Assembly: GCA_943358095.1 (NCBI GenBank)
Contig: CALRGT010000001.1
Coordinates: 450-64,449 of the forward strand
DNA: 64,000 nucleotides
Direction of reading: 5' to 3'
Origin: an uncultured Candidatus Saccharimonas sp.
GTDB lineage: Bacteria > Patescibacteriota > Saccharimonadia > Saccharimonadales > AQU-01
The translations under genes were made by a program, and so were the position numbers. The notes beneath the pieces are model-generated. The model did no database searches, was not told where the DNA came from, and worked only from the letters and a program-made list of their open reading frames with translations. Below, piece after piece: positions 1 to 64,000 of the stretch. Numbering within the stretch: position 1 is the stretch's first letter; each line of letters opens with the position of its first letter.

Positions 1-72
1 CGTGAAGCAATGCGCTTAGCTGGACACAAGCTACCTGTTAAAACCAAATTCCTGATTAAGGAAGAGGCATAG
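1..72 (+). CDS. rplP: 50S ribosomal protein L16, C-terminal fragment (5' truncated by window edge)
   Basis: Frame-1 translation REAMRLAGHKLPVKTKFLIKEEA* matches the L16 C-terminus; immediately followed by rpmC as in the S10 operon. Confidence 0.6.
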   Translation, partial: REAMRLAGHKLPVKTKFLIKEEA

Positions 73-74
73 AT

Positions 75-275
75 ATGAAAGTTGTAGAAATCCGAAAATT
101 TGATACCGTGCAGCTCGCTAGCGAGAGCACAAAATTACGTGAAGAAATCGCTGATTTGCGACGTCGTTTACACATGGGCGAAGTTCAGAACAGTCGTTTA
201 CTACGCAACAAGCGTAAAGACCTAGCTAGAATGCTAACTGTTCTAAGCGAGCAACTTACAAAGGAGACCGCATAA
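75..275 (+). CDS. rpmC: 50S ribosomal protein L29
   Basis: 66 aa; conserved position between rplP and rpsQ; L29-like helical sequence. Confidence 0.85.
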   Translation: MKVVEIRKFDTVQLASESTKLREEIADLRRRLHMGEVQNSRLLRNKRKDLARMLTVLSEQLTKETA

Positions 276-658
276 TGTCTAAAACACTAACCGGAATTGT
301 ATCTTCAAACGCAACTGATAAAACTATTGTAGTAACAGTTGATACTAAAAAGACTCACCCGATCTACAAGAAGCAGTACAAGTCTAGCAAACGATTTATG
401 GCTCATGACGAAAAGAATGAAGCTAAAGTTGGCGACACTGTATTACTTACCGAAACTCGTCCATTAAGCGCACGCAAACGACACGTACTTACCAGTATTA
501 TCAAGCATGCTGCAATATCAGCCGACAAAACTATCGATTCTATCATTAAATCTGAGCAAGTTGGTTCTAACGAACATCCACTAGCAAAAGAAAAAGTAGA
601 AGTTGAAGAAGTCGTAGCTGAAGTCAAGAAACCAGCAACTAAGAAGGTCGCAAAATGA
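275..658 (+). CDS. rpsQ: 30S ribosomal protein S17 with ~45-aa C-terminal extension
   Basis: N-terminal 80 aa S17-like ([16 protein letters not shown]...[18 protein letters not shown]); overlapping start with rpmC stop; conserved order. Confidence 0.85.
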
Positions 659-1023
659 TTCAACAAGAAACCAGATTACTAGTTACAGATAACAGCGGTG
701 CCAAGGAAATCTTGTGCATTCGTGTACTCGGTGGTACTCGTCGCAGATACGCTCGCGTTGGTGACGTTATCGTTGCTACCGTTAAGCAGGCGAATCCAGC
801 TGGTGGCGTTAAGCGTAAGTCTGTCGTTAAGGCAGTTATTGTACGCACTCGCAGCGTCATCAAGCGAAAAGATGGTTCAACAATTCGTTTTGACGATAAC
901 GCAGCTGTTATTATCGACGATGCTAAGTTGCCAAAAGGTACTCGTATTTTTGGACCTGTTCCACGTGAACTACGAGATATGGGCTACGCTAAGATAATTT
1001 CACTCGCACCGGAGGTACTATAA
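655..1023 (+). CDS. rplN: 50S ribosomal protein L14
   Basis: [27 protein letters not shown]... classic L14; ATGA overlap with rpsQ. Confidence 0.9.
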
Positions 1024-1370
1024 TGAGTACGAAAACAGCTAAGGCTACAATTTATAAGATCCGCTTGCAGAAAAACGATAACGTAATCGTTTTGGCAGGC
1101 AAGTACAAAGGCAAGACTGGCAAAGTTGTTGCAACTCACCCTTCACTTAACAAAGTGACTGTTGAAGGCGTAAACATCATCAAGAAACACCAGAAGCCTA
1201 ACAAAGAACATCCACAGGGTGCAATCCTTGAAATCACCAAGCCTATTTGGGTATCTAAAGTCGCAATCGTTGATCCTGCCACCAAAAAGGCCGCAAGAAT
1301 TGGATATGTTGTTAACAAAGAAGGCAAAAAAGTACGAGTATTTGTCGGTACTGGAAAGGAGATCAAATAA
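1023..1370 (+). CDS. rplX: 50S ribosomal protein L24
   Basis: KOW-domain L24 sequence (KIRLQKNDNVIVLAGKYKGKTGKV); operon position. Confidence 0.9.
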   Translation: MSTKTAKATIYKIRLQKNDNVIVLAGKYKGKTGKVVATHPSLNKVTVEGVNIIKKHQKPNKEHPQGAILEITKPIWVSKVAIVDPATKKAARIGYVVNKEGKKVRVFVGTGKEIK

Positions 1371-1942
1371 TGGCTACTAAAACCGCTCCAACTACAGCAA
1401 GACTTAAAGATCTCTACAATACCAAGTATGCAGCAGAACTTAAAAAAGAACTTAAGCTAACAAATCCTCACCAGGTACCAAAGTTGCACAAGATTGTGAT
1501 CAACATCGGTCTAGGGCGTGCTCAGGGCGACAAGAAGATGATGGAAGTTTCGACTAACACTATCCGTAAGATCACTGGTCAGCAACCTGTTCAAACAACA
1601 GCAAAGCAGTCAATCGCTGGATTTAAGCTAAGAGAAGGCACTAAAATCGGTCTTAAGGTTACTTTGAGAGACGATAGAATGTACGAATTCTTGGATCGTT
1701 TAATCACAATTGTATTGCCTCGCGTACGTGACTTCCATGGTGTTAAAGCAAAAGCGTTTGACGCTAACGGTAACTATAGTCTTGGATTACCAGATCAGTC
1801 AGTATTCCCAGAACTTACTTTTGAAGAAACAACAACATTACACGGTTTGCAGATCGTTATGGTTATTGATAACACTACGCCAGATAATTCCAAGGCGCTA
1901 CTAACTAAATTCGGTATGCCGTTCGAAAAGGAGAAAAAGTAA
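1370..1942 (+). CDS. rplE: 50S ribosomal protein L5
   Basis: 190 aa; L5 motifs ([10 protein letters not shown]..., [10 protein letters not shown]); position. Confidence 0.9.
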
Positions 1943-2211
1943 TGGCTAAGAAATCTATGATCGCACGAGATTTGAAGCGAATTAGAATGATCGAACAATA
2001 TGCCGCTAAACGAGCTGAGCTTAAAGAACTCGGTGATTTAGAGGGCTTACACAAGTTGCCACGTAACTCTTCGCCTACTCGACGCAAGAACCGATGTAGT
2101 GAAAGTGGCCGACCGCGCGGATACATGCGCAGATTTGGTTTATCACGTCTATCATTCCGAGAACACGCCAGCAAGGGTGAAATCCCTGGTGTAACGAAAG
2201 CGAGTTGGTAA
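1942..2211 (+). CDS. rpsN: 30S ribosomal protein S14 (non-zinc form, single Cys)
   Basis: 89 aa; [13 protein letters not shown]...[27 protein letters not shown]14 signature; between rplE and rpsH. Confidence 0.85.
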
Positions 2212-2216
2212 TAATT

Positions 2217-2618
2217 ATGGCTATCATTTCAACAGATCCAGTAGCAGATATGCTCACAAGAATTCGTAATGCAATTGCAGTACGAAAACATCAGGTTTCA
2301 ATGCCTCACTCTAAGTTGAAGGAAGCAATTGCTCAACTTCTTCTAAAGAATGGTTTTATTGATAAAGTCGAAGTAGTAAGTGCTGAAGTAGGCAAGACGC
2401 TAATTGTAAACGTTAGCACTGCAGACACTAACGCTAAGATTACTGAACTTAAAAGATTAAGTACTCCTGGACGACGTGTTTACGCTAATTCCAACGACAT
2501 CCCAACCATTAAACACGGTCGAGGTATCGTCATCGTATCTACATCTAAAGGTTTATTGACAGGAAAAGAAGCTAAGGCCCAAGGCGTGGGCGGAGAGTTA
2601 TTGTGTACGGTTTACTAA
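2217..2618 (+). CDS. rpsH: 30S ribosomal protein S8
   Basis: MAIISTDPVADMLTRIRNA... canonical S8 N-terminus; ATG at 2217 preferred over the TTG at 2205 used by the ORF track. Confidence 0.9.
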   Translation: MAIISTDPVADMLTRIRNAIAVRKHQVSMPHSKLKEAIAQLLLKNGFIDKVEVVSAEVGKTLIVNVSTADTNAKITELKRLSTPGRRVYANSNDIPTIKHGRGIVIVSTSKGLLTGKEAKAQGVGGELLCTVY

Positions 2619-2619
2619 T

Positions 2620-3159
2620 ATGAGCAGAGTAGGAAGATCACCAATCAAAGTTCCAACCGGTGTCAGCGTAACATTTACGCCAGACATGATTACTGTTAGT
2701 GGCTCAAAAGGTACACTAGAACAGTTCACAATGCCCGACATTACAGTTACTCAAGAAGGCGATACAATCATCGTAGCTCGAGCTAACGACGAACCAAAGA
2801 TTCGTTCTAAGCACGGTTTAATGCGTGCTCTAGTACAGAACATGGTTACTGGTGTAACAGAAGGTTTTAGCAAGAAACTTGAAATTAACGGTGTAGGTTA
2901 CCGTGTTGCAGCTCAAGGTACTGATCTTAAGTTCAACTTAGGATTTTCGCACGATGTAATCTACAAAATGATTCCAGGCGTTAATGCAGCTATCGAACAG
3001 AACACTATCGTTATATCAGGAATTAGTCGTCAACAAGTTGGACAAGTTGCTGCTGAAATCAGAGCACTTAAGAAGCCAGAGCCTTATAAGGGCAAGGGTA
3101 TCAAGTATGCCGACGAAAGAATCATCCGTAAGAGCGGTAAGAGCGGGAAGGAAAAATAA
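2620..3159 (+). CDS. rplF: 50S ribosomal protein L6
   Basis: MSRVGRSPIKVPTGVSV... L6 two-domain sequence; position. Confidence 0.9.
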   Translation: MSRVGRSPIKVPTGVSVTFTPDMITVSGSKGTLEQFTMPDITVTQEGDTIIVARANDEPKIRSKHGLMRALVQNMVTGVTEGFSKKLEINGVGYRVAAQGTDLKFNLGFSHDVIYKMIPGVNAAIEQNTIVISGISRQQVGQVAAEIRALKKPEPYKGKGIKYADERIIRKSGKSGKEK

Positions 3160-3515
3160 TGAATCGTTTAGCTAGAGTCCTACACACAAGTAAAATGCGC
3201 AAAAAGCGTGTCCGTTCTGTCGTAATCGGTACATCAGTTCGACCACGCCTAAGTATTAGCATTAGTAATCGACATGTATCAGCGCAAGTTATTGATGACA
3301 GCAAACATACTACTCTTGCCTACGTCACTACTGTTGGCAACAAAGCCGCTACAGGTACAATGACTGACAAAGCAGCCTGGGTTGGTTCAGAGATTGCTAA
3401 AAAAGCTATTGCTGCTAAGGTAACTTCCGTATCTTTTGATCGTAATGGTCGTTTATATCACGGAAGAGTACAGATGTTAGCAGATGCAGCCCGTAAATCA
3501 GGATTGGAGTTTTAA
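3159..3515 (+). CDS. rplR: 50S ribosomal protein L18
   Basis: 118 aa; L18 C-terminal motif (FDRNGRLYHGRVQMLADAARKSGLEF). Confidence 0.9.
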   Translation: MNRLARVLHTSKMRKKRVRSVVIGTSVRPRLSISISNRHVSAQVIDDSKHTTLAYVTTVGNKAATGTMTDKAAWVGSEIAKKAIAAKVTSVSFDRNGRLYHGRVQMLADAARKSGLEF

Positions 3516-4094
3516 ATGGCTACTACAGATCCACGCAGAATGACCGAAAATGCAGCTGAGGAAAAGCAATTTGACGAAAGAGTAGTTCACGTTGATCGTG
3601 TTGCTCGCGTTGTAAAGGGCGGTCGACGATTCCGTTTCCGTGCGTTAGTCGTAATTGGCGACCACAAAAACAAAGTTGGAATCGGTTCAGCTAAGGGTGC
3701 GGACGTAACAGCAGCTATTACTAAGGCTACTGAAAAAGCCAAGAAAACTCTCATCACTTTGTCTCTTTACAAAGGTACTCTACCTCACGAAGTTCAATCA
3801 AAAGTTGGTGGAGCAAACATTCTAATCAAACCAGCAAGTCCTGGTACAGGTCTTATCGCTGGTGGTGTTGTGCGAACAATCCTAGAAGTCGCTGGTGTAA
3901 GTAACGCTTTGTCTAAGTCAATTGGATCAAGCAACAAGACTAACACCGCTTATGCAACTATCGAAGCATTAAGCACTCTAGTGCCTGCAAAGAATTGGGT
4001 TACTTCTAAGAAAACAGCAAAAGTTGAGAAGACTGAAACTGTAGAGAAGGCACCAGCTAAACCAGTTGTTAAAGCCAAAAAGGCAGAGAAATAA
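3516..4094 (+). CDS. rpsE: 30S ribosomal protein S5 with Lys-rich C-terminal tail
   Basis: S5 dsRBD and C-terminal domain motifs (RVVKGGRRFRFRALVVIGD, GTGLIAGG); followed 2 nt later by rplO with no rpmD. Confidence 0.9.
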   Translation: MATTDPRRMTENAAEEKQFDERVVHVDRVARVVKGGRRFRFRALVVIGDHKNKVGIGSAKGADVTAAITKATEKAKKTLITLSLYKGTLPHEVQSKVGGANILIKPASPGTGLIAGGVVRTILEVAGVSNALSKSIGSSNKTNTAYATIEALSTLVPAKNWVTSKKTAKVEKTETVEKAPAKPVVKAKKAEK

Positions 4095-4096
4095 TC

Positions 4097-4573
4097 ATGA
4101 AATATAACGATCTAAATCTAACAGCACATAAGAATCCAAAGCGAGTTGGTCGTGGTATTGCAGCCGGTCAAGGTAAAACTGCCGGTCGTGGTACTAAAGG
4201 TCAAAACTCTCGAGCTGGTAGCACAAGAAAGCTCGGCTTCGAAGGTGGTCAGAATCCACTAGCAAAGAGACTTCCTAAGTTGCGCGGTTTTACATCTCAC
4301 AGAACAGCTGCAGACAATATCTACACTGGTCAATTAGACGATCTCCCAACAGTTATCGATAACCAGGTATTGGCAGATGCCGGACTAGTTGCTAATCCTA
4401 ATACACGAGTTAAATTGATTCTAAAAGGCGATGTCACTAAAAAGCATACAGTAAGTTTGCAAGGTGCAAGTGCTGGAGCTATGACTGCTATTCAAAAAGC
4501 TGGCGGTAACTTCTTGCAGGTCAATCAAGTAGCTCGGCCTGCTACAGACAAAGACACAAAAGTACGTTCATAG
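4097..4573 (+). CDS. rplO: 50S ribosomal protein L15
   Basis: Gly/Arg-rich N-terminus (RVGRGIAAGQGKTAGRGTKGQ) typical of L15. Confidence 0.9.
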   Translation: MKYNDLNLTAHKNPKRVGRGIAAGQGKTAGRGTKGQNSRAGSTRKLGFEGGQNPLAKRLPKLRGFTSHRTAADNIYTGQLDDLPTVIDNQVLADAGLVANPNTRVKLILKGDVTKKHTVSLQGASAGAMTAIQKAGGNFLQVNQVARPATDKDTKVRS

Positions 4574-4676
4574 CATCAGTCCTGCACTGATGTTCTAATT
4601 ACAGTATATTCACCGTTCCTTATGTGTCATAATAACACCTAGTAAATCGGGTATAGAGTTCAGAGGGAAGTATTTA

Positions 4677-6170
4677 ATGAGCTGGAAAACAATTTGGCAG
4701 TCACTTAAAAACAAAGACATGCGAAGCCGCATTTTAGCTGTGCTTGGTATGCTTTTGGTATTCCGTATATTTGCACATATTCCAGTTCCACTTAGCGACC
4801 CTAAAACACTCAAACAAGTGCTAGAAAACGTCTTTACATCCAGTCAAGCACCTCAGTTACTTAGCTTTATTAACGTACTGTCAGGCGGAGCACTCGAAAA
4901 CTTTTCAATCATGTTAGTTGGTATGGGCCCATACATAAACGCGTCTATCATTCTACAGCTGTTAACTAGAGCGATACCTAAACTTGAAGCTTTGAACAAA
5001 GAGGGTGAGTATGGTCGCAAGAAAATCAATCAATATACGAGGCTCCTCACACTCCCTCTAGCTATGGTTCAGTCTATTGGAGCTATTTATTTAGTTAAGC
5101 AGTCTGCATCTAGTTACGGCGGCATGGGCGATATCACAGCCAACACTACACCGATGCAGTGGGTTTTGATGGTGTCTGCACTTACGGGTGGATCGCTGAT
5201 CTTGATGTGGTTGGGTGAACTTATCACCGAAAAAAGTATCGGTAATGGTATCTCCTTAGTTATTACAGTTGGTATCGTCAGTAGTCTGCCAAAAACAGCC
5301 TCGTCACTATTTTCAGCAATTTATACTAAAACTAATCAGTGGGAGTTGTTCGGCTATAAGTTGCCTATTAGCAAAAAAGAGACTCTCTACAGTTTGATGA
5401 TCATTGGTATAGTTGTCGCCGTTACCGTATTTATTGTTAAGTTGAGCGAGGCTGCTAGAAAGATTACGGTCAATTATGCTAAGCGCGTTCAAGGTAACAG
5501 AAGCTATGGCGGCGTAACTACTATATTGCCAGTCAAATTAATCACTGCTGGAGTTATACCAATTATCTTTGCCGTAGCTTTCTTGAGTGTTCCTCAATTT
5601 GCTGGTCAATTAATGACAGGAATGTCCAATCCAAAGTACCAGTCGCTCGGCACGAAGTTAGTTAGCCTATTTCAGAACCCGAGTGTAGAATCTTTTCGTG
5701 CTGGAGGTTGGCAACCGTATCTTTATCCAATTGTATATTTTGTGTTAGTCGTTATCTTTACCTTTTTCTATACTGGCATCGCCTTTAATGCCAAGGAAAT
5801 CGCAGAAAACTTGCAGAAGCAAGGTGGTTTTATCGCCGACGTAAGATCTGGCCAGCACACCGAGAAGTACTTAGGTAAGTTGGTTAATCGTCTAACGTTC
5901 TTCGGAGCATTAGCTTTAGGCTTGCTAGCTCTACTACCTATCATTGCCCAGATCTTTTTAAAGACAAACATCACAATTGGCGGTACAAGTATTCTTATCT
6001 TGGTGTCTGTAGCTCTTGAAACTTTAAGACAAATCGAGTCACGAGCCCTCATGGTGACTTACGACCAGTATACTGAACCCGATTTCTTCTATGACTCTAG
6101 CGAACCAGCACTGGCTGCAACAGGTGCGCGAAGACTCAAGTATCTGCCAAAGATACGACGAAACAAATAG
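4677..6170 (+). CDS. secY: Preprotein translocase subunit SecY (with C-terminal extension)
   Basis: 497 aa polytopic membrane protein in the canonical post-rplO position; SecY-like TM pattern; RBS GAGGGAAG upstream. Confidence 0.9.
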   Translation: MSWKTIWQSLKNKDMRSRILAVLGMLLVFRIFAHIPVPLSDPKTLKQVLENVFTSSQAPQLLSFINVLSGGALENFSIMLVGMGPYINASIILQLLTRAIPKLEALNKEGEYGRKKINQYTRLLTLPLAMVQSIGAIYLVKQSASSYGGMGDITANTTPMQWVLMVSALTGGSLILMWLGELITEKSIGNGISLVITVGIVSSLPKTASSLFSAIYTKTNQWELFGYKLPISKKETLYSLMIIGIVVAVTVFIVKLSEAARKITVNYAKRVQGNRSYGGVTTILPVKLITAGVIPIIFAVAFLSVPQFAGQLMTGMSNPKYQSLGTKLVSLFQNPSVESFRAGGWQPYLYPIVYFVLVVIFTFFYTGIAFNAKEIAENLQKQGGFIADVRSGQHTEKYLGKLVNRLTFFGALALGLLALLPIIAQIFLKTNITIGGTSILILVSVALETLRQIESRALMVTYDQYTEPDFFYDSSEPALAATGARRLKYLPKIRRNK

Positions 6171-6222
6171 ACATATACGGTCAGTTTTGTAATATCACAG
6201 ATAAGTGCTATAATAGCTTTAT

Positions 6223-7125
6223 ATGTCTAATATTGATCCCGAAACATTAGCTAGCATGAGTAGGCGCGAAATCTATTTTAACCAGCTATCGGCTGACGAT
6301 AAGCTCAATATTATATCTGAAGTTCCTAAAGAGTATGAGGCGTCTGGACTTGCAGGAGAGTCTACTAGAGCTCTCTTAGGTAGTGTTCATGGCCTTATTG
6401 AGAGCGGTGTAGGAAAAGCCCTTAAACACGACCCAAACAAAGAATTTCTTTATGAGCCTAGCGATGGAATAAATGATTTTTATGCCTATTCTAACATTGG
6501 CAAGATTGCAAGTAGGTTCGCCGTAAATGACACTTCTATGTCGACTTTCATGGTTGGTCGCGCCTATTCGCACGCTGCTAAAAAGGCCAATGTAAATGGT
6601 ATGCCAAATGTTGTGTATGGATTTGGAGCTAAAACTCATAATATACTCAAGATACTTCACGAGACTAACGATTCTAAATGGGATGGATTATCTGAAGAAG
6701 ATTATCTTGATGCCGCAACTAGTTCTGGAACATCAACAAGATTGTCGAACAGTAATATGGCAAGAAGTGTGTGGAGAAGTTCAAATACAGTTCAGTTACA
6801 AGAAGAACGCCCTTCAGATGAAGAGATCATAGCTCATAGACTTGATGTTGATAGCGATAATAGTGATGATGAATTAGTAAGCCCTAGTAGTGTAGTGAGT
6901 GATAGGCACTCCGACGATTACAGTGATAGCGATGATCGCCTAGATGCAGCAGTACTTATCAAAAATCTACCTTGGGATCGTTTAGACGAACGGCAAGCGA
7001 GCGTAGTCCATAGAATTAGTAACGGCGAGTCGTTGCAATCAATAGGCGATGATTTAGGCGTTTCCCGCGAACGAGTAAGACAGATTAACCTGAAGGCTAC
7101 AAGCCTTCTACGCAGCGGCAAGTAA
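6223..7125 (+). CDS. Hypothetical protein with C-terminal sigma-70 region-4-type HTH and acidic Ser/Asp-rich linker
   Basis: C-terminus LPWDRLDERQASVVHRISNGESLQSIGDDLGVSRERVRQINLKATSLLRS matches the sigma-70 region 4 (-35 binding) HTH pattern; N-terminal 200 aa without recognisable motif; TATAAT at 6209-6214 only 8 nt before ATG. Confidence 0.5.
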   Translation: MSNIDPETLASMSRREIYFNQLSADDKLNIISEVPKEYEASGLAGESTRALLGSVHGLIESGVGKALKHDPNKEFLYEPSDGINDFYAYSNIGKIASRFAVNDTSMSTFMVGRAYSHAAKKANVNGMPNVVYGFGAKTHNILKILHETNDSKWDGLSEEDYLDAATSSGTSTRLSNSNMARSVWRSSNTVQLQEERPSDEEIIAHRLDVDSDNSDDELVSPSSVVSDRHSDDYSDSDDRLDAAVLIKNLPWDRLDERQASVVHRISNGESLQSIGDDLGVSRERVRQINLKATSLLRSGK

Positions 7126-7242
7126 ATCAATTTCGCTAGCTTCATTGTGAAAATTATTATAGAAATACATATTAATTCGTGATATAGTCGATTTAACTAG
7201 CTCACGGGTAACAAGAGCGATTCTATTATGTAAATAAAAGTA

Positions 7243-7271
7243 TTTACAGATAACACTTTACTTGCTATAAT
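7243..7271 (+). promoter_or_regulatory. Sigma-70-like promoter upstream of infA (TTTACA-17-TATAAT)
   Basis: TTTACA 7243-7248, 17-nt spacer, TATAAT 7266-7271, ATG of infA at 7287. Confidence 0.4.
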
Positions 7272-7286
7272 TGTCATCTGTTATAT

Positions 7287-7505
7287 ATGGCAGCCAACAA
7301 GGAAGTGATAGAACTGGCCGGAACAGTGGTAGAGACCCTTCCAGGGACTCAGTTTCGAGTAGAACTAGAGAATGGCCACCAGATAATAGCTCACGTTGCC
7401 GGGAAAATGCGAAAGCATTTTATACGAATAGTACCTGGTGACAGCGTGACGGTTGAGTTGACTCCTTACGATCTTAGTAAGGGTAGAATCACCTATCGCA
7501 AATAG
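7287..7505 (+). CDS. infA: Translation initiation factor IF-1
   Basis: 72 aa S1-like OB fold sequence ([32 protein letters not shown]...[15 protein letters not shown]). Confidence 0.9.
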
Positions 7506-7560
7506 TGCGACCTTCCAAATATTAACTAAGCAGTGTGTTATGCACCCCGCAGTAAGGAGC

Positions 7561-7686
7561 ATGATCCGCATGAAAGTGCGTGCTAGCGTCAAAAAAATCA
7601 GTCCAGATGACATCGTAGTCCGCCGTAAAGGGCGAGTCTATATTATTAATAAGCTAAAACCAAAGCATAAACAGAGGCAGGGTTAA
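7561..7686 (+). CDS. rpmJ: 50S ribosomal protein L36, Cys-less (non-zinc) form
   Basis: 41 aa [41 protein letters not shown] matches the L36 consensus except the four Zn-ligand Cys; AAGGAG RBS 7550-7555; below the ORF-track size cut-off. Confidence 0.8.
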
Positions 7687-8073
7687 ATGGCACGTATATC
7701 TGGAGTAACAATTCCATCTGATAAGCAGGTACAAATATCCCTGACTTACGTTTATGGTATCGGCCCAAAAACAGCTCGTGACATTCTTGAAGCTACCAAA
7801 GTAGAACTTACTTTGCGTGCTAAAGACTTGACCGATGCTGAAATCAGCCGCATCCAAGATCTAATTAACGAGAAATATACAGTTGAAGGCGAACTTCAAA
7901 GAATAGTTACCGGCAACATCAAGCGCCTAAAGGATATCAATTCTTACCGCGGCCTACGCCACAAAGCAAACTTACCTAGTCGCGGCCAAAGAACCAAGAC
8001 TAACGCACGCACACGTCGTGGTAAAAAAGTTACAGTTGGTGGAACAGCTAAAAAAGCAGCGACTAAGACATAA
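7687..8073 (+). CDS. rpsM: 30S ribosomal protein S13
   Basis: MARISGVTIPSDKQVQISLTYVYGIGPKTA... canonical S13. Confidence 0.9.
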   Translation: MARISGVTIPSDKQVQISLTYVYGIGPKTARDILEATKVELTLRAKDLTDAEISRIQDLINEKYTVEGELQRIVTGNIKRLKDINSYRGLRHKANLPSRGQRTKTNARTRRGKKVTVGGTAKKAATKT

Positions 8074-8092
8074 GGATTTATAAGAATATATT

Positions 8093-8491
8093 ATGGCAGA
8101 CGAACCAGTAGTAGCAGTAAAGAAAAAGAAGAGCAAGAGATCAGTTCCATTTGGTCAAATGCACGTATTTGCGTCATTTAACAACACGATCGTTACTTTT
8201 ACAGACGCCCAAGGCGGCGCACTAACAGCAGCAAGTGCTGGTAGCTGTGGTTTCCGAGGTTCTAAAAAAGGAACAGCTTATGTTGCACAAGTTGCAGCAG
8301 AAAAAGCCGGTCAAGCTGCTAAACAGCAATACGGACTAAATAAAGTTGATGTATATGTCAAGGGTATTGGTCTTGGACGAGAAGCAGCAGTTCGTGCTTT
8401 GATAAGTCTAGACATTGCCGTTGAGAGCATCAAAGATGTAACCGGTATACCTCATGGTGGTGTACGGCCGCCGAAAGCAAGGAGAGTCTAG
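8093..8491 (+). CDS. rpsK: 30S ribosomal protein S11
   Basis: 132 aa, S11 motifs ([32 protein letters not shown]). Confidence 0.9.
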
Positions 8492-8493
8492 TT

Positions 8494-9117
8494 ATGGCAC
8501 GTGATACAAGATCAATCGTAAAGATGAGTCGCCGAGAAGGTTATGCTCTACACCCTAAAGCTCACAAGGCTCTAGCTAAGCGCACAACTATGCCTGGACA
8601 GCCAGCAAACTCTCGTGGGCCACGAAACAAAGCTAGCCAGTACTCACTACAGTTGCGTGAGAAACAAAAAGTTAAGCGCTTATATGGCTTGCTTGAGAAG
8701 CAGTTTAGTAACTTGATGAAAGAGGCGTCTCGACGTCAAGGTCAATCAGGCGAAAATCTACTACACCTTTTAGAGCTAAGATTAGATAACGCTATCTACC
8801 GAAGCGGACTTGCAGTAAGTCGCCGAGCAGCACGACAACTAGCAACTCACGGGCATTTTATGCTTAACGGTCGCCGAGTTGACATTCCATCAATCAGAAT
8901 GAAGGAAGGTGACGTACTTATCGCTCGACCAAAGAGCACCAAAAGTGAATACTTTAAGAGAATAGACGAAGTTAGTCCTGCCAACCCTGACGCAATTCCA
9001 GCGTGGCTCAAAGTTGATCGTAAGAAACTACAAATTACCATCACTGGTCTACCAAGTAGAGACGATGCTGAACCAGATATTAATGAACAACTAATAGTCG
9101 AATATTACTCACGTTAA
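8494..9117 (+). CDS. rpsD: 30S ribosomal protein S4
   Basis: 207 aa with S4 RNA-binding domain (SRRAARQLATHGHFMLNGRRVDIPS). Confidence 0.9.
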   Translation: MARDTRSIVKMSRREGYALHPKAHKALAKRTTMPGQPANSRGPRNKASQYSLQLREKQKVKRLYGLLEKQFSNLMKEASRRQGQSGENLLHLLELRLDNAIYRSGLAVSRRAARQLATHGHFMLNGRRVDIPSIRMKEGDVLIARPKSTKSEYFKRIDEVSPANPDAIPAWLKVDRKKLQITITGLPSRDDAEPDINEQLIVEYYSR

Positions 9118-9135
9118 GGGAGGTAAGGAAAAATT

Positions 9136-10080
9136 ATGTCAAAAATGATTCACACACCAGGACTCGTCAAAATTGACGACCACAACGATTCATCAGCAAC
9201 ATTCGTAATTGAACCATTGCATACTGGTTACGGTATGACTCTGGGTAACTCAATGCGACGCGTATTGCTATCTAGCATTGCTGGTGCAGCAGTTACAGCT
9301 TTCAAGGTTGACGGTGCCACACACGAGTTCACTACTGTCCCTTACGTCAAGGAAGACTTAGTTGACATCATGTTGAACCTCAAAAACATTAGATTCCGAG
9401 TATTTGGAGACGAACCTCAGATTATCCGTCTAACAAAGTCTGGTAAAGGCGTTGTCACAGCCGGTGATATCACTGTTAATGCAGACGTCGAAATCGTTAA
9501 CCCAGACCAAATTATTGCAACCTTAGACGACAGCAAAGCTAAGCTAGTCATGGACTTACAGGTTGAAGTTGGCCGTGGATATCGAACAGTCGAAGAAGGT
9601 GCTGAAAAGCGACACAGCGACATGATTGCTGTTGATGCTATCTTTAGCCCAGTTCTAAGAGTTCGTTATAAGGTAGAAAACACGCGTGTCGGACAAATGA
9701 CCGATCTAGACAAGCTATTGATCACAATAGATACAGACGCATCAATTACACCACGCGAAGCTTTTGAAGAAGCATCAGCAATTCTTGTTAACCAATACAC
9801 AGCACTAGCTGGTCAAACTACAGTCGACAACGGCTCTAGCAGCGCAGCAACTGGTACTGGAAGTGTTACAAATGCTGATGGAGACGACTCATCTGAACTC
9901 ATGACTTCTATTGAAGACTTGAACTTGACTGCTCGTACGACTAACGCATTGATCAATAACGAAATTCATACACTTAAAGATTTATTTAGCTTAAGCGACA
10001 GTGAGTTACGCGACCTTAAAGGTTTCGGAAACAAAGCCCTCGACGAAGTTAAGGATAAATTAGCGGAGTTGGAGCTTTAA
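9136..10080 (+). CDS. rpoA: DNA-directed RNA polymerase subunit alpha
   Basis: 314 aa; N-terminal dimerisation domain (FVIEPLHTGYGMTLGNSMRRVLLSSI) and C-terminal domain (LNLTARTTNALINNEIHTLKDL). Confidence 0.9.
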   Translation: MSKMIHTPGLVKIDDHNDSSATFVIEPLHTGYGMTLGNSMRRVLLSSIAGAAVTAFKVDGATHEFTTVPYVKEDLVDIMLNLKNIRFRVFGDEPQIIRLTKSGKGVVTAGDITVNADVEIVNPDQIIATLDDSKAKLVMDLQVEVGRGYRTVEEGAEKRHSDMIAVDAIFSPVLRVRYKVENTRVGQMTDLDKLLITIDTDASITPREAFEEASAILVNQYTALAGQTTVDNGSSSAATGTGSVTNADGDDSSELMTSIEDLNLTARTTNALINNEIHTLKDLFSLSDSELRDLKGFGNKALDEVKDKLAELEL

Positions 10081-10083
10081 ACC

Positions 10084-10572
10084 ATGCATCGTCACGGATA
10101 TAAAGGAAGAAAATTCGGAAGAGAACGCGACCAGCGTGAAGCTCTTATTAAGGGCCTAGCTGACTCGTTAGTAAAATACGAATCAATCGAGACTACTCTA
10201 CACAAAGCTAAAGAAATCGTACCTTATATGGAACGATTGATTACTAAAGCTAAAAAGGGTGATCTACATAATCGCCGACAGGTTATATCTAGCCTACAAA
10301 CACTTGAATCAGCTCATAAATTAGTTGACGAAATTGCACCGAAGCTTAAGGGACGCACCAGTGGACACCTTAGAATCACACGAACCGCTAACAGACGAGG
10401 CGACAACGCTCAAATCGCAAGAGTTAGCTTTGTAGACGATCTAAGTGCCGCTCCAGTAGCAGTTAAGGCAGCACCAGTTGTTGCTAATGACACTACAGTT
10501 GTTGCAACTAAAGCTAAGCCTGCTGTTAAGACCGTCAAAAAAGCAGTTAAAAAGACTACGGAGAAGAAATAA
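10084..10572 (+). CDS. rplQ: 50S ribosomal protein L17 with Ala/Lys/Val-rich C-terminal extension
   Basis: MHRHGYKGRKFGRERDQREALIKGLADSL... L17 core, ~45-aa low-complexity tail. Confidence 0.85.
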   Translation: MHRHGYKGRKFGRERDQREALIKGLADSLVKYESIETTLHKAKEIVPYMERLITKAKKGDLHNRRQVISSLQTLESAHKLVDEIAPKLKGRTSGHLRITRTANRRGDNAQIARVSFVDDLSAAPVAVKAAPVVANDTTVVATKAKPAVKTVKKAVKKTTEKK

Positions 10573-11033
10573 TGAAAACTTTTAGCGCCAAACCGGCTGA
10601 CGTTACACGAAAATGGTATGTTGTCGATGCTAGCGAAGTACCATTAGGCCGTCTCGCTACTGTCACTGCTAGTTTATTGCTAGGTAAAGGCAAGCCTACA
10701 ATCACATCACACGTTGATGGCGGAGATTTTGTTATTGTCATTAACTCTGATCAATTAGTAGTCACTGGTAACAAATTACACGACAAAATGTACTACCATC
10801 ACAGTCATTACCCAGGTGGACTTACAGAGACAAGACTTAGCGATAAGATTGCTAAAGACTCCACTACAGTCATACAGAAAGCTGTTCGTGGCATGTTGCC
10901 ATCAAACAAGCTGCGTGATGGTAGATTACAACGCTTGAAGGTTTATGCAGGACCAGAACACCAGCACGAAGCCCAGAAGCCAGAAACGATGTCACTTAGA
11001 ATCGCTTCTAAAATCAAGAAAGAGAGTAAATAA
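10572..11033 (+). CDS. rplM: 50S ribosomal protein L13
   Basis: KTFSAKPADVTRKWYVVDASEVPLGRLAT... canonical L13. Confidence 0.9.
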   Translation: MKTFSAKPADVTRKWYVVDASEVPLGRLATVTASLLLGKGKPTITSHVDGGDFVIVINSDQLVVTGNKLHDKMYYHHSHYPGGLTETRLSDKIAKDSTTVIQKAVRGMLPSNKLRDGRLQRLKVYAGPEHQHEAQKPETMSLRIASKIKKESK

Positions 11034-11440
11034 TGGCAACTAAGACAGCTAACAATTATTTTTACGCATTAGGCCGACGTAAACGCGCTACAGCTCGTGT
11101 ACGTTTATCTGGTGGTAAAGGTGTTATTACTATCAATGGCAAGCCTGCAGATGAATACCTAGCTTCAAGCAAGTACTTAATGAATGAGCTCGAAAAGCCA
11201 TTTACAGTATTAGAAGAGCTTAAGAAATTTGATGTAAGCGCTATGGTAAGTGGCGGTGGCCCAAGTGGTCAGGTTACAGCGATTCAACTTGGTATTGCTA
11301 AAGCATTGGTTGTCATGAATGACGATCTAAAAGCTACGCTTAAGCGAGCTGACTTGCTTAGTCGCGATCCTCGTGAGCGTGAACGTAAGAAGTTCGGCCT
11401 TAAGGGCGCACGTAAACAGAGACAGTTTACAAAGCGTTAA
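11033..11440 (+). CDS. rpsI: 30S ribosomal protein S9
   Basis: 135 aa; C-terminal KGARKQRQFTKR S9 signature. Confidence 0.9.
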   Translation: MATKTANNYFYALGRRKRATARVRLSGGKGVITINGKPADEYLASSKYLMNELEKPFTVLEELKKFDVSAMVSGGGPSGQVTAIQLGIAKALVVMNDDLKATLKRADLLSRDPRERERKKFGLKGARKQRQFTKR

Positions 11441-11456
11441 TACACGAACATTACTA

Positions 11457-11485
11457 AAAGGACGGTTTCGACCGTCCTTTTTTGA
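11457..11485 (+). terminator. Rho-independent terminator after rpsI
   Basis: AAAGGACGGT-TTCG-ACCGTCCTTT hairpin followed by TTTTT. Confidence 0.7.
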
Positions 11486-11668
11486 TTCAATCCGTTTAAC
11501 AGTAATAGGATTTCTTAAGATGCCATTTGTTGACGAATTAGTATATATAAGGTATATTCAATCTGTAATGACACAAAACAATCAAGGTTATCGAACATTC
11601 TGGTTTACGCACTCTACTACGGCGGTTGTTCGAGCGTATAGCGCATAATTAATCAAACAAGTTCACAT

Positions 11669-11693
11669 CAACCGCCAACAAGGCGGTTTTTTA
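11669..11693 (+). terminator. Second intrinsic terminator immediately upstream of pheA-like gene (candidate attenuator)
   Basis: AACCGCC-AACAA-GGCGGTT stem-loop followed by TTTTTT; upstream segment GGCGGTTGTT (11616-11625) can alternatively pair with the 5' arm. Confidence 0.55.
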
Positions 11694-11712
11694 ATTTAAA
11701 CAGGAAAGAAAT

Positions 11713-12573
11713 ATGAAAGAACGAATCGGTATACAAGGATCAAAAGGAGCATTTCACGAGATTGCTGCTATACAGTTGTTTGGCAAAAAACAACAGATTA
11801 TATATATCGACACCTTCGAAAAGTTATTTTCTGATTTAAATCGCGGACTAATCGACAAAGCGGTAGTTGCCATGACTAACATTCAAGTAGGCTTTATTGA
11901 TGAACCTCACAAAGAGCTAATAGCTAACAGTTCGAAGTACTGGATTAGTGGAGAAACATACGTTGCGGTTGCTCACCAACTACTCGCACTTCCAGGAACA
12001 AAACTAAGCCAGATTAAGCACATTCACTCCATGGCGCCAGCACTACAGCAGTGTTCGCACACCCTTAGGCATCTATTGCCTAATGCAGAGCTAATCGAAG
12101 AGGCAGATACGGCATTAAGCGCAGAACTGGTATCAAAATTAAATAGTCATCATCATGCAGCAGTTGCTAGCAAGCGAGCTGGCGAAATTAACGGTTTGCA
12201 GGTGATTAGCGCAAATGTTCAAGATCGTAAAAAGAATATAACCAGGTTCCTCGTATTAGAAGCTAGATCAAACCAATTAAAGGATAGAGGTAGCAAGACA
12301 GACAAAACTACTATGCTCCTTGAGACTCCTAATAAAAAGGGCGCCTTATTTAAGGCCCTACTTATTTTTTGGATGAATAGTATCAACATCACTACTCTAC
12401 ACTCGTCATTCGTAGAAGATTCAGATTTTAATGAGAAGTTTTATATAGAGTATGACGCCGGAATCTGGCGAAAGAAATCTAAGTTACTGATAAAATTCTT
12501 GACCCTTTTGGGCAACAAAGTAACGATATCAGGCAGTTATACCAACGAAAACATCAATCTTCACACTAAATAA
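11713..12573 (+). CDS. pheA: Prephenate dehydratase (catalytic PDT domain + C-terminal ACT domain)
   Basis: 286 aa; TRF motif (KNITRFLVLEA) and ACT-domain segment (TMLLETPNKKGALFKALLIFWMNSINITTLHSSFVED) characteristic of PDT. Confidence 0.65.
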   Translation: MKERIGIQGSKGAFHEIAAIQLFGKKQQIIYIDTFEKLFSDLNRGLIDKAVVAMTNIQVGFIDEPHKELIANSSKYWISGETYVAVAHQLLALPGTKLSQIKHIHSMAPALQQCSHTLRHLLPNAELIEEADTALSAELVSKLNSHHHAAVASKRAGEINGLQVISANVQDRKKNITRFLVLEARSNQLKDRGSKTDKTTMLLETPNKKGALFKALLIFWMNSINITTLHSSFVEDSDFNEKFYIEYDAGIWRKKSKLLIKFLTLLGNKVTISGSYTNENINLHTK

Positions 12574-12585
12574 GGGATACAAATT

Positions 12586-12777
12586 ATGTCAGAATTCGCG
12601 CCACCACCATTTTTCATGAGCCCCGAAGCATTAGAATTAAGTATAAAACGAAATGCAGACGCCGGATGGGGCGGTCTAGACGCTCCAAGACATTCAATAT
12701 CATTTGATACGATTAGAACTCTAGGACATTTAGTTGACGCCCCAATAGAGCCTGTAAACGAGCCTAAGCACGATTAG
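12586..12777 (+). CDS. Hypothetical small protein (63 aa)
   Basis: ORF with plausible RBS (AAGGGA) 10 nt upstream; no recognisable motif. Confidence 0.3.
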   Translation: MSEFAPPPFFMSPEALELSIKRNADAGWGGLDAPRHSISFDTIRTLGHLVDAPIEPVNEPKHD

Positions 12778-12834
12778 TAGGAGCCATAATAAGACTAACT
12801 TGCACAACGCAAGGTATTAACGGATACTATACGT

Positions 12835-13869
12835 ATGAATAAACCAGTAATTCTAACAGGTCTACGAGCAAATAATCAACTTCATCTAGGCAATTATCTA
12901 GGTGCTATTCAGCCTATGGTCAATCTACAGTCGACTCATGCCGGCGAGTATCAACTAAACATGTTTATACCTGACCTGCATAGTTTCACTACACCTATCG
13001 ATCACAAGCAACTATATCGGCAGGTTATTGATAGTCTTAAGATTTTTGTTGCGGCAGGACTAGACATTAATAATCCGGATACTTTTATATATCGCCAGAG
13101 CTATATTCCTGCACATAGTGAACTTACTTGGATATTAGATTGTTTCACATATTTTGGTGAAGCTAGCCGAATGATTGAGTTCAAAGATAAGTCGACTAAA
13201 GCGGGATCAGATACAGTTAGCGTCGGACTTTTTAATTATCCCGTATTAATGGCTGCAGATATTCTTTTATATGATGCCAAGTTCGTGCCAGTTGGAGAAG
13301 ATCAAAAACAGCATTTGGAATTGGTTCGTAATTTAGCTACAAGGTTTAATAGTAAATTCGATAAAGATATATTTACACTTCCGGAACCTTGGGATAAACA
13401 GATGGAGTTTTCAAATCGCGACAGTGGATTAAGAATTCGATCACTTCGTCACCCCGACAGCAAGATGAGTAAAAGTGTGGAAGATCCTGCAGGGACTATA
13501 ATGCTAAACGACGACCCTGAATTGGCCGCAAAAAAGGTCATGAATGCAGAGACTGACTCTATAGGTTCAATTCATCTAGACTGGGAGAAGCAGCCTGGAA
13601 TAAGCAACTTACTACAAATACTGGCCTCACTATCTAGCAGAAAACTAACGGAAGTTGCCGCCGAATGGGAAGGCAAAAGCAGCTATGGTGAACTCAAGAA
13701 ACAAGTCGCAGAACAAGTTATTCATTTCTTGCAGAATCTTCAAACCAAATTGTCCACTATTAACGAAGGTGAAATAGTCAAAAAACTAGAATCAGATGAA
13801 GTCGCCATGACAAAAGTAGCTAATGCAAAATTATTAGAGGCCCAAAAAGCAGTAGGCTTGAGGGAGTAA
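12835..13869 (+). CDS. trpS: Tryptophanyl-tRNA synthetase
   Basis: Class I aaRS: HLGNYLGAI (HIGH-type) and KMSKS motifs present; 344 aa. Confidence 0.85.
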   Translation: MNKPVILTGLRANNQLHLGNYLGAIQPMVNLQSTHAGEYQLNMFIPDLHSFTTPIDHKQLYRQVIDSLKIFVAAGLDINNPDTFIYRQSYIPAHSELTWILDCFTYFGEASRMIEFKDKSTKAGSDTVSVGLFNYPVLMAADILLYDAKFVPVGEDQKQHLELVRNLATRFNSKFDKDIFTLPEPWDKQMEFSNRDSGLRIRSLRHPDSKMSKSVEDPAGTIMLNDDPELAAKKVMNAETDSIGSIHLDWEKQPGISNLLQILASLSSRKLTEVAAEWEGKSSYGELKKQVAEQVIHFLQNLQTKLSTINEGEIVKKLESDEVAMTKVANAKLLEAQKAVGLRE

Positions 13870-14756
13870 TGATTAAGTACGTTGTAGACATTGACGAAGT
13901 TGGCTTTAGATTGGACGCTTCAATTGTTGCTAGACTTAGCGTACTTAGTCGCGCGTCTGTACAAAAATTATGTAGACAAAAACTCGTCAAAGTTAACGGT
14001 GAAATTCCAAAAATTAGTTACAGGCTAAGACTAGGCGACGAAGTCGTAGTTGACTATGATGTCGATGCCGTACAGATCATTCCCGAAATTGATTTACCGA
14101 TTTTATACGAAGATGACGACTGCGTAGTCATAAATAAGCCTGTAGGCCTGCTAACACATAGCAAGGGTTCGTTTAACCCTGAAGCCACCGTAGCCACATG
14201 GCTAGAACCAAAACTCACCCAAGATTTACCTGCCAGCCAAAAAGAAGAGCACCACTCCAGATCTGGTATCGTACATCGACTAGACAGAGCCACTAGTGGT
14301 GTTATGATTTGCGCAAAAAATCCTGAGGCTTTAAGCTGGCTACAAAAACAATTTTCTGAGCGCAGAACAAAAAAGACTTACGTTGCAATCATACAAGGTG
14401 TCATGGAGCCAGAAAAAGCTGTAATTGATATGCCGATCGAGCGCAACCCAAAGAAGCCACAGACCTTTAGAGTAGGGCCAAATGGAAAGCCGTCTATCAC
14501 AGCCTACGAAGTTATGCAGGTAAGCAACGAGCATACTATGCTTAAATTATCGCCAACGACAGGCAGAACTCATCAGTTAAGAGTACATTTGAACTTTCTT
14601 AAAAAACCTATAGTGGGTGATCTTATGTACGAAGGGCAATCAGCAGATAGATTATTTTTACACGCGCTTAGTCTAGAGATAACGCTACCCAACAGAAAAC
14701 GCAGAGTATTCAAAGCACCTCTTCCTGATGAATTCAAAACGTTTATGAACGACTAA
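13869..14756 (+). CDS. rluD: RluA-family 23S rRNA pseudouridine synthase (RluD/RluC-like) with N-terminal S4 domain
   Basis: Catalytic motif HRLDRATSGVMICAKN; S4-like N-terminus; 295 aa. Confidence 0.75.
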   Translation: MIKYVVDIDEVGFRLDASIVARLSVLSRASVQKLCRQKLVKVNGEIPKISYRLRLGDEVVVDYDVDAVQIIPEIDLPILYEDDDCVVINKPVGLLTHSKGSFNPEATVATWLEPKLTQDLPASQKEEHHSRSGIVHRLDRATSGVMICAKNPEALSWLQKQFSERRTKKTYVAIIQGVMEPEKAVIDMPIERNPKKPQTFRVGPNGKPSITAYEVMQVSNEHTMLKLSPTTGRTHQLRVHLNFLKKPIVGDLMYEGQSADRLFLHALSLEITLPNRKRRVFKAPLPDEFKTFMND

Positions 14757-14757
14757 G

Positions 14758-15624
14758 ATGGACTTGGTACTTCACGAGCACACCAATGATCAGGTTAAAT
14801 CTTTTATAGACAATCCAAGTCATGCATTAATATTGATAGGGCAAAACGGAACAGGAAAGGGTTATCTAGCAAAATATATTGCCACTCAATTACTCGGATT
14901 AAATAGTGATGAGTTAAATAGCTACCCTTTTTATAGTCGCTTAGAACCAACAGACAACGTCATCGCCATAGAATCAATCAGAAAAATTCAGAAATTCGTC
15001 CAGTTAAAATCAATAGGTTCAAAAAAGATAAGACGAGTGCTAATACTTGATGATTCGCATTTGATGACTACAGAGGCGCAGAATGCTTTTCTTAAAATAC
15101 TGGAAGAACCACCAGAAGATACGGTGATTATTATGTCGGCAATATCAGATAGGTCGCTGTTGTCTACTATCTTTTCACGTGCTCAATCGATTTACGTCAA
15201 AAATCCTTCACTTGTCACCGTAACATCACATTACACAAACATAGGTTTCTCAGAAGATGAAATCAAAAAGAACTACTACGTAGGCGATGGAGGAGTCGGT
15301 CTTATAAACTCTTTACTAAACAACGAATCAGATCACCCCTTAGTCAATAGTATTGCTGTCGCTAAAAGTATTGTATCGGCGTCAATGTTTGATAGGTTAG
15401 TGATAGCCGAATCACTTTCTAAGCAGAAGGATCAGGTTCCAGACGTTCTATTTGCTCTTAAAAGAGTCTACAGAGCGGTGATGGTTCAGGCGGGTAAGTC
15501 TGGAGGAATAACTCAGATTAAGCGGAGCCACAACGCACTAAGTAGAATCACGGACAGTGAGGCTCTTCTGTCTAGCAGCACCAACACTAAGCTGCTATTG
15601 ACAGACTTGTTCTTAAATATCTGA
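14758..15624 (+). CDS. holB: DNA polymerase III delta-prime subunit-like AAA+ protein
   Basis: Walker A-like GQNGTGKGYLAKYIA, DxxH-type box (LILDDSHLMT), sensor region (SRAQSIYV); 288 aa. Confidence 0.55.
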   Translation: MDLVLHEHTNDQVKSFIDNPSHALILIGQNGTGKGYLAKYIATQLLGLNSDELNSYPFYSRLEPTDNVIAIESIRKIQKFVQLKSIGSKKIRRVLILDDSHLMTTEAQNAFLKILEEPPEDTVIIMSAISDRSLLSTIFSRAQSIYVKNPSLVTVTSHYTNIGFSEDEIKKNYYVGDGGVGLINSLLNNESDHPLVNSIAVAKSIVSASMFDRLVIAESLSKQKDQVPDVLFALKRVYRAVMVQAGKSGGITQIKRSHNALSRITDSEALLSSSTNTKLLLTDLFLNI

Positions 15625-15640
15625 TATAATACTTTTTAAG

Positions 15641-16294
15641 ATGTATGCACTAGTACTCATATTGATTTTCGGATTATTCGCGTATCGTAATTCTACTATT
15701 CGAGATGAAGCAGATAACCCAATTGCTAGTAAGGTTAGCGATAAGCTAGGTAAGCTCTGGGACATAGCGCATCAAGGGATGCGAGAAAATCGTTTCTTAA
15801 GAGCAGAGAAGGCGCTTTTGACTATTCTAAAAATAGACGAGCGCAATGCAGCCGCCTATAACCGGCTTGGAATTTTATACGCAAAACAAAAAGAGTACAA
15901 AGATGCAATCGATTGTTTTGAGATAGCCTCTAGTATCGAAGCTACATCATCAAGTCTTCATAACCTAGGACTTATTTATTATGAAACTGAAAATTATAGT
16001 AAAGCCGCTATTGCCTTTGAGCAGGCCTTAAAATACGAGGATACTATGGCTGCCCGGCATATTGCCTACGCTAAAGTTCAAGAGAAACTAGGAAACATTA
16101 AATTAATGATTCATGAACTAGAGATAGCTTCAGAACTTGAGCCCAACCAAGAAACTTACACGCTTCTACTTAAGGCCTATGAGAGCAACGATATGACCGC
16201 AGACGCCGATATAGTAAGGCACAAACTCAGAAAGGCCACCAGCTCAACCACTAGGCCTAAAAGAGTGTTGCGACCTAGACGCGTTATAGTTTAG
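15641..16294 (+). CDS. TPR-repeat protein with N-terminal membrane anchor
   Basis: N-terminal hydrophobic helix then repeated TPR-like AxxYxxLGxxYxxxxxYxxA segments. Confidence 0.55.
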   Translation: MYALVLILIFGLFAYRNSTIRDEADNPIASKVSDKLGKLWDIAHQGMRENRFLRAEKALLTILKIDERNAAAYNRLGILYAKQKEYKDAIDCFEIASSIEATSSSLHNLGLIYYETENYSKAAIAFEQALKYEDTMAARHIAYAKVQEKLGNIKLMIHELEIASELEPNQETYTLLLKAYESNDMTADADIVRHKLRKATSSTTRPKRVLRPRRVIV

Positions 16295-16320
16295 GTAATA
16301 AGGTCTAAATACTCACAACA

Positions 16321-16635
16321 CTAGTAAACACATATGCGTTTTTTAGCAGCGTCTGATAGGTATGCAACAACATCCTTTTTAAGTATCTTTTTTGCAACAG
16401 TGTTTGTAGAAGGCGCTGAATACATAGCCACCGCCCCATCGACCCATCCACACTGAACAATGGTGTCTTCATAAAAAGTCACGTAACCGTTATAATCGGC
16501 TTTGCGTTTTTTTAGAATGGTACTTTCAGAGATTCTGTCTATATGGTTATTGTAGGTGTAGAGGCCTAGTCCAACAAATGATAGGATAATCAAAAGAGCT
16601 ACCAGGTTATGAATATTTTTTCTTAATCGTTTCAT
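16321..16635 (-). CDS. Hypothetical small membrane-anchored protein
   Basis: 104 aa, N-terminal TM helix (LVALLIILSFVGLGLYTY); no motif. Confidence 0.35.
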   Translation of the reverse strand: MKRLRKNIHNLVALLIILSFVGLGLYTYNNHIDRISESTILKKRKADYNGYVTFYEDTIVQCGWVDGAVAMYSAPSTNTVAKKILKKDVVAYLSDAAKKRICVY

Positions 16636-16780
16636 TCTATGATTTTAGCATTGTCTTATGCTTATCGTCGATTAATACAAATCGCAGGGCGTAGGTTAGT
16701 GAGTAAACTCGCTCGTTCGCAGGACACAACACATTGCACCCAAACCAAATAAAAATACCCTCCTTTGGAGGGTCATTCTA

Positions 16781-16796
16781 TTTGGTGCAGGGTGTA
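16781..16796 (-). repeat. 16-bp direct repeat of the tRNA-Tyr 3' end (TACACCCTGCACCAAA), with its own flanking GC hairpin
   Basis: tttggtgcagggtgta at 16781-16796 is identical to 16945-16960 inside tRNA-Tyr; each copy is preceded by a GC-rich hairpin. Confidence 0.6.
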
Positions 16797-16946
16797 AACT
16801 GGCGCACATTAATCTGTACGCCGAGAAGATTCTCGGGTAACAGACTAATGATCGAACCACCGAAGTATTGCGAGTAGACTCGCAACTTCGTAAGTGGGAA
16901 TCATATCTGCACAAAAGCAAAACCCCTCTTGCGAGGGGCTTCACTT

Positions 16947-17033
16947 TGGTGCAGGGTGTAGGATTCGAACCTACGAAGGCGTAAGCCAACAGATTTACAG
17001 TCTGCCGTGTTTGACCGCTTCACTAACCCTGCA
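16947..17033 (-). tRNA. tRNA-Tyr (anticodon GTA), long variable arm, CCA encoded
   Basis: Reverse complement folds as cloverleaf: acceptor GCAGGGT/ACCCTGC, anticodon loop CUGUAAA, T-loop GGTTCGAATCC, 87 nt. Confidence 0.85.
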
Positions 17034-17168
17034 TGCTTTTGATCACTCAAAAGCATCTAACATTTTTCATTTGCCATTGATCAGGGATGGAATAGAACCA
17101 TTTATAATTAATTCCATCAATGTTAAATGCTAAATGATCAATGGTCAATGTTTTGATTAATCAAAACT

Positions 17169-17243
17169 TGGAGCCACCTGTCGGATTTGAACCGACGACC
17201 CACGGTTTACAAAACCGTTGCTCTACCACTGAGCTAAGGTGGC
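17169..17243 (-). tRNA. tRNA-Thr (anticodon TGT), CCA encoded
   Basis: Reverse complement GCCACCTTAGCTCAGTGGTAGAGC...anticodon loop TTTGTAA...GGTTCAAATCC...CCA; 75 nt. Confidence 0.85.
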
Positions 17244-17315
17244 GCATTAACAGACAACAGTGTAGCAAATGTCGGCAAGATTTGCTACTATAACAGGGCA
17301 TAAAATTATAATAAT

Positions 17316-17390
<75 letters not shown>

Positions 17391-17412
17391 TAATTGACTA
17401 TTTGTTAAATCC

Positions 17413-17727
17413 ATGACATTATCTTTGAATATGTTTAACCCAGAAGAAGTAGATACTTTCGCTAAATCAGAACGATTACACAGGCGTCAAGATACACTTG
17501 GGCGCATAGCTACGCGATTTATTGCAGGCGGCGCTGGACTAGGTATAATTGCCGGGAAATCTGAAATAGTATCTGGAGCTGGGTTGGCTGTTTTCGGAGT
17601 TGGAGTCCTAGCGACAGATCTTTGGTTTTTTACCAAGCTAGATACACGTGAACTTGATCGCGACAATAAGAAAATGATTAACAGTGTCTTGGTCGAAGCT
17701 GAAGATTTGACGCGAAATTCACATTAG
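17413..17727 (+). CDS. Hypothetical membrane protein
   Basis: 104 aa with Gly/Ala-rich hydrophobic segments (FIAGGAGLGIIAG, GAGLAVFGVGVLATDLWFF). Confidence 0.35.
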   Translation: MTLSLNMFNPEEVDTFAKSERLHRRQDTLGRIATRFIAGGAGLGIIAGKSEIVSGAGLAVFGVGVLATDLWFFTKLDTRELDRDNKKMINSVLVEAEDLTRNSH

Positions 17728-17801
17728 CGACTTGGCAAAGACACGCTCATCTGTTACAATATTGTGAATCGTATAAATAAATTGCATAAAGGCATAAAAT
17801 A

Positions 17802-18008
17802 ATGGCTAAAAAAGGTGATAAAAGAAAATTAGTAGGACTTGTTTCTGAAGAAACTGGTCACCGACATTACTATACTTCTAAGAACACTCAAAATACTCCT
17901 GATAAGCTACGTCTTAAGAAGTACGACCCTATTGCGCGCAAACACGTTTTTTACTCAGAAACCAAGAAAAGCCTTGGCCGAAACGAAGTAAAGCCTCGTA
18001 AACACTAG
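17802..18008 (+). CDS. rpmG: 50S ribosomal protein L33, Cys-less (non-zinc) form
   Basis: [56 protein letters not shown] matches the L33 consensus with all four Cys replaced. Confidence 0.8.
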
Positions 18009-18111
18009 AGACAAGTAATACAGAACATTTAACCCATTACAAAAGTAGTGGGTTTTTTAATTGCTGGGCCTATACAAGACATAGTTATATCTTATTCCAA
18101 ATGCTCTGTAA

Positions 18112-18146
18112 GCAAAAACCCGAGCACAATGCTCGGGCGTTTTGCT
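18112..18146. terminator. Bidirectional intrinsic terminator between rpmG (+) and tRNA-Trp (-)
   Basis: CCCGAGCA-CAAT-GCTCGGG stem flanked by A-run on one side and T-rich tract on the other. Confidence 0.6.
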
Positions 18147-18220
18147 TGGCAGGGGTACGTGGAATCGAACCACGGTCTAAGGTTTTGGAGACCTTCATAC
18201 TAACCGCTGTACTATACCCC
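18147..18220 (-). tRNA. tRNA-Trp (anticodon CCA)
   Basis: Reverse complement GGGGTATAGTACAGCGGTTAGTAT...anticodon loop CTCCAAA...GGTTCGATTCCACGTACCCCTGCCA; 74 nt. Confidence 0.85.
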
Positions 18221-18329
18221 TATAATACTTAACTTAGAACTTAAGTGAATAACTAACCTATTTTACCTTAAATTGTCATAAAAACGAATTTTTGCACATT
18301 CTCGTTAATCTGATATACAATATAATGAC

Positions 18330-18992
18330 ATGAGTAAACTAATACCTACCAGACCTCTTCTTATAATGTTATACGGCTTTCCTGGAGCCGGGAAGACTCA
18401 CTTTGCTAGACAACTGACAGAACATATTAATGTAGCTCACGTACAGGCCGACAAGATCAGAAGCGAACTTTTTGACGATCCTACATTTGATAAACAAGAA
18501 AATGCCATTGTTAAGCACCTAATGACCTACATGACTGGTGAATTCCTGCAATCAGGTGTTAGTGTAGTTTACGACGTTAATGCCATGAGATCAGCCGAAC
18601 GGAGGTCACTACGTGAACTAGCGCTCAAAGTTAAGGCCCAGCCAATACTAATTTGGCTACAAATAGACCCAGAAACTGCTTTTACGCGTCTAAATAAGCG
18701 CGACAAGCGAAAAAGCGACGACAAGTACGCCTTACCTTACTCTCGCAATGCGTTCCGTAATTATATTGTGAAGATGCAAAATCCTATCGAGTCAGAGAAC
18801 TATATAGTAATTAGCGGCAAGCACACCTTTAATACGCAGAAGAGTGCTGTTACCAAGAGATTGTACGAAATTGGGCTACTTAGAGCCGATAGCGTCAGTA
18901 CAGTTGTTGTTAAGCCTGGAATGGTCAACTTAGTACCTAATCCTGCTGCAGGTCGCGTGGATATGAGCAGACGTAACATTTCCATATACTAA
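18330..18992 (+). CDS. P-loop kinase (AAA_33 / zeta-toxin-like fold)
   Basis: Walker A GFPGAGKT near N-terminus, downstream VVYDVNAMRSAERRSL typical of small P-loop kinases; 220 aa. Confidence 0.5.
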   Translation: MSKLIPTRPLLIMLYGFPGAGKTHFARQLTEHINVAHVQADKIRSELFDDPTFDKQENAIVKHLMTYMTGEFLQSGVSVVYDVNAMRSAERRSLRELALKVKAQPILIWLQIDPETAFTRLNKRDKRKSDDKYALPYSRNAFRNYIVKMQNPIESENYIVISGKHTFNTQKSAVTKRLYEIGLLRADSVSTVVVKPGMVNLVPNPAAGRVDMSRRNISIY

Positions 18993-18998
18993 TTAGTT

Positions 18999-19691
18999 AT
19001 GGCGCAAAAACTTATTATCGTTGAGGGAATAGGCGAAGTCCTCCTTATTAAAAACAAGGCTTCTCGGTCTATCAAGATATCGATTACGGGCGATAATGTC
19101 GTTCGGCTCAGTATGCCATCGTGGCTACCCTATCAAACAGGTGTGAAGTTTGTTGAGTCGCGCAAAGATTGGGTGGCTGAACATCGCAGACCAAATAGAC
19201 TGTATAGAGATGGTGATTTGTTCGGCAAGTCTCATCGCTTAAGGATATTTACTACTAGTGACGACATTATTAAAACTAGGATTTCTCATGTCGAAATAAA
19301 GATTACGATTCCCGCCGACACCACAACTGAATCAAGCGAAGTACAGTCAGCCATCAAAAAAGCTGCCCTACGCGCCATTAAACAGGAAGGCGAAAAATTA
19401 TTGCCACAAAGATTGGCTGAACTTTCCCAGAAACATAATTTTGAATACAAGTCAGTAGATTTCAAAAAGATGAAAGCAAGATGGGGTAGCTGCACAAATC
19501 AAAAAGATATTACACTTAACACTTTTCTTATGACCTTGCCTTGGAATCTTATTGATTACGTTCTTATTCACGAACTAGTCCACACAAAAGTTCTGCATCA
19601 CGGAGTTCAGTTCTGGGAAGAATTCGACAGGTGCTTGCCGAATGCTAAACAGTATAGAAAAAATCTCAAAGTTTACAGCCCACACTTTTAA
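18999..19691 (+). CDS. YgjP/DUF45-family metal-dependent hydrolase (WLM/SprT-like zincin)
   Basis: C-terminal HELVHTKVLHHGVQFWEE (HExxH...H...FW) signature of the DUF45 family. Confidence 0.6.
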   Translation: MAQKLIIVEGIGEVLLIKNKASRSIKISITGDNVVRLSMPSWLPYQTGVKFVESRKDWVAEHRRPNRLYRDGDLFGKSHRLRIFTTSDDIIKTRISHVEIKITIPADTTTESSEVQSAIKKAALRAIKQEGEKLLPQRLAELSQKHNFEYKSVDFKKMKARWGSCTNQKDITLNTFLMTLPWNLIDYVLIHELVHTKVLHHGVQFWEEFDRCLPNAKQYRKNLKVYSPHF

Positions 19692-19697
19692 ACTAAT

Positions 19698-21242
19698 CTA
19701 TTTAACGTGTGAGTTAACAGGTTTTATATAGGGAGTTACGTGCATAACTGGTAAGCAGATATTGCGACCTTTCCAATCTACTTCAGAGAATTCATAACGA
19801 ATCATTGAATATATTCCGAGCCCTATTTCTGTAATGACCATGATTGGAAAGTTGAACATGGATATAAGTTTGTAGTCAGGGTTTGTGGCTTTAAGGATTA
19901 AGTGATGAGTGTATATTAAAAGACCCATGGTTGAAGTCGTTGATATTAAAAGAATAGGCGACAATGTCAGCAGAGCTAATAGGAACAAAACAACCGGTGC
20001 TAACAAGAACAATATTTCAGCCATACTTAGCAGCATAACGAGCTCGATCTTTTTGTGAACTTCTGGATATCTAACACGCATAGCCCGGTCAAATTGATCA
20101 TTAAAATCTTTAACAGACGACACTTCTACGCTGCCATTACTGCGCAGAAAACTATAAGAATCAGTTAAAATCTCTTTACGAGCAAAGTAAGCTTCTGGCA
20201 GTACCGCTCTACTGACAGCCTCAAAATCTCCTGCTTTAGCAAGAGCTTTGCGAGTTATCATCCAACAACTGCTAGATATGGCAGGTCTATTAGTAAATCT
20301 ACGCGGCAGGGCTAATTCCCACCAGTTACGCATTGGTTGAATAGCAGAAGCCAAGAAACCGTTAAACCTCTGCCGCGGTAGAATACAAATCATTGTCTTC
20401 TTGTTGTCTAGTGCGCTAGTAATTATCGTCCTGATAGTGCTGGTACTGATATGCGTATCGACACTCAAAAATACAATATATTGCCCAGTTGCGGCCTCGC
20501 TAAGCTGTTCATATGCTTGATTTTTTGCCAGCCAGTTATCCTGCGGTTCAGACCCATGAATAAATCTAACACCATCTCTTGCAAAACCTTTGATGATATC
20601 TGAAGTTTTATCTTGAGAACAATCGTCAAGAACAATTACTTCCAATTTTGGATAATCACTAGCAACTACAGCCGACAGGCATGCACTAAGGTCAACTGTT
20701 TCGTTGCGGGCAGGAATGGCTACAGTAACCGTTGGCAGGTCTTTATCCGCATAATGACCTCTTATCGGCTTAAATGATGTACTCTTAAGTGATTTTCTAG
20801 TTACGAAAAGTAGCGCCATTGCAAATATCAATTGCACCATAGATGCTATGTCGGTAGTTATATTATTGGACACTACGCCGCTAAAATACTTATCGCCGAC
20901 GAACCAAACCGCATAAAGTATAATTTGAGCTGCTATTAATGAAATACTGGTTCGTAGTACTACTCTACGAAGATAACTCTCGTGTAATCTTTGTTCAGTA
21001 ACCCTTATTAAGCTCGTAAGCCTAAATAGACTAGCAATAAAAAGTACTATCATTATTAAATTAAAATTATTGACGAGAATCATACCACTAGAAAAGGCGG
21101 TCAGAAATATTGATACTAATAGAATCCAGAATCTATATCTCCAAAAGAGAGAAGTGACCATCAATAATTCTAGTACCGCTCCAATAATAAATAGCTTAAG
21201 CATTTGATACTTACTATAACGGATTGACCCCAGCTTGACCAA
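19698..21242 (-). CDS. Membrane-embedded family-2 glycosyltransferase (GT-A fold flanked by N- and C-terminal TM bundles)
   Basis: GT2 motifs: TVAIPARNE...EVIVLDDCSQD (DxD) and QPMRNWW (QxxRW-like); ~4 TM helices N-terminal and ~4 C-terminal; 514 aa. Confidence 0.6.
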   Translation of the reverse strand: MVKLGSIRYSKYQMLKLFIIGAVLELLMVTSLFWRYRFWILLVSIFLTAFSSGMILVNNFNLIMIVLFIASLFRLTSLIRVTEQRLHESYLRRVVLRTSISLIAAQIILYAVWFVGDKYFSGVVSNNITTDIASMVQLIFAMALLFVTRKSLKSTSFKPIRGHYADKDLPTVTVAIPARNETVDLSACLSAVVASDYPKLEVIVLDDCSQDKTSDIIKGFARDGVRFIHGSEPQDNWLAKNQAYEQLSEAATGQYIVFLSVDTHISTSTIRTIITSALDNKKTMICILPRQRFNGFLASAIQPMRNWWELALPRRFTNRPAISSSCWMITRKALAKAGDFEAVSRAVLPEAYFARKEILTDSYSFLRSNGSVEVSSVKDFNDQFDRAMRVRYPEVHKKIELVMLLSMAEILFLLAPVVLFLLALLTLSPILLISTTSTMGLLIYTHHLILKATNPDYKLISMFNFPIMVITEIGLGIYSMIRYEFSEVDWKGRNICLPVMHVTPYIKPVNSHVK

Positions 21243-21279
21243 TCAAACAGAATAAGGTAGTATTGACTCTGAACAGAAG

Positions 21280-21306
21280 CCTACTACATATATAGTAGGT
21301 TTTTTA
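21280..21306 (+). terminator. Orphan + strand intrinsic terminator-like hairpin upstream of secE
   Basis: CCTACTA-CATATA-TAGTAGG followed by TTTTTT; TTGACT hexamer at 21263-21268 just upstream; no + strand gene immediately 5'. Confidence 0.45.
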
Positions 21307-21333
21307 ATTGAAATAGGGTATAAAGGGGTAAAA

Positions 21334-21738
21334 ATGGCAGACAAGCCGAAGAAGAAGCGAATCTTAAAGAACAAGACCGAAACTGTACGACAAAAAGCAC
21401 AGGCTGTTTCTGACGCGCCAGTTAAAAAGCGTCACATTAGACGAACCGCCACAAAAATCACCACACCTATTAAAGCAGCTCATCGCTTTGGTAAAAAAGA
21501 ATACTACTTGCCAATGCCAGACAATAAGTTTGGCCGATTCATGAACAAAAAGCGCTACATTATCCCTCGATATCTACGCGAGTCTTGGCACGAAGTTAAA
21601 CAAGTTACTTGGCCTGACCGTAAGGAAACTACCAAGCTAACACTAGCCGTTTTTACATTCGCTATTATTTTCGGAATTCTAGTGGCAGTAGTCGACTATG
21701 GATTAGACATAATATTCAGAAAAACAATTCTTAAGTAA
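21334..21738 (+). CDS. secE: Preprotein translocase subunit SecE (Lys-rich N-terminal extension)
   Basis: C-terminal single TM (LTLAVFTFAIIFGILVAVVDYGLD) preceded by the amphipathic segment conserved in SecE; upstream of nusG. Confidence 0.75.
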   Translation: MADKPKKKRILKNKTETVRQKAQAVSDAPVKKRHIRRTATKITTPIKAAHRFGKKEYYLPMPDNKFGRFMNKKRYIIPRYLRESWHEVKQVTWPDRKETTKLTLAVFTFAIIFGILVAVVDYGLDIIFRKTILK

Positions 21739-21770
21739 ACATTAACCGGAAATTATAAGGAGACAAATCG

Positions 21771-22313
21771 ATGACAAAGAGATACGACACTACAAGATTA
21801 TGGTACGCAATTCATACCTATAGCGGCTATGAAGAAAAGGTAGCCGAAAGCATCAGACAGAGAGCTGAAAGTCTTGACATGAAAGATAAAATTTTTCAGG
21901 TTCTAGTACCAAAAGAAAAGATGATCGAAATCAAGAATGGTAAACGCAAAGTCGTTGAAAAGCGAATTTTCCAAGGTTACGTACTAGTCGAGATGAAATT
22001 AACAGAAGATGCTTGGTACATTGTACGCAATACTCCAAGCGTAACTGGATTCGTTGGTAGCGGTACAGAACCGACTCCTATTGATAACGACGAAATGGAA
22101 AAGATTCAGAAACGAATGGGCATCGAACAGCCTAAGTTCAAAATGGACTACAACATTGGTGACGTGGTTAACATCACTGACGGTCCATTTAAGGGCTTTG
22201 ACGGAGCTATTAACGAGATTGATCACGCTAAGGGCAAGCTAAAAGTCTTGGTTAACATGTTTGGCCGCGAAACTCCTGTAGAACTAGACAGTCTACAAGT
22301 TAAAAAGACTTAA
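21771..22313 (+). CDS. nusG: Transcription termination/antitermination factor NusG
   Basis: NGN domain (WYAIHTYSGYEEKV) and KOW domain (IGDVVNITDGPFKGFDGAI). Confidence 0.9.
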   Translation: MTKRYDTTRLWYAIHTYSGYEEKVAESIRQRAESLDMKDKIFQVLVPKEKMIEIKNGKRKVVEKRIFQGYVLVEMKLTEDAWYIVRNTPSVTGFVGSGTEPTPIDNDEMEKIQKRMGIEQPKFKMDYNIGDVVNITDGPFKGFDGAINEIDHAKGKLKVLVNMFGRETPVELDSLQVKKT

Positions 22314-22469
22314 GTGTTAGTTTTTACGACTCTTTAGAACTCTCAGCAATATTAAACGATAAGCATACCGCTAGACAACAGGGGTAGATTGTAGTACTAT
22401 ATAATCTAAGTTACGCACGAATAGCACGAGGAGCTTCAAACCTCTGCTCAAAGAAAGAGAATATAGATC

Positions 22470-22898
22470 ATGGCAAAGAAAATTACAGCTAGTTTAAAGT
22501 TAAAAATCCCTGCAGGCAAAGCAACTGCTGCACCTCCAGTAGGTAGCACACTTGGTCAGTACGGTGTTAACATGATGGATTTTATTAATCCTTTCAACGA
22601 ACAAACTCGTGACTTGGGTAACGTAACAGTTACTGCTCATATTTCAGTTTACGAAGATCGTACTATGTCATTTAGAATCGTCACTCAGCCAACTGATGAC
22701 ATGATTCGAGCAAAGCTAGGTATCGAGAAGGGTTCTGGAAAGCCAAACAGCGAAAAGATCGCTAAACAACTTACACAGACACAGCTACGAGAAATTGCTG
22801 AAGCTAAAGCTTTAGACATGAATACAGACGACATTGATGCAGTAGCTAAAATGGTAGCGGGAACTGCACGGAGTATGGGCGTCGTAGTAGAAGCCTAG
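22470..22898 (+). CDS. rplK: 50S ribosomal protein L11
   Basis: MAKKITASLKLKIPAGKATAAPPVGSTLGQYGVNMMDF... canonical L11. Confidence 0.9.
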   Translation: MAKKITASLKLKIPAGKATAAPPVGSTLGQYGVNMMDFINPFNEQTRDLGNVTVTAHISVYEDRTMSFRIVTQPTDDMIRAKLGIEKGSGKPNSEKIAKQLTQTQLREIAEAKALDMNTDDIDAVAKMVAGTARSMGVVVEA

Positions 22899-22900
22899 GT

Positions 22901-23107
22901 ATGGGCGAAGATTCAAGATTTGAGGGTTATCAAATCACGAATCCTAATTTAGACATTGAGAAGAAAAGATTAGATCCTTTTGATAGAAAGCCAGAGGACG
23001 TTGATTTTCGTTTGCCTGGAAATTACTACTTAGTCATCCAACCCGTCGACACAGAAGAATTAGACAATTCTGATGAAAGCCAAGACCCTACTAATAACGA
23101 AGCTTAA
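22901..23107 (+). CDS. Hypothetical small acidic protein translationally coupled to rplK
   Basis: 68-aa ORF starting 3 nt after the rplK stop; acidic, Pro/Asp/Glu-rich; no motif. Confidence 0.3.
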   Translation: MGEDSRFEGYQITNPNLDIEKKRLDPFDRKPEDVDFRLPGNYYLVIQPVDTEELDNSDESQDPTNNEA

Positions 23108-23212
23108 TTACACTTCAGCAGTTGATTTCGCCCCTGTAATGTGTTATATTTAGTTATCAAATTAATTTTGTGGGAGGCCTAAGTAAGCCGTTAACACCAC
23201 GAAGGAGTCATT

Positions 23213-24151
23213 ATGGCAGAAGCCAAAAAAGTTGCTAAAGCAACAACTACTAAAACTAAAAAAGCAGTTGCAGAGGAAGTAGTAGCAGTTACAGCAGAAG
23301 CTGTAGTAGCACCTATTGTAGAAGAAAAAGTAGCTAAGGCTGGCAAGCGCAGTCTTAAGGCCGTAAAAGAAGCCGAAGCTGTAGTAGCCAAAGAAGAACG
23401 CAAGCTAAAAGCTGAAGTTAATGCTGAAGCTCCTGCTCATCACCAGAAACCTACTCGTTCAATCCTAGAACGCAGAGGCAAGAATTATCGCAAAGCAAAC
23501 GAACTAGTCGAAAAGAAGAAAGTTTACGAACTTAAAGAAGCTCTTGATCTAGCTATTAAAACTAGCCTAGTAAAATTTGATGCAAGCGTAGAAATGCACA
23601 TCAATTTGGCTGTTGATCCTCGCCAAGCTGACCAAAACATTCGTGGCAGCATCGCACTACCAGCCGGTACAGGCAAAACTGTACGTATCGTTGTATTGGC
23701 AGATGCTAAGGACGCTGACGCAGCTATTAAAGCTGGTGCCGATAAAGCAGGTAGCGACGATATCTTTGCCGCACTTGATAAAGGTATAATTGATTTCGAT
23801 ATTCTAATTTGTACACCAGCTATGATGCCAAAACTTGGTAAGTATGCACGTGTACTAGGTCCAAAAGGCTTAATGCCTAACCCTAAGAGCGGTACTGTTA
23901 CACCAGATGTAGCAAAAGCTGTTAGTGAAGCAAAAGCCGGTAAAGTTGAGTTCCGTGTTGATAGTACAGGAATAGTTCACTTGGCAGTTGGTAAAGTAAG
24001 CTTTGGCGTTGAAAAGCTAGAACAAAATGCATCAGCAGTACTAGCTACTATTCGTTCTGCAAAACCACTTTCTCTAAAAGGCGGCACCTTCATAAAATCT
24101 GTACACTTGACCACAACTATGGGTCCAAGTATCAAGATTTCTTTTAACTAA
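23213..24151 (+). CDS. rplA: 50S ribosomal protein L1 with ~85-aa Ala/Lys/Glu-rich N-terminal extension
   Basis: Residues ~86-312 match L1 (KVYELKEALDLAIKTSLVKFDASVEM...); AAGGAG RBS at 23200-23205 supports the upstream start. Confidence 0.85.
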   Translation: MAEAKKVAKATTTKTKKAVAEEVVAVTAEAVVAPIVEEKVAKAGKRSLKAVKEAEAVVAKEERKLKAEVNAEAPAHHQKPTRSILERRGKNYRKANELVEKKKVYELKEALDLAIKTSLVKFDASVEMHINLAVDPRQADQNIRGSIALPAGTGKTVRIVVLADAKDADAAIKAGADKAGSDDIFAALDKGIIDFDILICTPAMMPKLGKYARVLGPKGLMPNPKSGTVTPDVAKAVSEAKAGKVEFRVDSTGIVHLAVGKVSFGVEKLEQNASAVLATIRSAKPLSLKGGTFIKSVHLTTTMGPSIKISFN

Positions 24152-24207
24152 GACGAAGTATCTACAATTAGTTTCCGTACTGACGGTCTAACTGATAATA
24201 TATTCCT

Positions 24208-24975
24208 ATGATTATAATCGGAATGACCGGTCCTATAAGCCACGGGAAGACAACTTTTGCCGATGCAATCGAAAAGATCGAACCATCTACAATTCACTTT
24301 GAATCGAGCCTAATTATTGCTGAAGTGATAAACGCGCTTCACGCCTCTACCGACAAAATACCATCACCCTATAATGTAGATAGTATCAACGAGTGGCTTA
24401 AACCGCTACCGTCTATTCTGCTTGAAGTACTTGGTGTGAAGAGTGATATCGAACAAATACGCATCAGCCAATCCGATGCCGATAAACATCCAATTGAGTA
24501 CGACAAACTCATACTGCATATTGAAGGCCTGCAAAGAGACCCTAGCCTAATAAGCAAGACTATAGATTCTGAAAACAAAGAATCATTCCGCGCAATTCTA
24601 CAGTGGGTTGGTGGCTATCTAGTTAAAAAAGTTAGTTCTGACATTTGGTACGACGAAATAATTAAAAGAGCCCGCAAAGCCGAACAGGATGGGTTTAATA
24701 TATGTATCATTGGGGGATTACGATTTCCTAGTGACGCGAAAATCGTACATCAAGCCGGTGGAATTATCATCAAGGTATACCGCCCTGATCATTTGCAGTA
24801 CGACATACTTGACCCAACCGAACGTGAACGCGACAACATCGCCTGCGACTCAACAATTATGAGCAACGGAACAATTGAAGACATGAATTTATGTGCCGTC
24901 CAAGTGCTGGAAGATATTAAGAATAAAAAGTTAGAAAAGATTTATCAAACAATTCGCTACCGAGTGAATCAATAA
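24208..24975 (+). CDS. Deoxynucleoside monophosphate kinase-like P-loop protein (T4 gp1-like)
   Basis: N-terminal GMTGPISHGKTTFADAI resembles T4 dNMP kinase (SGVKRSGKDTTADFI); central IIGGLRFPSDAKIVHQAGGIIIKVYRPD and C-terminal SNGTIEDMNLCAVQVL segments parallel the gp1 layout; 255 aa. Confidence 0.5.
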   Translation: MIIIGMTGPISHGKTTFADAIEKIEPSTIHFESSLIIAEVINALHASTDKIPSPYNVDSINEWLKPLPSILLEVLGVKSDIEQIRISQSDADKHPIEYDKLILHIEGLQRDPSLISKTIDSENKESFRAILQWVGGYLVKKVSSDIWYDEIIKRARKAEQDGFNICIIGGLRFPSDAKIVHQAGGIIIKVYRPDHLQYDILDPTERERDNIACDSTIMSNGTIEDMNLCAVQVLEDIKNKKLEKIYQTIRYRVNQ

Positions 24976-25010
24976 TATATTAAACCTAAGAGCTTAGCAT
25001 CAGGAGTGTC

Positions 25011-25547
25011 ATGGTATCTATAATCGCAGCATATACAAATAATCGAGTTCTCGGAATGGATGGTGACCTGCCTTGGGATTTACCGATTGACCGCGACAGA
25101 TTTACTAAAATAACAGATGGTTCGACCGTTATAATGGGCCGCAAAACTTACGAATCGATAGCAAAAAACTCGTCCAAGCCGCTGAGCAACAGAAGAAATA
25201 TTGTTATTTCACGGACGCTTACAAAAGTTATAGACGGATTTGAACTGACCGATACATTGGATAAAGCGCTCCAAATGTCTAACTCACATAATAGCGAAGA
25301 GGAAGTATTTGTTATTGGTGGCGGTAATCTTTTCGACTATGCTCTTCGAAATAATTTAGTAGACGAAATGTATTTAACAGAAATTGACGCTGACATAAAA
25401 GGCGACGCATACTTTCCGGAATTTGATAAGACAAAATGGATCGAAGTATCTCGAAAGTCTGTTCCTAAAAATTCACAAAATATATATGACGTATCGTTTG
25501 TAGTGTTGATGAAAATAACTAGCGCAAGCACTAAGATAGATTTATAA
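25011..25547 (+). CDS. folA: Dihydrofolate reductase
   Basis: MVSIIAAYTNNRVLGMDGDLPWDLPIDRDRFTKITDGSTVIMGRKTYESI closely follows the DHFR N-terminal consensus; 178 aa. Confidence 0.8.
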   Translation: MVSIIAAYTNNRVLGMDGDLPWDLPIDRDRFTKITDGSTVIMGRKTYESIAKNSSKPLSNRRNIVISRTLTKVIDGFELTDTLDKALQMSNSHNSEEEVFVIGGGNLFDYALRNNLVDEMYLTEIDADIKGDAYFPEFDKTKWIEVSRKSVPKNSQNIYDVSFVVLMKITSASTKIDL

Positions 25548-25684
25548 CTCGAATCTATTTATATCTCTCAAGCCTACATATTTGTAAATAAAAGGTTGTA
25601 ATATTGCACTGAGCTACTTGCGCATATGTCAAATTGTTTCGTACAATATATTGTACTTAACGACGATAAATTCTGGAGGCTAAC

Positions 25685-26398
25685 TTGGGCGTTTACAGCA
25701 ATATTCAGATCAACAAAGCAATTGAAGACAAACACATTGTTTGCGTACCGTTTAACCCAAAGCATGTCAGCCATGCCAGTCTTGATGTGACATTGGGGCA
25801 TTATTATTATCGTATCGAGAAGATGAATGAGAGGACTATCTATAATCCTTTTGACGCAGAAGATGTTGAAAGATATTTTGAAGGACCTTTTAAGGCGATG
25901 CCACACGAACAGTGGTGCAAACTGAACGGATTCGCGCCTTTAGTAGGTATACCGCCAGAACATCCCGTAATTGCCATTAAGCCAGGTGAAAGAATTTTGG
26001 CTCACACTCACGAATTTTTTGGTATTAAGCCGCCTGGCGCTTATGACCTAAGAGCGCGGTCATCTTGGGCACGTAACGGTGTGGCTGTATGCTTTGACGC
26101 CGGCTGGGTAGATCCTGGCTACATTAATAGATTAACTCTGGAGATATACAATCTTAATAGTCGAGAAACAGTCGTTTTGCCAGTGGGCGAAAGAATTGCA
26201 CAAGCTGTATTCCACGAAACTGGTGATGTTGAGGGCAACTATGGCGAAGGCAGAGACAGCAGCTTTAGCGGGAAATACCAAAATGGTACCGATATCGATA
26301 CTATTATTAAAACTTGGTCTCCAGACATGATGCTACCGAAAGCCTATTTAGACAAAAGAACAATGCCTGTCAAAATTGAAGGTTCGATTTATGAATGA
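25685..26398 (+). CDS. dcd: dCTP deaminase (dUTPase-superfamily), TTG start
   Basis: ASLDVTLGHYYYR... and RSSWARNGVAVCFDAGWVDPGYINRLTLEIYNLNS match Dcd core (GRSSLARLGL...DPGWSG...LEFYN); GGAGG RBS 6 nt before TTG. Confidence 0.7.
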   Translation: MGVYSNIQINKAIEDKHIVCVPFNPKHVSHASLDVTLGHYYYRIEKMNERTIYNPFDAEDVERYFEGPFKAMPHEQWCKLNGFAPLVGIPPEHPVIAIKPGERILAHTHEFFGIKPPGAYDLRARSSWARNGVAVCFDAGWVDPGYINRLTLEIYNLNSRETVVLPVGERIAQAVFHETGDVEGNYGEGRDSSFSGKYQNGTDIDTIIKTWSPDMMLPKAYLDKRTMPVKIEGSIYE

Positions 26399-26407
26399 TA
26401 GCAAATC

Positions 26408-28660
26408 ATGAAAAGAGGCAAGTACATAGTTCTAGAAGGAGCTGAAGGCGTAGGCAAGACAACTCAGCTTAAAATCTTGGCCAAGTATTTACAGTCAACA
26501 GGAATAGCAGTACGGTTACTACGCGAACCTGATAGTCAGAGCGACTTAACGGCAAGAACTATTCGACACCTTACTCAAAGTCCTCAATATCCTATGAATA
26601 CACGAACCGAGGTGTTGCTATATAACGCAGCCAGGGCTCAGTCCTTGCAGGTTATTAAAGAAAGCATCGAACAAGGCGTTACTTGTCTAGTAGATAGAAG
26701 CTATCTAACTACTCTAGCTGTTCAGTATTACGGGCGAGGCGACGTGCCAGAATATGACACCATTAATAATATAATCTCTTTTGCTGTTGGAGACATGGAA
26801 CCAGATCTCACTGTAATCCTGGATGCGCCGGTAGATTATTTAATTAAAAGAGCAAAATCACGCGGCCAGGGCGAAAGATTCGATAATTTAGACGAAAATT
26901 TTCTTGATAAAGTACGAGCAGGTTACTTATTAGAAGCAAAGAACCGTAATCTGCCTGTAGTTTCAGCAATTGGCGAACCGCTAGAAGTCTTTAAGCAAGT
27001 ATGGGAGCACGTCGCAAAATCTCTAGCTACAAGAACCAAATCAACAACAGCGTCAGTACCGAGTGAGCCTGTTGATAATACTGAGCTAGTTCACAAAGAC
27101 GCTAATGGCCAATATACGATTACAAGTAGTGGAAAATCTGAATTAGCTAAATATGTCACAGATTCTGAAGGTGAAGTCTACGCTTTTACGCAAGAACTTA
27201 GCCCATTAACTATCGCCGCTGCAATGGCGCGTCTTAGCCGTCGCGTTGACGATATGCGGATTACGCTATTGGACGAATTTTCTGGTCAAGCCGGCAAAGA
27301 CGAAAAACTCTTGCAGAGAGTAATTACAGCCTATGGCGATGACTCCGTTCAGCAATTAGTAGGAATGCACCTTGTAGTCGAGGGAGCATCTAACTTGCTT
27401 ACAAAAAAACTAGAGTGGGGCAGACTAGCCGCTTATCTAGAACAATCTACGAGATATATTTACTTTGACCAAAAAGATGCTGAGGGAAATTACAGGTACT
27501 TTACGCCAAAAGATTTAGACTCAGAAACTAAGGCTAAATATACTGAGGCAATGGACCAAATTTTTGATAGATATTCTATGATGGTTCGTGAACTTAGTGA
27601 CTATATTAGACGCAATTCGAAAGTACCAAAAGCCGAACAAGATACAGCATGGCTAGGCGCAACTAGAGCACAAGCTTGTGATGCAATTCGAGGCGTATTA
27701 CCCGTAGCGACCAAATCTACTGTTGGAATCTTTGCATCCGGCCAGGCACTAGAAAGCTTAATAATGCATTTGCTAAGCGATGAACTACCTGAAGCACGCG
27801 ATACAGGACAAAAAATTCTTGATGAATCGCGAAAAGTTATGCCGGCATTTCTGGAAAGGGCCGACAAACCTGAGCGTGGAGGCGCAATGATTGCCTATCG
27901 CTCAAATACCTATAAGGCTATGGAAAGTATCGCAAAAAAGAATCTGCAGGACTCCTATGGCCAATATGAAGAACCGGTGAGACTGGCAAATGTCTGGCCT
28001 CGCAATGAACTCGATCTTTTACCAGACATGCTATACGAGCACAGCAGCTTATCTTTAGAAGAAATTCGACGAGTCGTAGATGGTTGGTCATATGATAAAC
28101 GAGAGAAAGTATTCAAATCATATATTGGCGAAAGACTTAACAGACGACACAAGCCTGGACGCGCCATAGAAAAAGCCCATTATAGCTGGGACTTAGTATG
28201 CGATTATGGAATTTTCCGTGACCTGCAAAGACACCGCATGGTGGACGATTTGCAGTGGCAGGCCCTTACGCCTCGTTACGGCTATGATGTGCCAGAACTT
28301 GTAGAAGAAGCTGGGCTAAGCGATCAATACGAAGAGTGTTTTGATATTAGCGTCAGGCTTCACAGCGAGATGCAATCAGCAAAATTTGAATTAGAATCAC
28401 AATATGCCACACTGTTTGGGCATCGAATGCGTTGGAAAATTACCTATAATGCCAGACAAGCATTCCACTTTCATGAGCTTCGAACAACACCTCAAGGACA
28501 TCCAGGTTACCGCAAACTCGTTAAGCAAATGCATGATAAATTATGCGAAGTTCACCCATTAATTGGTGAGGCTATGAAGTTTGTTAACACTGACGAGGAC
28601 CCAGAACTTACGCGTCTAGCGGCAGAAAGATACACTCAGTTCAAACTGTCTCAGATGTAA
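26408..28660 (+). CDS. Thymidylate kinase fused to two tandem ThyX (flavin-dependent thymidylate synthase) modules
   Basis: aa 1-205 Tmk (YIVLEGAEGVGKTTQ, REPDS, DRSYLTTLAVQYYGRG, PDLTVILD). aa ~255-500 ThyX-like (…LEWGRLAAYLEQSTRY…ATRAQACDAIRGVLPVATKST…). aa ~505-750 second ThyX-like (…LQRHRMVDDLQWQALTPRY…ITYNARQAFHFHELR…). Confidence 0.7.
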   Translation: MKRGKYIVLEGAEGVGKTTQLKILAKYLQSTGIAVRLLREPDSQSDLTARTIRHLTQSPQYPMNTRTEVLLYNAARAQSLQVIKESIEQGVTCLVDRSYLTTLAVQYYGRGDVPEYDTINNIISFAVGDMEPDLTVILDAPVDYLIKRAKSRGQGERFDNLDENFLDKVRAGYLLEAKNRNLPVVSAIGEPLEVFKQVWEHVAKSLATRTKSTTASVPSEPVDNTELVHKDANGQYTITSSGKSELAKYVTDSEGEVYAFTQELSPLTIAAAMARLSRRVDDMRITLLDEFSGQAGKDEKLLQRVITAYGDDSVQQLVGMHLVVEGASNLLTKKLEWGRLAAYLEQSTRYIYFDQKDAEGNYRYFTPKDLDSETKAKYTEAMDQIFDRYSMMVRELSDYIRRNSKVPKAEQDTAWLGATRAQACDAIRGVLPVATKSTVGIFASGQALESLIMHLLSDELPEARDTGQKILDESRKVMPAFLERADKPERGGAMIAYRSNTYKAMESIAKKNLQDSYGQYEEPVRLANVWPRNELDLLPDMLYEHSSLSLEEIRRVVDGWSYDKREKVFKSYIGERLNRRHKPGRAIEKAHYSWDLVCDYGIFRDLQRHRMVDDLQWQALTPRYGYDVPELVEEAGLSDQYEECFDISVRLHSEMQSAKFELESQYATLFGHRMRWKITYNARQAFHFHELRTTPQGHPGYRKLVKQMHDKLCEVHPLIGEAMKFVNTDEDPELTRLAAERYTQFKLSQM

Positions 28661-28669
28661 ATCTGCGCC

Positions 28670-29161
28670 TTAAACTTCGGGGTGAGTAATTTCAAAAACA
28701 GCTATTCGACCAATATTTTTTGGAATATATGGATAGATCTCAATAGCTGCGGCGTGTGCTTTCTCGCCAGGATTAATGAGGCTTCCAGACAAACTTGATC
28801 CAGTTTCGGAATTACTTATCCATTCAACAGGATTTTTGCCTAATCGACTAAAACTAAGAGGCCCAACAGTCAAGTCAAACCTGTGAGCAGCAGAAGTGGC
28901 GCCAACTATAAATCCGTCAAGCGTAGGAGTTTCTTTGCCCTCTGGTGCTTTAAAAATAAATGGTCTAATAGTCGTCTTTTCTTCGTCTATATAGCTTGGC
29001 TCGATAGAACCGTTAAGAATATTAATAGCTCTTATGCCGAGGTCACTACCTTTAATGGTCTTTGGGTTTGTTCTAAGCAAATCAACGTAGGCATGACGAG
29101 CCGCCTCAACATCACGCATGTGTTCTATATGGTTTAATCGTTGTCTAATTGTTTCGCTCAT
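28670..29161 (-). CDS. Hypothetical protein (163 aa)
   Basis: Clean ORF convergent with the Tmk-ThyX gene; no recognisable motif. Confidence 0.4.
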   Translation of the reverse strand: MSETIRQRLNHIEHMRDVEAARHAYVDLLRTNPKTIKGSDLGIRAINILNGSIEPSYIDEEKTTIRPFIFKAPEGKETPTLDGFIVGATSAAHRFDLTVGPLSFSRLGKNPVEWISNSETGSSLSGSLINPGEKAHAAAIEIYPYIPKNIGRIAVFEITHPEV

Positions 29162-29293
29162 AGTATCAATTTCTTATCAGTACTTTTTTGTGGTTTTTAG
29201 ATGACCGAACATTATTATACTACTTTAATTGTATTTGTAAAGTTCATAGTCATTATAGTAATTTTCGTAACGAAATAAAGGTTAAAAATTATT

Positions 29294-29322
29294 TTGACAT
29301 TAGATTGCTAATCGTTTAGTAT
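29294..29322 (+). promoter_or_regulatory. Sigma-70-like promoter (TTGACA-17-TAGTAT) firing into a gene-poor 0.9-kb region
   Basis: TTGACA 29294-29299 and TAGTAT 29317-29322 inside an AT-rich divergent intergenic region. Confidence 0.3.
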
Positions 29323-29487
29323 AAATAATAATGAAAACCCAGACCCAACTAGTAGCACTCAACCTCAGTCTTCCGCGGCTGTGCCCTGAGATAGTTGGGG
29401 CCGCGTTTAGTCGATAAGACATAACGCCGTGGTACAGCCCAGCAACAAGAGCCCTAACAAAAGTTAGAGCTTTTTAAATTAAATAGA

Positions 29488-29751
29488 ATGGAATTATTGA
29501 TGAGACGAGAAACAGAACAGTACTTTAGACGTGCAATTTTAAGCGGCGACAATGGTGCTTCTGAGCAAATTAAAATGTCACACCCCGGTAAGGCTAATGG
29601 TATCAGACGTACTATGGGCGCTATTGCTGCACAAATTATTCGCTCTGAAGAGGGTTTACCTTTACCAGATTTTATAAGGCAAGAACCGTCAGCTGTTGAC
29701 TCAGTTCCTGATACAACATTTGCCGTAACAACAGAAGATGAAACAAGATAA
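29488..29751 (+). CDS. Hypothetical small protein (87 aa; alternative start 29500)
   Basis: ORF with non-random composition, stop overlapping the start of the next small ORF (TAATG); an antisense ORF overlaps, so uncertain. Confidence 0.25.
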   Translation: MELLMRRETEQYFRRAILSGDNGASEQIKMSHPGKANGIRRTMGAIAAQIIRSEEGLPLPDFIRQEPSAVDSVPDTTFAVTTEDETR

Positions 29752-29957
29752 TGGAAAAGAACATAGAAAATTTTGATATTAACAGTCCAGAAACAACTAA
29801 TGAACGCATAGCTAAATTGCACAGACAAGGTCGCTTAATCCCAGCTCCGCCAGACACTGCTTTTTTTGGAGGCCGTCCCGCAGGAATCGTAGGAATAAGT
29901 GGCGCTGAAGTAGAAATGGTATTTGTCGGCTTAGGCAATGCTGTCGAAAACATATAG
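29751..29957 (+). CDS. Hypothetical small protein (68 aa), translationally coupled to the preceding ORF
   Basis: TAATG coupling; Gly/Ala/Pro-containing sequence; no motif. Confidence 0.25.
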   Translation: MEKNIENFDINSPETTNERIAKLHRQGRLIPAPPDTAFFGGRPAGIVGISGAEVEMVFVGLGNAVENI

Positions 29958-30102
29958 TAGCTCGCGCGTACGCCGATCACAGGCACACCGTAAATACGTT
30001 TTTTCTAATGCCACAGATAGAAGAGGTATATAACTATCCGACGCAGATCTATGGCGACTCGTTTCCAAGGGGTTATGAGGATTAAATTTGCCCGATATGT
30101 GA

Positions 30103-30131
30103 TTGACTTAATCTGTTAAATAGACTAGAAT
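30103..30131 (+). promoter_or_regulatory. Sigma-70-like promoter for rplJ-rplL (TTGACT-17-TAGAAT)
   Basis: TTGACT 30103-30108, 17-nt spacer, TAGAAT 30126-30131, ~190 nt upstream of rplJ. Confidence 0.45.
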
Positions 30132-30318
30132 AACTCTGTTACCAAAGACAGTAGCGGTGAGTCCTAACAGACAAACGTAAAAATGCTACCGAGGTCAGAA
30201 TTTATTCTCTTCGAAATTATTAGTCTTTGATGTAAATCGTCGAAGACTTTTTATTTTCGGTAACAAACAGTCCTCAATGGTCGATGGCTGTTAATAACAA
30301 CAAAAGGAAACATTATCT
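30132..30318 (+). promoter_or_regulatory. rplJ 5' leader (candidate L10(L12)4 autoregulatory leader)
   Basis: Long untranslated leader between promoter and rplJ, as found for L10 leaders in most bacteria; structure not verified. Confidence 0.3.
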
Positions 30319-30843
30319 ATGGCGCTAAGTAGAATCAAGAAGAACGAAGTACTCGACGAAGTCAGTGGCTTACTCGATGCTTCAAAACTTACTGTACTTG
30401 CAGCATATGCCGGTACGAGCGTGAAAGAGCTACAAGAGTTGCGAAAATCAGCTCGTGAAAACTCGACTCACGTTAGAGTCATCAAAAACCGTTTGGTCAT
30501 TAAGGCACTACAAAACAACGAACGCTTTAAAGCAGTTGACACTAGCGCACTAAAAGGCCAGATACTATACGCCTTCAACAGCGAAGACGAAGTAGCTTCA
30601 GCACAAGTTTTGGCAAAGTTTGCTAAAACCGCTCCAACTCTTCAATTCGTAGGTGGTATCAGTAGCGAAGGTGCTTTTATTAGCGCCGACGACGTAAAAG
30701 CCCTAGCATTATTGCCGGGCAAAAATCAGCTTATTGCTGAGGTACTGGCAACACTTTCATCTCCGTTAGACGGAGTTATGAACGGTTTGTCAGGCAACTT
30801 ACACGCTCTACTCGATGGAGTAGAAGCTAAGGCAAAAGCCTAA
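30319..30843 (+). CDS. rplJ: 50S ribosomal protein L10
   Basis: 174 aa L10; followed by rplL. Confidence 0.9.
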   Translation: MALSRIKKNEVLDEVSGLLDASKLTVLAAYAGTSVKELQELRKSARENSTHVRVIKNRLVIKALQNNERFKAVDTSALKGQILYAFNSEDEVASAQVLAKFAKTAPTLQFVGGISSEGAFISADDVKALALLPGKNQLIAEVLATLSSPLDGVMNGLSGNLHALLDGVEAKAKA

Positions 30844-30865
30844 TTAATTTAAGAAAGGATCTATC

Positions 30866-31246
30866 ATGGCAGATTTAAAGAAGATTGCAGAACAGTTAAC
30901 AGGCTTGACTGTACTAGAAGTTAACGAACTTAAGACTATCCTTAAGGATGAATACGGTATCGAACCAGCTGCAGCAGCAGTTGCAATGGCCGGTCCAGCT
31001 GGCGGCGGCGACGCTGCTCCTGCTGAAGACGCTAAAAGTGAATACAACGTCGTTCTAAAAGACGCTGGTGCACAGAAGGTCGCTATCATCAAAGCTGTTA
31101 AGGACATCACAGGCCTAGGTCTTGGTGAAGCTAAAGCTCTAGTTGATGGTGCTCCAAAAACTATCTTAGAAAACGCTAAGAAAGATGACGCTGAAGCAGC
31201 CAAGAAAACTCTTGAAGACGCTGGCGCAACTGTCGAACTAGTCTAA
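30866..31246 (+). CDS. rplL: 50S ribosomal protein L7/L12
   Basis: N-terminal dimerisation helix, Ala/Gly/Pro hinge ([21 protein letters not shown]), conserved C-terminal domain ([28 protein letters not shown]). Confidence 0.9.
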
Positions 31247-31265
31247 TCACTAGATTCTGCAATGA

Positions 31266-31305
31266 ATAGAGCTCTGTCCCTTGGACGGGGCTCTATTTAT
31301 TTCTG
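31266..31305 (+). terminator. Intrinsic terminator after rplL
   Basis: ATAGAGCTCTGTCCC-TTGG-ACGGGGCTCTAT hairpin followed by TTATTTCT. Confidence 0.6.
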
Positions 31306-31423
31306 CCGATCTTTTAATGATAGTTGTCCACAGAATTATTTTAATTTTTTGACTTGACGAACGAACCGTGGTACGTTAAAGCTAATATTGGAGCAAAAAT
31401 AGACAGGATACGCTGGAGCAAAT

Positions 31424-31933
31424 ATGGCCGACTTCCCAGAGAAACAAGTTAAAAGACTAAGAACCCTCATTCAGGAGGCAGAAACAAGCCTAGCTGCCGC
31501 TAAAGAGCTTCTAGTTAGCATTGTGGGCGAAGATCCTACAGTTACTGCATCATTGACCGACGATAACCTAGGTAAAATCATCGAAGGTGTATTTGATGGT
31601 CAAATTATGGTTGGCTCTGACGGCAAGACTTATCCAGTGCCAGCAAATTACGCTTCTAAATCAAAATTAGTCCAAGGTGACATACTTAAACTTACAATTG
31701 CAGACGATGGCGCCTTTATGTACAAGCAAATCGGGCCTATACCTCGCAAGCAGATTGTCGGTATGCTAGAACTAAAAGACGGACATTACTTTGTAAACGT
31801 CGGTGAACGAGCTTACCGCGTATTACTTGCTAGCGTGACTTACTTTAAGGCAAAGCCTGGCGACCAAGTTAGCGTAAACGTACCAGAAGACGACGACCAT
31901 ACCGAATGGGCTGCTCTAGAAGCAGCTCTGTAG
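31424..31933 (+). CDS. Hypothetical protein (169 aa)
   Basis: Clean ORF with GGAG RBS; no motif recognised. Confidence 0.4.
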   Translation: MADFPEKQVKRLRTLIQEAETSLAAAKELLVSIVGEDPTVTASLTDDNLGKIIEGVFDGQIMVGSDGKTYPVPANYASKSKLVQGDILKLTIADDGAFMYKQIGPIPRKQIVGMLELKDGHYFVNVGERAYRVLLASVTYFKAKPGDQVSVNVPEDDDHTEWAALEAAL

Positions 31934-31978
31934 TATACACATATTGATACACCGTGATTTTCATTCTATAATATAGTC

Positions 31979-32650
31979 ATGACTCAAGAAAATACTGAGA
32001 AGCTACACAGACTTCAGTCCAATCATAATGACTGGGATGATATTAAGGATGAAGATCTATCACGGTTGCAAAGAATTGCTAAAAAGTCTCATGGAGTAAT
32101 AACGGCTGCTAATGCCATTACCATCGCAGGAACAGTTGCTGTTATAAATGGCCTTAGCGATTTTGCTGATGGACGCAAAGTAGAAGGCACAGCCAAAGTA
32201 CTAGTTGGCAGATTAGGCGACATAGCGGACGGCGCAGTAGCTGACAAAACAAAAACAAAAGGTAGATTTGGGAGAGATCTTGATCCTACAGTTGATAAAA
32301 TTCAGCTTGCAGCCGGTCTTGTAATACTTACAGGTGCAGATGTACTACCAATTGCAGCAACCATCGCAGTAGCAACCCCAAACATCATAGGCTCAATAGG
32401 TTCTATTGCAGCAAGAAAACACGGCGTAGAAGTCAATCCATCTGCGTCAGGAAAACACGGCGCAGCGGCTGTGTGGATTGGCGTTGGAGCTTTCATGCTC
32501 AAGAACGCCATCGAGAAACATTCACCCGGTTTGGTAGATTCTGGTCTGGAAGCTATTGGCTGGGCAGGCACTGTAGGAGGTGCAGCATTATCATTACCTG
32601 CAGCAGTCGAATATTCAAAAGCTGGATTCAGTGAAAATCTCGATAAGTAA
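31979..32650 (+). CDS. Hypothetical polytopic membrane protein (Gly/Ala-rich TM helices; weak DxxDG motif)
   Basis: Four hydrophobic segments; SDFADGRKVEGTAKVLVGRLGDIADGAVAD loosely resembles the CDP-alcohol phosphatidyltransferase signature, not convincing. Confidence 0.4.
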   Translation: MTQENTEKLHRLQSNHNDWDDIKDEDLSRLQRIAKKSHGVITAANAITIAGTVAVINGLSDFADGRKVEGTAKVLVGRLGDIADGAVADKTKTKGRFGRDLDPTVDKIQLAAGLVILTGADVLPIAATIAVATPNIIGSIGSIAARKHGVEVNPSASGKHGAAAVWIGVGAFMLKNAIEKHSPGLVDSGLEAIGWAGTVGGAALSLPAAVEYSKAGFSENLDK

Positions 32651-32782
32651 TCACTACCGCGCCGCTAATATACGTTGTAAAAACGAACTCACGCAGATTA
32701 CTGCTGATAGCTTATAATTGTACTACTAACTAAGTGGAGGGTTTCGGCGACTGAATGTATTGTCAGTTTATGAAAATTACTA

Positions 32783-34288
32783 ATGGCTCAGGCTTTATAC
32801 AGAAAATACCGTCCTAAAAAGCTAAGTGATGTTGTCGGACAAGAACATATCACCAGCACTCTAGATAACGCCCTTAAAAGCGGCAAATTAAGCCATGCTT
32901 ATTTATTTACGGGCCCTCATGGCGTAGGCAAAACATCTATAGCTCGCATACTAGCCCACGAAGTAAATGACCTTAAATATGACGATGAGTCTAGTCACTT
33001 AGATATAATCGAAATTGATGCCGCCAGTAACCGCCGAATTGACGAAATACGAGATATACGCGACAAAGTACATATCAGCCCAACATCCGCCAAGTACAAA
33101 GTTTATATAATTGACGAAGTTCATATGTTAACCAGAGAAGCTTTTAATGCGCTATTAAAAACTCTCGAGGAACCCCCAGCTCACGTTATTTTTATCTTGG
33201 CGACTACTGAGGTACACAAACTTCCTGAAACAATTATCAGCAGAACTCAACGCTATTCATTTAAACCAATCGAAATAAGTAGCGCCATTAAGCAGCTTGC
33301 CCTAATATCTCAAAAAGAAGGAATCGATGCTGACGAAGAGGCCCTAAGACTGATAGCAGAACAGGGCGACGGCAGTTTTCGTGACAGCATCAGCCTCCTC
33401 GATCAATCACGTCACACTGGCAAATTAACTTCTGACGATGTGCGAAGAATTCTTGGCATTGCTCCTGATGTTTTTATAAACAAAATCATTGAAATTATAA
33501 ATACTGGCACGGCGATTGAAATAATTAAGGTTCTACAAGAATTAAAAGATTTGGGGTACCAACCAACTAGTATCGCCAAACAAATTTCAGAAAAGCTTAG
33601 AGAAGCTGTAATAAACGACTCTTCACAAATGAGCGCGAATGATTCTCTAGCACTATTATCTAAATTACTTCAGGTCCCTACCTACAATAATCCTGAACAA
33701 TATCTAGAAATTACGCTGTTAGGAGTGGTTCTGGGTAACGATGAGCAAACATTCTCTAAACCTATAAAAGCAGCAGCGATAGCCTCACCAAGCCCTGTCC
33801 TTAAGATCGAAACTATTGCTCCAGAAATTACTGAGCCCATAAAACAAACCGAACCTGCACCAAAAGCAGTAAAAGAAACTAAGCCAGTCAAAAAACCAGA
33901 AGTAGAAAAAATCGTTAAAATTACACCTGATGATACGAACTTTGTAGAAGTCATATGGCCGACGGTTTTAAACGAGCTAAAGACTCGACATAGCACGCTA
34001 TATGGGGTTCTTAGGATGTCTACTGCAAGCTTTGGAGAGCAGACGCTTACACTTCTATTTCGATTTCCATTTCATCAAAAACAGATGAAGGATTCCAAAA
34101 ATCACAAGAAACTTTACGATATTATTAGCGAAAAGATCGATACCCCAATAACTATCATCTACGAAATGAGTCAAAAAGGTGAGGCGGAAGAGCCAGCAGC
34201 AATAAAAGAAACTGCAGCACCAGCTAAAGACACAAATATTGATACCGTAAGCAATATTTTTGCAGGCGCCGAAGTGCTAGAATCATAA
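32783..34288 (+). CDS. dnaX: DNA polymerase III subunit gamma/tau
   Basis: N-terminal YRKYRPKKLSDVVGQEHI...AYLFTGPHGVGKTSIARILA (Walker A), DEVHML (Walker B), SRTQRY sensor; 501 aa; no A-AAA-AAG frameshift heptamer found. Confidence 0.85.
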   Translation: MAQALYRKYRPKKLSDVVGQEHITSTLDNALKSGKLSHAYLFTGPHGVGKTSIARILAHEVNDLKYDDESSHLDIIEIDAASNRRIDEIRDIRDKVHISPTSAKYKVYIIDEVHMLTREAFNALLKTLEEPPAHVIFILATTEVHKLPETIISRTQRYSFKPIEISSAIKQLALISQKEGIDADEEALRLIAEQGDGSFRDSISLLDQSRHTGKLTSDDVRRILGIAPDVFINKIIEIINTGTAIEIIKVLQELKDLGYQPTSIAKQISEKLREAVINDSSQMSANDSLALLSKLLQVPTYNNPEQYLEITLLGVVLGNDEQTFSKPIKAAAIASPSPVLKIETIAPEITEPIKQTEPAPKAVKETKPVKKPEVEKIVKITPDDTNFVEVIWPTVLNELKTRHSTLYGVLRMSTASFGEQTLTLLFRFPFHQKQMKDSKNHKKLYDIISEKIDTPITIIYEMSQKGEAEEPAAIKETAAPAKDTNIDTVSNIFAGAEVLES

Positions 34289-34312
34289 ATATAATAAGGT
34301 GTTGAACGAATA

Positions 34313-35671
34313 ATGGATCCAAAAGCTGCAAATATTCCACCTCAAAACCTCGATGCCGAGGCTAGTTTGCTTGGAGCTATATTAATTGACAGCGACGCAA
34401 TCGTAAAAATCGCTGACAGTATATTTAGCGGAGACTTCTATGATCCTAAGCACCAAAGAATATACGAAGCGATAAGTCACTTATACGAAAAACACAGCCC
34501 CATAGATGTGCTGACACTTGCTGATCAATTAAGAAATGCTGATTTTTTAGACTTCGTTGGAGGCGCCGCATTTCTTACAGAACTCACTAACTATGTACCG
34601 ACAGCATCGCATGTCGAGAAATACGCAGAAATTGTTTCTCAAAAATCCTTAAGACGCCGTTTAATCAAAGCGTCGCAAGAAATCATCACGCTAGGTTACG
34701 ACGAAGGTCACGATTTGCAGCAACTGATAGAAGGCGCCGAAACAAGTTTATTTGAAGTTAGTCAGCAACACGTCAAACAAGATATTACTAGCCTAGAAAC
34801 TATACTTGGCGAAAGTTTTGATAGACTCGACGAGCTACACAAAGACAAGGGCAAGATTCGCGGCGTACCAACAGGATTCAAGGACTTAGACAATATTCTT
34901 GCAGGCTTGCAGCGCTCTGACTTATTCATTCTTGCCGCTCGACCTTCTATGGGTAAAACAGCTCTAGCTCTTAACTTCGCCCACAACGTAGCTCTGCAAT
35001 CAAAAGAAGTCGTCTTGCTTTTCAGTCTTGAAATGAGCAAAGAACAGTTGGTTGATCGTATGTTAGCTATGGAGTCCGGCGTTGATGCTTGGGCGCTAAG
35101 AACAGGTAATCTAACAGATTCAGACTTCGAAAAAATTGGTCACGCAATGGGCACATTGTCTGAAGCACCTATTTACATTGACGATACCCCTAGCATTTCA
35201 ATTAGTGAACTTCGTACTAAAGCCCGCAGGGAAGCACATCAACACAAACTAGGCTTAATTATCGTGGACTATTTGCAGCTTATGAGTGGTGGCGGAAGAT
35301 TTGGCGGTGATGGAAACCGCGTACAAGAAATTTCTGAAATATCACGTGGTCTTAAGGGTGTAGCTCGAGAACTAGACGTTCCTATTATTGCACTGAGTCA
35401 GCTAAGCCGTTCAGTTGAGAGCCGAACTCCCCAGATTCCACAATTATCTGACCTTCGTGAATCTGGTTCAATTGAGCAAGATGCGGACGTTGTGGCTTTT
35501 ATCTACAGAGAGGACTACTATAACCCTCAATCTGAGCGCAAAAACATCACAGACATTCTTATCAAAAAGCATCGTAACGGTCCAACAGGCGGAGTAGAAC
35601 TTTACTTCGACAAAGATAAGCAACGATTCCGCAGCCTAGACACCAAACACAGCCAACCATTCAGCGAATAA
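34313..35671 (+). CDS. dnaB: Replicative DNA helicase DnaB
   Basis: LILAARPSMGKTALALNFA Walker A, IVDYLQLM, DVPIIALSQLSR; 452 aa, no intein. Confidence 0.9.
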   Translation: MDPKAANIPPQNLDAEASLLGAILIDSDAIVKIADSIFSGDFYDPKHQRIYEAISHLYEKHSPIDVLTLADQLRNADFLDFVGGAAFLTELTNYVPTASHVEKYAEIVSQKSLRRRLIKASQEIITLGYDEGHDLQQLIEGAETSLFEVSQQHVKQDITSLETILGESFDRLDELHKDKGKIRGVPTGFKDLDNILAGLQRSDLFILAARPSMGKTALALNFAHNVALQSKEVVLLFSLEMSKEQLVDRMLAMESGVDAWALRTGNLTDSDFEKIGHAMGTLSEAPIYIDDTPSISISELRTKARREAHQHKLGLIIVDYLQLMSGGGRFGGDGNRVQEISEISRGLKGVARELDVPIIALSQLSRSVESRTPQIPQLSDLRESGSIEQDADVVAFIYREDYYNPQSERKNITDILIKKHRNGPTGGVELYFDKDKQRFRSLDTKHSQPFSE

Positions 35672-35709
35672 TGCTAGCAATTATCGTTAATGCTAATATT
35701 CATATATAA

Positions 35710-36915
35710 TTGTATTTAACTATTATGAACATCAAGACAGTGCGTACAAATATTGAAATCTACTGGAAAGACACCATCTATTGGTTGGCTGGCCTTACAG
35801 TTTTTGTCGCTATTTTGGGATATCACATTAGTACACTACTGACAGGGGCGACGCCTAAAGAAATCGCAACCGTAACATCTGTACGGAACTTAAAGACACT
35901 TAGCCTAGACCCGACATTTATCGTTTACAAGGCAGCTCAACAAGTCATGAATTTGTTTTCTGCCAACACTGTTCATAACACTAGACTAATCAGCACGGCT
36001 TTTGCTGTAGTAACAATGCTTCTTTTCTATTATGTGTTAAGGCATTGGCAGGGCACCAAAATTGCTATTTTAGGAACCATTATGCTGGTTACTTCCAGTT
36101 GGTTTTTGACTTATGCAAGAATGGCTACGCCTGACATAACCTATATTTTGCTAATAGTAATGAGTTTCGCTTACGTCATATGGGCCAAAAACTCTATGCA
36201 TGAATCTCGAACTATTATTGCCGGCGGACTTTTGACTGTAGCGTTAATCTATACGCCAGGTTTAATATGGTTCATCGTATTGCCTGCAATATGGCAAAGA
36301 AAGTTAATAAGCCAACTGATCTTCAAATCTTCTAAATCAGCTATTGCGGCCTTAACATTGACTATAATACTGCTACTACCGCTTGGCTATTCGGTATTTA
36401 GTCAGCCAACTATTATCAACACTTTTCTAGCTCTTCCGACTAACCTCTCAGCTCTACCTATGCACTTTATTCAAAACATTATTAATATATTTCGTTCCCT
36501 GACTTTCGGATCTCAAAATGATGCCACCCTGGGATTAATAAAAGAACCAGTTATTGATATATTTACTTGTGCTATGTTACTTCTCGGACTATTCGATAGC
36601 TACACTGAGCGCGGACTCGATAGAACTAAAATGGTCGTCGGGTTTTTTGCGATCAGCATAATACTAGTGTCTCTAGGAGGAGTTGTCGGCGATGCAATAC
36701 TTCTTCCGTTTATTTACCTATTAGCCAGCATTGGTATTGGACGAATGCTAGGAAATTGGTTTATAGTCTTTCCTCGCAACCCAGTAGCTAGAAATATTGG
36801 ACTAGGTCTAATTATCGGAATGATTGCACTTGTAGGGTACTATCACATTACTAGATATTTCGTAGCCTGGCCAAACTCTCCAGAAACAATAAATGCTCTC
36901 AAGAAATTTGAATAG
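35710..36915 (+). CDS. Hypothetical polytopic membrane protein (~10 TM)
   Basis: 401 aa, predominantly hydrophobic helices; no catalytic motif recognised. Confidence 0.45.
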   Translation: MYLTIMNIKTVRTNIEIYWKDTIYWLAGLTVFVAILGYHISTLLTGATPKEIATVTSVRNLKTLSLDPTFIVYKAAQQVMNLFSANTVHNTRLISTAFAVVTMLLFYYVLRHWQGTKIAILGTIMLVTSSWFLTYARMATPDITYILLIVMSFAYVIWAKNSMHESRTIIAGGLLTVALIYTPGLIWFIVLPAIWQRKLISQLIFKSSKSAIAALTLTIILLLPLGYSVFSQPTIINTFLALPTNLSALPMHFIQNIINIFRSLTFGSQNDATLGLIKEPVIDIFTCAMLLLGLFDSYTERGLDRTKMVVGFFAISIILVSLGGVVGDAILLPFIYLLASIGIGRMLGNWFIVFPRNPVARNIGLGLIIGMIALVGYYHITRYFVAWPNSPETINALKKFE

Positions 36916-36983
36916 AAAAAGCCTTAGGGGTGTCGATTGAATCGAAACTACTATATAATATAAGTACTAAATAAGGAGGCAAC

Positions 36984-37277
36984 ATGAGCCGTTTTGATCA
37001 AGCAAAGATGCTAATACAAGTTAAAAAAGCCCAGAAAGAATTACAAAAGGCTGTTTTAGTCGTGGAAAAAGGTGACGGAGCAGTGCGTATCGAGATTACT
37101 GGTGAACAAAAAATCAAGAAACTTCACATCGATAAAGATTCTGTTGATCTTGATGATATTGGACAGCTAGAACGATGGATTGAAGACGCCATAAGAGACG
37201 CAATTACAGAAAGCCAGAAGTTGGCAGCCGAAAAAATGCAACCATTTATGGGCGCTCTGGGCAACTTAGGACTATAG
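36984..37277 (+). CDS. ybaB: Nucleoid-associated protein YbaB/EbfC
   Basis: 97 aa; MSRFDQAKMLIQVKKAQKELQK...GEQKIKKLHIDKD pattern of the YbaB family; conserved neighbourhood with recR. Confidence 0.8.
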   Translation: MSRFDQAKMLIQVKKAQKELQKAVLVVEKGDGAVRIEITGEQKIKKLHIDKDSVDLDDIGQLERWIEDAIRDAITESQKLAAEKMQPFMGALGNLGL

Positions 37278-37281
37278 TAAC

Positions 37282-37890
37282 GTGCAAATTTTGCCTCCAA
37301 CCTTACTCGACTTAGTCGATGCGCTAGGGTCACTGCCTGGAGTCGGTCCTCGTACTGCAGAAAGATACGCTTACTATTTGCTCAAAAGAGATCCTGCTAT
37401 TGCCGATAAGCTAGGTTTAGCTCTGGGCAATCTACATCAAGGAATTGGACAATGTAGCGTAACTTTTGCATTGGTAGAAAAAGGAAAAGAAGTCTCCGAC
37501 TTATATACCGATCCTAAAAGAGACAAGCAGCTAGTCGCTGTCGTCGCTGAACCGTTTGACATCGTGTCTCTAGAAAAGACAAACCTTTTTAATGGCACTT
37601 ACCACGTTCTTGGGGGTCTGGTGAGTCCAATCGACAACGTTGGCCCTGATCAACTACGAATTTCCGAACTTATAGCACGCATTGACGCCGATGATGTAAA
37701 AGAGATAATTCTAGCAACAAATGCCAGCGTAGAAGGTGAATCTACAGCGCTATACATCCAGCAGCAACTAGGTAAGCGCGACGTCAAAATTAGTAGACTT
37801 GCCAGAGGAATCCCTATTGGAGTTGATTTAGAATACGCCGACCAAATCACACTAGGAAGAGCACTTGAGGGTCGCACCGAACTACAATAA
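37282..37890 (+). CDS. recR: Recombination protein RecR (Cys4 zinc finger lost)
   Basis: HhH N-terminus (LGSLPGVGPRTAERYAYYLL), Toprim/Walker-B-like core and C-terminus conserved; the C4 zinc-finger region reads HQGIGQCSVTFALVEKGKE with only one Cys. Confidence 0.85.
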   Translation: MQILPPTLLDLVDALGSLPGVGPRTAERYAYYLLKRDPAIADKLGLALGNLHQGIGQCSVTFALVEKGKEVSDLYTDPKRDKQLVAVVAEPFDIVSLEKTNLFNGTYHVLGGLVSPIDNVGPDQLRISELIARIDADDVKEIILATNASVEGESTALYIQQQLGKRDVKISRLARGIPIGVDLEYADQITLGRALEGRTELQ

Positions 37891-37952
37891 GCCTATTATT
37901 ATAAATTACAGCCTGTCACGCGCAGACAATAAGCTATATAATACAGTCCAAT

Positions 37953-38957
37953 ATGACAGATGAAATCAAACAAATTGACCAGTTAGTTAAAGACGCAAAG
38001 ACAATCGTTATTATTCAGGCCGATAATCCAGATGGAGACAGCCTGGCAAGTGCGTTGGCGCTAGAACAGATACTAGAAGACTTGGGCAAAACAACTCATC
38101 TTTATTGTGCAGTTGATATGCCTGACTATCTTAAACATCTTTCTGGTTGGGATAGAGTTAGCAATGAAATGCCGTCAAATTTTGATATATCTGTCATTGT
38201 TGACACCAGCGCATCGACACTCTTAGAGAAACTAGATGCCAGCCACTACAAACACTGGGTAGCTAATCGTCCGGTTATCGTTCTAGATCATCACACCGAC
38301 GTAGTCTGTGATATTACCTACGCAACTGTGGTTATTAATAGCAGCGAGGCTATTGCAACCGGTGAGTTAATTTATATGCTATCTAATCAATTAAACTGGC
38401 CACTTAATTTGCAGGCCAAAACTCATATCGCCAGCTCAATACTGTCAGATTCATTAGGCTTATCGTCTGAAGGTACTACTGCCAACACCTACCAAGTAAT
38501 GGCAGATCTTATAGGTTCTGGTGTAGACAGACCAGCCCTAGAAGAAGCACGGCGAGCACTAAACAAGATGCCTGAAATCATCTATCGATACAAAGCAAAA
38601 TTGATAGAAAGAACGGAGATGTATGCAGACGGCAGAATTGCTCTTCTGACTATTCCTCATGAAGAAATAATGACTTATAGCCCACTATACAATCCGGCAC
38701 CTCTTATCCAGAATGACATGCTACAAGTAGAAAAAGTTAGTGTCGCAATCGTAATCAAAAACTACAAAGACGGCAAGGTAACGGGCTCGATTAGATGTGG
38801 CCATGGCACGACAATTGCCGCCGATTTAGCCAAACACTTTGGTGGAGGCGGCCACCCATATGCTAGCGGATTTAAAATAGAAAAAGCCAAAAGCCAACTA
38901 GCGACAAAAGCAGAATGCATAAAACTCGCCACAGATTTACTGGAAAATATTGAATAG
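37953..38957 (+). CDS. nrnA: DHH-family phosphoesterase (NrnA-like oligoribonuclease/pAp phosphatase)
   Basis: DHH motif (VLDHHTD) and DHHA1 motif (GGGGHPYASG); 334 aa. Confidence 0.7.
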   Translation: MTDEIKQIDQLVKDAKTIVIIQADNPDGDSLASALALEQILEDLGKTTHLYCAVDMPDYLKHLSGWDRVSNEMPSNFDISVIVDTSASTLLEKLDASHYKHWVANRPVIVLDHHTDVVCDITYATVVINSSEAIATGELIYMLSNQLNWPLNLQAKTHIASSILSDSLGLSSEGTTANTYQVMADLIGSGVDRPALEEARRALNKMPEIIYRYKAKLIERTEMYADGRIALLTIPHEEIMTYSPLYNPAPLIQNDMLQVEKVSVAIVIKNYKDGKVTGSIRCGHGTTIAADLAKHFGGGGHPYASGFKIEKAKSQLATKAECIKLATDLLENIE

Positions 38958-39072
38958 ACTATCAGCTAATGCTAATATTTAATTAATGAATACGAATACA
39001 CAAATTAAAACTTGTTGTCAGGCCTGCTGTATATAGTTGAGGTCATTATTCCAAAGTTAAGTTAACGAAGAA

Positions 39073-39096
39073 GACCTCGACTAGCGAGGTTTTTTA
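39073..39096 (+). terminator. Intrinsic terminator after nrnA
   Basis: GACCTCG-ACTAG-CGAGGT followed by TTTTTT. Confidence 0.65.
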
Positions 39097-39113
39097 AATT
39101 AACAAGGAATATT

Positions 39114-39845
39114 ATGGCCAACACAATCAATAGTTTAATAGAAAATAGAAATGTATTTAACCTAGATCCAACCGATAGAGTTGCTTATTTTACCGCTCAT
39201 CCTGACGACGCTAGTATGTTTATGGCTTACGCTCTCGACAACACAGCCAAGCTTATTGCTGAGACAGGATCAGAGCCTCTACACGCCTATATAGCGAGTA
39301 ATGGCGAAGCTTCAACCAAAGGAGACAGAGAATTCGTTCTAGCAGGACGCAGAAGAGAAGAAGCTATTGCAGAGGCTGAATATTTTGGAGTTCCCAAGTC
39401 AAAACTACATCTGCCAGGACATCCAGACAGCAAACTTGGCGAAAGCTACAATCACAGCGTACTCACAAGAGACATCGATTCATTTATAGACGGCAACAAA
39501 ATCACTACCGCCATCACGCTTGGTGCTGCTGGAGGTGACGGACACTCAGACCACGTTGCCACTCACCATGCCGTCGTGTCATTACAGCGCAATTTTCCGA
39601 GAATGAATATATTTAGCCTAAATTCTAAAGGACGGGGTGAAATAGTTATTTCAAAAACTAATATTGACGTTAAACTTGGCGGCCTAGCCTTAAATTCAAG
39701 TCAATTTGAAATAAATAGAAACGAAGAAAATGTCGACAACGGTAGTTTGCACCGAATAGGTGGATTTGTTGTGGCAAGCAGTCAGGCTGAATCGCTCAGC
39801 CCATATAAACATTATTTAGAATACGAAAGCTATGACGCTCATTAG
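39114..39845 (+). CDS. PIG-L/LmbE-family N-acetylglucosaminyl deacetylase
   Basis: AHPDDASMF (AHPDDE-type motif) near N-terminus and HxDH (HSDHVATHHA) downstream; 243 aa. Confidence 0.6.
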   Translation: MANTINSLIENRNVFNLDPTDRVAYFTAHPDDASMFMAYALDNTAKLIAETGSEPLHAYIASNGEASTKGDREFVLAGRRREEAIAEAEYFGVPKSKLHLPGHPDSKLGESYNHSVLTRDIDSFIDGNKITTAITLGAAGGDGHSDHVATHHAVVSLQRNFPRMNIFSLNSKGRGEIVISKTNIDVKLGGLALNSSQFEINRNEENVDNGSLHRIGGFVVASSQAESLSPYKHYLEYESYDAH

Positions 39846-39891
39846 AATAGACAGCAGCGATAATTATTTGGCTATGTTAAAGTATATATAG

Positions 39892-41298
39892 ATGAAACTT
39901 TATAACACACTCACAAAATCCATCGAAGAATTTACGCCTTATAACGAATTAGAAGCTCGTATATACAGCTGCGGACCTACTGTCTATAACGATGTTCATA
40001 TCGGCAATATTAGCTCCTTTATACATGCCGACACAATGAGACGAAGCCTAGAATCAACTGGCATAAAAATCAAACACGCCATGAACATTACTGATGTCGA
40101 CGACAAAACTATAAAGCGTAGCAGAGAACAGGCACCAGACAAATCTCCGATGGATGCCCTTATGGATCTTACTGCGCATTACACTGATACATTTATGCAT
40201 GACATGAATGCCGTCGGCAACGACACCAGTAATTACACATTTATAAAAGCGACAGACAACATCGACGGCATGAAATCAATGATAGAGGATTTATATAACA
40301 AAGGCTTTGCATATGTCGCCGACGACGGAGTCTACTTTTCTATCAAGAATTACCGTGATAATGGCAAGAACTATGGTCAATTACTTGAGATAACTCAAGA
40401 CAATACTCAGATGTCCAGAATTCATAACGACGAATACGACAAAGATTCCCCGCATGATTTTGCATTATGGAAAACTAAATCAGAAAACGAACCTGCGTGG
40501 TCCTTCACACTAGATGGCAAGATCGTAGACGGCAGACCAGGCTGGCACATAGAATGTTCTGTTATGAGCAAAGCAGTTGTCGGCCAACCTTTTGATATTC
40601 ATACCGGTGGAATTGACCTTATATTTCCGCATCACGAAAACGAAATTGCCCAAAGTACAGCCGGGCAAAAAGACGCTATTATGGCTAAGTTCTTTTACCA
40701 CAACGAACATCTTCTAATAGATGGCAAAAAAATGAGTAAAAGCCTCAACAACTTTTATACGATTGAAGATTTGCGCCATAAAGGCATCAACCCACTAGCT
40801 TTTCGCTTATTAGTACTTCAGTCGCACTACAGGCATCAAGCTAACTTTAGCTGGACTAACTTGGACGCGGCAAACAATCGCTTAAATGGCTATCAGGCTG
40901 TGGCTGACTTACGATTCCAGGCCACCACTGCAACTGAGTCAATTAACCTTATAGCGCCGTTACAGGCTATCGTAGAGGCCCTACAGGATGATGTGAATAC
41001 ACCTAGAGCCTTAGAGGAGTTAAGCAATCTACAAAGTTTAGTAGCATCAAATCTCGTATCAGCAAATCAACTTGATGAATTCAATGAAGTTCTTAGCACC
41101 TTGGACGAACTGTTTGGACTAGGACTTACGACCTCAAATGACATAAATCAAGCAGAGAAGGACTTAATATCCGAAAGACAGTCAGCCCGATCGCTATCCG
41201 ACTGGTCAAAATCCGATTCTCTTAGAGACGACTTGTTGAAGCTAAATATTGAAATACGAGACACGCCCGCAGGCCAAATCTGGTCAAGAATTAAATAA
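39892..41298 (+). CDS. cysS: Cysteinyl-tRNA synthetase
   Basis: CGPTVYNDVHIGN (HIGH-type) and KMSKSLNN motifs; 468 aa. Confidence 0.85.
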   Translation: MKLYNTLTKSIEEFTPYNELEARIYSCGPTVYNDVHIGNISSFIHADTMRRSLESTGIKIKHAMNITDVDDKTIKRSREQAPDKSPMDALMDLTAHYTDTFMHDMNAVGNDTSNYTFIKATDNIDGMKSMIEDLYNKGFAYVADDGVYFSIKNYRDNGKNYGQLLEITQDNTQMSRIHNDEYDKDSPHDFALWKTKSENEPAWSFTLDGKIVDGRPGWHIECSVMSKAVVGQPFDIHTGGIDLIFPHHENEIAQSTAGQKDAIMAKFFYHNEHLLIDGKKMSKSLNNFYTIEDLRHKGINPLAFRLLVLQSHYRHQANFSWTNLDAANNRLNGYQAVADLRFQATTATESINLIAPLQAIVEALQDDVNTPRALEELSNLQSLVASNLVSANQLDEFNEVLSTLDELFGLGLTTSNDINQAEKDLISERQSARSLSDWSKSDSLRDDLLKLNIEIRDTPAGQIWSRIK

Positions 41299-41333
41299 CC
41301 TTAAACTGAATGTTCGACAACTTCTTCGGCTTT

Positions 41334-42419
41334 TTAAGCGGCATCAACAGTCTCGACATGGTAATACTCATCAATAACAACTCTAATACAACCTGCGATA
41401 GGTATAGCAGCCAACGCACCTAGTAAACCACCAAGTTGCGCTCCAACTAGTGCTGCAACGAAAACTATTAAAGGCGTAAGGTTATTGCTCTTTGCTTGAA
41501 TGTAGGGCTGAAGAGTAGCATTCTCAACTTGCTGATACAACAAGAAGAAAACTGTCATACCAAGTGCAAGTCCGGTAGAAGCGAACAAGCAAAACAGAAC
41601 TACTATTACAGCAGCTAAAGTATTGCCAATGAGAGGGATCAAACCAAATATAAAGACAATGCCCGCTAGAGCAATCGGATTAATTGTTACGCCAGCTAGA
41701 GTACTGCCTACAACTAGCGCGACCACTGCAAACAATGACGCGATTCCGGCAATCAAAACCTGACCATTCACGTAACTAGTGACGACTCGGTACATTTTCA
41801 TTGCAACTTTTTTGCGCTTTTCTTGTTCGTCTTTAGGCTGCATAAGTAGTAATTGCCCCAACCACTGCGGAGCTTCGACTAGAAGCATAAAGGTAAGAAC
41901 CAACACTGTAATAATGGCTATAAGCGTCCCACCGATTCTACCTGCCGTGCTAATGATAGGACCCGATATATTACTAAGTCTTGCGCTATAACGATGACTG
42001 ATCTCAGTAAGCTGATCATCGATTTTGTACTGATGTATTGCCCTTCCTAATGCTGAATCTTGATCTCGAAAATGCTCAATAGTCTGTGGTAGATTCTTTG
42101 CAAAGTCAGATGTTTGCTTAACGAGCGGGGGTACAACTAGTGATAAAAATCCGACAAGAATCACCATAACAAGCGCGTACGCCATACCGACGGCAGCTGA
42201 GCGGCTTTTAACCTTTAATTTACTACTAATCCAACCAACAGCTGGATTTAGAGCTATAGCCAAAAAAACCGATACACCAATTAGAGTAAGCTGACCCTCT
42301 ATGCTCGACAATAAATTAATACCTACGATAGTTACAACAACGAATACAATTACCCGAAGGATTGAATCGTTAGTAATGTTGATGTTTGTCGTGTGTTTTC
42401 GTGAGTTAAATAGTTTCAT
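41334..42419 (-). CDS. AI-2E family (PerM/YhhT-like) membrane transporter
   Basis: 361 aa, 7-8 TM helices with the AI-2E topology (long central loop, C-terminal hydrophobic cluster). Confidence 0.55.
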   Translation of the reverse strand: MKLFNSRKHTTNINITNDSILRVIVFVVVTIVGINLLSSIEGQLTLIGVSVFLAIALNPAVGWISSKLKVKSRSAAVGMAYALVMVILVGFLSLVVPPLVKQTSDFAKNLPQTIEHFRDQDSALGRAIHQYKIDDQLTEISHRYSARLSNISGPIISTAGRIGGTLIAIITVLVLTFMLLVEAPQWLGQLLLMQPKDEQEKRKKVAMKMYRVVTSYVNGQVLIAGIASLFAVVALVVGSTLAGVTINPIALAGIVFIFGLIPLIGNTLAAVIVVLFCLFASTGLALGMTVFFLLYQQVENATLQPYIQAKSNNLTPLIVFVAALVGAQLGGLLGALAAIPIAGCIRVVIDEYYHVETVDAA

Positions 42420-42437
42420 ATACCTTTCATTATTATG

Positions 42438-43568
42438 CTAATGGGTTCGTTTTGCAATCGAAGACTTGTATATTGCCATAACCTGGGCTCCAACTATATT
42501 AATATCATACTGCTTAACGGCTGTTTTTTGCCATGATTTGGCGCTTTTTCTAGCTCTACTATTAACAATGAGGTGCTTGAGTGTATTAGCAAATTCATCA
42601 ACTTTTTGCGGCGAAAATAACTGACTAGGCCTACCATTAAGAATCGAAGCATAGCCGATGTTATTACCACCCAGTACAACCTCACTACCGGCCGCCATAG
42701 CTTCTATCAACACTATTCCAAAACACTCCCCGCCAAGAGAAGGAAATACTGCAATATGAGCACTCGCTAAATAATCAGGCTTATCTGCTTCGTTTACAAA
42801 GCCAACAAAATGTATTACGGCACTAAGGCGATTGTCGCGTACATAATCTTTCAGTTCGCTATCAAGCGGTCCTTTACCACAAATAATAACCCTAACATTC
42901 ATAAGTTGATGTTTGTCGTGAAGAATCTTAATGGCTTGCAACAAGTATGTGCAACCCTTTCTTTCTACAAGACGCCCTAAATAGACTATATTGATCTTCC
43001 CATCGTTATATTTATCGATCATTTTACCCTTACCATAAAGAGCAGAGTCAACTGTGTTTGGAATCATAATAGGCTTTACTCGGAATGAAGATTTCGCATA
43101 GTCAAATGCTGGCCATGATGCTCCTATGACAGCATCAAAACGACGAAGATTACGCTTCAGATACAACCCTAAAGCCCTACCTGCAACATTGTGTAGTAAG
43201 TTGAAAGGCACGATATGAAAACTTCCTATAACCGCCGTTTTTTGCGATACATTCGATACGACAAAACCAGCCATTAACGGGCTGTAGGGCATCTGAACAT
43301 GAATAATGTCAAACTGTTCGTCGTTTAGCAGTTTGACTATCTTGATCTTATCGGCCTTTAGAGGCATGGACATGCGATTCTTATTAAATCTAACGGCTAT
43401 GTTTTTGCTCAGGCTGTGAATGTTTGGTATATCATCGCGGTGAGTCTCGCCAACTAGATAGTGGACGTTGTGGCCCTGTTTGGCCAGCCAACTCCCTAAA
43501 GTAATAATATATTGTTGAACGCCGTCCGTTTTGTCTAATGAATCGTCTAAAACAAAACCGATTTTCAC
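42438..43568 (-). CDS. Family-4 glycosyltransferase (GT-B)
   Basis: C-terminal GT4 signature FPSLGGECFGIVLIEAMAAGSEVV (E-x7-E). Confidence 0.7.
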   Translation of the reverse strand: MKIGFVLDDSLDKTDGVQQYIITLGSWLAKQGHNVHYLVGETHRDDIPNIHSLSKNIAVRFNKNRMSMPLKADKIKIVKLLNDEQFDIIHVQMPYSPLMAGFVVSNVSQKTAVIGSFHIVPFNLLHNVAGRALGLYLKRNLRRFDAVIGASWPAFDYAKSSFRVKPIMIPNTVDSALYGKGKMIDKYNDGKINIVYLGRLVERKGCTYLLQAIKILHDKHQLMNVRVIICGKGPLDSELKDYVRDNRLSAVIHFVGFVNEADKPDYLASAHIAVFPSLGGECFGIVLIEAMAAGSEVVLGGNNIGYASILNGRPSQLFSPQKVDEFANTLKHLIVNSRARKSAKSWQKTAVKQYDINIVGAQVMAIYKSSIAKRTH

Positions 43569-44689
43569 TTTTGGCTCGCTATTTTGTTGTAAAGCTCTAA
43601 ATATTTATCGACAACAAATTTATAGTCAAACTGCTTAACATACTCACTACTCCAATCAAGCCAAAGCCTACGTACTGCCTCGTCATTCAATAAATAGCCT
43701 AATCTGTCAGCGAATTCAGATATTCTAGTTGGGTCTACAATAGATAATTGGCCCGTATCTTGCATTACACCCTTATAACCCTCGTTATTACCGGCAACCG
43801 TAACGACCCCCATAGCCATAGCTTCTAAAAGCACAATACCAAAACTCTCTCCGTAAAGAGCAGGCGAGCAAAACAAGTCAGCCTTAGCGAATAACGCTAA
43901 TTTCTGCTTATCTGTAACAAATCCAAGAAATTCAACTCTCTTGATGTTTTTATGTTTAACCCAATCTTCTAACTTCTCGCGATCAGACCCGTCGCCAGCA
44001 ATAACTAACTTCACCTTGTCATCTTTTTCTGACAGCTTAGCGAATGCTCGTATTAGGTACTTCACACCTTTACGTTTTTCTAGGCGTCCAACATATAGTA
44101 TGTTTTTAGTTTTTCTACTACTTGAACCTGAGTTTTTGACTTTAGAATACTTATCGAGGTTAATGCCGTTTGGAATGATACTGACGCGACGGCCAGTTCT
44201 TTCACGAACAAAATCTGCCGCAACTTCAGATACCGCCGTAATCTCCGTCAAATTACTAAATATTGAGCGGGAGTAGGGGATACGAAAGGCCTCAATAGTC
44301 CAAGACATTGGCGTGTCGGGGTGAATAGCGTGGAAAGTTGCGACGATAGGGCACCTAGCCTTACTTATCACTTGTGCTCCCATAAATGGGACTTCTGGTT
44401 CGTGAACATGTAGGATATCGAAATTTTCGTTTAAAAGAATTTCATCAATCGTATCGCGGCCAAAGCTGGCTCCTAGTTCTAGAGTCGTCTTAATCGGGGT
44501 CTTAACTTTAGCTGAGTTTCCAGCAAAAATAACGTCTTTTGGTGCAATTGTCTTAACGCTTAATGGACGAGGAGTTAGTATTTTAACCACATAGCCGCGT
44601 TTTCGTAATTCTTCGGCCTGAGCTAGAACGTGCTCTTGCACGCCGCCCCCACGAAAAATATCATACGGACATACTATGCCAATTTTCAT
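43565..44689 (-). CDS. Family-4 glycosyltransferase (GT-B), ATGA-overlapped with the downstream GT4
   Basis: C-terminal SPALYGESFGIVLLEAMAMGVVTVA GT4 signature; 374 aa. Confidence 0.7.
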   Translation of the reverse strand: MKIGIVCPYDIFRGGGVQEHVLAQAEELRKRGYVVKILTPRPLSVKTIAPKDVIFAGNSAKVKTPIKTTLELGASFGRDTIDEILLNENFDILHVHEPEVPFMGAQVISKARCPIVATFHAIHPDTPMSWTIEAFRIPYSRSIFSNLTEITAVSEVAADFVRERTGRRVSIIPNGINLDKYSKVKNSGSSSRKTKNILYVGRLEKRKGVKYLIRAFAKLSEKDDKVKLVIAGDGSDREKLEDWVKHKNIKRVEFLGFVTDKQKLALFAKADLFCSPALYGESFGIVLLEAMAMGVVTVAGNNEGYKGVMQDTGQLSIVDPTRISEFADRLGYLLNDEAVRRLWLDWSSEYVKQFDYKFVVDKYLELYNKIASQK

Positions 44690-44739
44690 CTTACTATTAT
44701 TTTACCATAATATAGCCCAACATTTTCCGTGTTTAGGTT

Positions 44740-45747
44740 TTATGAATTTTTAGATAGAATTTTTCTTAATTCATTTGGCATTAGAACACCTGATGCTTTT
44801 TTGTCGGCTAAAATACTAGGAGCGTGATTTTTCATATTAATAGGTATGCCCTTAAAGCTACTGAAAACGACCTTCATATGCTGTTCAATAATCTGATAAT
44901 CAAAATAGTTATCGTTTTTTGAATAAATATGCAAAACAGGGATGTTGACAGGCGTCTTGCAGTTATCTAAGTGCAAAAAGCCATTACTAGTGGCCATATG
45001 AGTCCTTACATCGTTATCGTTCCATAACTTAATTTCTAGATCCATTAAAGCTTTTTCTCGCTCTGGATCACCCTTTGTTTCAGCAAACTTATGCTTAGCG
45101 TTGTAGGTATGTTTGTAGGCAACCCTGAGGACTGTAGCATTCAAAAACAGCTTTTTAAAAACTGTAGGCGTAACGGGAACAGACAAAACTCTGGTTAACG
45201 TCCTATACATGGCCATTCTGGGTCGCGTGAAGGTAAAATCATCCTCATGAACAAAGCCAACTGCGCTAATAAGCAGCTCAACTTTATTCGTTAATTCTGG
45301 ATGTCGCTGAAGCATTCTAGTCGCAACTACAAAACCGTAAGAAATGCCAATAATAGTAATTTTGCGTTGTTTGAATTTCAATTTAATAAAAGAGGCTAGG
45401 TAGTCTGCGTAAGCATCTATCGTCGGCTTGCTACCAATCTTATAGAAACTATCCATACCACCAAAACCTGGCAAATCAGGCATGGTCACAGAGCCGTAAG
45501 TATTAAAATTCTGCACGAGTCCCCACCAACGCTCAAGCAGGGCGTGGTGACCATAAACTAGCAACATTTCTCTGCCGTTCTTTTTTGGTGATGGCATGTG
45601 CATCATTCGTCCACGGAGGCCATTCATATTTAATGGCACTATATAATCTGAAGGTAGAATTTCTTTTTTGTTAGTCATAATCTTATATAAAATTACGCTA
45701 AAATCGACTAACTTGCAATCTAAGTTCTTAACATACTTCCCAGTCAT
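44740..45747 (-). CDS. Alpha/beta-fold hydrolase (possible true start at 45678)
   Basis: GxSxG nucleophile elbow (IIGISYGFVV), HGHH/oxyanion region (LLVYGHHAL). Confidence 0.55.
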   Translation of the reverse strand: MTGKYVKNLDCKLVDFSVILYKIMTNKKEILPSDYIVPLNMNGLRGRMMHMPSPKKNGREMLLVYGHHALLERWWGLVQNFNTYGSVTMPDLPGFGGMDSFYKIGSKPTIDAYADYLASFIKLKFKQRKITIIGISYGFVVATRMLQRHPELTNKVELLISAVGFVHEDDFTFTRPRMAMYRTLTRVLSVPVTPTVFKKLFLNATVLRVAYKHTYNAKHKFAETKGDPEREKALMDLEIKLWNDNDVRTHMATSNGFLHLDNCKTPVNIPVLHIYSKNDNYFDYQIIEQHMKVVFSSFKGIPINMKNHAPSILADKKASGVLMPNELRKILSKNS

Positions 45748-45772
45748 GCTAATAATCGTTTATAGTAATGAT

Positions 45773-46534
45773 ATGGCAAAACATAACTTCATAGGCATTG
45801 GTCTTGTAGCTATAACTGTAATAGCTAGTCTTTCCTGGGGTCATATTAAGCACCCGACAATTTCCTCAATCACTAAAACTGTAGATGTTACTAATGTAGT
45901 ATCTGGACAAGAAGTTAAATTATCCTTTAAGGAAAGTTACTCTACGACTGACCCGAACAGCATATGGGTTATCGCTAACAAGAAACTTGCTTTACCTAAC
46001 GGATTCGCGCCTTCCGACCTAGTAGTACCAAACGTAATTTTACGTCTAGAAAATACTAGCGAGCAGATGCAGGTTCGATTAGTCATAAAAGCCGATTTGG
46101 AGGCTATGTTCGCAGCAGCCAAAAAAGAGGGGCACAGTTTAATGCTAAGCAGTGGCTACCGTTCAGTAGCTTACCAAAAATCACTCTACGACGGCTATGT
46201 AGCTACTCAAGGCCTTGCTTCAGCTGATCGTTCCAGCGCAAGACCAGGCCACAGCGAACACCAAACAGGATTAGCATTTGACGTAGAACCATCCGACAAA
46301 CGCTGCGAACTATTGCAATGTTTTGGTGATACGCCAGAAGGCATATGGTTGGCCAAACACAGTAGCGAATATGGTTTTATTATCCGTTACGGAAAAGACC
46401 AAGAGCAGTTAACTGGTTACGAATACGAACCCTGGCACCTGCGCTATGTCGGCAAAAACTTAGCTAGCGAATTAGTTAATACCAAGAAAACCCTAGAGCA
46501 ATACTTCGATCTTGAACCTGCTTCTAAATACTAA
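45773..46534 (+). CDS. VanY-type D-alanyl-D-alanine carboxypeptidase (peptidase M15B), signal-anchored
   Basis: SGYRSVAYQ..., GHSEHQTGLAFDV and EPWHLRYVG zinc-peptidase motifs of the VanY family; start at the M preceding a signal-anchor helix (ORF track begins at 45668). Confidence 0.7.
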   Translation: MAKHNFIGIGLVAITVIASLSWGHIKHPTISSITKTVDVTNVVSGQEVKLSFKESYSTTDPNSIWVIANKKLALPNGFAPSDLVVPNVILRLENTSEQMQVRLVIKADLEAMFAAAKKEGHSLMLSSGYRSVAYQKSLYDGYVATQGLASADRSSARPGHSEHQTGLAFDVEPSDKRCELLQCFGDTPEGIWLAKHSSEYGFIIRYGKDQEQLTGYEYEPWHLRYVGKNLASELVNTKKTLEQYFDLEPASKY

Positions 46535-47733
46535 TCTAACTGACTGGCCGATATTATAGGTACTGAATCATACTGGTTTAGTAACCTTTTAATGCGTGTT
46601 TTTTGAATATCGACAGTAGTGTTTAGTTTAGATGTTGCCAAAGGTTTGCTTGCTTGGTCAAGAGTGTATATTTGGAAGTTTTTTCTAGCTAATAAGTTCT
46701 GCGCCGCCGCTTCACTAGCCGACCAATCATAATGCATATATATAGGCAGGTAGCTAGCCTCAGAAACTTGCTTACTAGAAGTATTTACGTCCAGCACAGC
46801 TAGTCCGCTAAACAAAGAATCTACCTCAAGCTGTGCGTTCAAAAAGTTTCCTAATGAATAAAATACATGCGTAAATCTTGAGCTCTGACCCACAAGCTTC
46901 TTGTATGGTTCTAGCGAGTGGGGGCCATGACCAAAAATTATGTCAGCGCCATTATCAGCCAAAAATTGACTATCGGATGCCTGCTCAGCATTTATGCCGC
47001 TAGAGTACTCCGTACCCCAACGCATACTAACTATAATAATGTCAGAGTTCTTGCGTGCTTCAATTAGCTGAGCTTTTGCAGTAATCTGATTAAACATATT
47101 TACGCCATAACTTGTCATGTTCTTAGCGTTACTGTAAGTAACATATGATAAGAATGAAAACTTAACACCTTTTACGGTAAAGTAGTTAATCTTTTGTTGT
47201 TCGGCAGTGTTGCGATTAGCGCCCGCTACCGCCAATATATTTGGCTGCTTATCCCACTCACTGCGCTGGGCATCAATAACTGACTGTCCCTTATCGTAAC
47301 TATGATTGGTCCCGATATTTATTAGATTACAGCCAAGTCCAGCCATATCTCGAGTAAATTCAAAAGGTGCGTTAAATATAGGGTATCCTGTTATCCCATA
47401 TTGTGCGCCCCCAACAGGTGTCGCCTGGTTACAAAAACGAACATCCGCTTTGGCGAATATAGGCGCCATATTGGACATCATCCCGGAATAATCATAGCTA
47501 CCATCAGATTTTTTGGCTTCCTGGTTGATAGCGTCGTGAGGAATAAAATCGCCAGTAGCAACTATTCTAACACTACCAGATTTACTGCTCGTGACTGGGT
47601 CGGTATTTTTTTTCGTATTATCTGATGCCACAACAAAAGGTTTTTGACTATGAGGTTTTAGTAGCAAATATGCGCCGCCGCCAAATATCACGACCAGACT
47701 TAAAGCAAGGAATATAGTTGATTTGCTGCTCAT
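46531..47733 (-). CDS. CapA/PgsA-family metallophosphoesterase-like protein (poly-gamma-glutamate capsule-synthesis family)
   Basis: N-terminal TM, GDFIPHD, NLINIGTNHSYDKG and GADIIFGHGPH motifs typical of the CapA family. Confidence 0.6.
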   Translation of the reverse strand: MSSKSTIFLALSLVVIFGGGAYLLLKPHSQKPFVVASDNTKKNTDPVTSSKSGSVRIVATGDFIPHDAINQEAKKSDGSYDYSGMMSNMAPIFAKADVRFCNQATPVGGAQYGITGYPIFNAPFEFTRDMAGLGCNLINIGTNHSYDKGQSVIDAQRSEWDKQPNILAVAGANRNTAEQQKINYFTVKGVKFSFLSYVTYSNAKNMTSYGVNMFNQITAKAQLIEARKNSDIIIVSMRWGTEYSSGINAEQASDSQFLADNGADIIFGHGPHSLEPYKKLVGQSSRFTHVFYSLGNFLNAQLEVDSLFSGLAVLDVNTSSKQVSEASYLPIYMHYDWSASEAAAQNLLARKNFQIYTLDQASKPLATSKLNTTVDIQKTRIKRLLNQYDSVPIISASQLD

Positions 47734-47740
47734 ATGGATT

Positions 47741-48991
47741 TTAGTATACGTGACTTAACCGCCACTGAATACTGGGTCCGCTAGAATTTGATTTGGAATT
47801 TATATCAGTAGAGGATCGATCAATTTTGGAAGACGCGCTTATATTACCAAGCTTAAAGCCTTTTGATTGTGAATAAGACAAACTATCAGGGCTAGGAACG
47901 ATACGCAGATTCTCTCCCCCCCAAGCAAACACTCTCACATCACTAGACGCTATAGCCTGATTATTGGAGCCCCAGGGGAAGCTATAGTCAGCAACAACTT
48001 GTCCAGATTTAATTAAATCAACAAAACTGAAACCTTGATAAACACTTGATAAAAGGGGCAAGGAGTCGGCAACGGATTGCCCGAGTGATGGAGCCGCCAT
48101 AATTGCGCCAACGACTATTTGACTATGCCCATTCTTGAAATCATGTCGAGTGGCGAACAAATAACAACCACCGGCTTCATTAGTGTGCCCAGTTTTGATT
48201 CCGATAATTTCTGACTGGCCAAGAATTGGATTGGTATTTGTAATACGACCAGCCACAGGGACGACAGCCTCTTGCTGAGAGACTATTTCAGCCAAAACTG
48301 GATCCTTAAGCGCCACTACTGCCAATTTCACTAAATCACTAGCAGTACTCACGGTTAAAGGCGAAAATCCACTAGAATCAGCTACGTAAGTCTTTGACAT
48401 ATTTAATTGTGCAACTAAGCTGTTAGCGTAAATATTATAAGCATCAAGTGACCCGAAGGCCCATCTAGCTAAAGTTTCTGCGATATTATTGGCAGAAGGC
48501 AAAAGCAAAGCTTGAAGCGCCTGATATTCAGTAATTTCTTCGCCCTTTATAACATTTACAAGAGAGCCGTCGTGAGTGGCATAATAATTGTAACTTTCAA
48601 CATCTTCGTCCGTAATAGTTATAACGGGGCCAGACTGACCTTTAGCTAGTGGCTTCTTTTTTAAAACAGCTAGAGCAGTGATAACTTTAGCGACACTTGC
48701 GGTAGGTAGGGGCTTTTGATCGCTAGATTCGTCTAACAATCCATAATCAAGAGTTCCTATTGCAGATTGGCCATAATTTGGCCATTTGAATACAGGTTTT
48801 TTGCCTGCGACACTAGCGATTGCAACAACTTTTGCACTAGCTTGTGGTAACGGCCTTTGATAAGCAAAATATATAAACCCACTCAGTGCGACAATAATAA
48901 GCAGAGCAACAAAACCACGTCTAGCAATACGCCTTCTTTTAACTTGTCGTTTGCGTATGGCATAGATTCTTTTAGTGTCAACTACTCGCAT
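47741..48991 (-). CDS. Serine-type D-Ala-D-Ala carboxypeptidase (PBP5/6-like, peptidase S11)
   Basis: SxxK (SVAKV), SxN (LPSANN) and KTG (IKTGHT) active-site motifs in the right order; N-terminal membrane anchor. Confidence 0.75.
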   Translation of the reverse strand: MRVVDTKRIYAIRKRQVKRRRIARRGFVALLIIVALSGFIYFAYQRPLPQASAKVVAIASVAGKKPVFKWPNYGQSAIGTLDYGLLDESSDQKPLPTASVAKVITALAVLKKKPLAKGQSGPVITITDEDVESYNYYATHDGSLVNVIKGEEITEYQALQALLLPSANNIAETLARWAFGSLDAYNIYANSLVAQLNMSKTYVADSSGFSPLTVSTASDLVKLAVVALKDPVLAEIVSQQEAVVPVAGRITNTNPILGQSEIIGIKTGHTNEAGGCYLFATRHDFKNGHSQIVVGAIMAAPSLGQSVADSLPLLSSVYQGFSFVDLIKSGQVVADYSFPWGSNNQAIASSDVRVFAWGGENLRIVPSPDSLSYSQSKGFKLGNISASSKIDRSSTDINSKSNSSGPSIQWRLSHVY

Positions 48992-49116
48992 AATACAATC
49001 TTAGTATAGCTAATAGGTCACATAAACAGCCTATATACTTGAGAAATTATCACTTTTAAGCTAAAATCAATCTGTTCACAAGCTTTGCTTTGTTATCAAA
49101 AGTACAAGCCAAATAG

Positions 49117-49191
49117 TGGGACGTCGCCAAGTGGTAAGGCACTGGTTTTTGGTACCAGCATTCGTAGGTTCGAGTCCTACCGTCCCAGCCA
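49117..49191 (+). tRNA. tRNA-Gln (anticodon TTG), CCA encoded
   Basis: TGGGACGTCGCCAAGTGGTAAGGC...anticodon loop TTTTGGT...GGTTCGAGTCCTACCGTCCCAGCCA; 75 nt. Confidence 0.85.
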
Positions 49192-49383
49192 AGACTTATA
49201 TTATCGACTTCACTTTTTTAGGGATTCTAGATTAGCCACTGTTTGTGCCCATTTTGCTCTCTCTTCGACATCTTTTTGCTGCTGCGCATTAGCTAGCGTA
49301 ACTAACTTACCAGTATCACAATAACTACACGTAATGTTGTCAAAATACGCTAACTTTAGATAGGGCCTTTAGCAGCTAGACAG

Positions 49384-49800
49384 CTACTCTAGCACTATAT
49401 CTTCAGTTTGATCGGCAGGTTTAAGTATGTTGTCTACGAGTTGATCTATCTGATCGTTAGATAAGTTCATTTTGACAGCGTAACCTTCAATACCCAAGTC
49501 TCGTAGTCCGGCAGGAGCGTCAGCTTCGTTAAGGTTAGAAATAATCAAAACTTTAATATCTTTACCCCAAGTTGACGCACGCATTCGTGCTAATATTTGA
49601 TCGCCTGCAATTTTCGGAACCATCAAGTCAAGAAGCACTAAGCCAGGGAGTTCCTTCTCGATAACTTGCAAGGCTACTTCGCCGTCATATGCAGCAAAGC
49701 ATGTATATCCCAGCAACTCTAGGCGTACTTTATATATTTCTGCCAAAGCCACATTGTCTTCGACGATTACTATTTTTTGAGATATTCCAAATTGATCCAT
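49384..49800 (-). CDS. Single-domain response regulator (REC domain only)
   Basis: IVIVEDNVALAEIY..., phospho-acceptor LLDLMVP, conserved T/S (LIISN) and K (YAVKM) positions; no output domain. Confidence 0.7.
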   Translation of the reverse strand: MDQFGISQKIVIVEDNVALAEIYKVRLELLGYTCFAAYDGEVALQVIEKELPGLVLLDLMVPKIAGDQILARMRASTWGKDIKVLIISNLNEADAPAGLRDLGIEGYAVKMNLSNDQIDQLVDNILKPADQTEDIVLE

Positions 49801-50044
49801 ATATATACAATCTTACCTCAAGATTTATTTTATTACCACGTCCTTATCAATTTTATAAACTACCTCAGCACTCTACGTAGCTATTATTCAAATAGTCTGC
49901 GTCATAAAATCGTAAATTTCGTTTTGTAGGTGTTGGAATCTCTGTCTCGACGGATTAGGGGAATAGGTTTAGGATTCGCTCTACTATTTTGAAATCCTAA
50001 TATGGCAGGGAATTATAGTGTCATGGGGCGTCAGCTGAAAGGAA

Positions 50045-51034
50045 TTAATTTCTGGCTAATCCAAGTCCAACTATTTTTAGAAGAATGTCGGTATATTCCA
50101 TGCCTTCGTTTATCATGCATGCACGGTTAAAATAGCTCACAAACTCGTTGTCAGCCAAGCCTGGCACTAAATTTGCTTCAAGAAAATACGCTTTTCCGTT
50201 GTTGTCCATTCTTATATCTATTCGTCCAAGATCGCGGGCGCCTAAGGCTCGATAAACGTCTTTGGCAAGGGAAGTAACTGACTCACGAACTGCTTTGTCT
50301 GAAACCGCGATAACACGCTCCACATCATCGCCCTTAACTTGTCTTCCCAAAATCATATGACCATTAGAATCTTTGTCTGTTAATAGCTCAACAGGCATGA
50401 CTATTAAACCGTCACTAGTGCCACTGTCTAATATAGCAACACTAAACTCTCTGCCAGTAAGATAAGATTCAACCATAGAACGACTACCAAATTCGATAAA
50501 TATTGACTCTACTTTGGCTTCGAATTCTTTAAAAGTGTGAACTACTGAATCACCGCCAACTCCTTTGCCACCTCCCGTATCAAGCGGCTTAACAAATAAA
50601 GGGAAGTCTATTGGTAAATCTGCTGCAGATTTGTGTCGTCCCGGTAATGTAGTAAAGAATTCGGCTGTCGGCAAACCAGCTTGTTGAACTCTAAGTTTGG
50701 CATTTTCTTTGTCGAAATCCATAGCAATTGCGGCCTGAGTAGACCCAGTATAGTTAATTCCGCTATCCTGCAAATACTCTGACATCCAAACATTTTGTGC
50801 AAGAACATGGGAATTAGAATCAAAAGGCAAACGCTTAAGACCAAGAAATACAAGGTCGGGGCTCTTAAGAACTAGAAGTTCAAGGTCGTTCATATTATCA
50901 ACTGTAGTAACGCCGACCATTTCGTAATAATCGCTCAAAACACTTTGTATCATGTCGCACGACTTCAAACCCATAGAGCTAAATGGGGAGTTAGAGGTTC
51001 TAACGATTTCAATGTGTTTGTTGATCTTACTCAT
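50045..51034 (-). CDS. ddl: D-alanine--D-alanine ligase (ATP-grasp)
   Basis: GREFSVAILD and GRIDIRMDNNGKAYFLEANLVPGL align with Ddl (GPEFTVAILG / [24 protein letters not shown]). Confidence 0.65.
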   Translation of the reverse strand: MSKINKHIEIVRTSNSPFSSMGLKSCDMIQSVLSDYYEMVGVTTVDNMNDLELLVLKSPDLVFLGLKRLPFDSNSHVLAQNVWMSEYLQDSGINYTGSTQAAIAMDFDKENAKLRVQQAGLPTAEFFTTLPGRHKSAADLPIDFPLFVKPLDTGGGKGVGGDSVVHTFKEFEAKVESIFIEFGSRSMVESYLTGREFSVAILDSGTSDGLIVMPVELLTDKDSNGHMILGRQVKGDDVERVIAVSDKAVRESVTSLAKDVYRALGARDLGRIDIRMDNNGKAYFLEANLVPGLADNEFVSYFNRACMINEGMEYTDILLKIVGLGLARN

Positions 51035-51313
51035 AAAATATCTAACCGGCTAGCAATACTAGCACTATTACTTTGTTTGATTATTTTGGTACTTTTTGTT
51101 GTTTACAAAAGAAATTTGTAACTTTCCCGTGGAACTTTTCTGTAGTCTCAAATTTATGCACTAGATGTGATTACTATACCATTATTTTAAATAATTTGCT
51201 AACTATAAGCTTTAGCTTGGCAGCAAATATAAAATTACAATAGAAAAGCGTGGGGGATAGCAATACAGATGATGTATAATGCTTATAGTATAAGTAATGG
51301 CAAGGGTACGTTT

Positions 51314-52210
51314 ATGACTAAACGCAAAAGCAGGTCAAACCAGGGTAGATTCGTGCCCATATTTTTGTTGTTTTTAGTTGCTCTTGGTCTACTGATTCGA
51401 AATCTAATACGCGGCAAAGAGATGTCTGTGCTAAACCCTATGGGGACAATAGCCAGTGAACAACTAAGGTTAATGTCGGTATCTCTTGGAATTATGCTTA
51501 TATTGGCCGTACCTGCGCTAACTATTTTATATTTTATAGCTTGGAAATACAGGGAAACCAACGAAAAGGCCACCTATAGTCCTGGCCAAAAACACGGTAA
51601 GTTGTTTTCTGTAAGCCTTTGGTTGGTGCCTCTTACTTTTGTGGCGATTCTGGCAAACCTCATGTGGCCATCAACGCACAAACTCGATCCAAGAAAGCAA
51701 ATTTCATCAAACCAAAAACCTATAACTATTCAGGTCGTTGCGATGCGATGGAAATGGCTTTTTATTTATCCCGAGCAACATATAGTCACCGTAAATTATA
51801 TTCAAGTACCCATAGACACACCCATTAAATTCGAATTAACGGCTGACGAAACGCCGATGAGTTCCTTTTGGATACCAAATCTAGGAGGTCAATTATACGC
51901 AATGACAGGACACGTCAATCAGCTCAATTTGATGGGGACTACTATTGGCGACTATATCGGAAAATCAGCAGAAATAAACGGTGCTGGGTTCGCAGGTATG
52001 AAATTCACGGCGCGCGTAAGCTCACAAACAGATTTTAATAATTGGGTAACCGGTACTCAAAAGTCTTCAAACAATTTTACGATTAAAGATTATACTGATC
52101 TGCTTGTTCCTTCTGAATATAACAAGGCTATGACTTACTCGACCGATGAGTCCGATATTTATAGTAAAGTTACCGACAAATATACAAAATCACATGAGCA
52201 TGGAGAATAA
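51314..52210 (+). CDS. cyoA: Quinol oxidase subunit II (CyoA-like; CuA ligands absent)
   Basis: Two N-terminal TM helices plus periplasmic cupredoxin-like domain (FWIPNLGGQLYAMTGHVNQL); the CuA Cys/His positions are replaced (SAEINGAGFAGM); start at the M with AAGGG RBS (ORF track begins at 51269). Confidence 0.7.
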   Translation: MTKRKSRSNQGRFVPIFLLFLVALGLLIRNLIRGKEMSVLNPMGTIASEQLRLMSVSLGIMLILAVPALTILYFIAWKYRETNEKATYSPGQKHGKLFSVSLWLVPLTFVAILANLMWPSTHKLDPRKQISSNQKPITIQVVAMRWKWLFIYPEQHIVTVNYIQVPIDTPIKFELTADETPMSSFWIPNLGGQLYAMTGHVNQLNLMGTTIGDYIGKSAEINGAGFAGMKFTARVSSQTDFNNWVTGTQKSSNNFTIKDYTDLLVPSEYNKAMTYSTDESDIYSKVTDKYTKSHEHGE

Positions 52211-54301
52211 ATGAAAGAATTTTTACTTGGCAAAATAAATATGGATTCGCTTCCGCACGAATGGTTTACATTTGGCGGTAGTTTGGCGTTTATTGGCCTG
52301 GGTTTATTTCTAGTAATCGTAATCACTCGACTTAAGCGCTGGAATTGGCTCTGGAAAGAATGGATAACTACAGTTGATCCGAAAAAAATAGGGATAATGT
52401 ACTTTTTAGTTTCTGGATTTATGCTTGTGAGGGGTGGGCTAGAGACTCTGATGATATGGCTGCAACAATCATTCTCTGTAGACAAATCTCATGGATTTTT
52501 AACTGCCGACCACTTTCAACAAATATTTACAGCGCATGGCAATATAATGGTTTTCTTCGTAGCTATGGGCTTTATATTCGGCCTAATAAACTACATCGTA
52601 CCCTTGCAAATTGGAGCACGCGACCTAGCATCTCCATTTCTTAATACGCTAGGATTTTGGCTTTTTGCAGCCGGAGCAATCATGGTAAGTATGTTCTTCT
52701 TGCTTGGGGGACAATATGCAGCTACGGGATGGCTGGCTGTAGCGCCGCTATCGGGTAAGGAATTTAGTCCTGGCGTAGGTGTAGACTATTGGATTTGGAG
52801 CCTGCAGATATCTGGCATAGGTACAACTCTTGGTGCTATAAACTTCGTAATGACTATCCTAAAAATGAGAGCGCCAGGCATGTCGCTAGGCAAAATGCCG
52901 CTTTTCACATGGGGAGCATTTTGTAGCATGATTATGGCTGTTGCCGTATTCCCACTACTTACAGCTACACTGTTTTTGATGTTCTTTGATAGATACCTAG
53001 GCGCGCACTTTTTTACTACAGTGGGCGGTGGCGACCCTATGATGTACACTAACTTGATTTGGATGTGGGGACACCCAGAAGTTTATATTTTAATGTTGCC
53101 ATGTTTTGGAATATTTTCAGAAGTCGTTTCGACTTTTAGCCGTAAGCCTATCGCCAGCTACAAATCAAATGTACTCGGGATGATTGGTGTCTCTACTTTC
53201 GCCTTATCGGTATGGCTACACCACTTCTTCACTATGGGAGCAGGGGCCGATGTAAACGCCTTTTTTGGCGTAATGACAATGATAATTGCCATACCTACTT
53301 CGGCTTTAGTATTTAACTGGATAGCGACTATGTACAAAGGACGAATCAATTTCTCTACGCCAATGCTTTGGTTCCTTGGCTTTATAGCTGTATTTTCTAT
53401 TGGTGGTATGTCTGGCGTACTACTAGCAATTCCACCTGCCGACTTCCAGCTTCATAACAGCCTTTTCTTGGTTGCACACTTCCACTCAATGGTAATTGGT
53501 GGTGTGTTGTTTGGAGTCTTCTGCGGTATAAGCTATTGGTTCCCGAAATTTACCGGTCTTAGACTTAACGAACGTATTGGGCGATATGCTTTTTGGTTCT
53601 GGACAATTGGTTTCTGCTTGTCTTTCATTCCTATGTATATATTAGGACTGATGGGAGCGACGAGGAGACTCGACCACTACGATTCGTCCACGGGTTGGAG
53701 GCCATTATTTATTGTCATGCTTGTAGGAGGAATAGTCATAGCTGTCGGCTTAGCTCTTCAAATTGTGCAAATAATTGCCACTTTTATTCAGAAGAATCAT
53801 CTACGAGACACAACTGGTGATCCTTGGAATGCTAGGTCGCTAGAATGGGCCACAGCCTCCCCGCCGCCATTTTATAATTTTACGACCATTCCCGAAGTAT
53901 CGAGCATTGATGCATTCTGGGAGATGAAACATAATGGAATACCTGAAACTAAATACCAAGACATTCATATTCCGAAAAATACTGCGGCAGGTTTTTATAT
54001 TTCTTGTTTCGCATTTTTAGTTGGTTTTGCATTTGTATGGGAGATAGTCTGGCTTGCAGTAGTCTCGATTATTGGCATTATAGTAGTATTCATATTCAGA
54101 GGCTTCAATGATGAACCTGAATACATACTTACAGCACGAGAAGTTCAAGATTTAGAGGAAGCGCGGACAAAGAAGCACCTTGAAAGAACTAAATTAGCAA
54201 ATGATGATGACACCGAAGATATGGGTGTAATAGATTTTATTAAAATAGTTATATCTTTCGCAAAAGACATTGTAGTTAATAAAAGGTGGCGAAAATGGTA
54301 A
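52211..54301 (+). CDS. cyoB: Heme-copper quinol oxidase subunit I (CyoB-like)
   Basis: 696 aa, 12+ TM, conserved His ligands and motifs (WGHPEVYIL, HNSLFLVAHFHSMVIGG). Confidence 0.9.
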   Translation: MKEFLLGKINMDSLPHEWFTFGGSLAFIGLGLFLVIVITRLKRWNWLWKEWITTVDPKKIGIMYFLVSGFMLVRGGLETLMIWLQQSFSVDKSHGFLTADHFQQIFTAHGNIMVFFVAMGFIFGLINYIVPLQIGARDLASPFLNTLGFWLFAAGAIMVSMFFLLGGQYAATGWLAVAPLSGKEFSPGVGVDYWIWSLQISGIGTTLGAINFVMTILKMRAPGMSLGKMPLFTWGAFCSMIMAVAVFPLLTATLFLMFFDRYLGAHFFTTVGGGDPMMYTNLIWMWGHPEVYILMLPCFGIFSEVVSTFSRKPIASYKSNVLGMIGVSTFALSVWLHHFFTMGAGADVNAFFGVMTMIIAIPTSALVFNWIATMYKGRINFSTPMLWFLGFIAVFSIGGMSGVLLAIPPADFQLHNSLFLVAHFHSMVIGGVLFGVFCGISYWFPKFTGLRLNERIGRYAFWFWTIGFCLSFIPMYILGLMGATRRLDHYDSSTGWRPLFIVMLVGGIVIAVGLALQIVQIIATFIQKNHLRDTTGDPWNARSLEWATASPPPFYNFTTIPEVSSIDAFWEMKHNGIPETKYQDIHIPKNTAAGFYISCFAFLVGFAFVWEIVWLAVVSIIGIIVVFIFRGFNDEPEYILTAREVQDLEEARTKKHLERTKLANDDDTEDMGVIDFIKIVISFAKDIVVNKRWRKW

Positions 54302-54888
54302 ACGAACAAACTCCAACCCATCATCAAGCGGAAGCTGACGACAGAGCTCTATTTGGATTCTGGATTTACTTGATGACAGACCTATTAATGTTTTCTGTTT
54401 TGTTTGCTGTTTATGCAGTTCTCCACGACAACACTGACGGAGGCAAGACCGGAAAAGAGTTATTTGACCTAAATCTAGCCTTAACAGGAACAATAATACT
54501 TCTAGTGAGCAGCTTTACTTGCGGCGTAGGCATGATTGCAGCTAGAGCTGGACGTAAAAATCAAGTCCTGACTTGGTTCGGTTTGACTTTTATTCTGGGG
54601 CTTAGCTTTTTAGCCTTGGAATTTAACGAATTCTCTATTTTGATCCGCGAAGGGCATACTATTCAGAGCAATGCTTTTTTGTCGTCTTTCTTTGCCCTGG
54701 TAGGTACACACGGTCTACATATAATTGCTGGACTTCTATGGATAGCCGTAACACTAGGCTACATTGTCAAGCGTGGCCTAAACTCAAATATGGTACGGAA
54801 ACTTGCGATGCTTAGCTTGTTCTGGCACTTTCTAGATATAGTCTGGATATTCATATTTACGATTGTTTACTTAAGGGCCTTCGTATGA
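54286..54888 (+). CDS. cyoC: Quinol oxidase subunit III (CyoC-like)
   Basis: 200 aa, 5 TM, subunit-III-like sequence; ATGA-type overlaps with neighbours. Confidence 0.8.
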   Translation: MAKMVNEQTPTHHQAEADDRALFGFWIYLMTDLLMFSVLFAVYAVLHDNTDGGKTGKELFDLNLALTGTIILLVSSFTCGVGMIAARAGRKNQVLTWFGLTFILGLSFLALEFNEFSILIREGHTIQSNAFLSSFFALVGTHGLHIIAGLLWIAVTLGYIVKRGLNSNMVRKLAMLSLFWHFLDIVWIFIFTIVYLRAFV

Positions 54889-55577
54889 AAGACTCATCTG
54901 CAAACGATAGCAAAAAACCTATTAAAGAACATGGGACTACATCGTCATATGTGGCAGGATTTGTACTTTCGTTAATCTTTACCATAATTCCATATTATTT
55001 AGTCATAAACCATAAATTTTCCACATCGGCACTAATTTCGACAATTATTAGTTTTGGAATTGCTCAGATGATTGTCCAAGTTGTTTTCTTTCTGCACTTA
55101 GGCAGAGGCCCAAAACCCTTTTACAATATAGTATTCTTTTTTGCAACAGTTGGACTAATTGTAGTAGTGATTGGTGGATCAGTATTTATCATGAATAACT
55201 TGCATTATAATATGACTCCTTCAGAAGCAAGTAAGCATCTGGCCGAAAAAGAAGCAATATATCAAGTAGAGGGGACGCTAACTGGTGCCTGCCAAAAAAT
55301 ACTCGCTAATCATGTCGTGACTATTTCTGGAGGAAAAGTAACCCCGCATCATACCGACGCACGACTTTGCGACACCTTAACATTCATAAACCAGGACAGT
55401 AGAGTAAGTATCATCACCTTTGGCCCGCACCCTAGACACGAGACATATTCCGGCGAGTCAGAACTTACAGTAAAAAAAGGGAAAAACAAAACAATAACAC
55501 TTAACCAGTCTGGCATGTATCAATATCATGATCATCTTGATCCTACGATTGCTGGCGATTTTATAGTAACTAAATAA
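54885..55577 (+). CDS. cyoD: Quinol oxidase subunit IV (CyoD-like) fused to a ~120-aa C-terminal soluble domain
   Basis: N-terminal ~110 aa with 3 TM helices as in CyoD; C-terminal Cys/His-containing beta-rich extension (ACQKILANH...CDTLTF...YQYHDHLD). Confidence 0.6.
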   Translation: MKDSSANDSKKPIKEHGTTSSYVAGFVLSLIFTIIPYYLVINHKFSTSALISTIISFGIAQMIVQVVFFLHLGRGPKPFYNIVFFFATVGLIVVVIGGSVFIMNNLHYNMTPSEASKHLAEKEAIYQVEGTLTGACQKILANHVVTISGGKVTPHHTDARLCDTLTFINQDSRVSIITFGPHPRHETYSGESELTVKKGKNKTITLNQSGMYQYHDHLDPTIAGDFIVTK

Positions 55578-56455
55578 TGGCAGAGCAAATATCTATTAAC
55601 AAAATCAGAAACTACGTCGCGCTAACTAAGCCTGGCATTATTCGTGGAAATCTTATAACAGCTTTGGCTGGATTTTTTTTAGCCTCCGACGGCCATGTAA
55701 ATATTTCGCAACTATGTTATAGCTTACTCAGCATTAGCCTTGTCATAGCTTCAGGTTGCGTTTTCAATAATTACATAGATCGAGAAATAGACAAAAAAAT
55801 GATAAGGACTAGTAAGCGTGCTCTGGTGTCAGGCGAAATTTCTAACAAGAACGCACTAATATTTGCATCAATTTTGGGTATGACTGGTTTCTTGATTATT
55901 GTGTTCCGCCTAAACCTACCAACACTATATGCGGGACTTACGGGTTTTATATTCTATGTTGTTATTTATTCTTACTTCAAGCGTCGCTCGACACACGGCA
56001 CACTCATAGGCGGCGTTTCTGGGGCTACTGCTTTACTAGCAGGATACGTTGCAGTCACTAACAGATTCGACGCCGCATCAATGATTTTGTTCTTCATTAT
56101 GTTGTTCTGGCAAATGCCACACTTTTACGCAATTGCCATATACAGCCTTAAGGATTACAAGGCTGCCGGCATCCCAGTTCACCCTGCAGTTTATGGAATC
56201 CATTCAACCAAATTAAGCATGCTCATATATACGGGACTATTTGTTATTTCAACAGTTCTGCTGGCCGCATTCGGCTACACAGGACTAACGTATTTAGTGA
56301 TAATGACATTACTTAGCGCCATTTGGCTAAGAATGGCAGTGGACGGACTCAAGACGAAAAATGACGACAAATGGGCTAGGCAAATGTTTGGTTTTTCACT
56401 ACTAATGCTACTGACTTTTAGCCTTCTAATTGGACTAAATTTTATCCTGCCATAA
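55577..56455 (+). CDS. cyoE: Protoheme IX farnesyltransferase (heme O synthase)
   Basis: UbiA-superfamily polytopic protein, N-terminal NYVALTKPGIIRGNLITALAGF typical of CyoE/CtaB; operon position. Confidence 0.85.
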   Translation: MAEQISINKIRNYVALTKPGIIRGNLITALAGFFLASDGHVNISQLCYSLLSISLVIASGCVFNNYIDREIDKKMIRTSKRALVSGEISNKNALIFASILGMTGFLIIVFRLNLPTLYAGLTGFIFYVVIYSYFKRRSTHGTLIGGVSGATALLAGYVAVTNRFDAASMILFFIMLFWQMPHFYAIAIYSLKDYKAAGIPVHPAVYGIHSTKLSMLIYTGLFVISTVLLAAFGYTGLTYLVIMTLLSAIWLRMAVDGLKTKNDDKWARQMFGFSLLMLLTFSLLIGLNFILP

Positions 56456-56476
56456 TTATTATGCTATAGTTAAAGT

Positions 56477-56746
56477 ATGATTTTAATAACACACATTTTT
56501 ATGGCAATTAGCAGTTTAATATTAACCAGTGCGTCAATATTTTGGCCTAGTAGTCAAAAACTTAGGGCCTCCTATGCGCTGATTACTGGCACACTAGCTT
56601 CAGGAACATATCTAGTAGTTTTAAATCCCTCAAGCCTTAAACAGTCATGTATTAGCGGACTTATCTACACTTCAATTGCTCTAATTGGCGTAATAAAAGC
56701 ACAATCAAGACTTCGAGAAATCAAAGTCCGAGCCAAGTCAGAATAA
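56477..56746 (+). CDS. Hypothetical small membrane protein (3 TM)
   Basis: 89 aa hydrophobic ORF tightly following cyoE. Confidence 0.35.
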   Translation: MILITHIFMAISSLILTSASIFWPSSQKLRASYALITGTLASGTYLVVLNPSSLKQSCISGLIYTSIALIGVIKAQSRLREIKVRAKSE

Positions 56747-56758
56747 GCAAAGTACTGA

Positions 56759-57769
56759 CTAATTTAATAGCTTCTGATACTTATCTAAAGCAAGGTTTTT
56801 AAGTGCCCAATCGGCATATATACTAGGTACTCTTGCGAGTGTGTGGAAGTTGTCATTCTTATCGCTTTTTAGAATATCCGATGCCTGCGTATTTATTTCT
56901 GAAATTCTTCTGTAGGTTTCTGTTATAGAGCCGTCGACAGTCATAACATCTAATAGTTCAGGGAGTAAGGCTAGATCAAATCTATCATTTAAATATTTAG
57001 ATACATTAGAACCTTCTGACTTTAAAGATAATAAGATGGGCAGGGTATACACGCCTTCTTTAACGTCGTTACCGCTAAGTTTACCAATCAATTTTGCATC
57101 ACCGATGAGATCAAGCAGATCATCAACCAGCTGAAAGGAACGGCCAAAATTAATACCAAATTCAGCGAGACGAGATAATTTATCCTTGCTCAGTCCCGCA
57201 CAAAGTCCTCCAATTCTACAGGTAGCCGACATGAGGGCGGATGTCTTGCCATCAATAGCTCTAAACATAGAATCAATAGAGCGCTTCGTATTGTAACTAT
57301 CGGCCATCTCAAAAATCTGGCCAATAGTCATCTCGCGAAAAGCTGAGGCTAAAACTAACCCACAATCTGACGAGATAGCAGAAGCCATTTCGATGGACTT
57401 CGCAAATAGATAATCTCCAGCTAAAATTGCGTAATCCACTCCCTCACGAGCATTAATAGTAGCCACCGACCATCTGCTGTCTGCATTGTCGATAATATCG
57501 TCGTGAATCAAGCTGGCAATATGTAATAACTCAATTGACGCAGCTAATGTCAGAACCTTCTCATCTATTTCTTGGCCACAAGCCATAACTACAGCTATCA
57601 ATATAGCTGGGCGTAATCTTTTGGCCTTAGGGCTCAACATTCTAGTTAAAGACTGCTTAATAGGCTTAGGGGCGTCACTCAAACGAGTTAATAATATCGA
57701 GTTTAGGCGGACTTGATAGTCGCTCCATTCTGGTATATTCAGCGATTCGGCTATAGAGAATTTATTCAT
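56759..57769 (-). CDS. Polyprenyl diphosphate synthase (trans-isoprenyl diphosphate synthase family)
   Basis: First (LIHDDIIDNAD) and second (FQLVDDLLD) aspartate-rich motifs; 336 aa. Confidence 0.8.
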   Translation of the reverse strand: MNKFSIAESLNIPEWSDYQVRLNSILLTRLSDAPKPIKQSLTRMLSPKAKRLRPAILIAVVMACGQEIDEKVLTLAASIELLHIASLIHDDIIDNADSRWSVATINAREGVDYAILAGDYLFAKSIEMASAISSDCGLVLASAFREMTIGQIFEMADSYNTKRSIDSMFRAIDGKTSALMSATCRIGGLCAGLSKDKLSRLAEFGINFGRSFQLVDDLLDLIGDAKLIGKLSGNDVKEGVYTLPILLSLKSEGSNVSKYLNDRFDLALLPELLDVMTVDGSITETYRRISEINTQASDILKSDKNDNFHTLARVPSIYADWALKNLALDKYQKLLN

Positions 57770-58102
57770 CAGTACTTATCATTCTACTTTAAATATATAT
57801 TATTGATTAACTATATAAGAATTACATCTAGAAAAAAATATAGACAAAGGTTGTGTTTATTGACCATATACTATATAATATAATCTAATTAGTACAATAC
57901 AGTAGTTTTTTATATGACCCATAAATCAAACCATCTAGAAATTAAACAAAATAGTATTAGCGGACAATTAACTTCTAAGAAGTTAGCTGCCATTCTTGGC
58001 CTAATCTTAGTAATTTTTGTCGGCGCCGTACTTAAGATCTAGTCAGCTTTAACGAGCAAATATTAACCACACAGGCTTGTTTTGTCGTGCTAATATATAG
58101 TT

Positions 58103-58873
58103 ATGACTAATTTTTTACTTACAGCGCTAGCCGTGTCCTTGATATTAAACTTAAGTCTTTTTCTTGTTGCATTTCGCTTCCAAACAGATAGGCTGACTGA
58201 CGCATCTTACGGTATAACATTTATCATTCTGGCTATCTACGGGTTTGTCACAGGCCATGCAACTAAATTTCATTTGTTAATTCTTTTGATGGTGATCATA
58301 TGGGCAGTCCGCTTGAGTGGGTTCTTACTTTACCGGATATGGCAAAAAAAGAAGGATGCACGATTCGACGAAATGCGTCACAGCTTTTGGATGTTTGGTC
58401 GTTTTTGGCTCCTACAGGGCTTGGCAGTATGGGTAATCCTCATACCGGGTCTGCTTGGGTTGCACCAAAATGCAATTGTAAGCGGAAGATTAGCAGCGAT
58501 AGGCTTTTTGATATGGAATACAGGACTCGTAATCGAATCAATTGCAGACATACAAAAATATAGATTTTCAATTGGTACTAAACCACGCAATCCATGGATA
58601 GCTACTGGATTATGGAAATACTCCCGCCATCCTAATTACTTAGGTGAAATAATGGTTTGGGTAGGCATGTATGCACTAGTTTTTGAATCGCTATCAACAA
58701 AGGGAAGGCTAGTAGGACTAGTTAGCCCGTTATTTATTATCATACTGCTGTTATTTGTCAGCGGCATACCAATCCTAGAAAAGAGCGCCGACAAAAGATG
58801 GGGCAAACTAAAAGAATACAAAGCCTACAAGGCCAGAACTAGCGTGCTACTACTTTTGCCAAACAAAAAATAA
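58103..58873 (+). CDS. DUF1295 / steroid-5-alpha-reductase-like membrane protein
   Basis: C-terminal WKYSRHPNYLGEIMVWVG signature shared by ICMT/PEMT/DUF1295 membrane proteins; 256 aa, multiple TM. Confidence 0.6.
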   Translation: MTNFLLTALAVSLILNLSLFLVAFRFQTDRLTDASYGITFIILAIYGFVTGHATKFHLLILLMVIIWAVRLSGFLLYRIWQKKKDARFDEMRHSFWMFGRFWLLQGLAVWVILIPGLLGLHQNAIVSGRLAAIGFLIWNTGLVIESIADIQKYRFSIGTKPRNPWIATGLWKYSRHPNYLGEIMVWVGMYALVFESLSTKGRLVGLVSPLFIIILLLFVSGIPILEKSADKRWGKLKEYKAYKARTSVLLLLPNKK

Positions 58874-58874
58874 T

Positions 58875-60536
58875 CTAGAAGTGCTTGCGAATGTGAGCCA
58901 TCGTAAAGTCCCAATCAGCATCGGTTTTCTTGTGTGGATTAAGGACATTTGTAGGGTCAAATATGTCCTTAACTTCTTTAAAGTAGCCATAAATCTGCTT
59001 ACCGTACATTCTTTCGAGCCAAGACCCACGAATCATTCCGTCGTTATGCTCGCCAGATAGTGACCCGCCATAGCTCAAAACTAAATCATTAACTTCCTTC
59101 ATAACTGGAGTGATTTTCGCCACTTCCTTAGGGTCTTCAATTTTCATCAGTGGAATAATATGAAAGTTACCGTCGCCCATATGACCTGCAACAGTAGCTA
59201 ATAATTTGTACTTATTCAGTATTACTCTTAGTTCAGGCAAAAATTTAGGCAAATGAGCTGGAGGCACTACCAAGTCATCGATGAATGGCGCAGTGTGCTT
59301 ATCCTTCACTTTTTTACGAAGCAAGTTAAAGCTTTCTCGTCGCATTATTCTAAACTTCCAAGCTTTAGCCGGCGTACCATCTTCTTCGATGGCCTGCATT
59401 TTATACTTCTTTAATTGATCGTGCATATTTTTAATTTGTTCGTTAACAGACGCTTGAGTGTCGCCGCTAAATTCAATCAAAAGTATTATCTTAGGGATTC
59501 CCTTCATTAAGACTAGAGCATCAGGTATAAGACTAATCCCTAACTTAGCTAGCCCCAGCCAGCCGAGATTTTTACGAAAATAAGGGAAGAACTTGATGGA
59601 AAGATTTAGCGTGTAATTATCAAAAGACTCAAAACTAATAGGCTTGTTCTTCATTACATCATTAATAACTTCGCCTAGTTCATTGGTGTTCTTCATGAAA
59701 CACACCAAAACTCCAGTAAACTTTTCAACGGGTTGTAGCCTAAATTTAATGTCTGTTATAAGCCCAAGAGCGCCTTGTGACCCGACAAGCAACTTAGACA
59801 TATCAAATATTTCTTTTTCACGGTCCCACACATCCCACAAATTATAACCCATAGAGTTTTTGCTGACATGCGGCTTGGCTGCTTTGATTGCATCGTAATG
59901 ATTATTAACGAGTTCGTATGTCTTGCGGTATATTTCACCCTCAAAACCTTTTAGTTTAAACTTATCGTCTAGCTGCTTCCTATTCAACGGCCCAAATGTA
60001 TACTCATTTCCATCTACCATAACTGCTTTAAGTTCGTCGACAAAATTAATTGTTTTACCATAGCGCAGTGACATTTCGCCACCAGAGTTATTGGAAACCA
60101 TGCCGCCGACAGTACATAGCTCACGCGAGGCAGGGAAGCTAGGCATTAAAGCCCCATGCTTAAGAGTTTCTGGTTCAAAATCACGATAATATACTCCGGG
60201 ATCAACTCTAGCGCTAGTGCTACTTACTTCGTGAGTTTTATTAAAATGCTTAGTGAAATCGACAATTATCGAATCATTGATTGGCCCGCCAACCATACAA
60301 CTGCCTCCGCTTCTTGCAGTTATTGACAGGTTGGGGTTAGACTTTTTATTTGTTGTGACATATTTTATAAGATTTTTTATATCATCACTGTCCATAGGAG
60401 ATACAACTAACTCTGGCTTCATTTCTAGCATACTTGCGTCGTGGCTATAGAATTCAATAATTTCAGGAGTATCTTCCACCTCGCCTTTAATTATCTTATG
60501 TAGATCATCTTTCAAGCTGGATTGTTGATTGCTCAT
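58875..60536 (-). CDS. FAD-linked oxidase (PCMH-type FAD-binding domain + C-terminal oxidase domain; GlcD/D-lactate dehydrogenase-like)
   Basis: 553 aa; FAD-binding region (ITARSGGSCMVGG, CTVGGMVSNNSGG) and C-terminal HMGDGNFH / GGSLSGEHNDG motifs. Confidence 0.7.
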   Translation of the reverse strand: MSNQQSSLKDDLHKIIKGEVEDTPEIIEFYSHDASMLEMKPELVVSPMDSDDIKNLIKYVTTNKKSNPNLSITARSGGSCMVGGPINDSIIVDFTKHFNKTHEVSSTSARVDPGVYYRDFEPETLKHGALMPSFPASRELCTVGGMVSNNSGGEMSLRYGKTINFVDELKAVMVDGNEYTFGPLNRKQLDDKFKLKGFEGEIYRKTYELVNNHYDAIKAAKPHVSKNSMGYNLWDVWDREKEIFDMSKLLVGSQGALGLITDIKFRLQPVEKFTGVLVCFMKNTNELGEVINDVMKNKPISFESFDNYTLNLSIKFFPYFRKNLGWLGLAKLGISLIPDALVLMKGIPKIILLIEFSGDTQASVNEQIKNMHDQLKKYKMQAIEEDGTPAKAWKFRIMRRESFNLLRKKVKDKHTAPFIDDLVVPPAHLPKFLPELRVILNKYKLLATVAGHMGDGNFHIIPLMKIEDPKEVAKITPVMKEVNDLVLSYGGSLSGEHNDGMIRGSWLERMYGKQIYGYFKEVKDIFDPTNVLNPHKKTDADWDFTMAHIRKHF

Positions 60537-60639
60537 AACCTTTCTCCTGGGCCATACTATTTATTTTTATCTATATTATATATAAAGCTTAACCGTTGTT
60601 AGCTAAAATCACAAAACATAATGTACAATAGTACTAACT

Positions 60640-61833
60640 ATGAAAAAAATTGTCGTTATTGGAGGAGGATTCGCTGGTATTTCGGTTATACGCGACCTTA
60701 GGGACGTTGAAGACGCGGAGATTATCTTAATATCAAATGATACCGAATTTCGCTACACACCAGCGCTTTATCACACAGCTACTGGTGGTTTAAAGCGCGA
60801 ATCTTCTATGCCTGTTCAAGATCTAATAAGCACGACTCCTAGAGCCAAATTCATTTTAGCCAAAGCAGATAAAATTGATCGTGCCAAAAAATCAATTTCA
60901 TTAGATAATGGCGACACCATACATTATAACTACTGTGTTCTTGCGCTTGGAGTAATTACTAATTATTTTGGAGCAGAAGGCTTAGACAGATACAGCTACA
61001 GTATAAAATCAGCCAAAGAAGTAGAAAAACTGAAGCAACATTTGCATGAGCAGCTCATAGACGATAAACGCACTGATGACAATTATGTAATTGTCGGCGC
61101 CGGCCCAACAGGAGTTGAACTAGGATCCGCTCTAGGTGCATATATCAAGAAGATAGCTCGACTCCATAAAGTCAAAAAAAATAAGGTGACAATCGAAATC
61201 GTTGAGGCAGCAGACAGAATTCTGCCTTCATTGTCAGAAAAAGCAGCCAATATTGCCTTAAAAAGACTAAAACAAATTGGTGTTAAAGTCTCTGTAAAAA
61301 GTCGTGTTAAATCAGAAACTCGAGAAGGCCTAATACTAGAAGACCGCACCATAGAAACCCAAACCGTCGTATGGACAGCAGGCATATCAAATAATCCTTT
61401 TTTCCAGAACAATGCCGACCAATTCATGCTAGACAAAAAAAATAAGGTTATTGTTGACGATTATATGTGCGTAGATAAATTTGTATTTGTAGTTGGTGAT
61501 AATGCAGCCACGAAATTCAGCGGAATGGCCCAGACCGCCATAGTGCAAGCCAAATATGTGAGTCACGGTATTAAAAGATTACTAGCGGGCAAGGAATTTA
61601 AACCTTTTAAACAGGCTAGCCCTATTTATGCGATACCTATCAGCCCAAAGCAGGCAATCATAACATGGAAGAATCTATCTTTTGGTGGATTTATAGGTGG
61701 AGCTCTAAGATCAGTCGCCGATCTAATTGGCTATGCAGATATCATGGGATACAGGAAGGCCTTCAGTCTTTGGACGAACAGCGAACATTACGAAGAAACT
61801 TGTTCTGTTTGCAACGCCGCAAATATTAAATAG
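60640..61833 (+). CDS. ndh: Type-II NADH:quinone oxidoreductase (NDH-2)-like flavoprotein
   Basis: N-terminal KKIVVIGGGFAG dinucleotide motif and second VIVGAGPTGVE motif; 397 aa. Confidence 0.65.
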   Translation: MKKIVVIGGGFAGISVIRDLRDVEDAEIILISNDTEFRYTPALYHTATGGLKRESSMPVQDLISTTPRAKFILAKADKIDRAKKSISLDNGDTIHYNYCVLALGVITNYFGAEGLDRYSYSIKSAKEVEKLKQHLHEQLIDDKRTDDNYVIVGAGPTGVELGSALGAYIKKIARLHKVKKNKVTIEIVEAADRILPSLSEKAANIALKRLKQIGVKVSVKSRVKSETREGLILEDRTIETQTVVWTAGISNNPFFQNNADQFMLDKKNKVIVDDYMCVDKFVFVVGDNAATKFSGMAQTAIVQAKYVSHGIKRLLAGKEFKPFKQASPIYAIPISPKQAIITWKNLSFGGFIGGALRSVADLIGYADIMGYRKAFSLWTNSEHYEETCSVCNAANIK

Positions 61834-61894
61834 TGCCGCAAGACCAGCTCTGTAATGTGTGTGACTATATCTTCAACTAGTCTACAATATAGTA

Positions 61895-64000
61895 ATGACT
61901 AGATTCGCAAAAGAATACAGCAAGCTAAACGAAGCCCAAAAGTTAGCAGTCGACCAAATTGAAGGCCCTGTACTGGTTATAGCAGGTCCAGGTACGGGCA
62001 AAACTCAGCTGCTAAGCATGCGGGTAGCCAATATTCTACAGAAGACCGACACATTGCCCCAAAATATTCTTTGTTTGACTTTTACCGATTCAGCTACGGC
62101 TACACTACGTAAAAGATTAACCAATCTAATCGGCCAGACAGCCTATGATGTGAGCATAAATACTTATCACTCTTTTGGTAGTGATTTAATTAGGCGAATG
62201 CCGGAATATTTTGTTGATGATTCAGATATGCGACCAGCCGACGATTTGAGCATAGACCAAACTTATAGAGATATACTAGGGAAACTATCTTATTCCAATC
62301 CTCTAAAATTCTCTACAAGAAACATAAGTAATATACGCTCCATGATAAGTGATTTTAAGCGAGCACTAATGTCGCCAGACGACGTTCGAGCTATTGCAGA
62401 AGCTAACCTAAAATTTATTAGTTCAATGAGCGAAACGACTGTGCGTATTTTGGGCACAATAAAACGAATGGACAAGTCCGCTATACCCAAATTCGCAGAA
62501 CTAGCCGAAGAAACTACAGACAAATATACTAGTGGCGCTGAATTACCGCGAAATACTAGACCAATGCACGAACAGTGGCAAGAAGAACTTGAACTTGCAC
62601 TAGAATTCTATGACGAAACAGGTAAAACTAACGAAATAACTGGCTGGAAGAATAACTGGCTCGCCAAGAATAGTAATGCTGAATTTATTGTCAAAAACGA
62701 GATGACGTCAAAAAAATTGTTAGCGATGGCAGACGTATATCAGGACTATTTAAAGTCATTAGAAAGTCAGCAACTATTTGATTACGACGACATGATCATG
62801 AAAGTGATTAAGGGCCTACAAACCAATGACGATTTGCGCTACACAATACAAGAGCAATATCAGTACATTATGTTAGATGAGTTTCAAGATACAAATATCG
62901 CTCAAATGGATTTGATTAATCTACTTGCCGATAATCCAGTAAATGAAGGCCGTCCAAACATCATGGCGGTAGGAGACGATGATCAGGCCATCTACGCTTT
63001 TCAGGGCGCAAAATACTCTCATATGCTTGCATTTTATAATACCTACAGGGAAGTAAAGGTAGTTACTCTAATAGAAAATTATCGCTCACATAAGGATATA
63101 TTATTCATAGCTCATGGGGTTGCTGAACAAATCCAATCTAGACTTCATCATAACTTTACAGAAATTAACAAAACACTAACTGCCAGCAACTCCGGTCTGC
63201 CAAATAAGGCTGAGATTGAGAGACGAGAATTCAAGACAGACTTAGCGGAATACGGATGGATCACCAGACAAGTTGGTGACTTGATAAGCGGTGGAGTAGA
63301 CCCAAATGAGATAGCAATACTGGCACCACAACATCGTTATCTTGAACCTTTAGTGTCGTTTTTTGCTAAAGCAGGAATAGCTATACGCTACGACAAACAA
63401 GAAAATGTTTTAGATAATCCAATAGTCTTAGAACTAACACAGATGTGCCACTTAATTACGGCAATTAACCGCGGGGACGACGAAACGGCAGGTAGTTTGT
63501 GGGCGGAAGTTTTAAGTTACGAATACTGGAATCTTCCAACTAGCACGATCTGGGAATTGTCTTGGCAGGCCAATGACGAGAAGAAAGACTGGACTAATAT
63601 ATTACTGGCAAATCCATCAACAAAAATGATTGCACTATTCTTTATTAGACTAGGATTTATCATTAAATCAGAAACACTAGAGACTATGCTAGATTACATA
63701 ATTGGCGTAAAAGAACTCGACCTTAAAGAGGATGAAGTTGAAGCTTATAGTTCTCCATTTTACCAATACTATTTTAACGACAAGATGCTGGTCGATGAAC
63801 CTACTAAATTCTGGGACTTACTAAACAACTTAACTGTACTTAGACAGCATTTACGAGAATACAAACAGCAAGATATAAGTCCACTAAATTTGCATGATTT
63901 TATTGATTTCGTTGTGGCACACCGATTAGCAAATATTAAAATCCTAAACACTAGTCCATACAACCAATCAGATAATGCTGTACAACTAATGACGACATTT
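61895..64000 (+). CDS. UvrD/PcrA-like superfamily-1 DNA helicase, 3' truncated by window edge
   Basis: Open frame from ATG 61895 to window end (702 codons): motif I VIAGPGTGKTQLL, motif II IMLDEFQDTN, motif III MAVGDDDQAIYAFQGA, motif IV LIENYRS. Confidence 0.8.
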   Translation, partial: MTRFAKEYSKLNEAQKLAVDQIEGPVLVIAGPGTGKTQLLSMRVANILQKTDTLPQNILCLTFTDSATATLRKRLTNLIGQTAYDVSINTYHSFGSDLIRRMPEYFVDDSDMRPADDLSIDQTYRDILGKLSYSNPLKFSTRNISNIRSMISDFKRALMSPDDVRAIAEANLKFISSMSETTVRILGTIKRMDKSAIPKFAELAEETTDKYTSGAELPRNTRPMHEQWQEELELALEFYDETGKTNEITGWKNNWLAKNSNAEFIVKNEMTSKKLLAMADVYQDYLKSLESQQLFDYDDMIMKVIKGLQTNDDLRYTIQEQYQYIMLDEFQDTNIAQMDLINLLADNPVNEGRPNIMAVGDDDQAIYAFQGAKYSHMLAFYNTYREVKVVTLIENYRSHKDILFIAHGVAEQIQSRLHHNFTEINKTLTASNSGLPNKAEIERREFKTDLAEYGWITRQVGDLISGGVDPNEIAILAPQHRYLEPLVSFFAKAGIAIRYDKQENVLDNPIVLELTQMCHLITAINRGDDETAGSLWAEVLSYEYWNLPTSTIWELSWQANDEKKDWTNILLANPSTKMIALFFIRLGFIIKSETLETMLDYIIGVKELDLKEDEVEAYSSPFYQYYFNDKMLVDEPTKFWDLLNNLTVLRQHLREYKQQDISPLNLHDFIDFVVAHRLANIKILNTSPYNQSDNAVQLMTTF

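Follow-up and report, generated by a model that had tools for sequence, protein, structure and literature searches.

The 64,000-nt stretch of DNA analysed here (the window) is a segment of a Saccharibacteria chromosome that bears the spc/alpha ribosomal-protein cluster. Between secY and infA in this cluster lies an open reading frame (ORF) for a sigma-factor-like protein of 300 amino acids; its coordinates and those of the features discussed below are given in Table 1, and its placement agrees with the initial annotation of this DNA. The GC content of the ORF (0.40-0.42) equals that of the adjoining genes, and a 95%-identical copy of the gene is found in the MAG 'Candidatus Saccharibacteria bacterium ELA371'. 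Relative to the close copies in two metagenomic loci (L007 and L011), dN/dS is 0.08-0.10, with similar values for each of the three segments (N-terminal, acidic and region 4). The ORF is a real gene under purifying selection. It is not a fragment of a full-length sigma factor disrupted by a frameshift, a possibility raised initially: its homologues conserve the N-terminus from residue 1, and the stop codon of secY lies just 52 nt upstream.

Table 1. Features of the secY-infA region and of the sigma-like protein (positions are those of the window)
Feature	Residues	Position	Strand	Basis or remark
secY		4677-6170		upstream neighbour
sigma-70-type promoter, predicted		6187-6214	+	-35-like TTGTAA, 16-nt spacer, TATAAT; 10/12 matches; TG present
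sigma-factor-like CDS (ATG start)		6223-7125, stop codon included	+	ORF list; homologues; dN/dS
sigma-2-like domain (regions 1.2/2.1-2.4)	22-136	6286-6630	+	hhalign of residues 1-196
three predicted helices at the sigma domain 3 position	137-196	6631-6810	+	AF2 helices 138-151, 158-167, 177-187
conserved acidic motif PSDEEIIAHRLDVDSDNSDDELVSP at the region 3.2 / sigma finger position	197-221	6811-6885	+	family alignment; full-length hhalign
sigma region 4 (4.1-4.2 HTH)	250-298	6970-7116	+	PF04545; PDB profile; NCBIfam RpoH
infA		7287-7505		161 nt after the sigma-like gene; followed by rpmJ, rpsM

Elsewhere in the window, the ribosomal proteins S17 (275-658, 127 aa), S5 (3516-4094, 192 aa) and L17 (10084-10572, 162 aa) carry Lys/Ala/Val-rich C-terminal tails, which presumably give them a greater length than is usual for these proteins in bacteria. 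A cluster of four tRNA genes (Tyr, Thr, Thr, Trp) is located at 16947-18221, in a 2-kb stretch that is devoid of long ORFs. An Rfam L10 leader (30124-30262) directly precedes ORFs 30319-30843 and 30866-31246, which we take to be rplJ and rplL.

The predicted promoter of the sigma-like gene has an extended -10 element, TGCTATAAT, at 6206-6214. Its TATAAT box (6209-6214), which had been recognized before, is preceded by TG and ends 8 nt before the ATG, and no Shine-Dalgarno sequence is present before this ATG; secY, in contrast, has GAGGGAAG. The -35-like element can alternatively be read as TTTGTA with a 17-nt spacer. In an orthologue with 64% identity (L001), both TGCTATAAT and the 8-nt distance are retained, while the sequence between secY and the box differs, with a gap of 14 nt. 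As the promoter-to-ATG geometry is kept in this orthologue, the earlier proposal of a leaderless (or near-leaderless) transcript is plausible: transcription starting at A6221 or A6223 would yield an mRNA with a 2-nt leader or none. At least eight other long ORFs of the window likewise have a TAnAAT box 6-11 nt before their first ATG (at 15641, 18330, 31979, 37953 and 60640 on the + strand, and at 57769, 44689 and 16635 on the - strand), and a similar -10-to-ATG geometry precedes most distant members of the protein family described below. This arrangement is therefore a habit of these genomes that is not special to the sigma-like gene, and it suggests that the genome from which the window derives often makes use of leaderless or near-leaderless mRNAs. 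Predictions give no intrinsic terminator on the + strand before or after the gene, which would allow read-through from secY; since the ORF has no ribosome-binding site, however, its translation probably depends on its own transcript. The idea that its location in a ribosomal-protein operon couples the gene to growth rate is speculation.

Two further observations concern the sequences around this gene. The promoter and short leader of infA (7236-7289 in the window, and the corresponding regions of L012-L035) are strikingly conserved among Saccharibacteria loci whose SecY proteins are 68-79% identical to that of the window. The pattern consists of CACTTTACA, a spacer of ~17 nt, TG.TATA(A/C)T, ~8 nt, (C)TTGTTATAT, 1-5 nt and ATGGC. 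This conserved region contains no Shine-Dalgarno sequence, and the conserved GTTATAT beside the infA start codon may have a role in translational control. The start of the sigma-like gene in L001 (TGCTATAAT-ACTGTTAT-ATG) resembles a shortened version of the infA promoter and leader. In addition, a perfect 10-nt inverted repeat, TAGACATATA / TATATGTCTA (6168-6177 / 6220-6229), extends from the secY stop codon to the ATG of the sigma-like gene and encloses the promoter. We considered that it might form a hairpin that occludes the start in read-through mRNA, and rejected this idea: the repeat is not conserved in L007 or L001, and we estimate that its frequency is about that expected by chance for the region.

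The most readily recognized part of the protein is its C-terminus, whose last ~55 residues had been assigned to sigma region 4. Residues 252-297 match the Pfam model Sigma70_r4 (PF04545; E 6.4e-8, 32.4 bits, cut-off 24.1), and this model is found in 14 of the 17 members of the family, whereas Sigma70_r4_2 (PF08281) is found in only one (E 0.003). The NCBIfam RpoH and RpoS models give a colinear match to residues 178-297, and phrog_351 matches residues 194-297 (E 4.5e-6). When a profile of the family is compared with the PDB, it matches region 4 of SigA, RpoS and RpoD, with E-values down to 3.6e-14, the best sequence matches being to region 4 of SigA. The recognition helix, SRERVRQI, matches the TRERIRQI of primary sigma factors, and its contact residues (R-E-R-x-R-Q) are those of sigmaA; the residues that contact the -35 element are therefore the same. 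The window's clade differs from the rest of the family by a deletion of 7 residues in the 4.1-4.2 turn.

An HTH of the LuxR/GerE class (PF00196), which had been named as the possible alternative, reaches only 12.3 bits (E 0.13, cut-off 23.5), and Sigma70_r4 is far better on the same residues. In view of the Pfam, PDB and NCBIfam matches to region 4, the original domain call is thus right, and the LuxR alternative is rejected. Nor does the protein qualify as MzaA, the sigma factor of the MZA anti-phage system: it scores 18.2 bits against an NCBIfam cut-off of 800, PADLOC returns no match for it, and its neighbours are secY and infA. Throughout our scans with Pfam, NCBIfam, PHROGs and PADLOC, just region 4 and the segment adjoining it are recognized, and region 4 alone passes curated thresholds.

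The protein belongs to a small family. Among 1.84 billion cluster representatives searched exhaustively with HMMER, ~15 clusters share the whole N-terminal region; word-indexed profile searches added only two members (P0126 and P0142), for a total of ~17 clusters. All are apparently from Saccharibacteria-like genomes, among which their distribution is patchy and rare. Members outside the window's clade are 20-34% identical to the window protein. The common architecture is an N-terminal domain of ~200 residues, an acidic motif and region 4. Nine positions are nearly invariant (E37, A50, G62, D81, G126, R206, D215, D216 and E217), and four of these nine lie in what had been supposed to be a disordered linker. 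Most of the distant members (P0006-P0016) have an additional C-terminal extension of 100-170 aa that the window's clade lacks; the extension of P0007 matches HTH_3 (E 5.7e-5) and phrog_4779, a 'transcriptional regulator'. Existing annotations are either 'hypothetical protein' or 'sigma factor-like helix-turn-helix DNA-binding protein', the latter being the NCBI name of the 95%-identical protein. Our literature search returned nothing on this family, and nothing relevant on sigma factors or leaderless mRNAs in Saccharibacteria or Patescibacteria. In four other proteins (P0011, P0013, P0017 and P0019), the region-4 part of the profile matches 6-10 times in tandem (in 10 stretches in P0011, of 629 aa); these proteins appear to be arrays of sigma-4-like HTH repeats, unrelated to the N-terminal domain of the family.

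The loci of the distant members exhibit no conserved partner gene, and we saw no mobile-element genes in them. Three members of a second clade (P0126, P0142 and P0014) lie directly downstream of parA-parB (L009 8001-9278, L096 5001-5960 and L097 4013-5221), so that a link of this clade to chromosome partition is possible. All three genes also converge on a signal peptidase gene. P0008 (L091 4709-7410) is located between uppS and a divergently oriented gene for an M50 protease (an RseP-like site-2 protease). Site-2 proteases process anti-sigma factors in other systems, but this adjacency may only reflect an insertion into the frr-uppS-rseP cluster. Other distant members are found among metabolic genes. 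ORFs neighbouring two of the distant members (L008 160-1107 and L010 740-1558) were considered as paralogues, and rejected on comparison.

The initial annotation held that the N-terminal 200 residues have no features of sigma regions 2 or 3. Consistent with that view, the Pfam models Sigma70_r2 (PF04542) and Sigma70_r3 do not match any of the 17 family members, even at E<=10. However, a profile-profile comparison leads to a different conclusion. We cut the family alignment to residues 1-196, which excludes any contribution of region 4, and aligned it using hhalign to a reference of 40 sigma factors taken from search hits, of which eight were verified with Pfam r2/r4 and the rest were picked by an HMM of those eight. 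Residues 22-136 align to sigma regions 1.2-2.4 with a score of 30.7 (P 9e-4). The reversed query scores 14.3, 100 column shuffles score 12.5 on average (maximum 19.5), and 100 shuffles of 12-column blocks score 14.9 on average (sd 2.9, maximum 24.5). The N-terminal score therefore exceeds those of all 200 shuffles and is more than 5 sd above the block-shuffled controls. At the level of sequence profiles, this similarity to sigma-2 is one of remote homology, below the thresholds of family models. An hhalign comparison with the full-length protein is colinear from region 2.1 to region 4.2, with a probability of 98-98.6.

For residue mapping and numbering we used as a ruler a fragment of E. coli sigma70. 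On this ruler, GESTRALLGSVHGLIESGVGKALKH corresponds to sigma70 region 2.1, D81-GINDF to D403-LIQEG (which puts D81 at the DLIQEG position), M106-STFMVGRAYSHAAK to F427-STYATWWIRQAITR (at the FSTYATWWIRQAITR position), NVVYGF to IRIPVH, and RLDVDSDNSDDELV to the acidic region 3.2 (ISMETPIGDDEDSHLGDF). The alignment of M106-STFMVGRAYSHAAK to region 2.3 places Gly112-Arg113 at W433/W434. The region 2.3 aromatics Y430, W433 and W434, as numbered on this fragment, are thus replaced by F109, G112 and R113, and the canonical residues for melting the -10 element are absent. Across the family, the positions of the tryptophan pair are conserved as G-R/E/K, and the equivalent of Y430 is variable. Sigma factors of the ECF group also do without the W433/W434 pair, yet are fully active; a protein that lacks the pair may thus still initiate transcription.

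Between the sigma-2-like domain and region 4 lie three predicted helices and an acidic, Ser/Asp-rich segment (residues ~197-249). This segment had been described as an acidic disordered linker. Its acidity is clear, but disorder does not describe it well: model confidence is low only at residues 217-237, and residues 197-221 constitute the most conserved motif of the family, with the pattern E.R(L).V(D/E)(S/A)D..DDE(L/W)V. R206, D215, D216 and E217 are nearly invariant across 15-17 family members that are 20-30% identical overall. Compared with the 64% orthologue (P0003), identity is highest in residues 197-249 (79%), followed by region 4 (73%) and the N-terminus (57%). The full-length hhalign comparison sets the acidic segment opposite region 3.2. 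However, the score of residues 126-246 alone lies inside the shuffle null, revealing no sequence similarity to sigma-3 or region 3.2, and the similarity of the acidic segment on its own to region 3.2 is not significant. The assignment of sigma-3 and region 3.2 therefore rests only on helix count, position and fold alignment.

We predicted the structure with AF2. An alignment of the 17 family sequences gave a mean pLDDT of 78, whereas a 4-sequence alignment gave a pLDDT of 48, which was too poor for use. In a Foldseek search of the PDB with the former model, the top 50 matches are all full-length sigma chains (SigA, sigma32, SigB and RpoS; two of the 50 are integrative models), including the sigma32 holoenzyme chain 8hkc_E and the S. 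aureus SigB chain 8x6g_H. The alignments span ~275-345 columns, with a best E-value of 1.6e-4. Phage sigma factors were likewise returned from a viral structure library, as equally good fold matches. Global TM-scores against sigma chains are low (0.26-0.41), as is normal for flexible multi-domain proteins.

We also asked how the gene relates to its location. The initial annotation placed it in an 'adk/map slot' of the spc-alpha operon. In 80 metagenomic loci with SecY proteins 58-97% identical to that of the window, we determined the positions of secY, infA and any family members. A family gene between secY and infA is present only in the window's clade, i.e., in L007, L011 and, as the 64% orthologue, in L001-L006. 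Among the other loci with both genes on the contig (66, with SecY 58-79% identical), infA begins no more than 200 nt after secY in 52. The other 14 carry unrelated inserts of 0.4-3 kb, some of them on the opposite strand, which on reading by eye encode apparent methyltransferase-like, phosphoesterase-like and acyl-CoA-ligase-like proteins, along with hypothetical proteins. Neither adk nor map occurs at the junction in any of the 66 loci, and none of adk, map and rpoD was picked up by motif scans of the 64-kb window and of related loci. There is thus no such slot in this lineage. Since infA adjoins secY in most loci and unrelated genes are inserted in others, the secY-infA junction (6171-7286 in the window; L012-L090) is an insertion hotspot in Saccharibacteria, and the sigma-like gene is one of its cargoes. 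In the window, the insert is a single gene, and no integrase, repeats or other element genes were found around it.

Comparison with known sigma factors reveals partial resemblances to several groups. With group 3 sigma factors (RpoH/sigma32, SigB/F/G and FliA), the protein shares a size of ~250-300 aa, the proposed order sigma2-sigma3-region 3.2-sigma4, and a region 4 of the PF04545 type. Unlike them, it matches neither of the Pfam models for regions 2 and 3, it has Gly-Arg in place of the tryptophan pair of region 2.3, and its family has its own near-invariant acidic motif (E.R.x.VDSD..DDELV) and many C-terminally extended members. The recognition helix of region 4.2 and the -35 contacts are shared with primary sigma factors (SigA/RpoD), but the protein lacks region 1.1, its region 2 is far diverged, and its clade has the 7-residue deletion between 4.1 and 4.2. 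ECF (group 4) sigma factors also lack the W433/W434 pair; however, nothing in them corresponds to the ~110-aa segment that separates sigma-2 from sigma-4 here, and their region 4 is of the PF08281 type, whereas the window protein matches PF04545. Region-4-only 'sigma factor-like helix-turn-helix' proteins share their name with the 95%-identical protein, and only region 4 of the window protein passes curated thresholds, but the window protein has ~200 conserved residues before region 4, including the sigma-2-like domain. Finally, divergent phage sigma factors (PHROG 351, and those like SigF/G in Bacillus phages) are comparable in fold and in the match of phrog_351. The window gene, in contrast, has a chromosomal housekeeping context, native composition and no phage genes nearby.

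Taken together, we consider it probable (at roughly 60%) that the product of the ORF is a sigma-70-superfamily protein, complete but highly divergent, and that it belongs to a rare family known to date only from small genomes of the Saccharibacteria type. Its most likely architecture is a sigma-2-like N-terminal domain, three helices where sigma-3 would lie, an acidic segment in the place of region 3.2, and a canonical sigma-4; the length of 300 aa and the order of domains agree with group 3 sigma factors. The gene arrived as a single-gene insertion between secY and infA, and has since been maintained by purifying selection. It is probably transcribed from its own housekeeping-type extended -10 promoter into an mRNA that is leaderless or has a 2-nt leader, like several other genes of this genome. 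The protein probably binds core RNA polymerase in the manner of sigma factors, the predicted docking sites being the beta-prime clamp helices for sigma-2 and the beta flap for sigma-4. A TTGACA-like -35 element would be read through sigmaA-type contacts (R-E-R-x-R-Q), and, with Gly-Arg in place of the tryptophan pair, the -10 region would be handled otherwise than in groups 1-3. Such docking, together with sigmaA-like -35 recognition and altered treatment of the -10 region, would let the protein either serve as an alternative sigma factor or compete with the primary one. Core binding, promoter specificity and the leaderless start are properties that we infer.

The same features could belong to a sigma-derived regulator that no longer initiates transcription, acting as a decoy or competitor at -35 elements or at the beta flap/clamp and thereby dampening sigmaA, or simply as an ordinary DNA-binding regulator. 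The Gly-Arg at W433/W434 and the variable equivalent of Y430 would fit such a role, as would region 4.2 contacts identical to those of the primary sigma factor, which suit competition for the same -35 elements. Many members also end in an additional HTH_3-like domain, an uncommon feature among sigma factors, and similarity to sigma-3 and region 3.2 is undetectable by sequence. However, ECF sigma factors are active without the tryptophan pair, and a mere -35 binder would need neither the sigma-2-like domain nor the acidic segment, both of which are under strong selection. We regard this possibility as conceivable but doubtful. The initial annotation viewed the protein as an orphan, free region-4 modulator that is joined by a disordered acidic linker to an unrelated N-terminal domain. 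That model is unlikely given that the N-terminus alone stands more than 5 sd above block shuffles in its similarity to sigma regions 1.2-2.4, that the predicted fold aligns over its full length only to sigma factors, and that the 'linker' is the most conserved part of the protein and not a spacer. It does agree with the fact that Pfam and NCBIfam see only region 4 and the segment just before it, and with the name that NCBI gives to one member.

Another explanation is that the gene is the cargo of a phage or other mobile element, i.e., a phage- or plasmid-type sigma factor in an integration hotspot that serves the element and not the cell. The composition equal to that of the flanks, the lack of an integrase, repeats or element genes around a single-gene insert, and the absence of a PADLOC match all make this very unlikely, as do the stable position between orthologues with only 64% identity, the dN/dS of ~0.1, and the location of distant members among housekeeping genes, three of them directly after parA-parB. 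These observations outweigh, in our view, the points that would favour it: the patchy and rare distribution of the family, the unrelated genes between secY and infA in 14 of 66 relatives, the equally good fold matches to phage sigma factors, and the match to phrog_351.

Returning to the reading as a divergent sigma factor, very few transcription regulators can be recognized in the tiny genomes of Saccharibacteria and other CPR bacteria, whose sigma repertoire is usually read from Pfam and NCBI models. Here, a conserved and selected sigma-like protein is reduced by such standard models to 'region 4 only' or 'hypothetical'. The secY-infA junction is, in addition, a recurrent landing site for accessory genes in the phylum. 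If the protein does bind core polymerase, it would add a regulatory layer in a group whose host-dependent lifestyle is poorly understood, and it would be a natural example of a sigma-2 domain that lacks the canonical melting residues but is combined with sigmaA-like reading of the -35 element. A bolder idea, which we put forward only tentatively and think more apt to be wrong than right, is that this new, Saccharibacteria-restricted family engages RNA polymerase in a non-canonical manner. For example, the acidic E.R..VDSD..DDELV motif might mimic nucleic acid in the active-site or RNA-exit channel while sigma-4 holds a sigmaA-type -35 element. If this were true, it would mean -10-independent initiation, or global antagonism of the primary sigma factor, in ultra-small episymbionts with very few regulators.

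Follow-up and report, generated by a model that had tools for sequence, protein, structure and literature searches.

A thymidylate and dNTP gene module between rplA and rplJ, probably an old and vertically inherited arrangement in a clade of Saccharibacteria

The DNA analysed here, a stretch of 64,000 nucleotides from an uncultured Candidatus Saccharimonas sp. termed the window, keeps the gene order secE-nusG-rplK-rplA ... rplJ-rplL of the canonical secE-nusG-rplKA / rplJL-rpoBC cluster of E. coli and Bacillus, and as in these model organisms rplJL has its own promoter and L10 leader (RF00557), so that rplKA and rplJL are separate units. In contrast to the canonical cluster, the boundary between the two operons, about 270 bp long in most other bacteria sampled, here takes up about 6 kb and holds nucleotide-metabolism genes together with an additional RNA element and small ORFs. 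A 6.0-kb block extends from the end of rplA, whose product carries an Ala/Lys/Glu-rich N-terminal extension of ~80 aa, to the rplJ promoter and L10 leader (Table 1). The whole rplA-to-rplJ gap measures 6.2 kb, against 42–319 bp (median 273) in 24 of the 29 non-Saccharibacteria loci with a detectable rplJ. The size of the block, its gene content and its coordinates, as given in the original prediction, all hold on re-annotation, and the gap comparison agrees with the view that such an interrupted string is unusual among bacteria. Small ORFs without an assigned family are also present after nusG and after rplK in the window.

Table 1. Features of the rplA–rplJ slot and its borders (window coordinates).
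Feature	Position	Strand	Remarks
rplA (L1, 312 aa)	23213–24151	+	upstream slot boundary; PF00687 E=2.3e-59 over aa 116–305; orthologues in L001–L018
dnk, T4-gp1-like dNMP kinase	24208–24975	+	56 nt past rplA; PF21448/PHROG 139
folA, dihydrofolate reductase	25011–25547	+	PF00186 E=9e-48
sigma-70-like promoter of dcd-tmk/thyX unit	25618–25648	+	TTGCGC-17-TACAAT; conserved across loci
dcd, dCTP deaminase (237 aa)	25685–26398	+	PF22769 E=5e-31
tmk-thyX fusion (750 aa)	26408–28660	+	PF02223 E=1e-28; PF02511 E=4.5e-34 in two stretches
Tmk domain of fusion, aa 1–200	26408–27007	+	TIGR00041 111 bits, cut-off 83
ThyX repeat 1 of fusion, ~aa 266–480	27203–27847	+	degenerate motif WGR...STRY
ThyX repeat 2 of fusion, ~aa 545–735	28040–28612	+	intact RHR (608–610) ... 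TPRY (621–624)
hyp163, convergent ORF (163 aa)	28670–29161	-	fast-evolving; position conserved
hyp163 promoter-like site	29214–29241	-	TTTACA-16-TATAAT; 11/12 matches; best-scoring site in 22300–31500
promoter-like site for structured RNA and small ORFs	29294–29322	+	TTGACA-17-TAGTAT; conserved in L083
structured RNA, ~150 nt	29330–29480	+	three-way junction (P1 GGCUGU/ACAGCC, P2, P3), then intrinsic terminator
small ORFs	29488–29957	+	87 aa (29488–29751) and 68 aa (29751–29957); jointly correspond to one 138-aa ORF in L081
rplJ promoter-like site	30103–30131	+	TTGACT-17-TAGAAT; best-scoring for rplJ
L10 leader	30124–30262	+	RF00557, 60.1 bits, gathering score 44; downstream slot boundary
rplJ	30319–30843	+	PF00466; orthologues in compared loci
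rplL	30866–31246	+	orthologues in compared loci

The first gene of the block, dnk, is a member of a conserved Saccharibacteria family of ~250-aa proteins with an invariant P-loop (GMTGPIxHGKTT), and the best 120 of its 342 homologues are all from Saccharibacteria, at 55–96% identity. It had been predicted to resemble gp1 of phage T4 (PF21448, PDB 1DEK), likewise a P-loop kinase of ~250 aa, and this remote kinship is real: dnk aligns with PHROG 139 along its entire sequence (E=1e-21), and the family profile finds 1DEK as its best PDB match (E=1.2e-3), aligning to residues 125–233. Against PF21448 the score is 25.8 bits, slightly short of the gathering score of 27.1. That said, dnk differs from T4 gp1 in being only remotely homologous to it and in coming from a chromosomal, syntenic Saccharibacteria family.

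Downstream of folA, the dcd-tmk/thyX genes follow a promoter that stands out from unconserved surroundings: across the 10 aligned loci, its TTGC and TAnAAT columns show little or no variation. The dCTP deaminase scores 95.1 bits against TIGR02274, above the cut-off of 92.8, and its orthologues in the same position are 57–85% identical. We found no description of a Tmk-ThyX fusion in the literature, and databases label these proteins 'dTMP kinase'; the best 120 of 4165 homologues are all full-length fusions (66–100% identity) named as Saccharimonadales or Saccharibacteria, and the motif columns are invariant. The Tmk fold is recovered with a TM-score of 0.80–0.85. The ThyX part is divergent, with 56 against a TIGR02170 cut-off of 88, PDB sequence matches at only E=0.04 and a poor AlphaFold model (pLDDT 62.5). 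It shares with known ThyX proteins (e.g. M. tuberculosis ThyX, 3GWC) a strong match to PF02511 and the invariant RHR...(S/T)xRY motif in repeat 2, and repeat 1 aligns to 3GWC, whereas its two tandem ThyX repeats per chain, the degenerate RHR (WGR) of the first, the N-terminal Tmk and the score below the TIGR02170 cut-off set it apart from them. We therefore refer to it as a putative thymidylate synthase.

Searches of Pfam, NCBIfam, PHROG and PADLOC gave no match for the next gene, the convergent hyp163. In L081, L083–L087, L002, L004 and L006, tmk-thyX is likewise followed by a convergent ORF, with homology to hyp163 recognisable only in L083 (94%), L081 (31%) and L087 (27%). The end of the block (29162–30123) had been described as AT-rich and gene-poor, and is neither: its GC of 0.394 lies at the 25th percentile of same-size windows, the AT-rich part is just the 168-bp spacer between divergent promoters (29162–29329, GC 0.226), and three strong promoter-like sites, a conserved structured RNA and two small ORFs are found within it.

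This RNA is the most novel item of the locus. It has stayed conserved where the rest of the intergenic sequence has diverged, and its model (R1) has 13 members, most of them located between tmk-thyX and rplJ. In the alignment 90.2% of cells are paired, against 81.1% after shuffling (a value of 90.2% was reached by 0 of 500 shuffles) and 31–44% with the partners slid, and 12 pairs have changed on both sides. Alternatively, the 5′ half of the terminator can bind the 3′ strand of P2 as a predicted, mutually exclusive antiterminator; the energy of this duplex is -9.5 to -16.7 kcal/mol, whereas shuffled sequences average -2.4 to -5.1. The element resembles riboswitch and attenuator leaders in that a dedicated promoter precedes it, its 5′ domain consists of several covarying helices, its intrinsic terminator and predicted antiterminator exclude each other, and a ribosome-binding site and an ORF come directly after. 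Unlike them, it has no match among the 4227 families of Rfam 15, and, atypically for a gene-specific riboswitch, the ORFs right after it are non-homologous between lineages. The two small ORFs are 93% and 75% identical to those of L083, both align to a single ORF of L081 (11147–11563; E=2e-3 and 5e-8), and they have no family match in NCBIfam or PHROG.

In its enzyme repertoire, with a dNMP kinase, a DHFR, a dCTP deaminase, a thymidylate synthase and a Tmk, the block resembles the nucleotide modules of large lytic phages, both T4-like and jumbo, and 4 of 4 enzymes match PHROG families. Together with the unusual gap, this had suggested a recent, possibly phage-derived island with a self-contained dTTP supply, inserted in the canonical rplKAJL string. 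We now consider such an origin highly improbable, however, because rplA is not directly followed by the rplJ leader in the relatives either: the core kinase-dcd-tmk/thyX set occupies the same slot in ~15 divergent Saccharibacteria loci, with L1, L10 and L11 only about 55–92% identical to those of the window. L002, L004, L006, L010, L081, L083, L084, L085, L086 and L102 share the order rplA-[kinase]-dcd-tmk/thyX-(convergent ORF)-...-rplJ-rplL; L087 and L088 are slot variants, and L001 and L003 are truncated contigs. The composition is native as well, with a GC of 0.416 against 0.408 for the window, a GC3 typical of the window, a tetranucleotide distance of 0.0113 (same-size windows average 0.0116), and codon-usage distances at the 0–56th percentile of similar-length genes. 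No flanking or att-like repeats were found around the block, and no ORF in the gap matches a mobility family. The affinity to phage versions stops at the family level: best matches of the cluster proteins are Saccharibacteria orthologues at 52–96% identity and phage matches reach 25–42% (33% for dcd, 42% for folA, and for the fusion ~33% in one part and 25% in the other), and a search of IMG/VR yielded relatives of neither the fusion nor dnk.

The history of the cluster also largely follows that of its flanks. Distances for dcd and tmk-thyX correlate with those for nusG, rplK, rplA, rplJ and rplL (Mantel r=0.66; reached by 59 of 5000 permutations), and neighbour-joining trees of cluster and flank have 5 of 7 splits in common, including all three with 100% bootstrap. 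The one well-supported conflict concerns L102, placed with L004 by flanking genes (157/200) and with L006 by cluster genes (200/200), which may reflect some within-clade exchange of the module or a long-branch artefact. It is thus very probable that a large clade of Saccharibacteria, whose members are named Saccharimonadales in the sources, has long passed this block on by vertical descent, and that the block is not a mobile or recent island. The cluster is absent at this site in animal-associated Saccharibacteria (L008, L009, L012, L015–L017; Nanosyncoccus-like), so the arrangement is clade-wide, not phylum-wide, and an ancient insertion at some point is required. The composition of the slot is stable, but within the clade its accessory genes come and go, and include a DNMK-type or Tmk-type kinase, MprF, NUDIX, thyA-folA-HIT, dCMP deaminase and threonine dehydratase.

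Defence systems based on dCTP deaminase and carrying kinase domains are known, and kinase and dcd are adjacent in the cluster, which could be read as anti-phage defence by nucleotide depletion. This is barely credible here, since dcd, dnk and the family-less ORFs have no PADLOC match, dcd passes the cut-off of a housekeeping equivalog (TIGR02274), and the cluster is universal and syntenic within the clade whereas defence islands are patchy. A phage contribution may instead lie further back, if the arrangement is old and vertical but at least the gp1-like kinase came from a phage into the ancestor of the clade, which we regard as possible though rather unlikely. The DNMK family is otherwise known mainly from phages, the kinase matches a phage family (PHROG 139), T4 gp1 is the best match of its family profile among solved structures, and no bacterial family in NCBIfam covers it; its position is also replaceable, as shown by the unrelated Tmk-type kinase found in the slot instead in L085, L086, L088 and L102. 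Against this, any phage protein is only 25–30% identical to dnk (E ~1e-4), IMG/VR holds no relative, and the data give no direction of transfer because phages often take such genes from their hosts.

The DHFR is a lineage-specific slot occupant, found at exactly this position only in the window, L083 (98%) and L081 (56%); it falls far under every trimethoprim-resistance Dfr cut-off. ThyX does not oxidise THF to DHF, and the presence of a DHFR not needed for ThyX had been a puzzle of the original prediction. An answer comes from the sister lineages L087 and L088, whose folA genes are the next relatives (52% and 46%) and, within the same slot, overlap thyA to form a translationally coupled pair, the 'two-enzyme adaptive unit' of folate metabolism; the window, in contrast, has a homologous folA, no thyA within its 64 kb (only that stretch of the genome being covered, so that a thyA may lie elsewhere), and would rely on ThyX. 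Moreover, folA is a widespread and working gene among CPR bacteria: 54.8% of 4581 CPR genomes have it, and it complements E. coli delta-folA (PMC11974145). Given that its closest relatives are same-slot Saccharibacteria DHFRs joined to thyA, the window DHFR seems to be what is left of a thyA-folA pair, in which case thyA would have been lost and folA retained to reduce scavenged folate or dihydrofolate. A later, separate horizontal gain of the DHFR alone from another bacterium, put between dnk and dcd with no resident thyA-folA remnant, is in our view distinctly unlikely. Its restricted position, its GC of 0.376 (the lowest in the cluster) and the flat 42–48% plateau of Bacteroidota, Peregrinibacteria and Methylophilaceae matches beyond 52–56% identity would fit such a gain, but in codon usage it does not depart from the rest of the window (56th percentile), and among the closest relatives outside the window's species (56, 52, 47, 48 and 46%) the three with context looked up (L081, L087 and L088) are all Saccharibacteria with folA in the same slot, 2 of the 3 adjoining thyA.

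While the horizontal, possibly phage-derived part of the original prediction gives way to clade-wide synteny, ordinary composition and lineage orthologues as best matches, its functional part stands, as the gene families of the block add up to a coherent dCTP->dUMP->dTMP->dTDP route, with a dNMP kinase in addition. Dcd would deaminate dCTP to dUTP, or to dUMP if bifunctional, the ThyX part of the fusion would convert dUMP to dTMP with CH2-THF and reduced flavin, and the fused Tmk would then yield dTDP, with the gp1-like kinase phosphorylating salvaged dNMPs. We infer that dcd and tmk-thyX are expressed as one unit from a promoter of their own, which is conserved throughout the clade. Since only 56 nt separate rplA from dnk and 35 nt separate dnk from folA, and no terminator was detected between them, transcription of the rplKA operon probably continues into dnk and folA. 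The finding is largely an ordinary one, an inherited feature of Saccharibacteria, which are tiny symbiotic bacteria, and in this clade a thymidylate/dNTP module has probably long been at home where the rplKA and rplJL transcription units meet.

The interval between rplA and rplJ spans 6.2 kb in this Saccharimonas contig, and the original prediction read it as a horizontally acquired, possibly phage-derived island for dTTP supply. Its gene calls are borne out by ORF listing and family scans, which recover a T4-gp1-like dNMP kinase (dnk), a dihydrofolate reductase (DHFR, folA), a dCTP deaminase (dcd), a Tmk-ThyX-ThyX fusion (tmk-thyX) and a convergent 163-aa ORF (hyp163). The functions assigned were broadly right as well, all enzymes falling in known families, and a promoter-like site does lie where the rplJ promoter had been guessed. 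The gap is also unusually wide for bacteria in general: of the 29 non-Saccharibacteria loci that were fetched with L1 and in which rplJ was detectable, 24 hold a gap of 42-319 bp (median 273). The features are listed in the table.

Features in and around the interval between rplA and rplJ, in the window and in comparison loci (L numbers)
Locus	Feature	Position	Strand	Basis or remark
Window	small ORF between rplK and rplA	22901-23107	+	68 aa; starts 3 nt after rplK stop; no family match
Window	rplA	23213-24151		ORF listing and family scan
Window	N-terminal extension of L1	23213-23450		~80 aa
Window	dnk, 255-aa P-loop kinase, directly after rplA	24208-24975		ORF listing and family scan
Window	folA, DHFR	25011-25547		ORF listing and family scan
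Window	promoter-like site of dcd	25618-25648		TTGCGC-17-TACAAT
Window	dcd, dCTP deaminase	25685-26398		TIGR02274, 95.1 bits vs cut-off 92.8
Window	tmk-thyX, 750-aa dTMP kinase with two ThyX-like stretches	26408-28660		TIGR00041, PF02511
Window	hyp163, convergent 163-aa ORF	28670-29161	-	no family match
Window	promoter-like site of hyp163, leftward	29241-29214	-	
Window	promoter-like site before RNA element, rightward	29294-29322	+	
Window	RNA element	29330-29480	+	
Window	87-aa ORF	29488-29751	+	TAA/ATG overlap with next
Window	68-aa ORF	29751-29957	+	
Window	promoter-like site of rplJ	30103-30131	+	TTGACT-17-TAGAAT
Window	L10 leader, RF00557	30124-30262		60.1 bits vs gathering score 44; 57 nt upstream of rplJ
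Window	169-aa protein between rplL and dnaX	31424-31933	+	no Pfam or NCBIfam family
L081	small ORF after nusG	3613-3846		
L084	small ORF after nusG	1359-1946		
L085	small ORF after nusG	3296-3688		
L085	kinase directly after rplA	5537-6190		stand-alone Tmk type
L086	kinase directly after rplA	5525-6190		stand-alone Tmk type
L088	kinase directly after rplA	4419-5060		stand-alone Tmk type
L102	kinase directly after rplA	~6816-7319	-	stand-alone Tmk type
L087	thyA	7108-8004		
L087	folA	8001-8519		
L087	Tmk-ThyX homologue	10539-12149		536 aa
L085	threonine dehydratase	10537-11910		PALP + Thr_dehydrat_C
L086	threonine dehydratase and RidA	10491-12348		PALP + Thr_dehydrat_C
L081	138-aa ORF	11147-11563		
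L087	169-aa ORF	12957-13466		
L083	extra bases with 76-aa ORF	~6220-6560		~230 bases
L081	RNA element	10979-11129		
L084	RNA element	10096-10243		
L087	RNA element	12801-12941		
L004	RNA element	14872-15000		
L006	RNA element	10331-10464		
L088	RNA element	10859-10989		
L096, L097, L098, L102, L121, L123	RNA element			other full members

Comparison with other genomes shows a clade-typical, vertically inherited thymidylate cluster of known enzyme families. About 15 loci, with ribosomal-protein identities of 55-92%, carry the core cluster in this position. In a tblastn search of the window proteins against 18 Saccharibacteria loci, dnk, dcd and/or tmk-thyX lie directly 3′ of rplA in L001, L002, L003, L004, L006 and L010, with rplJ-rplL next wherever the contig reaches far enough. 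The site holds other genes or nothing in L008, L009, L012 and L015-L017, which are distant, mostly animal-associated, Nanosyncoccus-like Saccharibacteria, and among the loci compared the core cluster is missing only in such distant, animal-associated members. Gene-context look-ups of tmk-thyX homologues at 96%, 80%, 69%, 67% and 67% identity returned the order secE-nusG-(x)-rplK-(x)-rplA-[kinase]-dcd-tmk/thyX-<hyp-...-rplJ-rplL-...-dnaX in all five contexts, on contigs 9-821 kb long that stem from separate assemblies and habitats; an independent microbial-mat contig (L102) has the same gene order. Close homologues of L1 in GTDB representative genomes all belong to Saccharibacteria MAGs (52-65% identity), and for the homologues of the cluster proteins the source databases give Candidatus Saccharimonadales or Saccharibacteria as the organism.

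The composition of the island is equally ordinary, with a GC of 0.416 against 0.408 for the window and no signal of foreign origin in its GC, GC3, RSCU or tetranucleotides. In GC3 and RSCU distance every island gene falls inside the spread shown by window genes of comparable length (percentiles 0-56), and the tetranucleotide distance of the island, 0.0113 vs 0.0116 +/- 0.0019 for same-size windows, lies at the median. No att-like repeat pair bridges 24152-24207 and 29162-30123, only short chance matches occurring across 23900-30400, and family scans of the ORFs in the gap detected no mobility domain, integrase or transposase. Across ten loci, the protein distances of dcd and tmk-thyX follow those of nusG, rplK, rplA, rplJ and rplL (Mantel r=0.66, a value reached by 59 of 5000 permutations), and the neighbor-joining trees of cluster and flank have five of seven splits in common, including all three with 100% bootstrap. 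One supported conflict concerns L102, which sides with L006 in its cluster genes (200/200 bootstraps) and with L004 in its flanking ribosomal genes (157/200), possibly through occasional module exchange within the clade or as a long-branch artefact.

L1 carries an N-terminal extension rich in Ala, Lys, Glu and Val, the Pfam domain starting from residue 116 of 312, and since L1 of relatives measures 305-332 aa the extension is a clade trait. Small ORFs of 55-130 aa are interleaved at conserved positions in the secE-nusG-rplK-rplA string. The protein encoded between rplL and dnaX is 59-85% identical across all Saccharibacteria loci examined, distant animal-associated ones included; it is as conserved as the ribosomal proteins and a candidate core gene.

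The closest homologues of the cluster proteins are Saccharibacteria orthologues, not the phage or jumbo-phage proteins that had been suspected. The best 120 of 4165 homologues of the fusion are all full-length fusions with 66-100% identity, and the best 120 of 342 for dnk are all Saccharibacteria proteins of ~250 aa with 55-96% identity. Among 50,697 phage genomes, the best identities were 25-30% for dnk, ~33% for the Tmk part, ~25% for the ThyX part, 42% for DHFR and 33% for dcd, and the Tmk-ThyX fusion itself was never met; in IMG/VR, scanned with profiles of both the fusion family and the dnk family, no relative was confirmed. Both kinds of finding that the original prediction had named as speaking against it were therefore made, and a horizontal, phage-derived origin is refuted by the shared arrangement in relatives, the ordinary composition and the lineage orthologues as best matches. 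For dnk alone, whose kinship with T4 gp1 proved real, if remote, an ancient phage origin may still apply, though transfer could have gone either way. The protein matches PHROG 139 over its full length (E=1e-21) and no NCBIfam bacterial family covers it; PF21448 is carried by its orthologues, dnk itself scoring just below the gathering score (25.8 vs 27.1 bits). The best solved structure for a profile built from 21 members of the family is T4 gp1 (1DEK; E=1.2e-3, residues 121-229 on 1DEK 125-233), and the Walker A P-loop GMTGPIxHGKTT at residues 5-16 is invariant in all 21. Kinases of the T4 gp1 type are characterized by phosphorylation of dGMP, dTMP and hm-dCMP, which dnk may share.

Directly after rplA comes, in every case, a gene for a small nucleotide kinase with a P-loop, which belongs either to the DNMK type or to the stand-alone Tmk type, two families without kinship. 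The position is conserved but the family is not, because an unrelated Tmk-type kinase replaces dnk in L085, L086, L088 and L102, a non-orthologous displacement at a fixed position. A defence role, with the dCTP deaminase depleting nucleotides against phages, was considered and rejected: PADLOC had no match for dcd, dnk or hyp163, and the Tmk domain gave a generic P-loop kinase match only.

Both dcd and the Tmk part of the fusion exceed equivalog cut-offs, the latter that of TIGR00041 (111.2 vs 83.25 bits) with TM-scores of 0.80-0.85 to Tmk crystal structures. The ThyX part, which consists of two tandem repeats, matches PF02511 in two stretches (E=4.5e-34, 118.3 bits vs a gathering score of 24.8) and stays below the TIGR02170 equivalog cut-off (56.4 vs 87.9 bits). 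The ThyX signature is preserved in repeat 2 as R608-H609-R610 ... T621-P622-R623-Y624, with little or no variation among 30 sequences; in repeat 1 the RHR is degenerate, and WGR...STRY stands where ThyX of M. tuberculosis has RHR...SQRY. The ThyX part is a divergent subfamily, and its functional orthology is therefore inferred, uncertified by the equivalog model. Sequence search of the PDB returned marginal matches only for this part (E=0.04), phmmer finding Tmk alone. An AlphaFold2 model of the full fusion, built on an alignment of 30 sequences, had a mean pLDDT of 62.5 and was unreliable over the two ThyX repeats, and Tmk structures made up all of the 50 best Foldseek matches listed; the model was left out of the claims on ThyX. 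A literature search on ThyX or Tmk-ThyX fusions in Saccharibacteria or Patescibacteria found nothing relevant; the fusion, undescribed there, is visible in databases.

Upstream of dcd, the -35 and -10 columns of a sigma-70-like promoter are kept in all ten loci within diverged surroundings, and dcd and tmk-thyX are therefore an old, self-standing transcription unit. Judging from the families, Dcd would deaminate dCTP to dUMP directly or via a dUTPase, ThyX would methylate dUMP with CH2-THF, the dTMP would be handed to the fused Tmk to give dTDP, and the gp1-like kinase would bring salvaged dNMPs into the pool. The genes dnk and folA follow rplA with gaps of 56 and 35 nt, with no terminator-like site found, and are probably read through from rplKA; if so, this would tie them to growth-rate-controlled expression.

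DHFR is the sole lineage-specific enzyme at its position, being present in the window, in L083 (98%) and in L081 (56%), and absent in the remaining loci. It scores 162 bits with PF00186 and is not a resistance allele, as all trimethoprim-resistance Dfr models gave 40-120 bits vs cut-offs of 250-420. Its next relatives include the DHFRs of L087 (52%) and L088 (46%), Saccharibacteria genes which lie in the same slot between rplA and rplJ, in a thyA-folA-HIT unit where the upstream thyA overlaps folA and a dCMP deaminase lies opposite. In L088 this unit and tmk-thyX are both present and intact, with the dCMP deaminase in place of dcd. The Tmk-ThyX homologue of L087 is barely recognizable, both Pfam domains at E ~1e-4, and L087 looks like a thymidylate-synthase replacement in progress. 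Because these two loci combine a thyA-folA unit with tmk-thyX, the slot hosts mutually replacing solutions for thymidylate, and such turnover of accessory genes would explain the stray DHFR. The simplest reading is that folA of the window is the remnant of a thyA-folA pair, retained to reduce scavenged folate or dihydrofolate, which agrees with published work in which 54.8% of 4581 CPR genomes carry folA and the gene functions in E. coli delta-folA (PMC11974145). That DHFR was acquired independently from some other bacterium is less likely: its closest relatives, which share 46-56% identity, were Saccharibacteria in the three cases looked up (L081, L087, L088), and past them comes only a flat plateau of diverse bacteria at 42-48%, with the best phage match also at 42%. 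The 64-kb window has no homologue of thyA, HIT, dCMP deaminase, NUDIX or MprF. Elsewhere the slot gathers unrelated cargo. Groundwater Saccharibacteria (L085, L086) carry a threonine dehydratase in it, L086 also has RidA just before rplJ, and in L084, L087 and L003 the opposite strand encodes a lysyl-phosphatidylglycerol synthase resembling MprF.

The end of the island, 29162-30123, had been described as AT-rich and gene-poor, neither of which holds. Its GC of 0.394 is unremarkable, and it contains the three best promoter-like sites of 22300-31500, a conserved RNA element and two small ORFs. These overlapping ORFs match, one each, the N-terminal and the C-terminal portion of one 138-aa ORF in L081, a small protein family that is split in the window lineage; by eye, the pair also resembles the 169-aa ORF of L087. 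The 96% identical L083 has extra bases with a 76-aa ORF before its rplJ promoter which are missing at ~29997 of the window, hence a recent indel in the slot.

The RNA element, ~150 nt long and preceded by a rightward promoter, stands out as conserved against a diverged background in the alignment with the 80% relative L081. Of 41 loci from a pattern scan of metagenomes, 8 are true homologues and the others GC-rich chance matches, which gives 12 pattern carriers together with the window, L081, L083 and L084; a covariance model from ten carriers found the element also in L087, L004, L006, L088 and L003. Among the 13 full members, rplJ lies within ~1.5 kb downstream in 10, and a tmk-thyX or ThyX-like gene lies upstream wherever the contig extends that way. 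All members are able to adopt a three-way junction (P1 GGCUGU/ACAGCC, P2, P3), behind which comes a strong intrinsic terminator, whose hairpin and U-run were present in 10 of 10 sequences. P2 covaries, being GCCCUGA/UUGGGGC in the window lineage and GCUUCAA/UUGAAGC elsewhere, and the 5′ half of the terminator changes in step with it (GCCCUAAC vs GGCUUCAAC), so the 3′ strand of P2 can form an antiterminator of 8-10 bp in every sequence. The energy of this duplex, -9.5 to -16.7 kcal/mol vs shuffle means of -2.4 to -5.1, was matched by <=3 of 500 shuffles. In the alignment of 13 sequences, itself fitted to the model, 90.2% of cells are paired vs 31-44% with slid partners, and 12 of 22 pairs changed on both sides (0/500 shuffles). 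RNAalifold on a MAFFT alignment chose a local CAGCC/GGCUG hairpin over P1; compensatory changes in the model-fitted alignment favor P1, and both pairings are possible.

Rfam 15 gave no match to the element, with thresholds of E<=5 for the window and E<=1 for four homologues. SRP RNA, 6S RNA and an upstream part of the L10 leader were considered and dismissed, those models being without a match and the L10 leader being found separately downstream. The ORF starting 14-60 nt after the terminator is non-homologous between lineages, which would be odd for a gene-specific riboswitch. In this clade, the element is a candidate for a new attenuator, riboswitch or small RNA. A fuller reading, which we put forward tentatively and consider less likely than not, is that it is an undescribed Saccharibacteria sensor RNA, either a riboswitch or a protein-binding leader, whose terminator and antiterminator gate transcription coming from the side of the thymidylate cluster into the variable small ORFs and possibly rplJL, in a slot that serves as a clade-specific site for swapping ThyX and ThyA/DHFR.

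Taken as a whole the finding is mostly a correction, in that an apparent phage island is a lineage signature, and it cautions against inferring horizontal transfer solely from which genes are present and from a break in "universal" synteny. A large clade of Saccharibacteria keeps its thymidylate supply, consisting of dcd and the fusion under a conserved promoter of their own together with a dNMP kinase, at the boundary of the rplKA and rplJL operons, which bears on how reduced epibionts make or salvage DNA precursors. The interchange of ThyX and ThyA-DHFR in the slot, with a decaying Tmk-ThyX beside thyA-folA in one genome, amounts to a natural experiment in how one thymidylate synthase replaces another. 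What deserves follow-up is the RNA element: absent from Rfam, it could be a new class of regulatory RNA in CPR bacteria, and the sensor reading, if true, would couple ribosome synthesis to the status of DNA precursors or folate.

What the first reader, a model, noticed from the sequence alone, without database searches (positions are those of the whole stretch)
26408..28660. 750-aa fusion of thymidylate kinase with two tandem ThyX modules that have degenerated reciprocally
Seen directly: residues 1-205 are a complete Tmk. Residues ~255-500 and ~505-750 each align along the whole ThyX fold: the HxSxxE…RHR…SQRY segment, the ARxxLPxAT segment and the NxRxxxHFxxxR segment. Module 1 has lost the RHR motif (WGR at nt 27416-27424) but keeps the Ser-x-Arg-Tyr box (STRY, 27446-27457). 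Module 2 keeps RHR (28229-28237) but its SQRY box reads TPRY (28268-28279). In canonical ThyX homotetramers each active site is assembled from residues of different subunits. A covalently linked pseudo-dimer with complementary losses would therefore be predicted to retain only a subset of active sites, the classic trajectory of duplicated oligomeric enzymes. The fusion to Tmk places two consecutive dTTP-pathway steps on one chain. I do not recognise this architecture as a described enzyme form.
Basis: partly seen in the sequence, partly recalled or inferred. Interest (0 to 1): 0.8.

Follow-up and report, generated by a model that had tools for sequence, protein, structure and literature searches.

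The report
Thymidylate kinase fused to split-function double ThyX
This is a real, widely conserved gene of Saccharibacteria that joins a thymidylate kinase to a doubled flavin-dependent thymidylate synthase; the two synthase halves have divided the catalytic residues between them, probably leaving two working active sites instead of four, and no paper describing this form was found in the library searched.

Summary
ORF 26408-28660 encodes 750 aa: a complete dTMP kinase above NCBI's equivalog cut-off, a flexible linker, and two Thy1/ThyX modules, each above Pfam's threshold.

It is not an assembly artefact. At least 120 full-length homologues (65-100% identity), mostly unnamed and named Saccharibacteria/Patescibacteria where a source gives a name, share the architecture and the motif states.

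The doubled ThyX without a kinase (~530 aa) is a very large family: 734 clusters at 50% identity with E<=1e-30, and at least 595 species genomes, including Actinomycetota. Databases call it "FAD-dependent thymidylate synthase". I found no solved structure, no dedicated NCBIfam model and no paper on it.

- Module 1 keeps E86, S88, R90, Y91 and R147, the substrate-loop role.
- Module 2 keeps R78-H79-R80, R165, R174 and E58, the flavin-side roles.
- Each module has lost the other's set.

This predicts a homodimer that mimics the ThyX tetramer with two live and two dead sites.

The real lesions in module 2 are R147->Q and E86->A.

Sister lineages fuse a different, mycobacterial-type dTMP kinase to the same doubled ThyX, which supports a dUMP->dTMP->dTDP coupling.

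Verdict: a new variant of a known kind, of moderate interest.

The parts
26408..28660 (+). Whole ORF, 750 aa: Tmk, linker, ThyX module 1, ThyX module 2 (stop codon at 28658-28660).
   Evidence: 120 full-length homologues at 65-100% identity.
26408..27022 (+). dTMP kinase domain (residues 1-205). It has the P-loop GAEGVGKTT, REP, the DR motif (D96-R97) and the LID region KRAKSRGQGERFD.
   Evidence: TIGR00041 scores 111.2 bits against a cut-off of 83.25. It aligns end to end with solved Tmks: 2PBR E 2.7e-29, 4TMK E 1.2e-22.
27023..27094 (+). Poorly conserved, probably flexible linker (residues 206-229).
   Evidence: Low conservation. pLDDT is below 50 at residues 210-223 in the full-length model.
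27095..27943 (+). ThyX module 1 (residues 230-512), the 'substrate-loop' module. It keeps R339, E345, S347, R349, Y350 and R428. It has lost R78/H79 (W337, G338), R165 (Q446) and N163 (S444).
   Evidence: Pfam Thy1 at 72.5 bits. hhalign to T. maritima ThyX. Conservation. AF2 pLDDT 94.6.
27416..27457 (+). Module 1 motif WGRLAAYLEQSTRY. It corresponds to R78-H79-R80...E86-x-S88-x-R90-Y91 of T. maritima ThyX.
27689..27691 (+). R428 of module 1 (in AIRGVLP), equivalent to R147 of T. maritima ThyX.
   Evidence: R in 100% of both 120-sequence sets.
27977..28657 (+). ThyX module 2 (residues 524-750), the 'flavin-side' module. It keeps E588, R604, R608-H609-R610, N681, R683 and R692. R147 is replaced by Q665 and E86 by A619.
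   Evidence: Pfam Thy1 at 51.7 bits. hhalign to T. maritima ThyX: probability 93.8%, E 2.9e-8. Conservation.
28229..28279 (+). Module 2 motif RHRMVDDLQWQALTPRY: RHR intact, a 3-residue insertion, and S88->T.
28400..28405 (+). Q665-Y666 of module 2, at the position of R147. Y is invariant across the family.
28448..28483 (+). Module 2 segment NARQAFHFHELR. N681, R683 and R692 correspond to N163, R165 and R174.
25685..26398 (+). dCTP deaminase (DCD, with dUTPase-like similarity) ending 9 nt upstream of the fusion gene. It is the probable operon partner that supplies the dU nucleotide.
   Evidence: Pfam DCD at 108 bits. TIGR02274 scores 95.1 against a cut-off of 92.8. It lies immediately upstream in most related Saccharibacteria loci.

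Best explanation
The gene encodes a bifunctional enzyme for two consecutive steps of dTTP synthesis.

The C-terminal 520 residues are a covalently linked pseudo-heterodimer of two ThyX folds that arose by an ancient duplication. Canonical ThyX is a homotetramer. Each of its four sites is built from three subunits:
- One subunit gives the RHR motif and R174.
- A second gives R165 and the T55/S71 position.
- A third gives the S-x-R-Y loop.

Here module 2 has kept the flavin-side residues (R608-H609-R610, R692, R683, N681, E588). Module 1 has kept the substrate-loop residues (E345, S347, R349, Y350, R428). Each module has lost the other's set.

Inferred: two polypeptides dimerise into a tetramer-like core. 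Only two composite sites are complete in that core: RHR and R174 from one module 2, R165 most probably from the other module 2, and the S-x-R-Y loop and R147 from a module 1. The two reciprocal sites cannot hold FAD.

These live sites would methylate dUMP to dTMP using FAD, NAD(P)H and methylene-tetrahydrofolate. The N-terminal dTMP kinase is tethered by a flexible linker and phosphorylates dTMP to dTDP. The upstream dCTP deaminase feeds the pathway.

Shown: domain identities, residue partition, conservation, and distribution. Inferred: dimer assembly, the number of live sites, the enzymatic activities, and any kinetic coupling.
For: Domain identity:
- Tmk is above the equivalog cut-off and aligns fully to solved Tmks.
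- Both ThyX modules are above the Pfam cut-off.
- The AF2 model of residues 230-750 has pLDDT 94.6 and pTM 0.90.
- All of the 50 best Foldseek matches listed are single-domain ThyX/FDTS-family chains (T. maritima, M. tuberculosis, PBCV-1, T. thermophilus ThyX, and the ThyX-like UMP/dUMP methylase PolB). They have target-normalised TM-scores (TMt) of about 0.62-0.74 and cover about half of the query.

Residue partition:
- It comes from hhalign mapping onto T. maritima ThyX. That sequence was verified identical to PDB 1KQ4/1O26.
- Conservation is 100% or close to it in 120 close fusion homologues (Saccharibacteria where named) and 120 actinobacterial relatives.
- Invariant columns of the 44-sequence alignment agree.

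Subunit roles of RHR/R199, S71/R190 and S105/R107/Y108 in M. tuberculosis ThyX are taken from PMC6514825 section 3.1. Sites at the interface of three monomers are also stated in PMC11940539.

The fusion is real and selected:
- At least 120 full-length homologues exist.
- Two non-orthologous dTMP-kinase types are fused to the same doubled ThyX in sister lineages: TIGR00041-type here and PRK07933-like elsewhere.
- The DCD-fusion gene order is conserved.
- No ThyA, canonical ThyX or second Tmk lies in the 64-kb window.
Against: - No biochemical or structural data exist for any member that I could find.
- The protein scores below the TIGR02170 thyX equivalog cut-off (56.4 against 87.9 bits).
- Profiles of each module do not reach solved ThyX sequences at significant E-values.
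- H53 of T. maritima ThyX is conserved in neither module: D311 in module 1 and P583 in module 2.
- The T55/S71 position is Ser only in module 1, whereas its partner R165 is kept only in module 2. The assignment of the third-subunit role is therefore not fully clean.
- Module 2 keeps T-P-R-Y at 98-100% in Saccharibacteria, and module 1 keeps an Arg at the R174 position in Actinomycetota. The 'dead' sites may therefore retain some function.
I could not determine which tetramer interface is intramolecular.
- Only 64 kb of the genome was seen, so another thymidylate synthase elsewhere cannot be excluded.
Confidence: 0.65

Rival explanations
1. Module 2 alone is the enzyme. Module 1 is a catalytically irrelevant pseudo-enzyme domain that only scaffolds or stabilises the assembly, and the sites are formed among module-2 copies.
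For: Module 2 has RHR, R165, R174 and, in Saccharibacteria, a near-canonical T-P-R-Y loop. Module 2 aligns better to T. maritima ThyX than module 1 does: probability 93.8% against 35%.
Against: Module 2 lacks R147 family-wide (Q or S, followed by an invariant Y). Its S-x-R-Y loop is not conserved outside Saccharibacteria: N/S, Y/H/R, H in Actinomycetota. Module 1's E86, S88, R90, Y91 and R147 equivalents are 100% conserved in both clades. That is hard to explain for a mere scaffold.
Confidence: 0.1
2. All four sites of the pseudo-tetramer are active. Substitute residues (for example W337, H454, Q665/Y666) replace the canonical ones, so there is no loss of sites.
For: The replacement residues are themselves highly conserved: W337 and G338 at 100% in Saccharibacteria and 97-100% in Actinomycetota, and Y666 at 95-100%. 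T-P-R-Y is conserved in module 2 of Saccharibacteria.
Against: R78 stabilises the reduced flavin and contacts dUMP, and RHR binds the FAD phosphates (PMC11940539; PMC6514825). Module 1 lacks R78, H79, R165 and N163 together. The position of R78 in module 1 varies across the family as W, R or D, which argues against a specific new function.
Confidence: 0.1
3. The doubled ThyX is not a dTMP synthase. It would be a related flavin-dependent pyrimidine-nucleotide methylase or hydroxymethylase acting on another substrate, with the fused kinase acting on that product.
For: It scores below the thyX equivalog cut-off. H53 is not conserved. ThyX-like enzymes with other substrates exist, for example the PolB UMP/dUMP methylase 4P5B among the fold matches.
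Against: The uracil-recognising R174 and the S88/R90/Y91 loop are invariant. Both fused kinase types are dTMP-kinase families. dCTP deaminase lies immediately upstream. No other thymidylate synthase is present in the window.
Confidence: 0.07
4. The long ORF is an artefact: a frameshift or chimeric assembly that joins separate tmk and thyX genes.
For: None found. Raw reads could not be inspected.
Against: 120 full-length homologues from independent assemblies cover 100% of the query. About 35 species genomes labelled Saccharibacteria or related, unnamed bacteria carry an open frame of roughly 770-845 aa at the same place.
Confidence: 0.01

Closest known systems
Canonical homotetrameric flavin-dependent thymidylate synthase ThyX (T. 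maritima TM0449, PDB 1O26; M. tuberculosis Rv2754c, PDB 3GWC)
   Same: Each module has the same fold (Pfam Thy1; Foldseek target-normalised TM-score (TMt) about 0.7). The same catalytic residues are used: RHR, S-x-R-Y, R147, R165, R174. The active sites are composite, built across subunits.
   Different: Two diverged copies sit on one chain. Sequence identity between modules is about 13%, with hhalign E 9e-6. No single module has the full residue set. The prediction is two sites per dimer rather than four per tetramer. The protein scores below the TIGR02170 cut-off.
Stand-alone doubled ThyX (~530-560 aa) of Actinomycetota (Acidimicrobiia and others), Methylomirabilota, Acidobacteriota and other CPR bacteria, annotated 'FAD-dependent thymidylate synthase'
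   Same: It has the same two-module architecture and the same partition of residues. Identity over both modules is 40-58%.
   Different: It has no kinase domain. Module 2's S-x-R-Y loop is more degenerate (N/S, Y/H/R, H). Module 1 keeps Arg at the R174 position.
Bifunctional DHFR-TS of protozoa and plants (from my own knowledge)
   Same: It is a covalent fusion of two enzymes of thymidylate metabolism on one chain that works as a dimer.
   Different: It fuses ThyA-type synthase to dihydrofolate reductase, not ThyX-type synthase to dTMP kinase. It has no internal duplication or dead sites.
Monomeric dUTPase of herpesviruses (from my own knowledge)
   Same: An oligomeric nucleotide enzyme with inter-subunit active sites was duplicated in tandem. 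The catalytic motifs were redistributed between the copies, leaving fewer composite sites.
   Different: The fold and reaction are different. It derives from a trimer and retains a single site.
Mixed-mutant ThyX heterotetramers (Leduc et al. 2004 PNAS; listed in the reference list seen; details are from my own memory because the paper is not held)
   Same: It demonstrates that ThyX sites are shared between monomers, so complementary defects in different subunits can still give a working site.
   Different: It is an engineered mixture of point mutants of one gene, not a natural fused pair of diverged modules.

Membership tests
dTMP kinase (TIGR00041 / Pfam PF02223) | Whole-domain match above the curated equivalog cut-off. 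| tested here: met
   TIGR00041 scores 111.2 bits against a cut-off of 83.25. PF02223 has E 1.2e-28.
dTMP kinase (TIGR00041 / Pfam PF02223) | P-loop, the DR(Y/H/F)-type motif and the LID region aligned to solved Tmks. | tested here: met
   Residues 7-199 align with 2PBR residues 3-186. GxxGxGKTT, REP, DR and the R/K-rich LID are conserved.
dTMP kinase (TIGR00041 / Pfam PF02223) | ATP-dependent phosphorylation of dTMP. | not testable with these tools
   Needs an enzyme assay or complementation of a tmk(ts) mutant.
ThyX / FDTS (Pfam PF02511, TIGR02170) | ThyX fold. | tested here: met
   There are two Thy1 hits at 72.5 and 51.7 bits against a cut-off of 24.8. The AF2 model has pLDDT 94.6. All 50 best listed Foldseek PDB matches are ThyX/FDTS-family chains, PolB included.
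ThyX / FDTS (Pfam PF02511, TIGR02170) | Score above the TIGR02170 equivalog cut-off. | tested here: not met
   The score is 56.4 bits against a cut-off of 87.9. All 44 doubled-ThyX proteins tested hit TIGR02170; the window protein's two-module segment (member 1 of A3) scores 58.6 bits, below the 87.9 cut-off, and scores of the other members are not listed.
ThyX / FDTS (Pfam PF02511, TIGR02170) | Complete ThyX motif RHR...S-x-R-Y plus R147, R165 and R174 within one module. | tested here: not met
   Module 1 has WGR...STRY, R147 present, R165->Q and R174->H. Module 2 has RHR...TPRY, R147->Q, and R165 and R174 present. The full set exists only across the two modules.
ThyX / FDTS (Pfam PF02511, TIGR02170) | Homotetramer with four FAD sites; dUMP to dTMP with CH2-THF and NAD(P)H. 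| not testable with these tools
   Needs a multimer model with ligands, a FAD stoichiometry measurement and activity assays.
Doubled (two-Thy1) ThyX family | Collinear alignment over both modules with the same partition of catalytic residues. | tested here: met
   Identity to 43 stand-alone members is 31-57% over 521 residues. There are 734 representatives at E<=1e-30. Residue states are shared.

The most novel reading that the evidence does not exclude
The two 'dead' sites may not be dead in the Saccharibacteria fusion enzymes. The module-2 T-P-R-Y loop is kept at 98-100% there but not in Actinomycetota. Together with the flavin-less module-1 pocket, it could form a nucleotide-binding site with a new role. 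Examples would be holding dTMP for hand-off to the tethered kinase, or allosteric control by dTTP-pathway nucleotides. That would make this a natural case of a duplicated oligomer converting half of its catalytic sites into channeling or regulatory sites.
Probability: 0.12. Interest if true: 0.75.

Novelty: new variant of a known kind. Interest (0 to 1): 0.55.

Why it matters
ThyX is an antibacterial drug target, and its mechanism depends on active sites shared by three subunits.

A natural, widespread enzyme in which the shared-site residues are split between two fused, diverged modules would be an evolutionary confirmation of that site architecture. It would also be a ready-made asymmetric ThyX with only one kind of live site, which is useful for mechanistic and structural work.

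For Saccharibacteria and other ultrasmall bacteria, it identifies a thymidylate synthase (no other lies in the 64-kb window, and the rest of the genome was not examined). That enzyme is currently often mislabelled simply as 'dTMP kinase'. The fusion shows that dTMP synthesis and phosphorylation are physically coupled.

The repeated fusion with two different dTMP-kinase types is a clean 'Rosetta-stone' link between the two steps.

Tried and rejected
Searches against solved structures:
- A single-sequence search and shallow-profile searches of the ThyX part found no significant ThyX hit.
- The residue mapping therefore rests on Pfam hits, on hhalign with deeper alignments, and on the fold search.
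- hhalign with 12-sequence profiles gave low-confidence alignments.
- It improved with about 126 sequences. The global mode for module 1 against T. maritima ThyX misaligned and was discarded.
- A first residue table had a numbering offset and was redone.

Literature:
- Searches for tandem or duplicated ThyX, ThyX in Saccharibacteria/Patescibacteria, and Tmk-ThyX fusion found nothing relevant.
- The ThyX phylogeny paper PMC9931769 does not mention duplication or fusion.
- Leduc 2004 (PNAS) and Stull 2016 (Biochemistry, PMC5939375) are not held.

Chlamydia lead:
- From memory, the biochemically characterised Chlamydia trachomatis ThyX is about 529 aa and may be a doubled ThyX.
- I could not verify this with any tool. 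The afdb50 library was unavailable, and no Chlamydia name appeared among the listed hits.

Other attempts:
- The look-up of encoding contigs did not hold this exact protein.
- The frameshift/chimera hypothesis was rejected on homologue evidence.
- I could not decide which tetramer interface is intramolecular, because model coordinates are not exposed.
Full report
**1. Observation**

The window contains an ATG-initiated ORF at 26408-28660 (+) of 750 aa.

Pfam finds Thymidylate_kin at residues 9-194 (E 1.2e-28) and two Thy1 stretches. Scanned separately, residues 235-500 score 72.5 bits over Thy1 profile positions 9-191 of 191. Residues 501-750 score 51.7 bits over positions 40-190. Both are well above the 24.8-bit cut-off.

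The kinase part passes NCBI's equivalog cut-off for dTMP kinase: TIGR00041 at 111.2 bits against 83.25. The thyX equivalog model TIGR02170 is hit only at 56.4 bits against a cut-off of 87.9.

- WGR, residues 337-339.
- STRY, residues 347-350.
- RHR, residues 608-610.
- TPRY, residues 621-624.

**2. The fusion is not an artefact**

A search of 5.8 billion proteins returned at least 120 full-length relatives of 750-808 aa. They have 65-100% identity and 100% query coverage, and all carry Thymidylate_kin plus Thy1. The roughly one in ten that carry an organism name are from Candidatus Saccharibacteria, Saccharimonadales or Patescibacteria assemblies. They are named 'dTMP kinase' or 'putative thymidylate synthase'.

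In that set the four motifs are at least 98% conserved. About 35 species genomes, labelled Saccharibacteria or related unnamed bacteria, have an open frame of roughly 770-845 aa at the homologous place. Reads could not be inspected, but a frameshift or chimera is effectively excluded.

**3. The doubled ThyX is a large, unstudied family**

An exhaustive HMMER scan with residues 230-750 against 1.84 billion representatives (50% clusters) gave 3527 hits at E<=1e-3 and 734 at E<=1e-30. Many of these are 520-560 aa proteins that align over both modules without any kinase.

Where sources name them, they are called 'FAD-dependent thymidylate synthase' or 'thymidylate synthase ThyX'. One IMG entry of 775 aa is already called 'thymidylate kinase/thymidylate synthase ThyX'.

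A scan of one genome per species found at least 595 encoding loci. The 80 best are Saccharibacteria and other CPR bacteria at 54-74% identity. They also include Actinomycetota (Acidimicrobiia, Nitriliruptorales and others), Acidobacteriota, and Rokubacteria/Methylomirabilota at 40-43%.

No description of the form was found:
- There is no dedicated NCBIfam model. All 44 tested members hit TIGR02170; the window protein's two-module segment scores 58.6 bits, below the 87.9 cut-off, and scores for the other members are not listed.
- No solved chain covers both modules. The best Foldseek matches are single-domain ThyX chains with target-normalised TM-score (TMt) about 0.7 and query-normalised TM-score (TMq) at most 0.34.
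- Eight literature searches and a ThyX phylogeny paper gave no description of a duplicated ThyX or a Tmk-ThyX fusion.
- From memory only, Chlamydia trachomatis ThyX is about 529 aa and may belong here. I could not test that.

**4. Anatomy**

AlphaFold2 on residues 230-750, with a 44-sequence alignment, gives pLDDT 94.6 and pTM 0.90. The model has two ThyX-like alpha/beta modules joined by a long helix (residues 491-512) and a loop.

The full-length model drops to pTM 0.63, with pLDDT below 50 at residues 210-223. The kinase therefore appears flexibly tethered rather than docked.

The kinase domain aligns end to end with solved Tmks. The P-loop, REP, DR and LID motifs are all conserved: A. aeolicus 2PBR at E 2.7e-29 and E. 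coli 4TMK at E 1.2e-22.

The two ThyX modules are only about 13% identical to each other (hhalign E 9e-6). The duplication is therefore ancient.

**5. Residue partition**

I mapped both modules onto T. maritima ThyX. The mapping used hhalign with about 126-sequence profiles:
- Module 2: probability 93.8%, E 2.9e-8, over the full length.
- Module 1: local alignment, E 4e-4, over residues 9-214 (consistent).

I then counted residues after hmmalign in three sets: 120 close fusion homologues (Saccharibacteria where named), 129 representatives, and 120 actinobacterial relatives. Invariant columns of the 44-sequence alignment agree.

| T. maritima residue | Module 1 | Module 2 |
|---|---|---|
| E58 | Q316 | E588 (100%) |
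| R74 | K333 (100% / 98%) | R604 (100%) |
| R78 | W337 (W, R or D across the family) | R608 (100%) |
| H79 | G338 | H609 (100%) |
| R80 | R339 (100%) | R610 (100%) |
| E86 | E345 (100%) | A619 (variable) |
| S88 | S347 (100%) | T621 |
| R90 | R349 (100%) | R623 |
| Y91 | Y350 (100%) | Y624 |
| R147 | R428 (100%) | Q665 (S in Actinomycetota), followed by invariant Y666 |
| N163 | S444 | N681 (100%) |
| R165 | Q446 | R683 (99-100%) |
| R174 | H454 (R in Actinomycetota) | R692 (100%) |

Module 2's S-x-R-Y loop is T-P-R-Y in Saccharibacteria (98-100%). In Actinomycetota it is degenerate (N/S, Y/H/R, H).

So ARxxLP exists only in module 1 and NxRxxxHFxxxR only in module 2.

**6. Why the partition matters**

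According to the review PMC6514825 (section 3.1), active site 1 of M. tuberculosis and H. pylori ThyX is built from three subunits:
- Subunit A supplies RHR (95-97) and R199, equivalent to R174 of T. maritima.
- Subunit B supplies S71 and R190, equivalent to T55 and R165.
- Subunit C supplies R87, S105, R107 and Y108, the S-x-R-Y loop.

PMC11940539 likewise states that the four sites lie at the interface of three monomers. It also states that S88 and Y91 are critical and that R78 stabilises the reduced flavin.

Module 2 has therefore kept the A-role residues and the B-role R165, while module 1 has kept the C-role residues. From memory, the B-role set also includes N163 and E58, which module 2 also keeps.

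In a D2 pseudo-tetramer made of two chains, the assignment A = module 2, B = module 2', C = module 1 gives two complete sites and two sites that lack R78, H79, R165, N163, R147 and E86 together.

One position does not fit cleanly. At T55/S71, module 1 has an invariant Ser and module 2 an invariant Arg. H53 is conserved in neither module. An alternative arrangement, in which module 1' plays the B role, cannot be excluded without coordinates.

**7. Support for the dUMP -> dTMP -> dTDP reading**

- In roughly half of the related Saccharibacteria loci, the N-terminal domain is a quite different kinase (FLVIEGTDGSGKGTQ...FDFPQY...ANRFTGSNMAHQG). It is not found by tblastn with the window's Tmk.
- That kinase is also Pfam Thymidylate_kin (68 bits) and resembles the PRK07933, mycobacterial-type, dTMP kinase (125 bits).
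- The two kinase types are interleaved on a rough neighbour-joining tree of the ThyX part.
- Two non-orthologous dTMP kinases fused to the same partner argue that the partner's product is dTMP.
- A dCTP deaminase (TIGR02274 at 95.1 bits against 92.8, with dUTPase-like similarity) ends 9 nt upstream. It holds that position in most related loci.
- No ThyA, canonical ThyX or second Tmk is detectable in the 64-kb window.

**8. Verdict**

Three corrections apply:
- The evidence lies mainly in R147, R165, R174 and E86 rather than in TPRY.
- The state is an ancient, conserved division of labour rather than degeneration.
- The doubled architecture is very common in databases, although apparently undescribed in the literature and structure archives available here.

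I rate it a new variant of a known kind: a ThyX-type thymidylate synthase in a fused pseudo-heterodimeric form, here additionally fused to dTMP kinase. Interest is moderate.

The most decisive missing pieces are a ligand-bound dimer model or structure, the FAD stoichiometry, module-specific mutagenesis, and a check of whether the already characterised Chlamydia enzyme belongs to this family.

Noticed in passing
Loci L001, L002, L009-L011, L013-L017, L019, L020, L022, L023, L025, L027, L029, L030, L034 (ORF starting about 750-800 nt upstream of the ThyX match, e.g. L001:3254-5572): In these sister genomes (labelled Saccharibacteria, or unnamed or otherwise-labelled bacteria), the doubled ThyX is fused to a different dTMP-kinase type. 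That type is PRK07933-like (mycobacterial type) and only about 25-32% identical, or undetectable, against the window's Tmk. The two kinase types are interleaved on a rough tree of the ThyX part. This suggests repeated replacement or independent fusion.
   Followed up: partly
L001:1675-2238, and similar positions in L006, L013, L020, L021, L025, L029, L032, L034: Several related loci carry an additional stand-alone Thymidylate_kin-family gene (64 bits) upstream of DCD, besides the fused kinase. Its role next to a fused dTMP kinase is unclear.
   Followed up: partly
window 23213-31246: The deoxynucleotide genes (DNMK-like kinase, DHFR, dCTP deaminase and the Tmk-ThyX-ThyX fusion) sit between rplA (L1, 23213-24151) and rplJ/rplL (L10 at 30319-30843, L7/L12 at 30866-31246). 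These ribosomal genes are normally adjacent. The L1...DCD-fusion...L10 order is conserved in most of the 38 related loci.
   Followed up: partly
window 25011-25547: A dihydrofolate reductase (Pfam DHFR_1, 162 bits) lies in a ThyX-type thymidylate cluster. ThyX produces tetrahydrofolate and does not need DHFR for the thymidylate cycle. Among the related loci, a DHFR match near the fusion gene was seen only here, plus weakly and on the opposite strand in L016. A 2025 paper (PMC11974145) discusses folA genes of CPR bacteria in a host-interaction context.
   Followed up: partly
window 24208-24975: A 255-aa P-loop protein has only a sub-threshold match to the phage-type deoxynucleotide monophosphate kinase family: PF21448 at 25.8 bits against a cut-off of 27.1. 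It is conserved at 36-57% identity in the same position in several related loci.
   Followed up: partly
window 28670-30123: A 163-aa ORF on the minus strand (28670-29161) has no Pfam or NCBIfam hit. It is followed by a stretch of about 960 nt (29162-30123) containing only overlapping short ORFs. Neither has any relative in the 80 related loci. An L10 leader RNA (RF00557, 60 bits) follows at 30124-30262.
   Followed up: partly
L030, L032, L033: The deepest-branching CPR relatives differ in architecture. L033 (552 aa) and L032 (642 aa) have no recognisable kinase domain. L030, labelled Parcubacteria, has the type-B kinase. The fusion therefore arose within CPR after the ThyX duplication.
   Followed up: no
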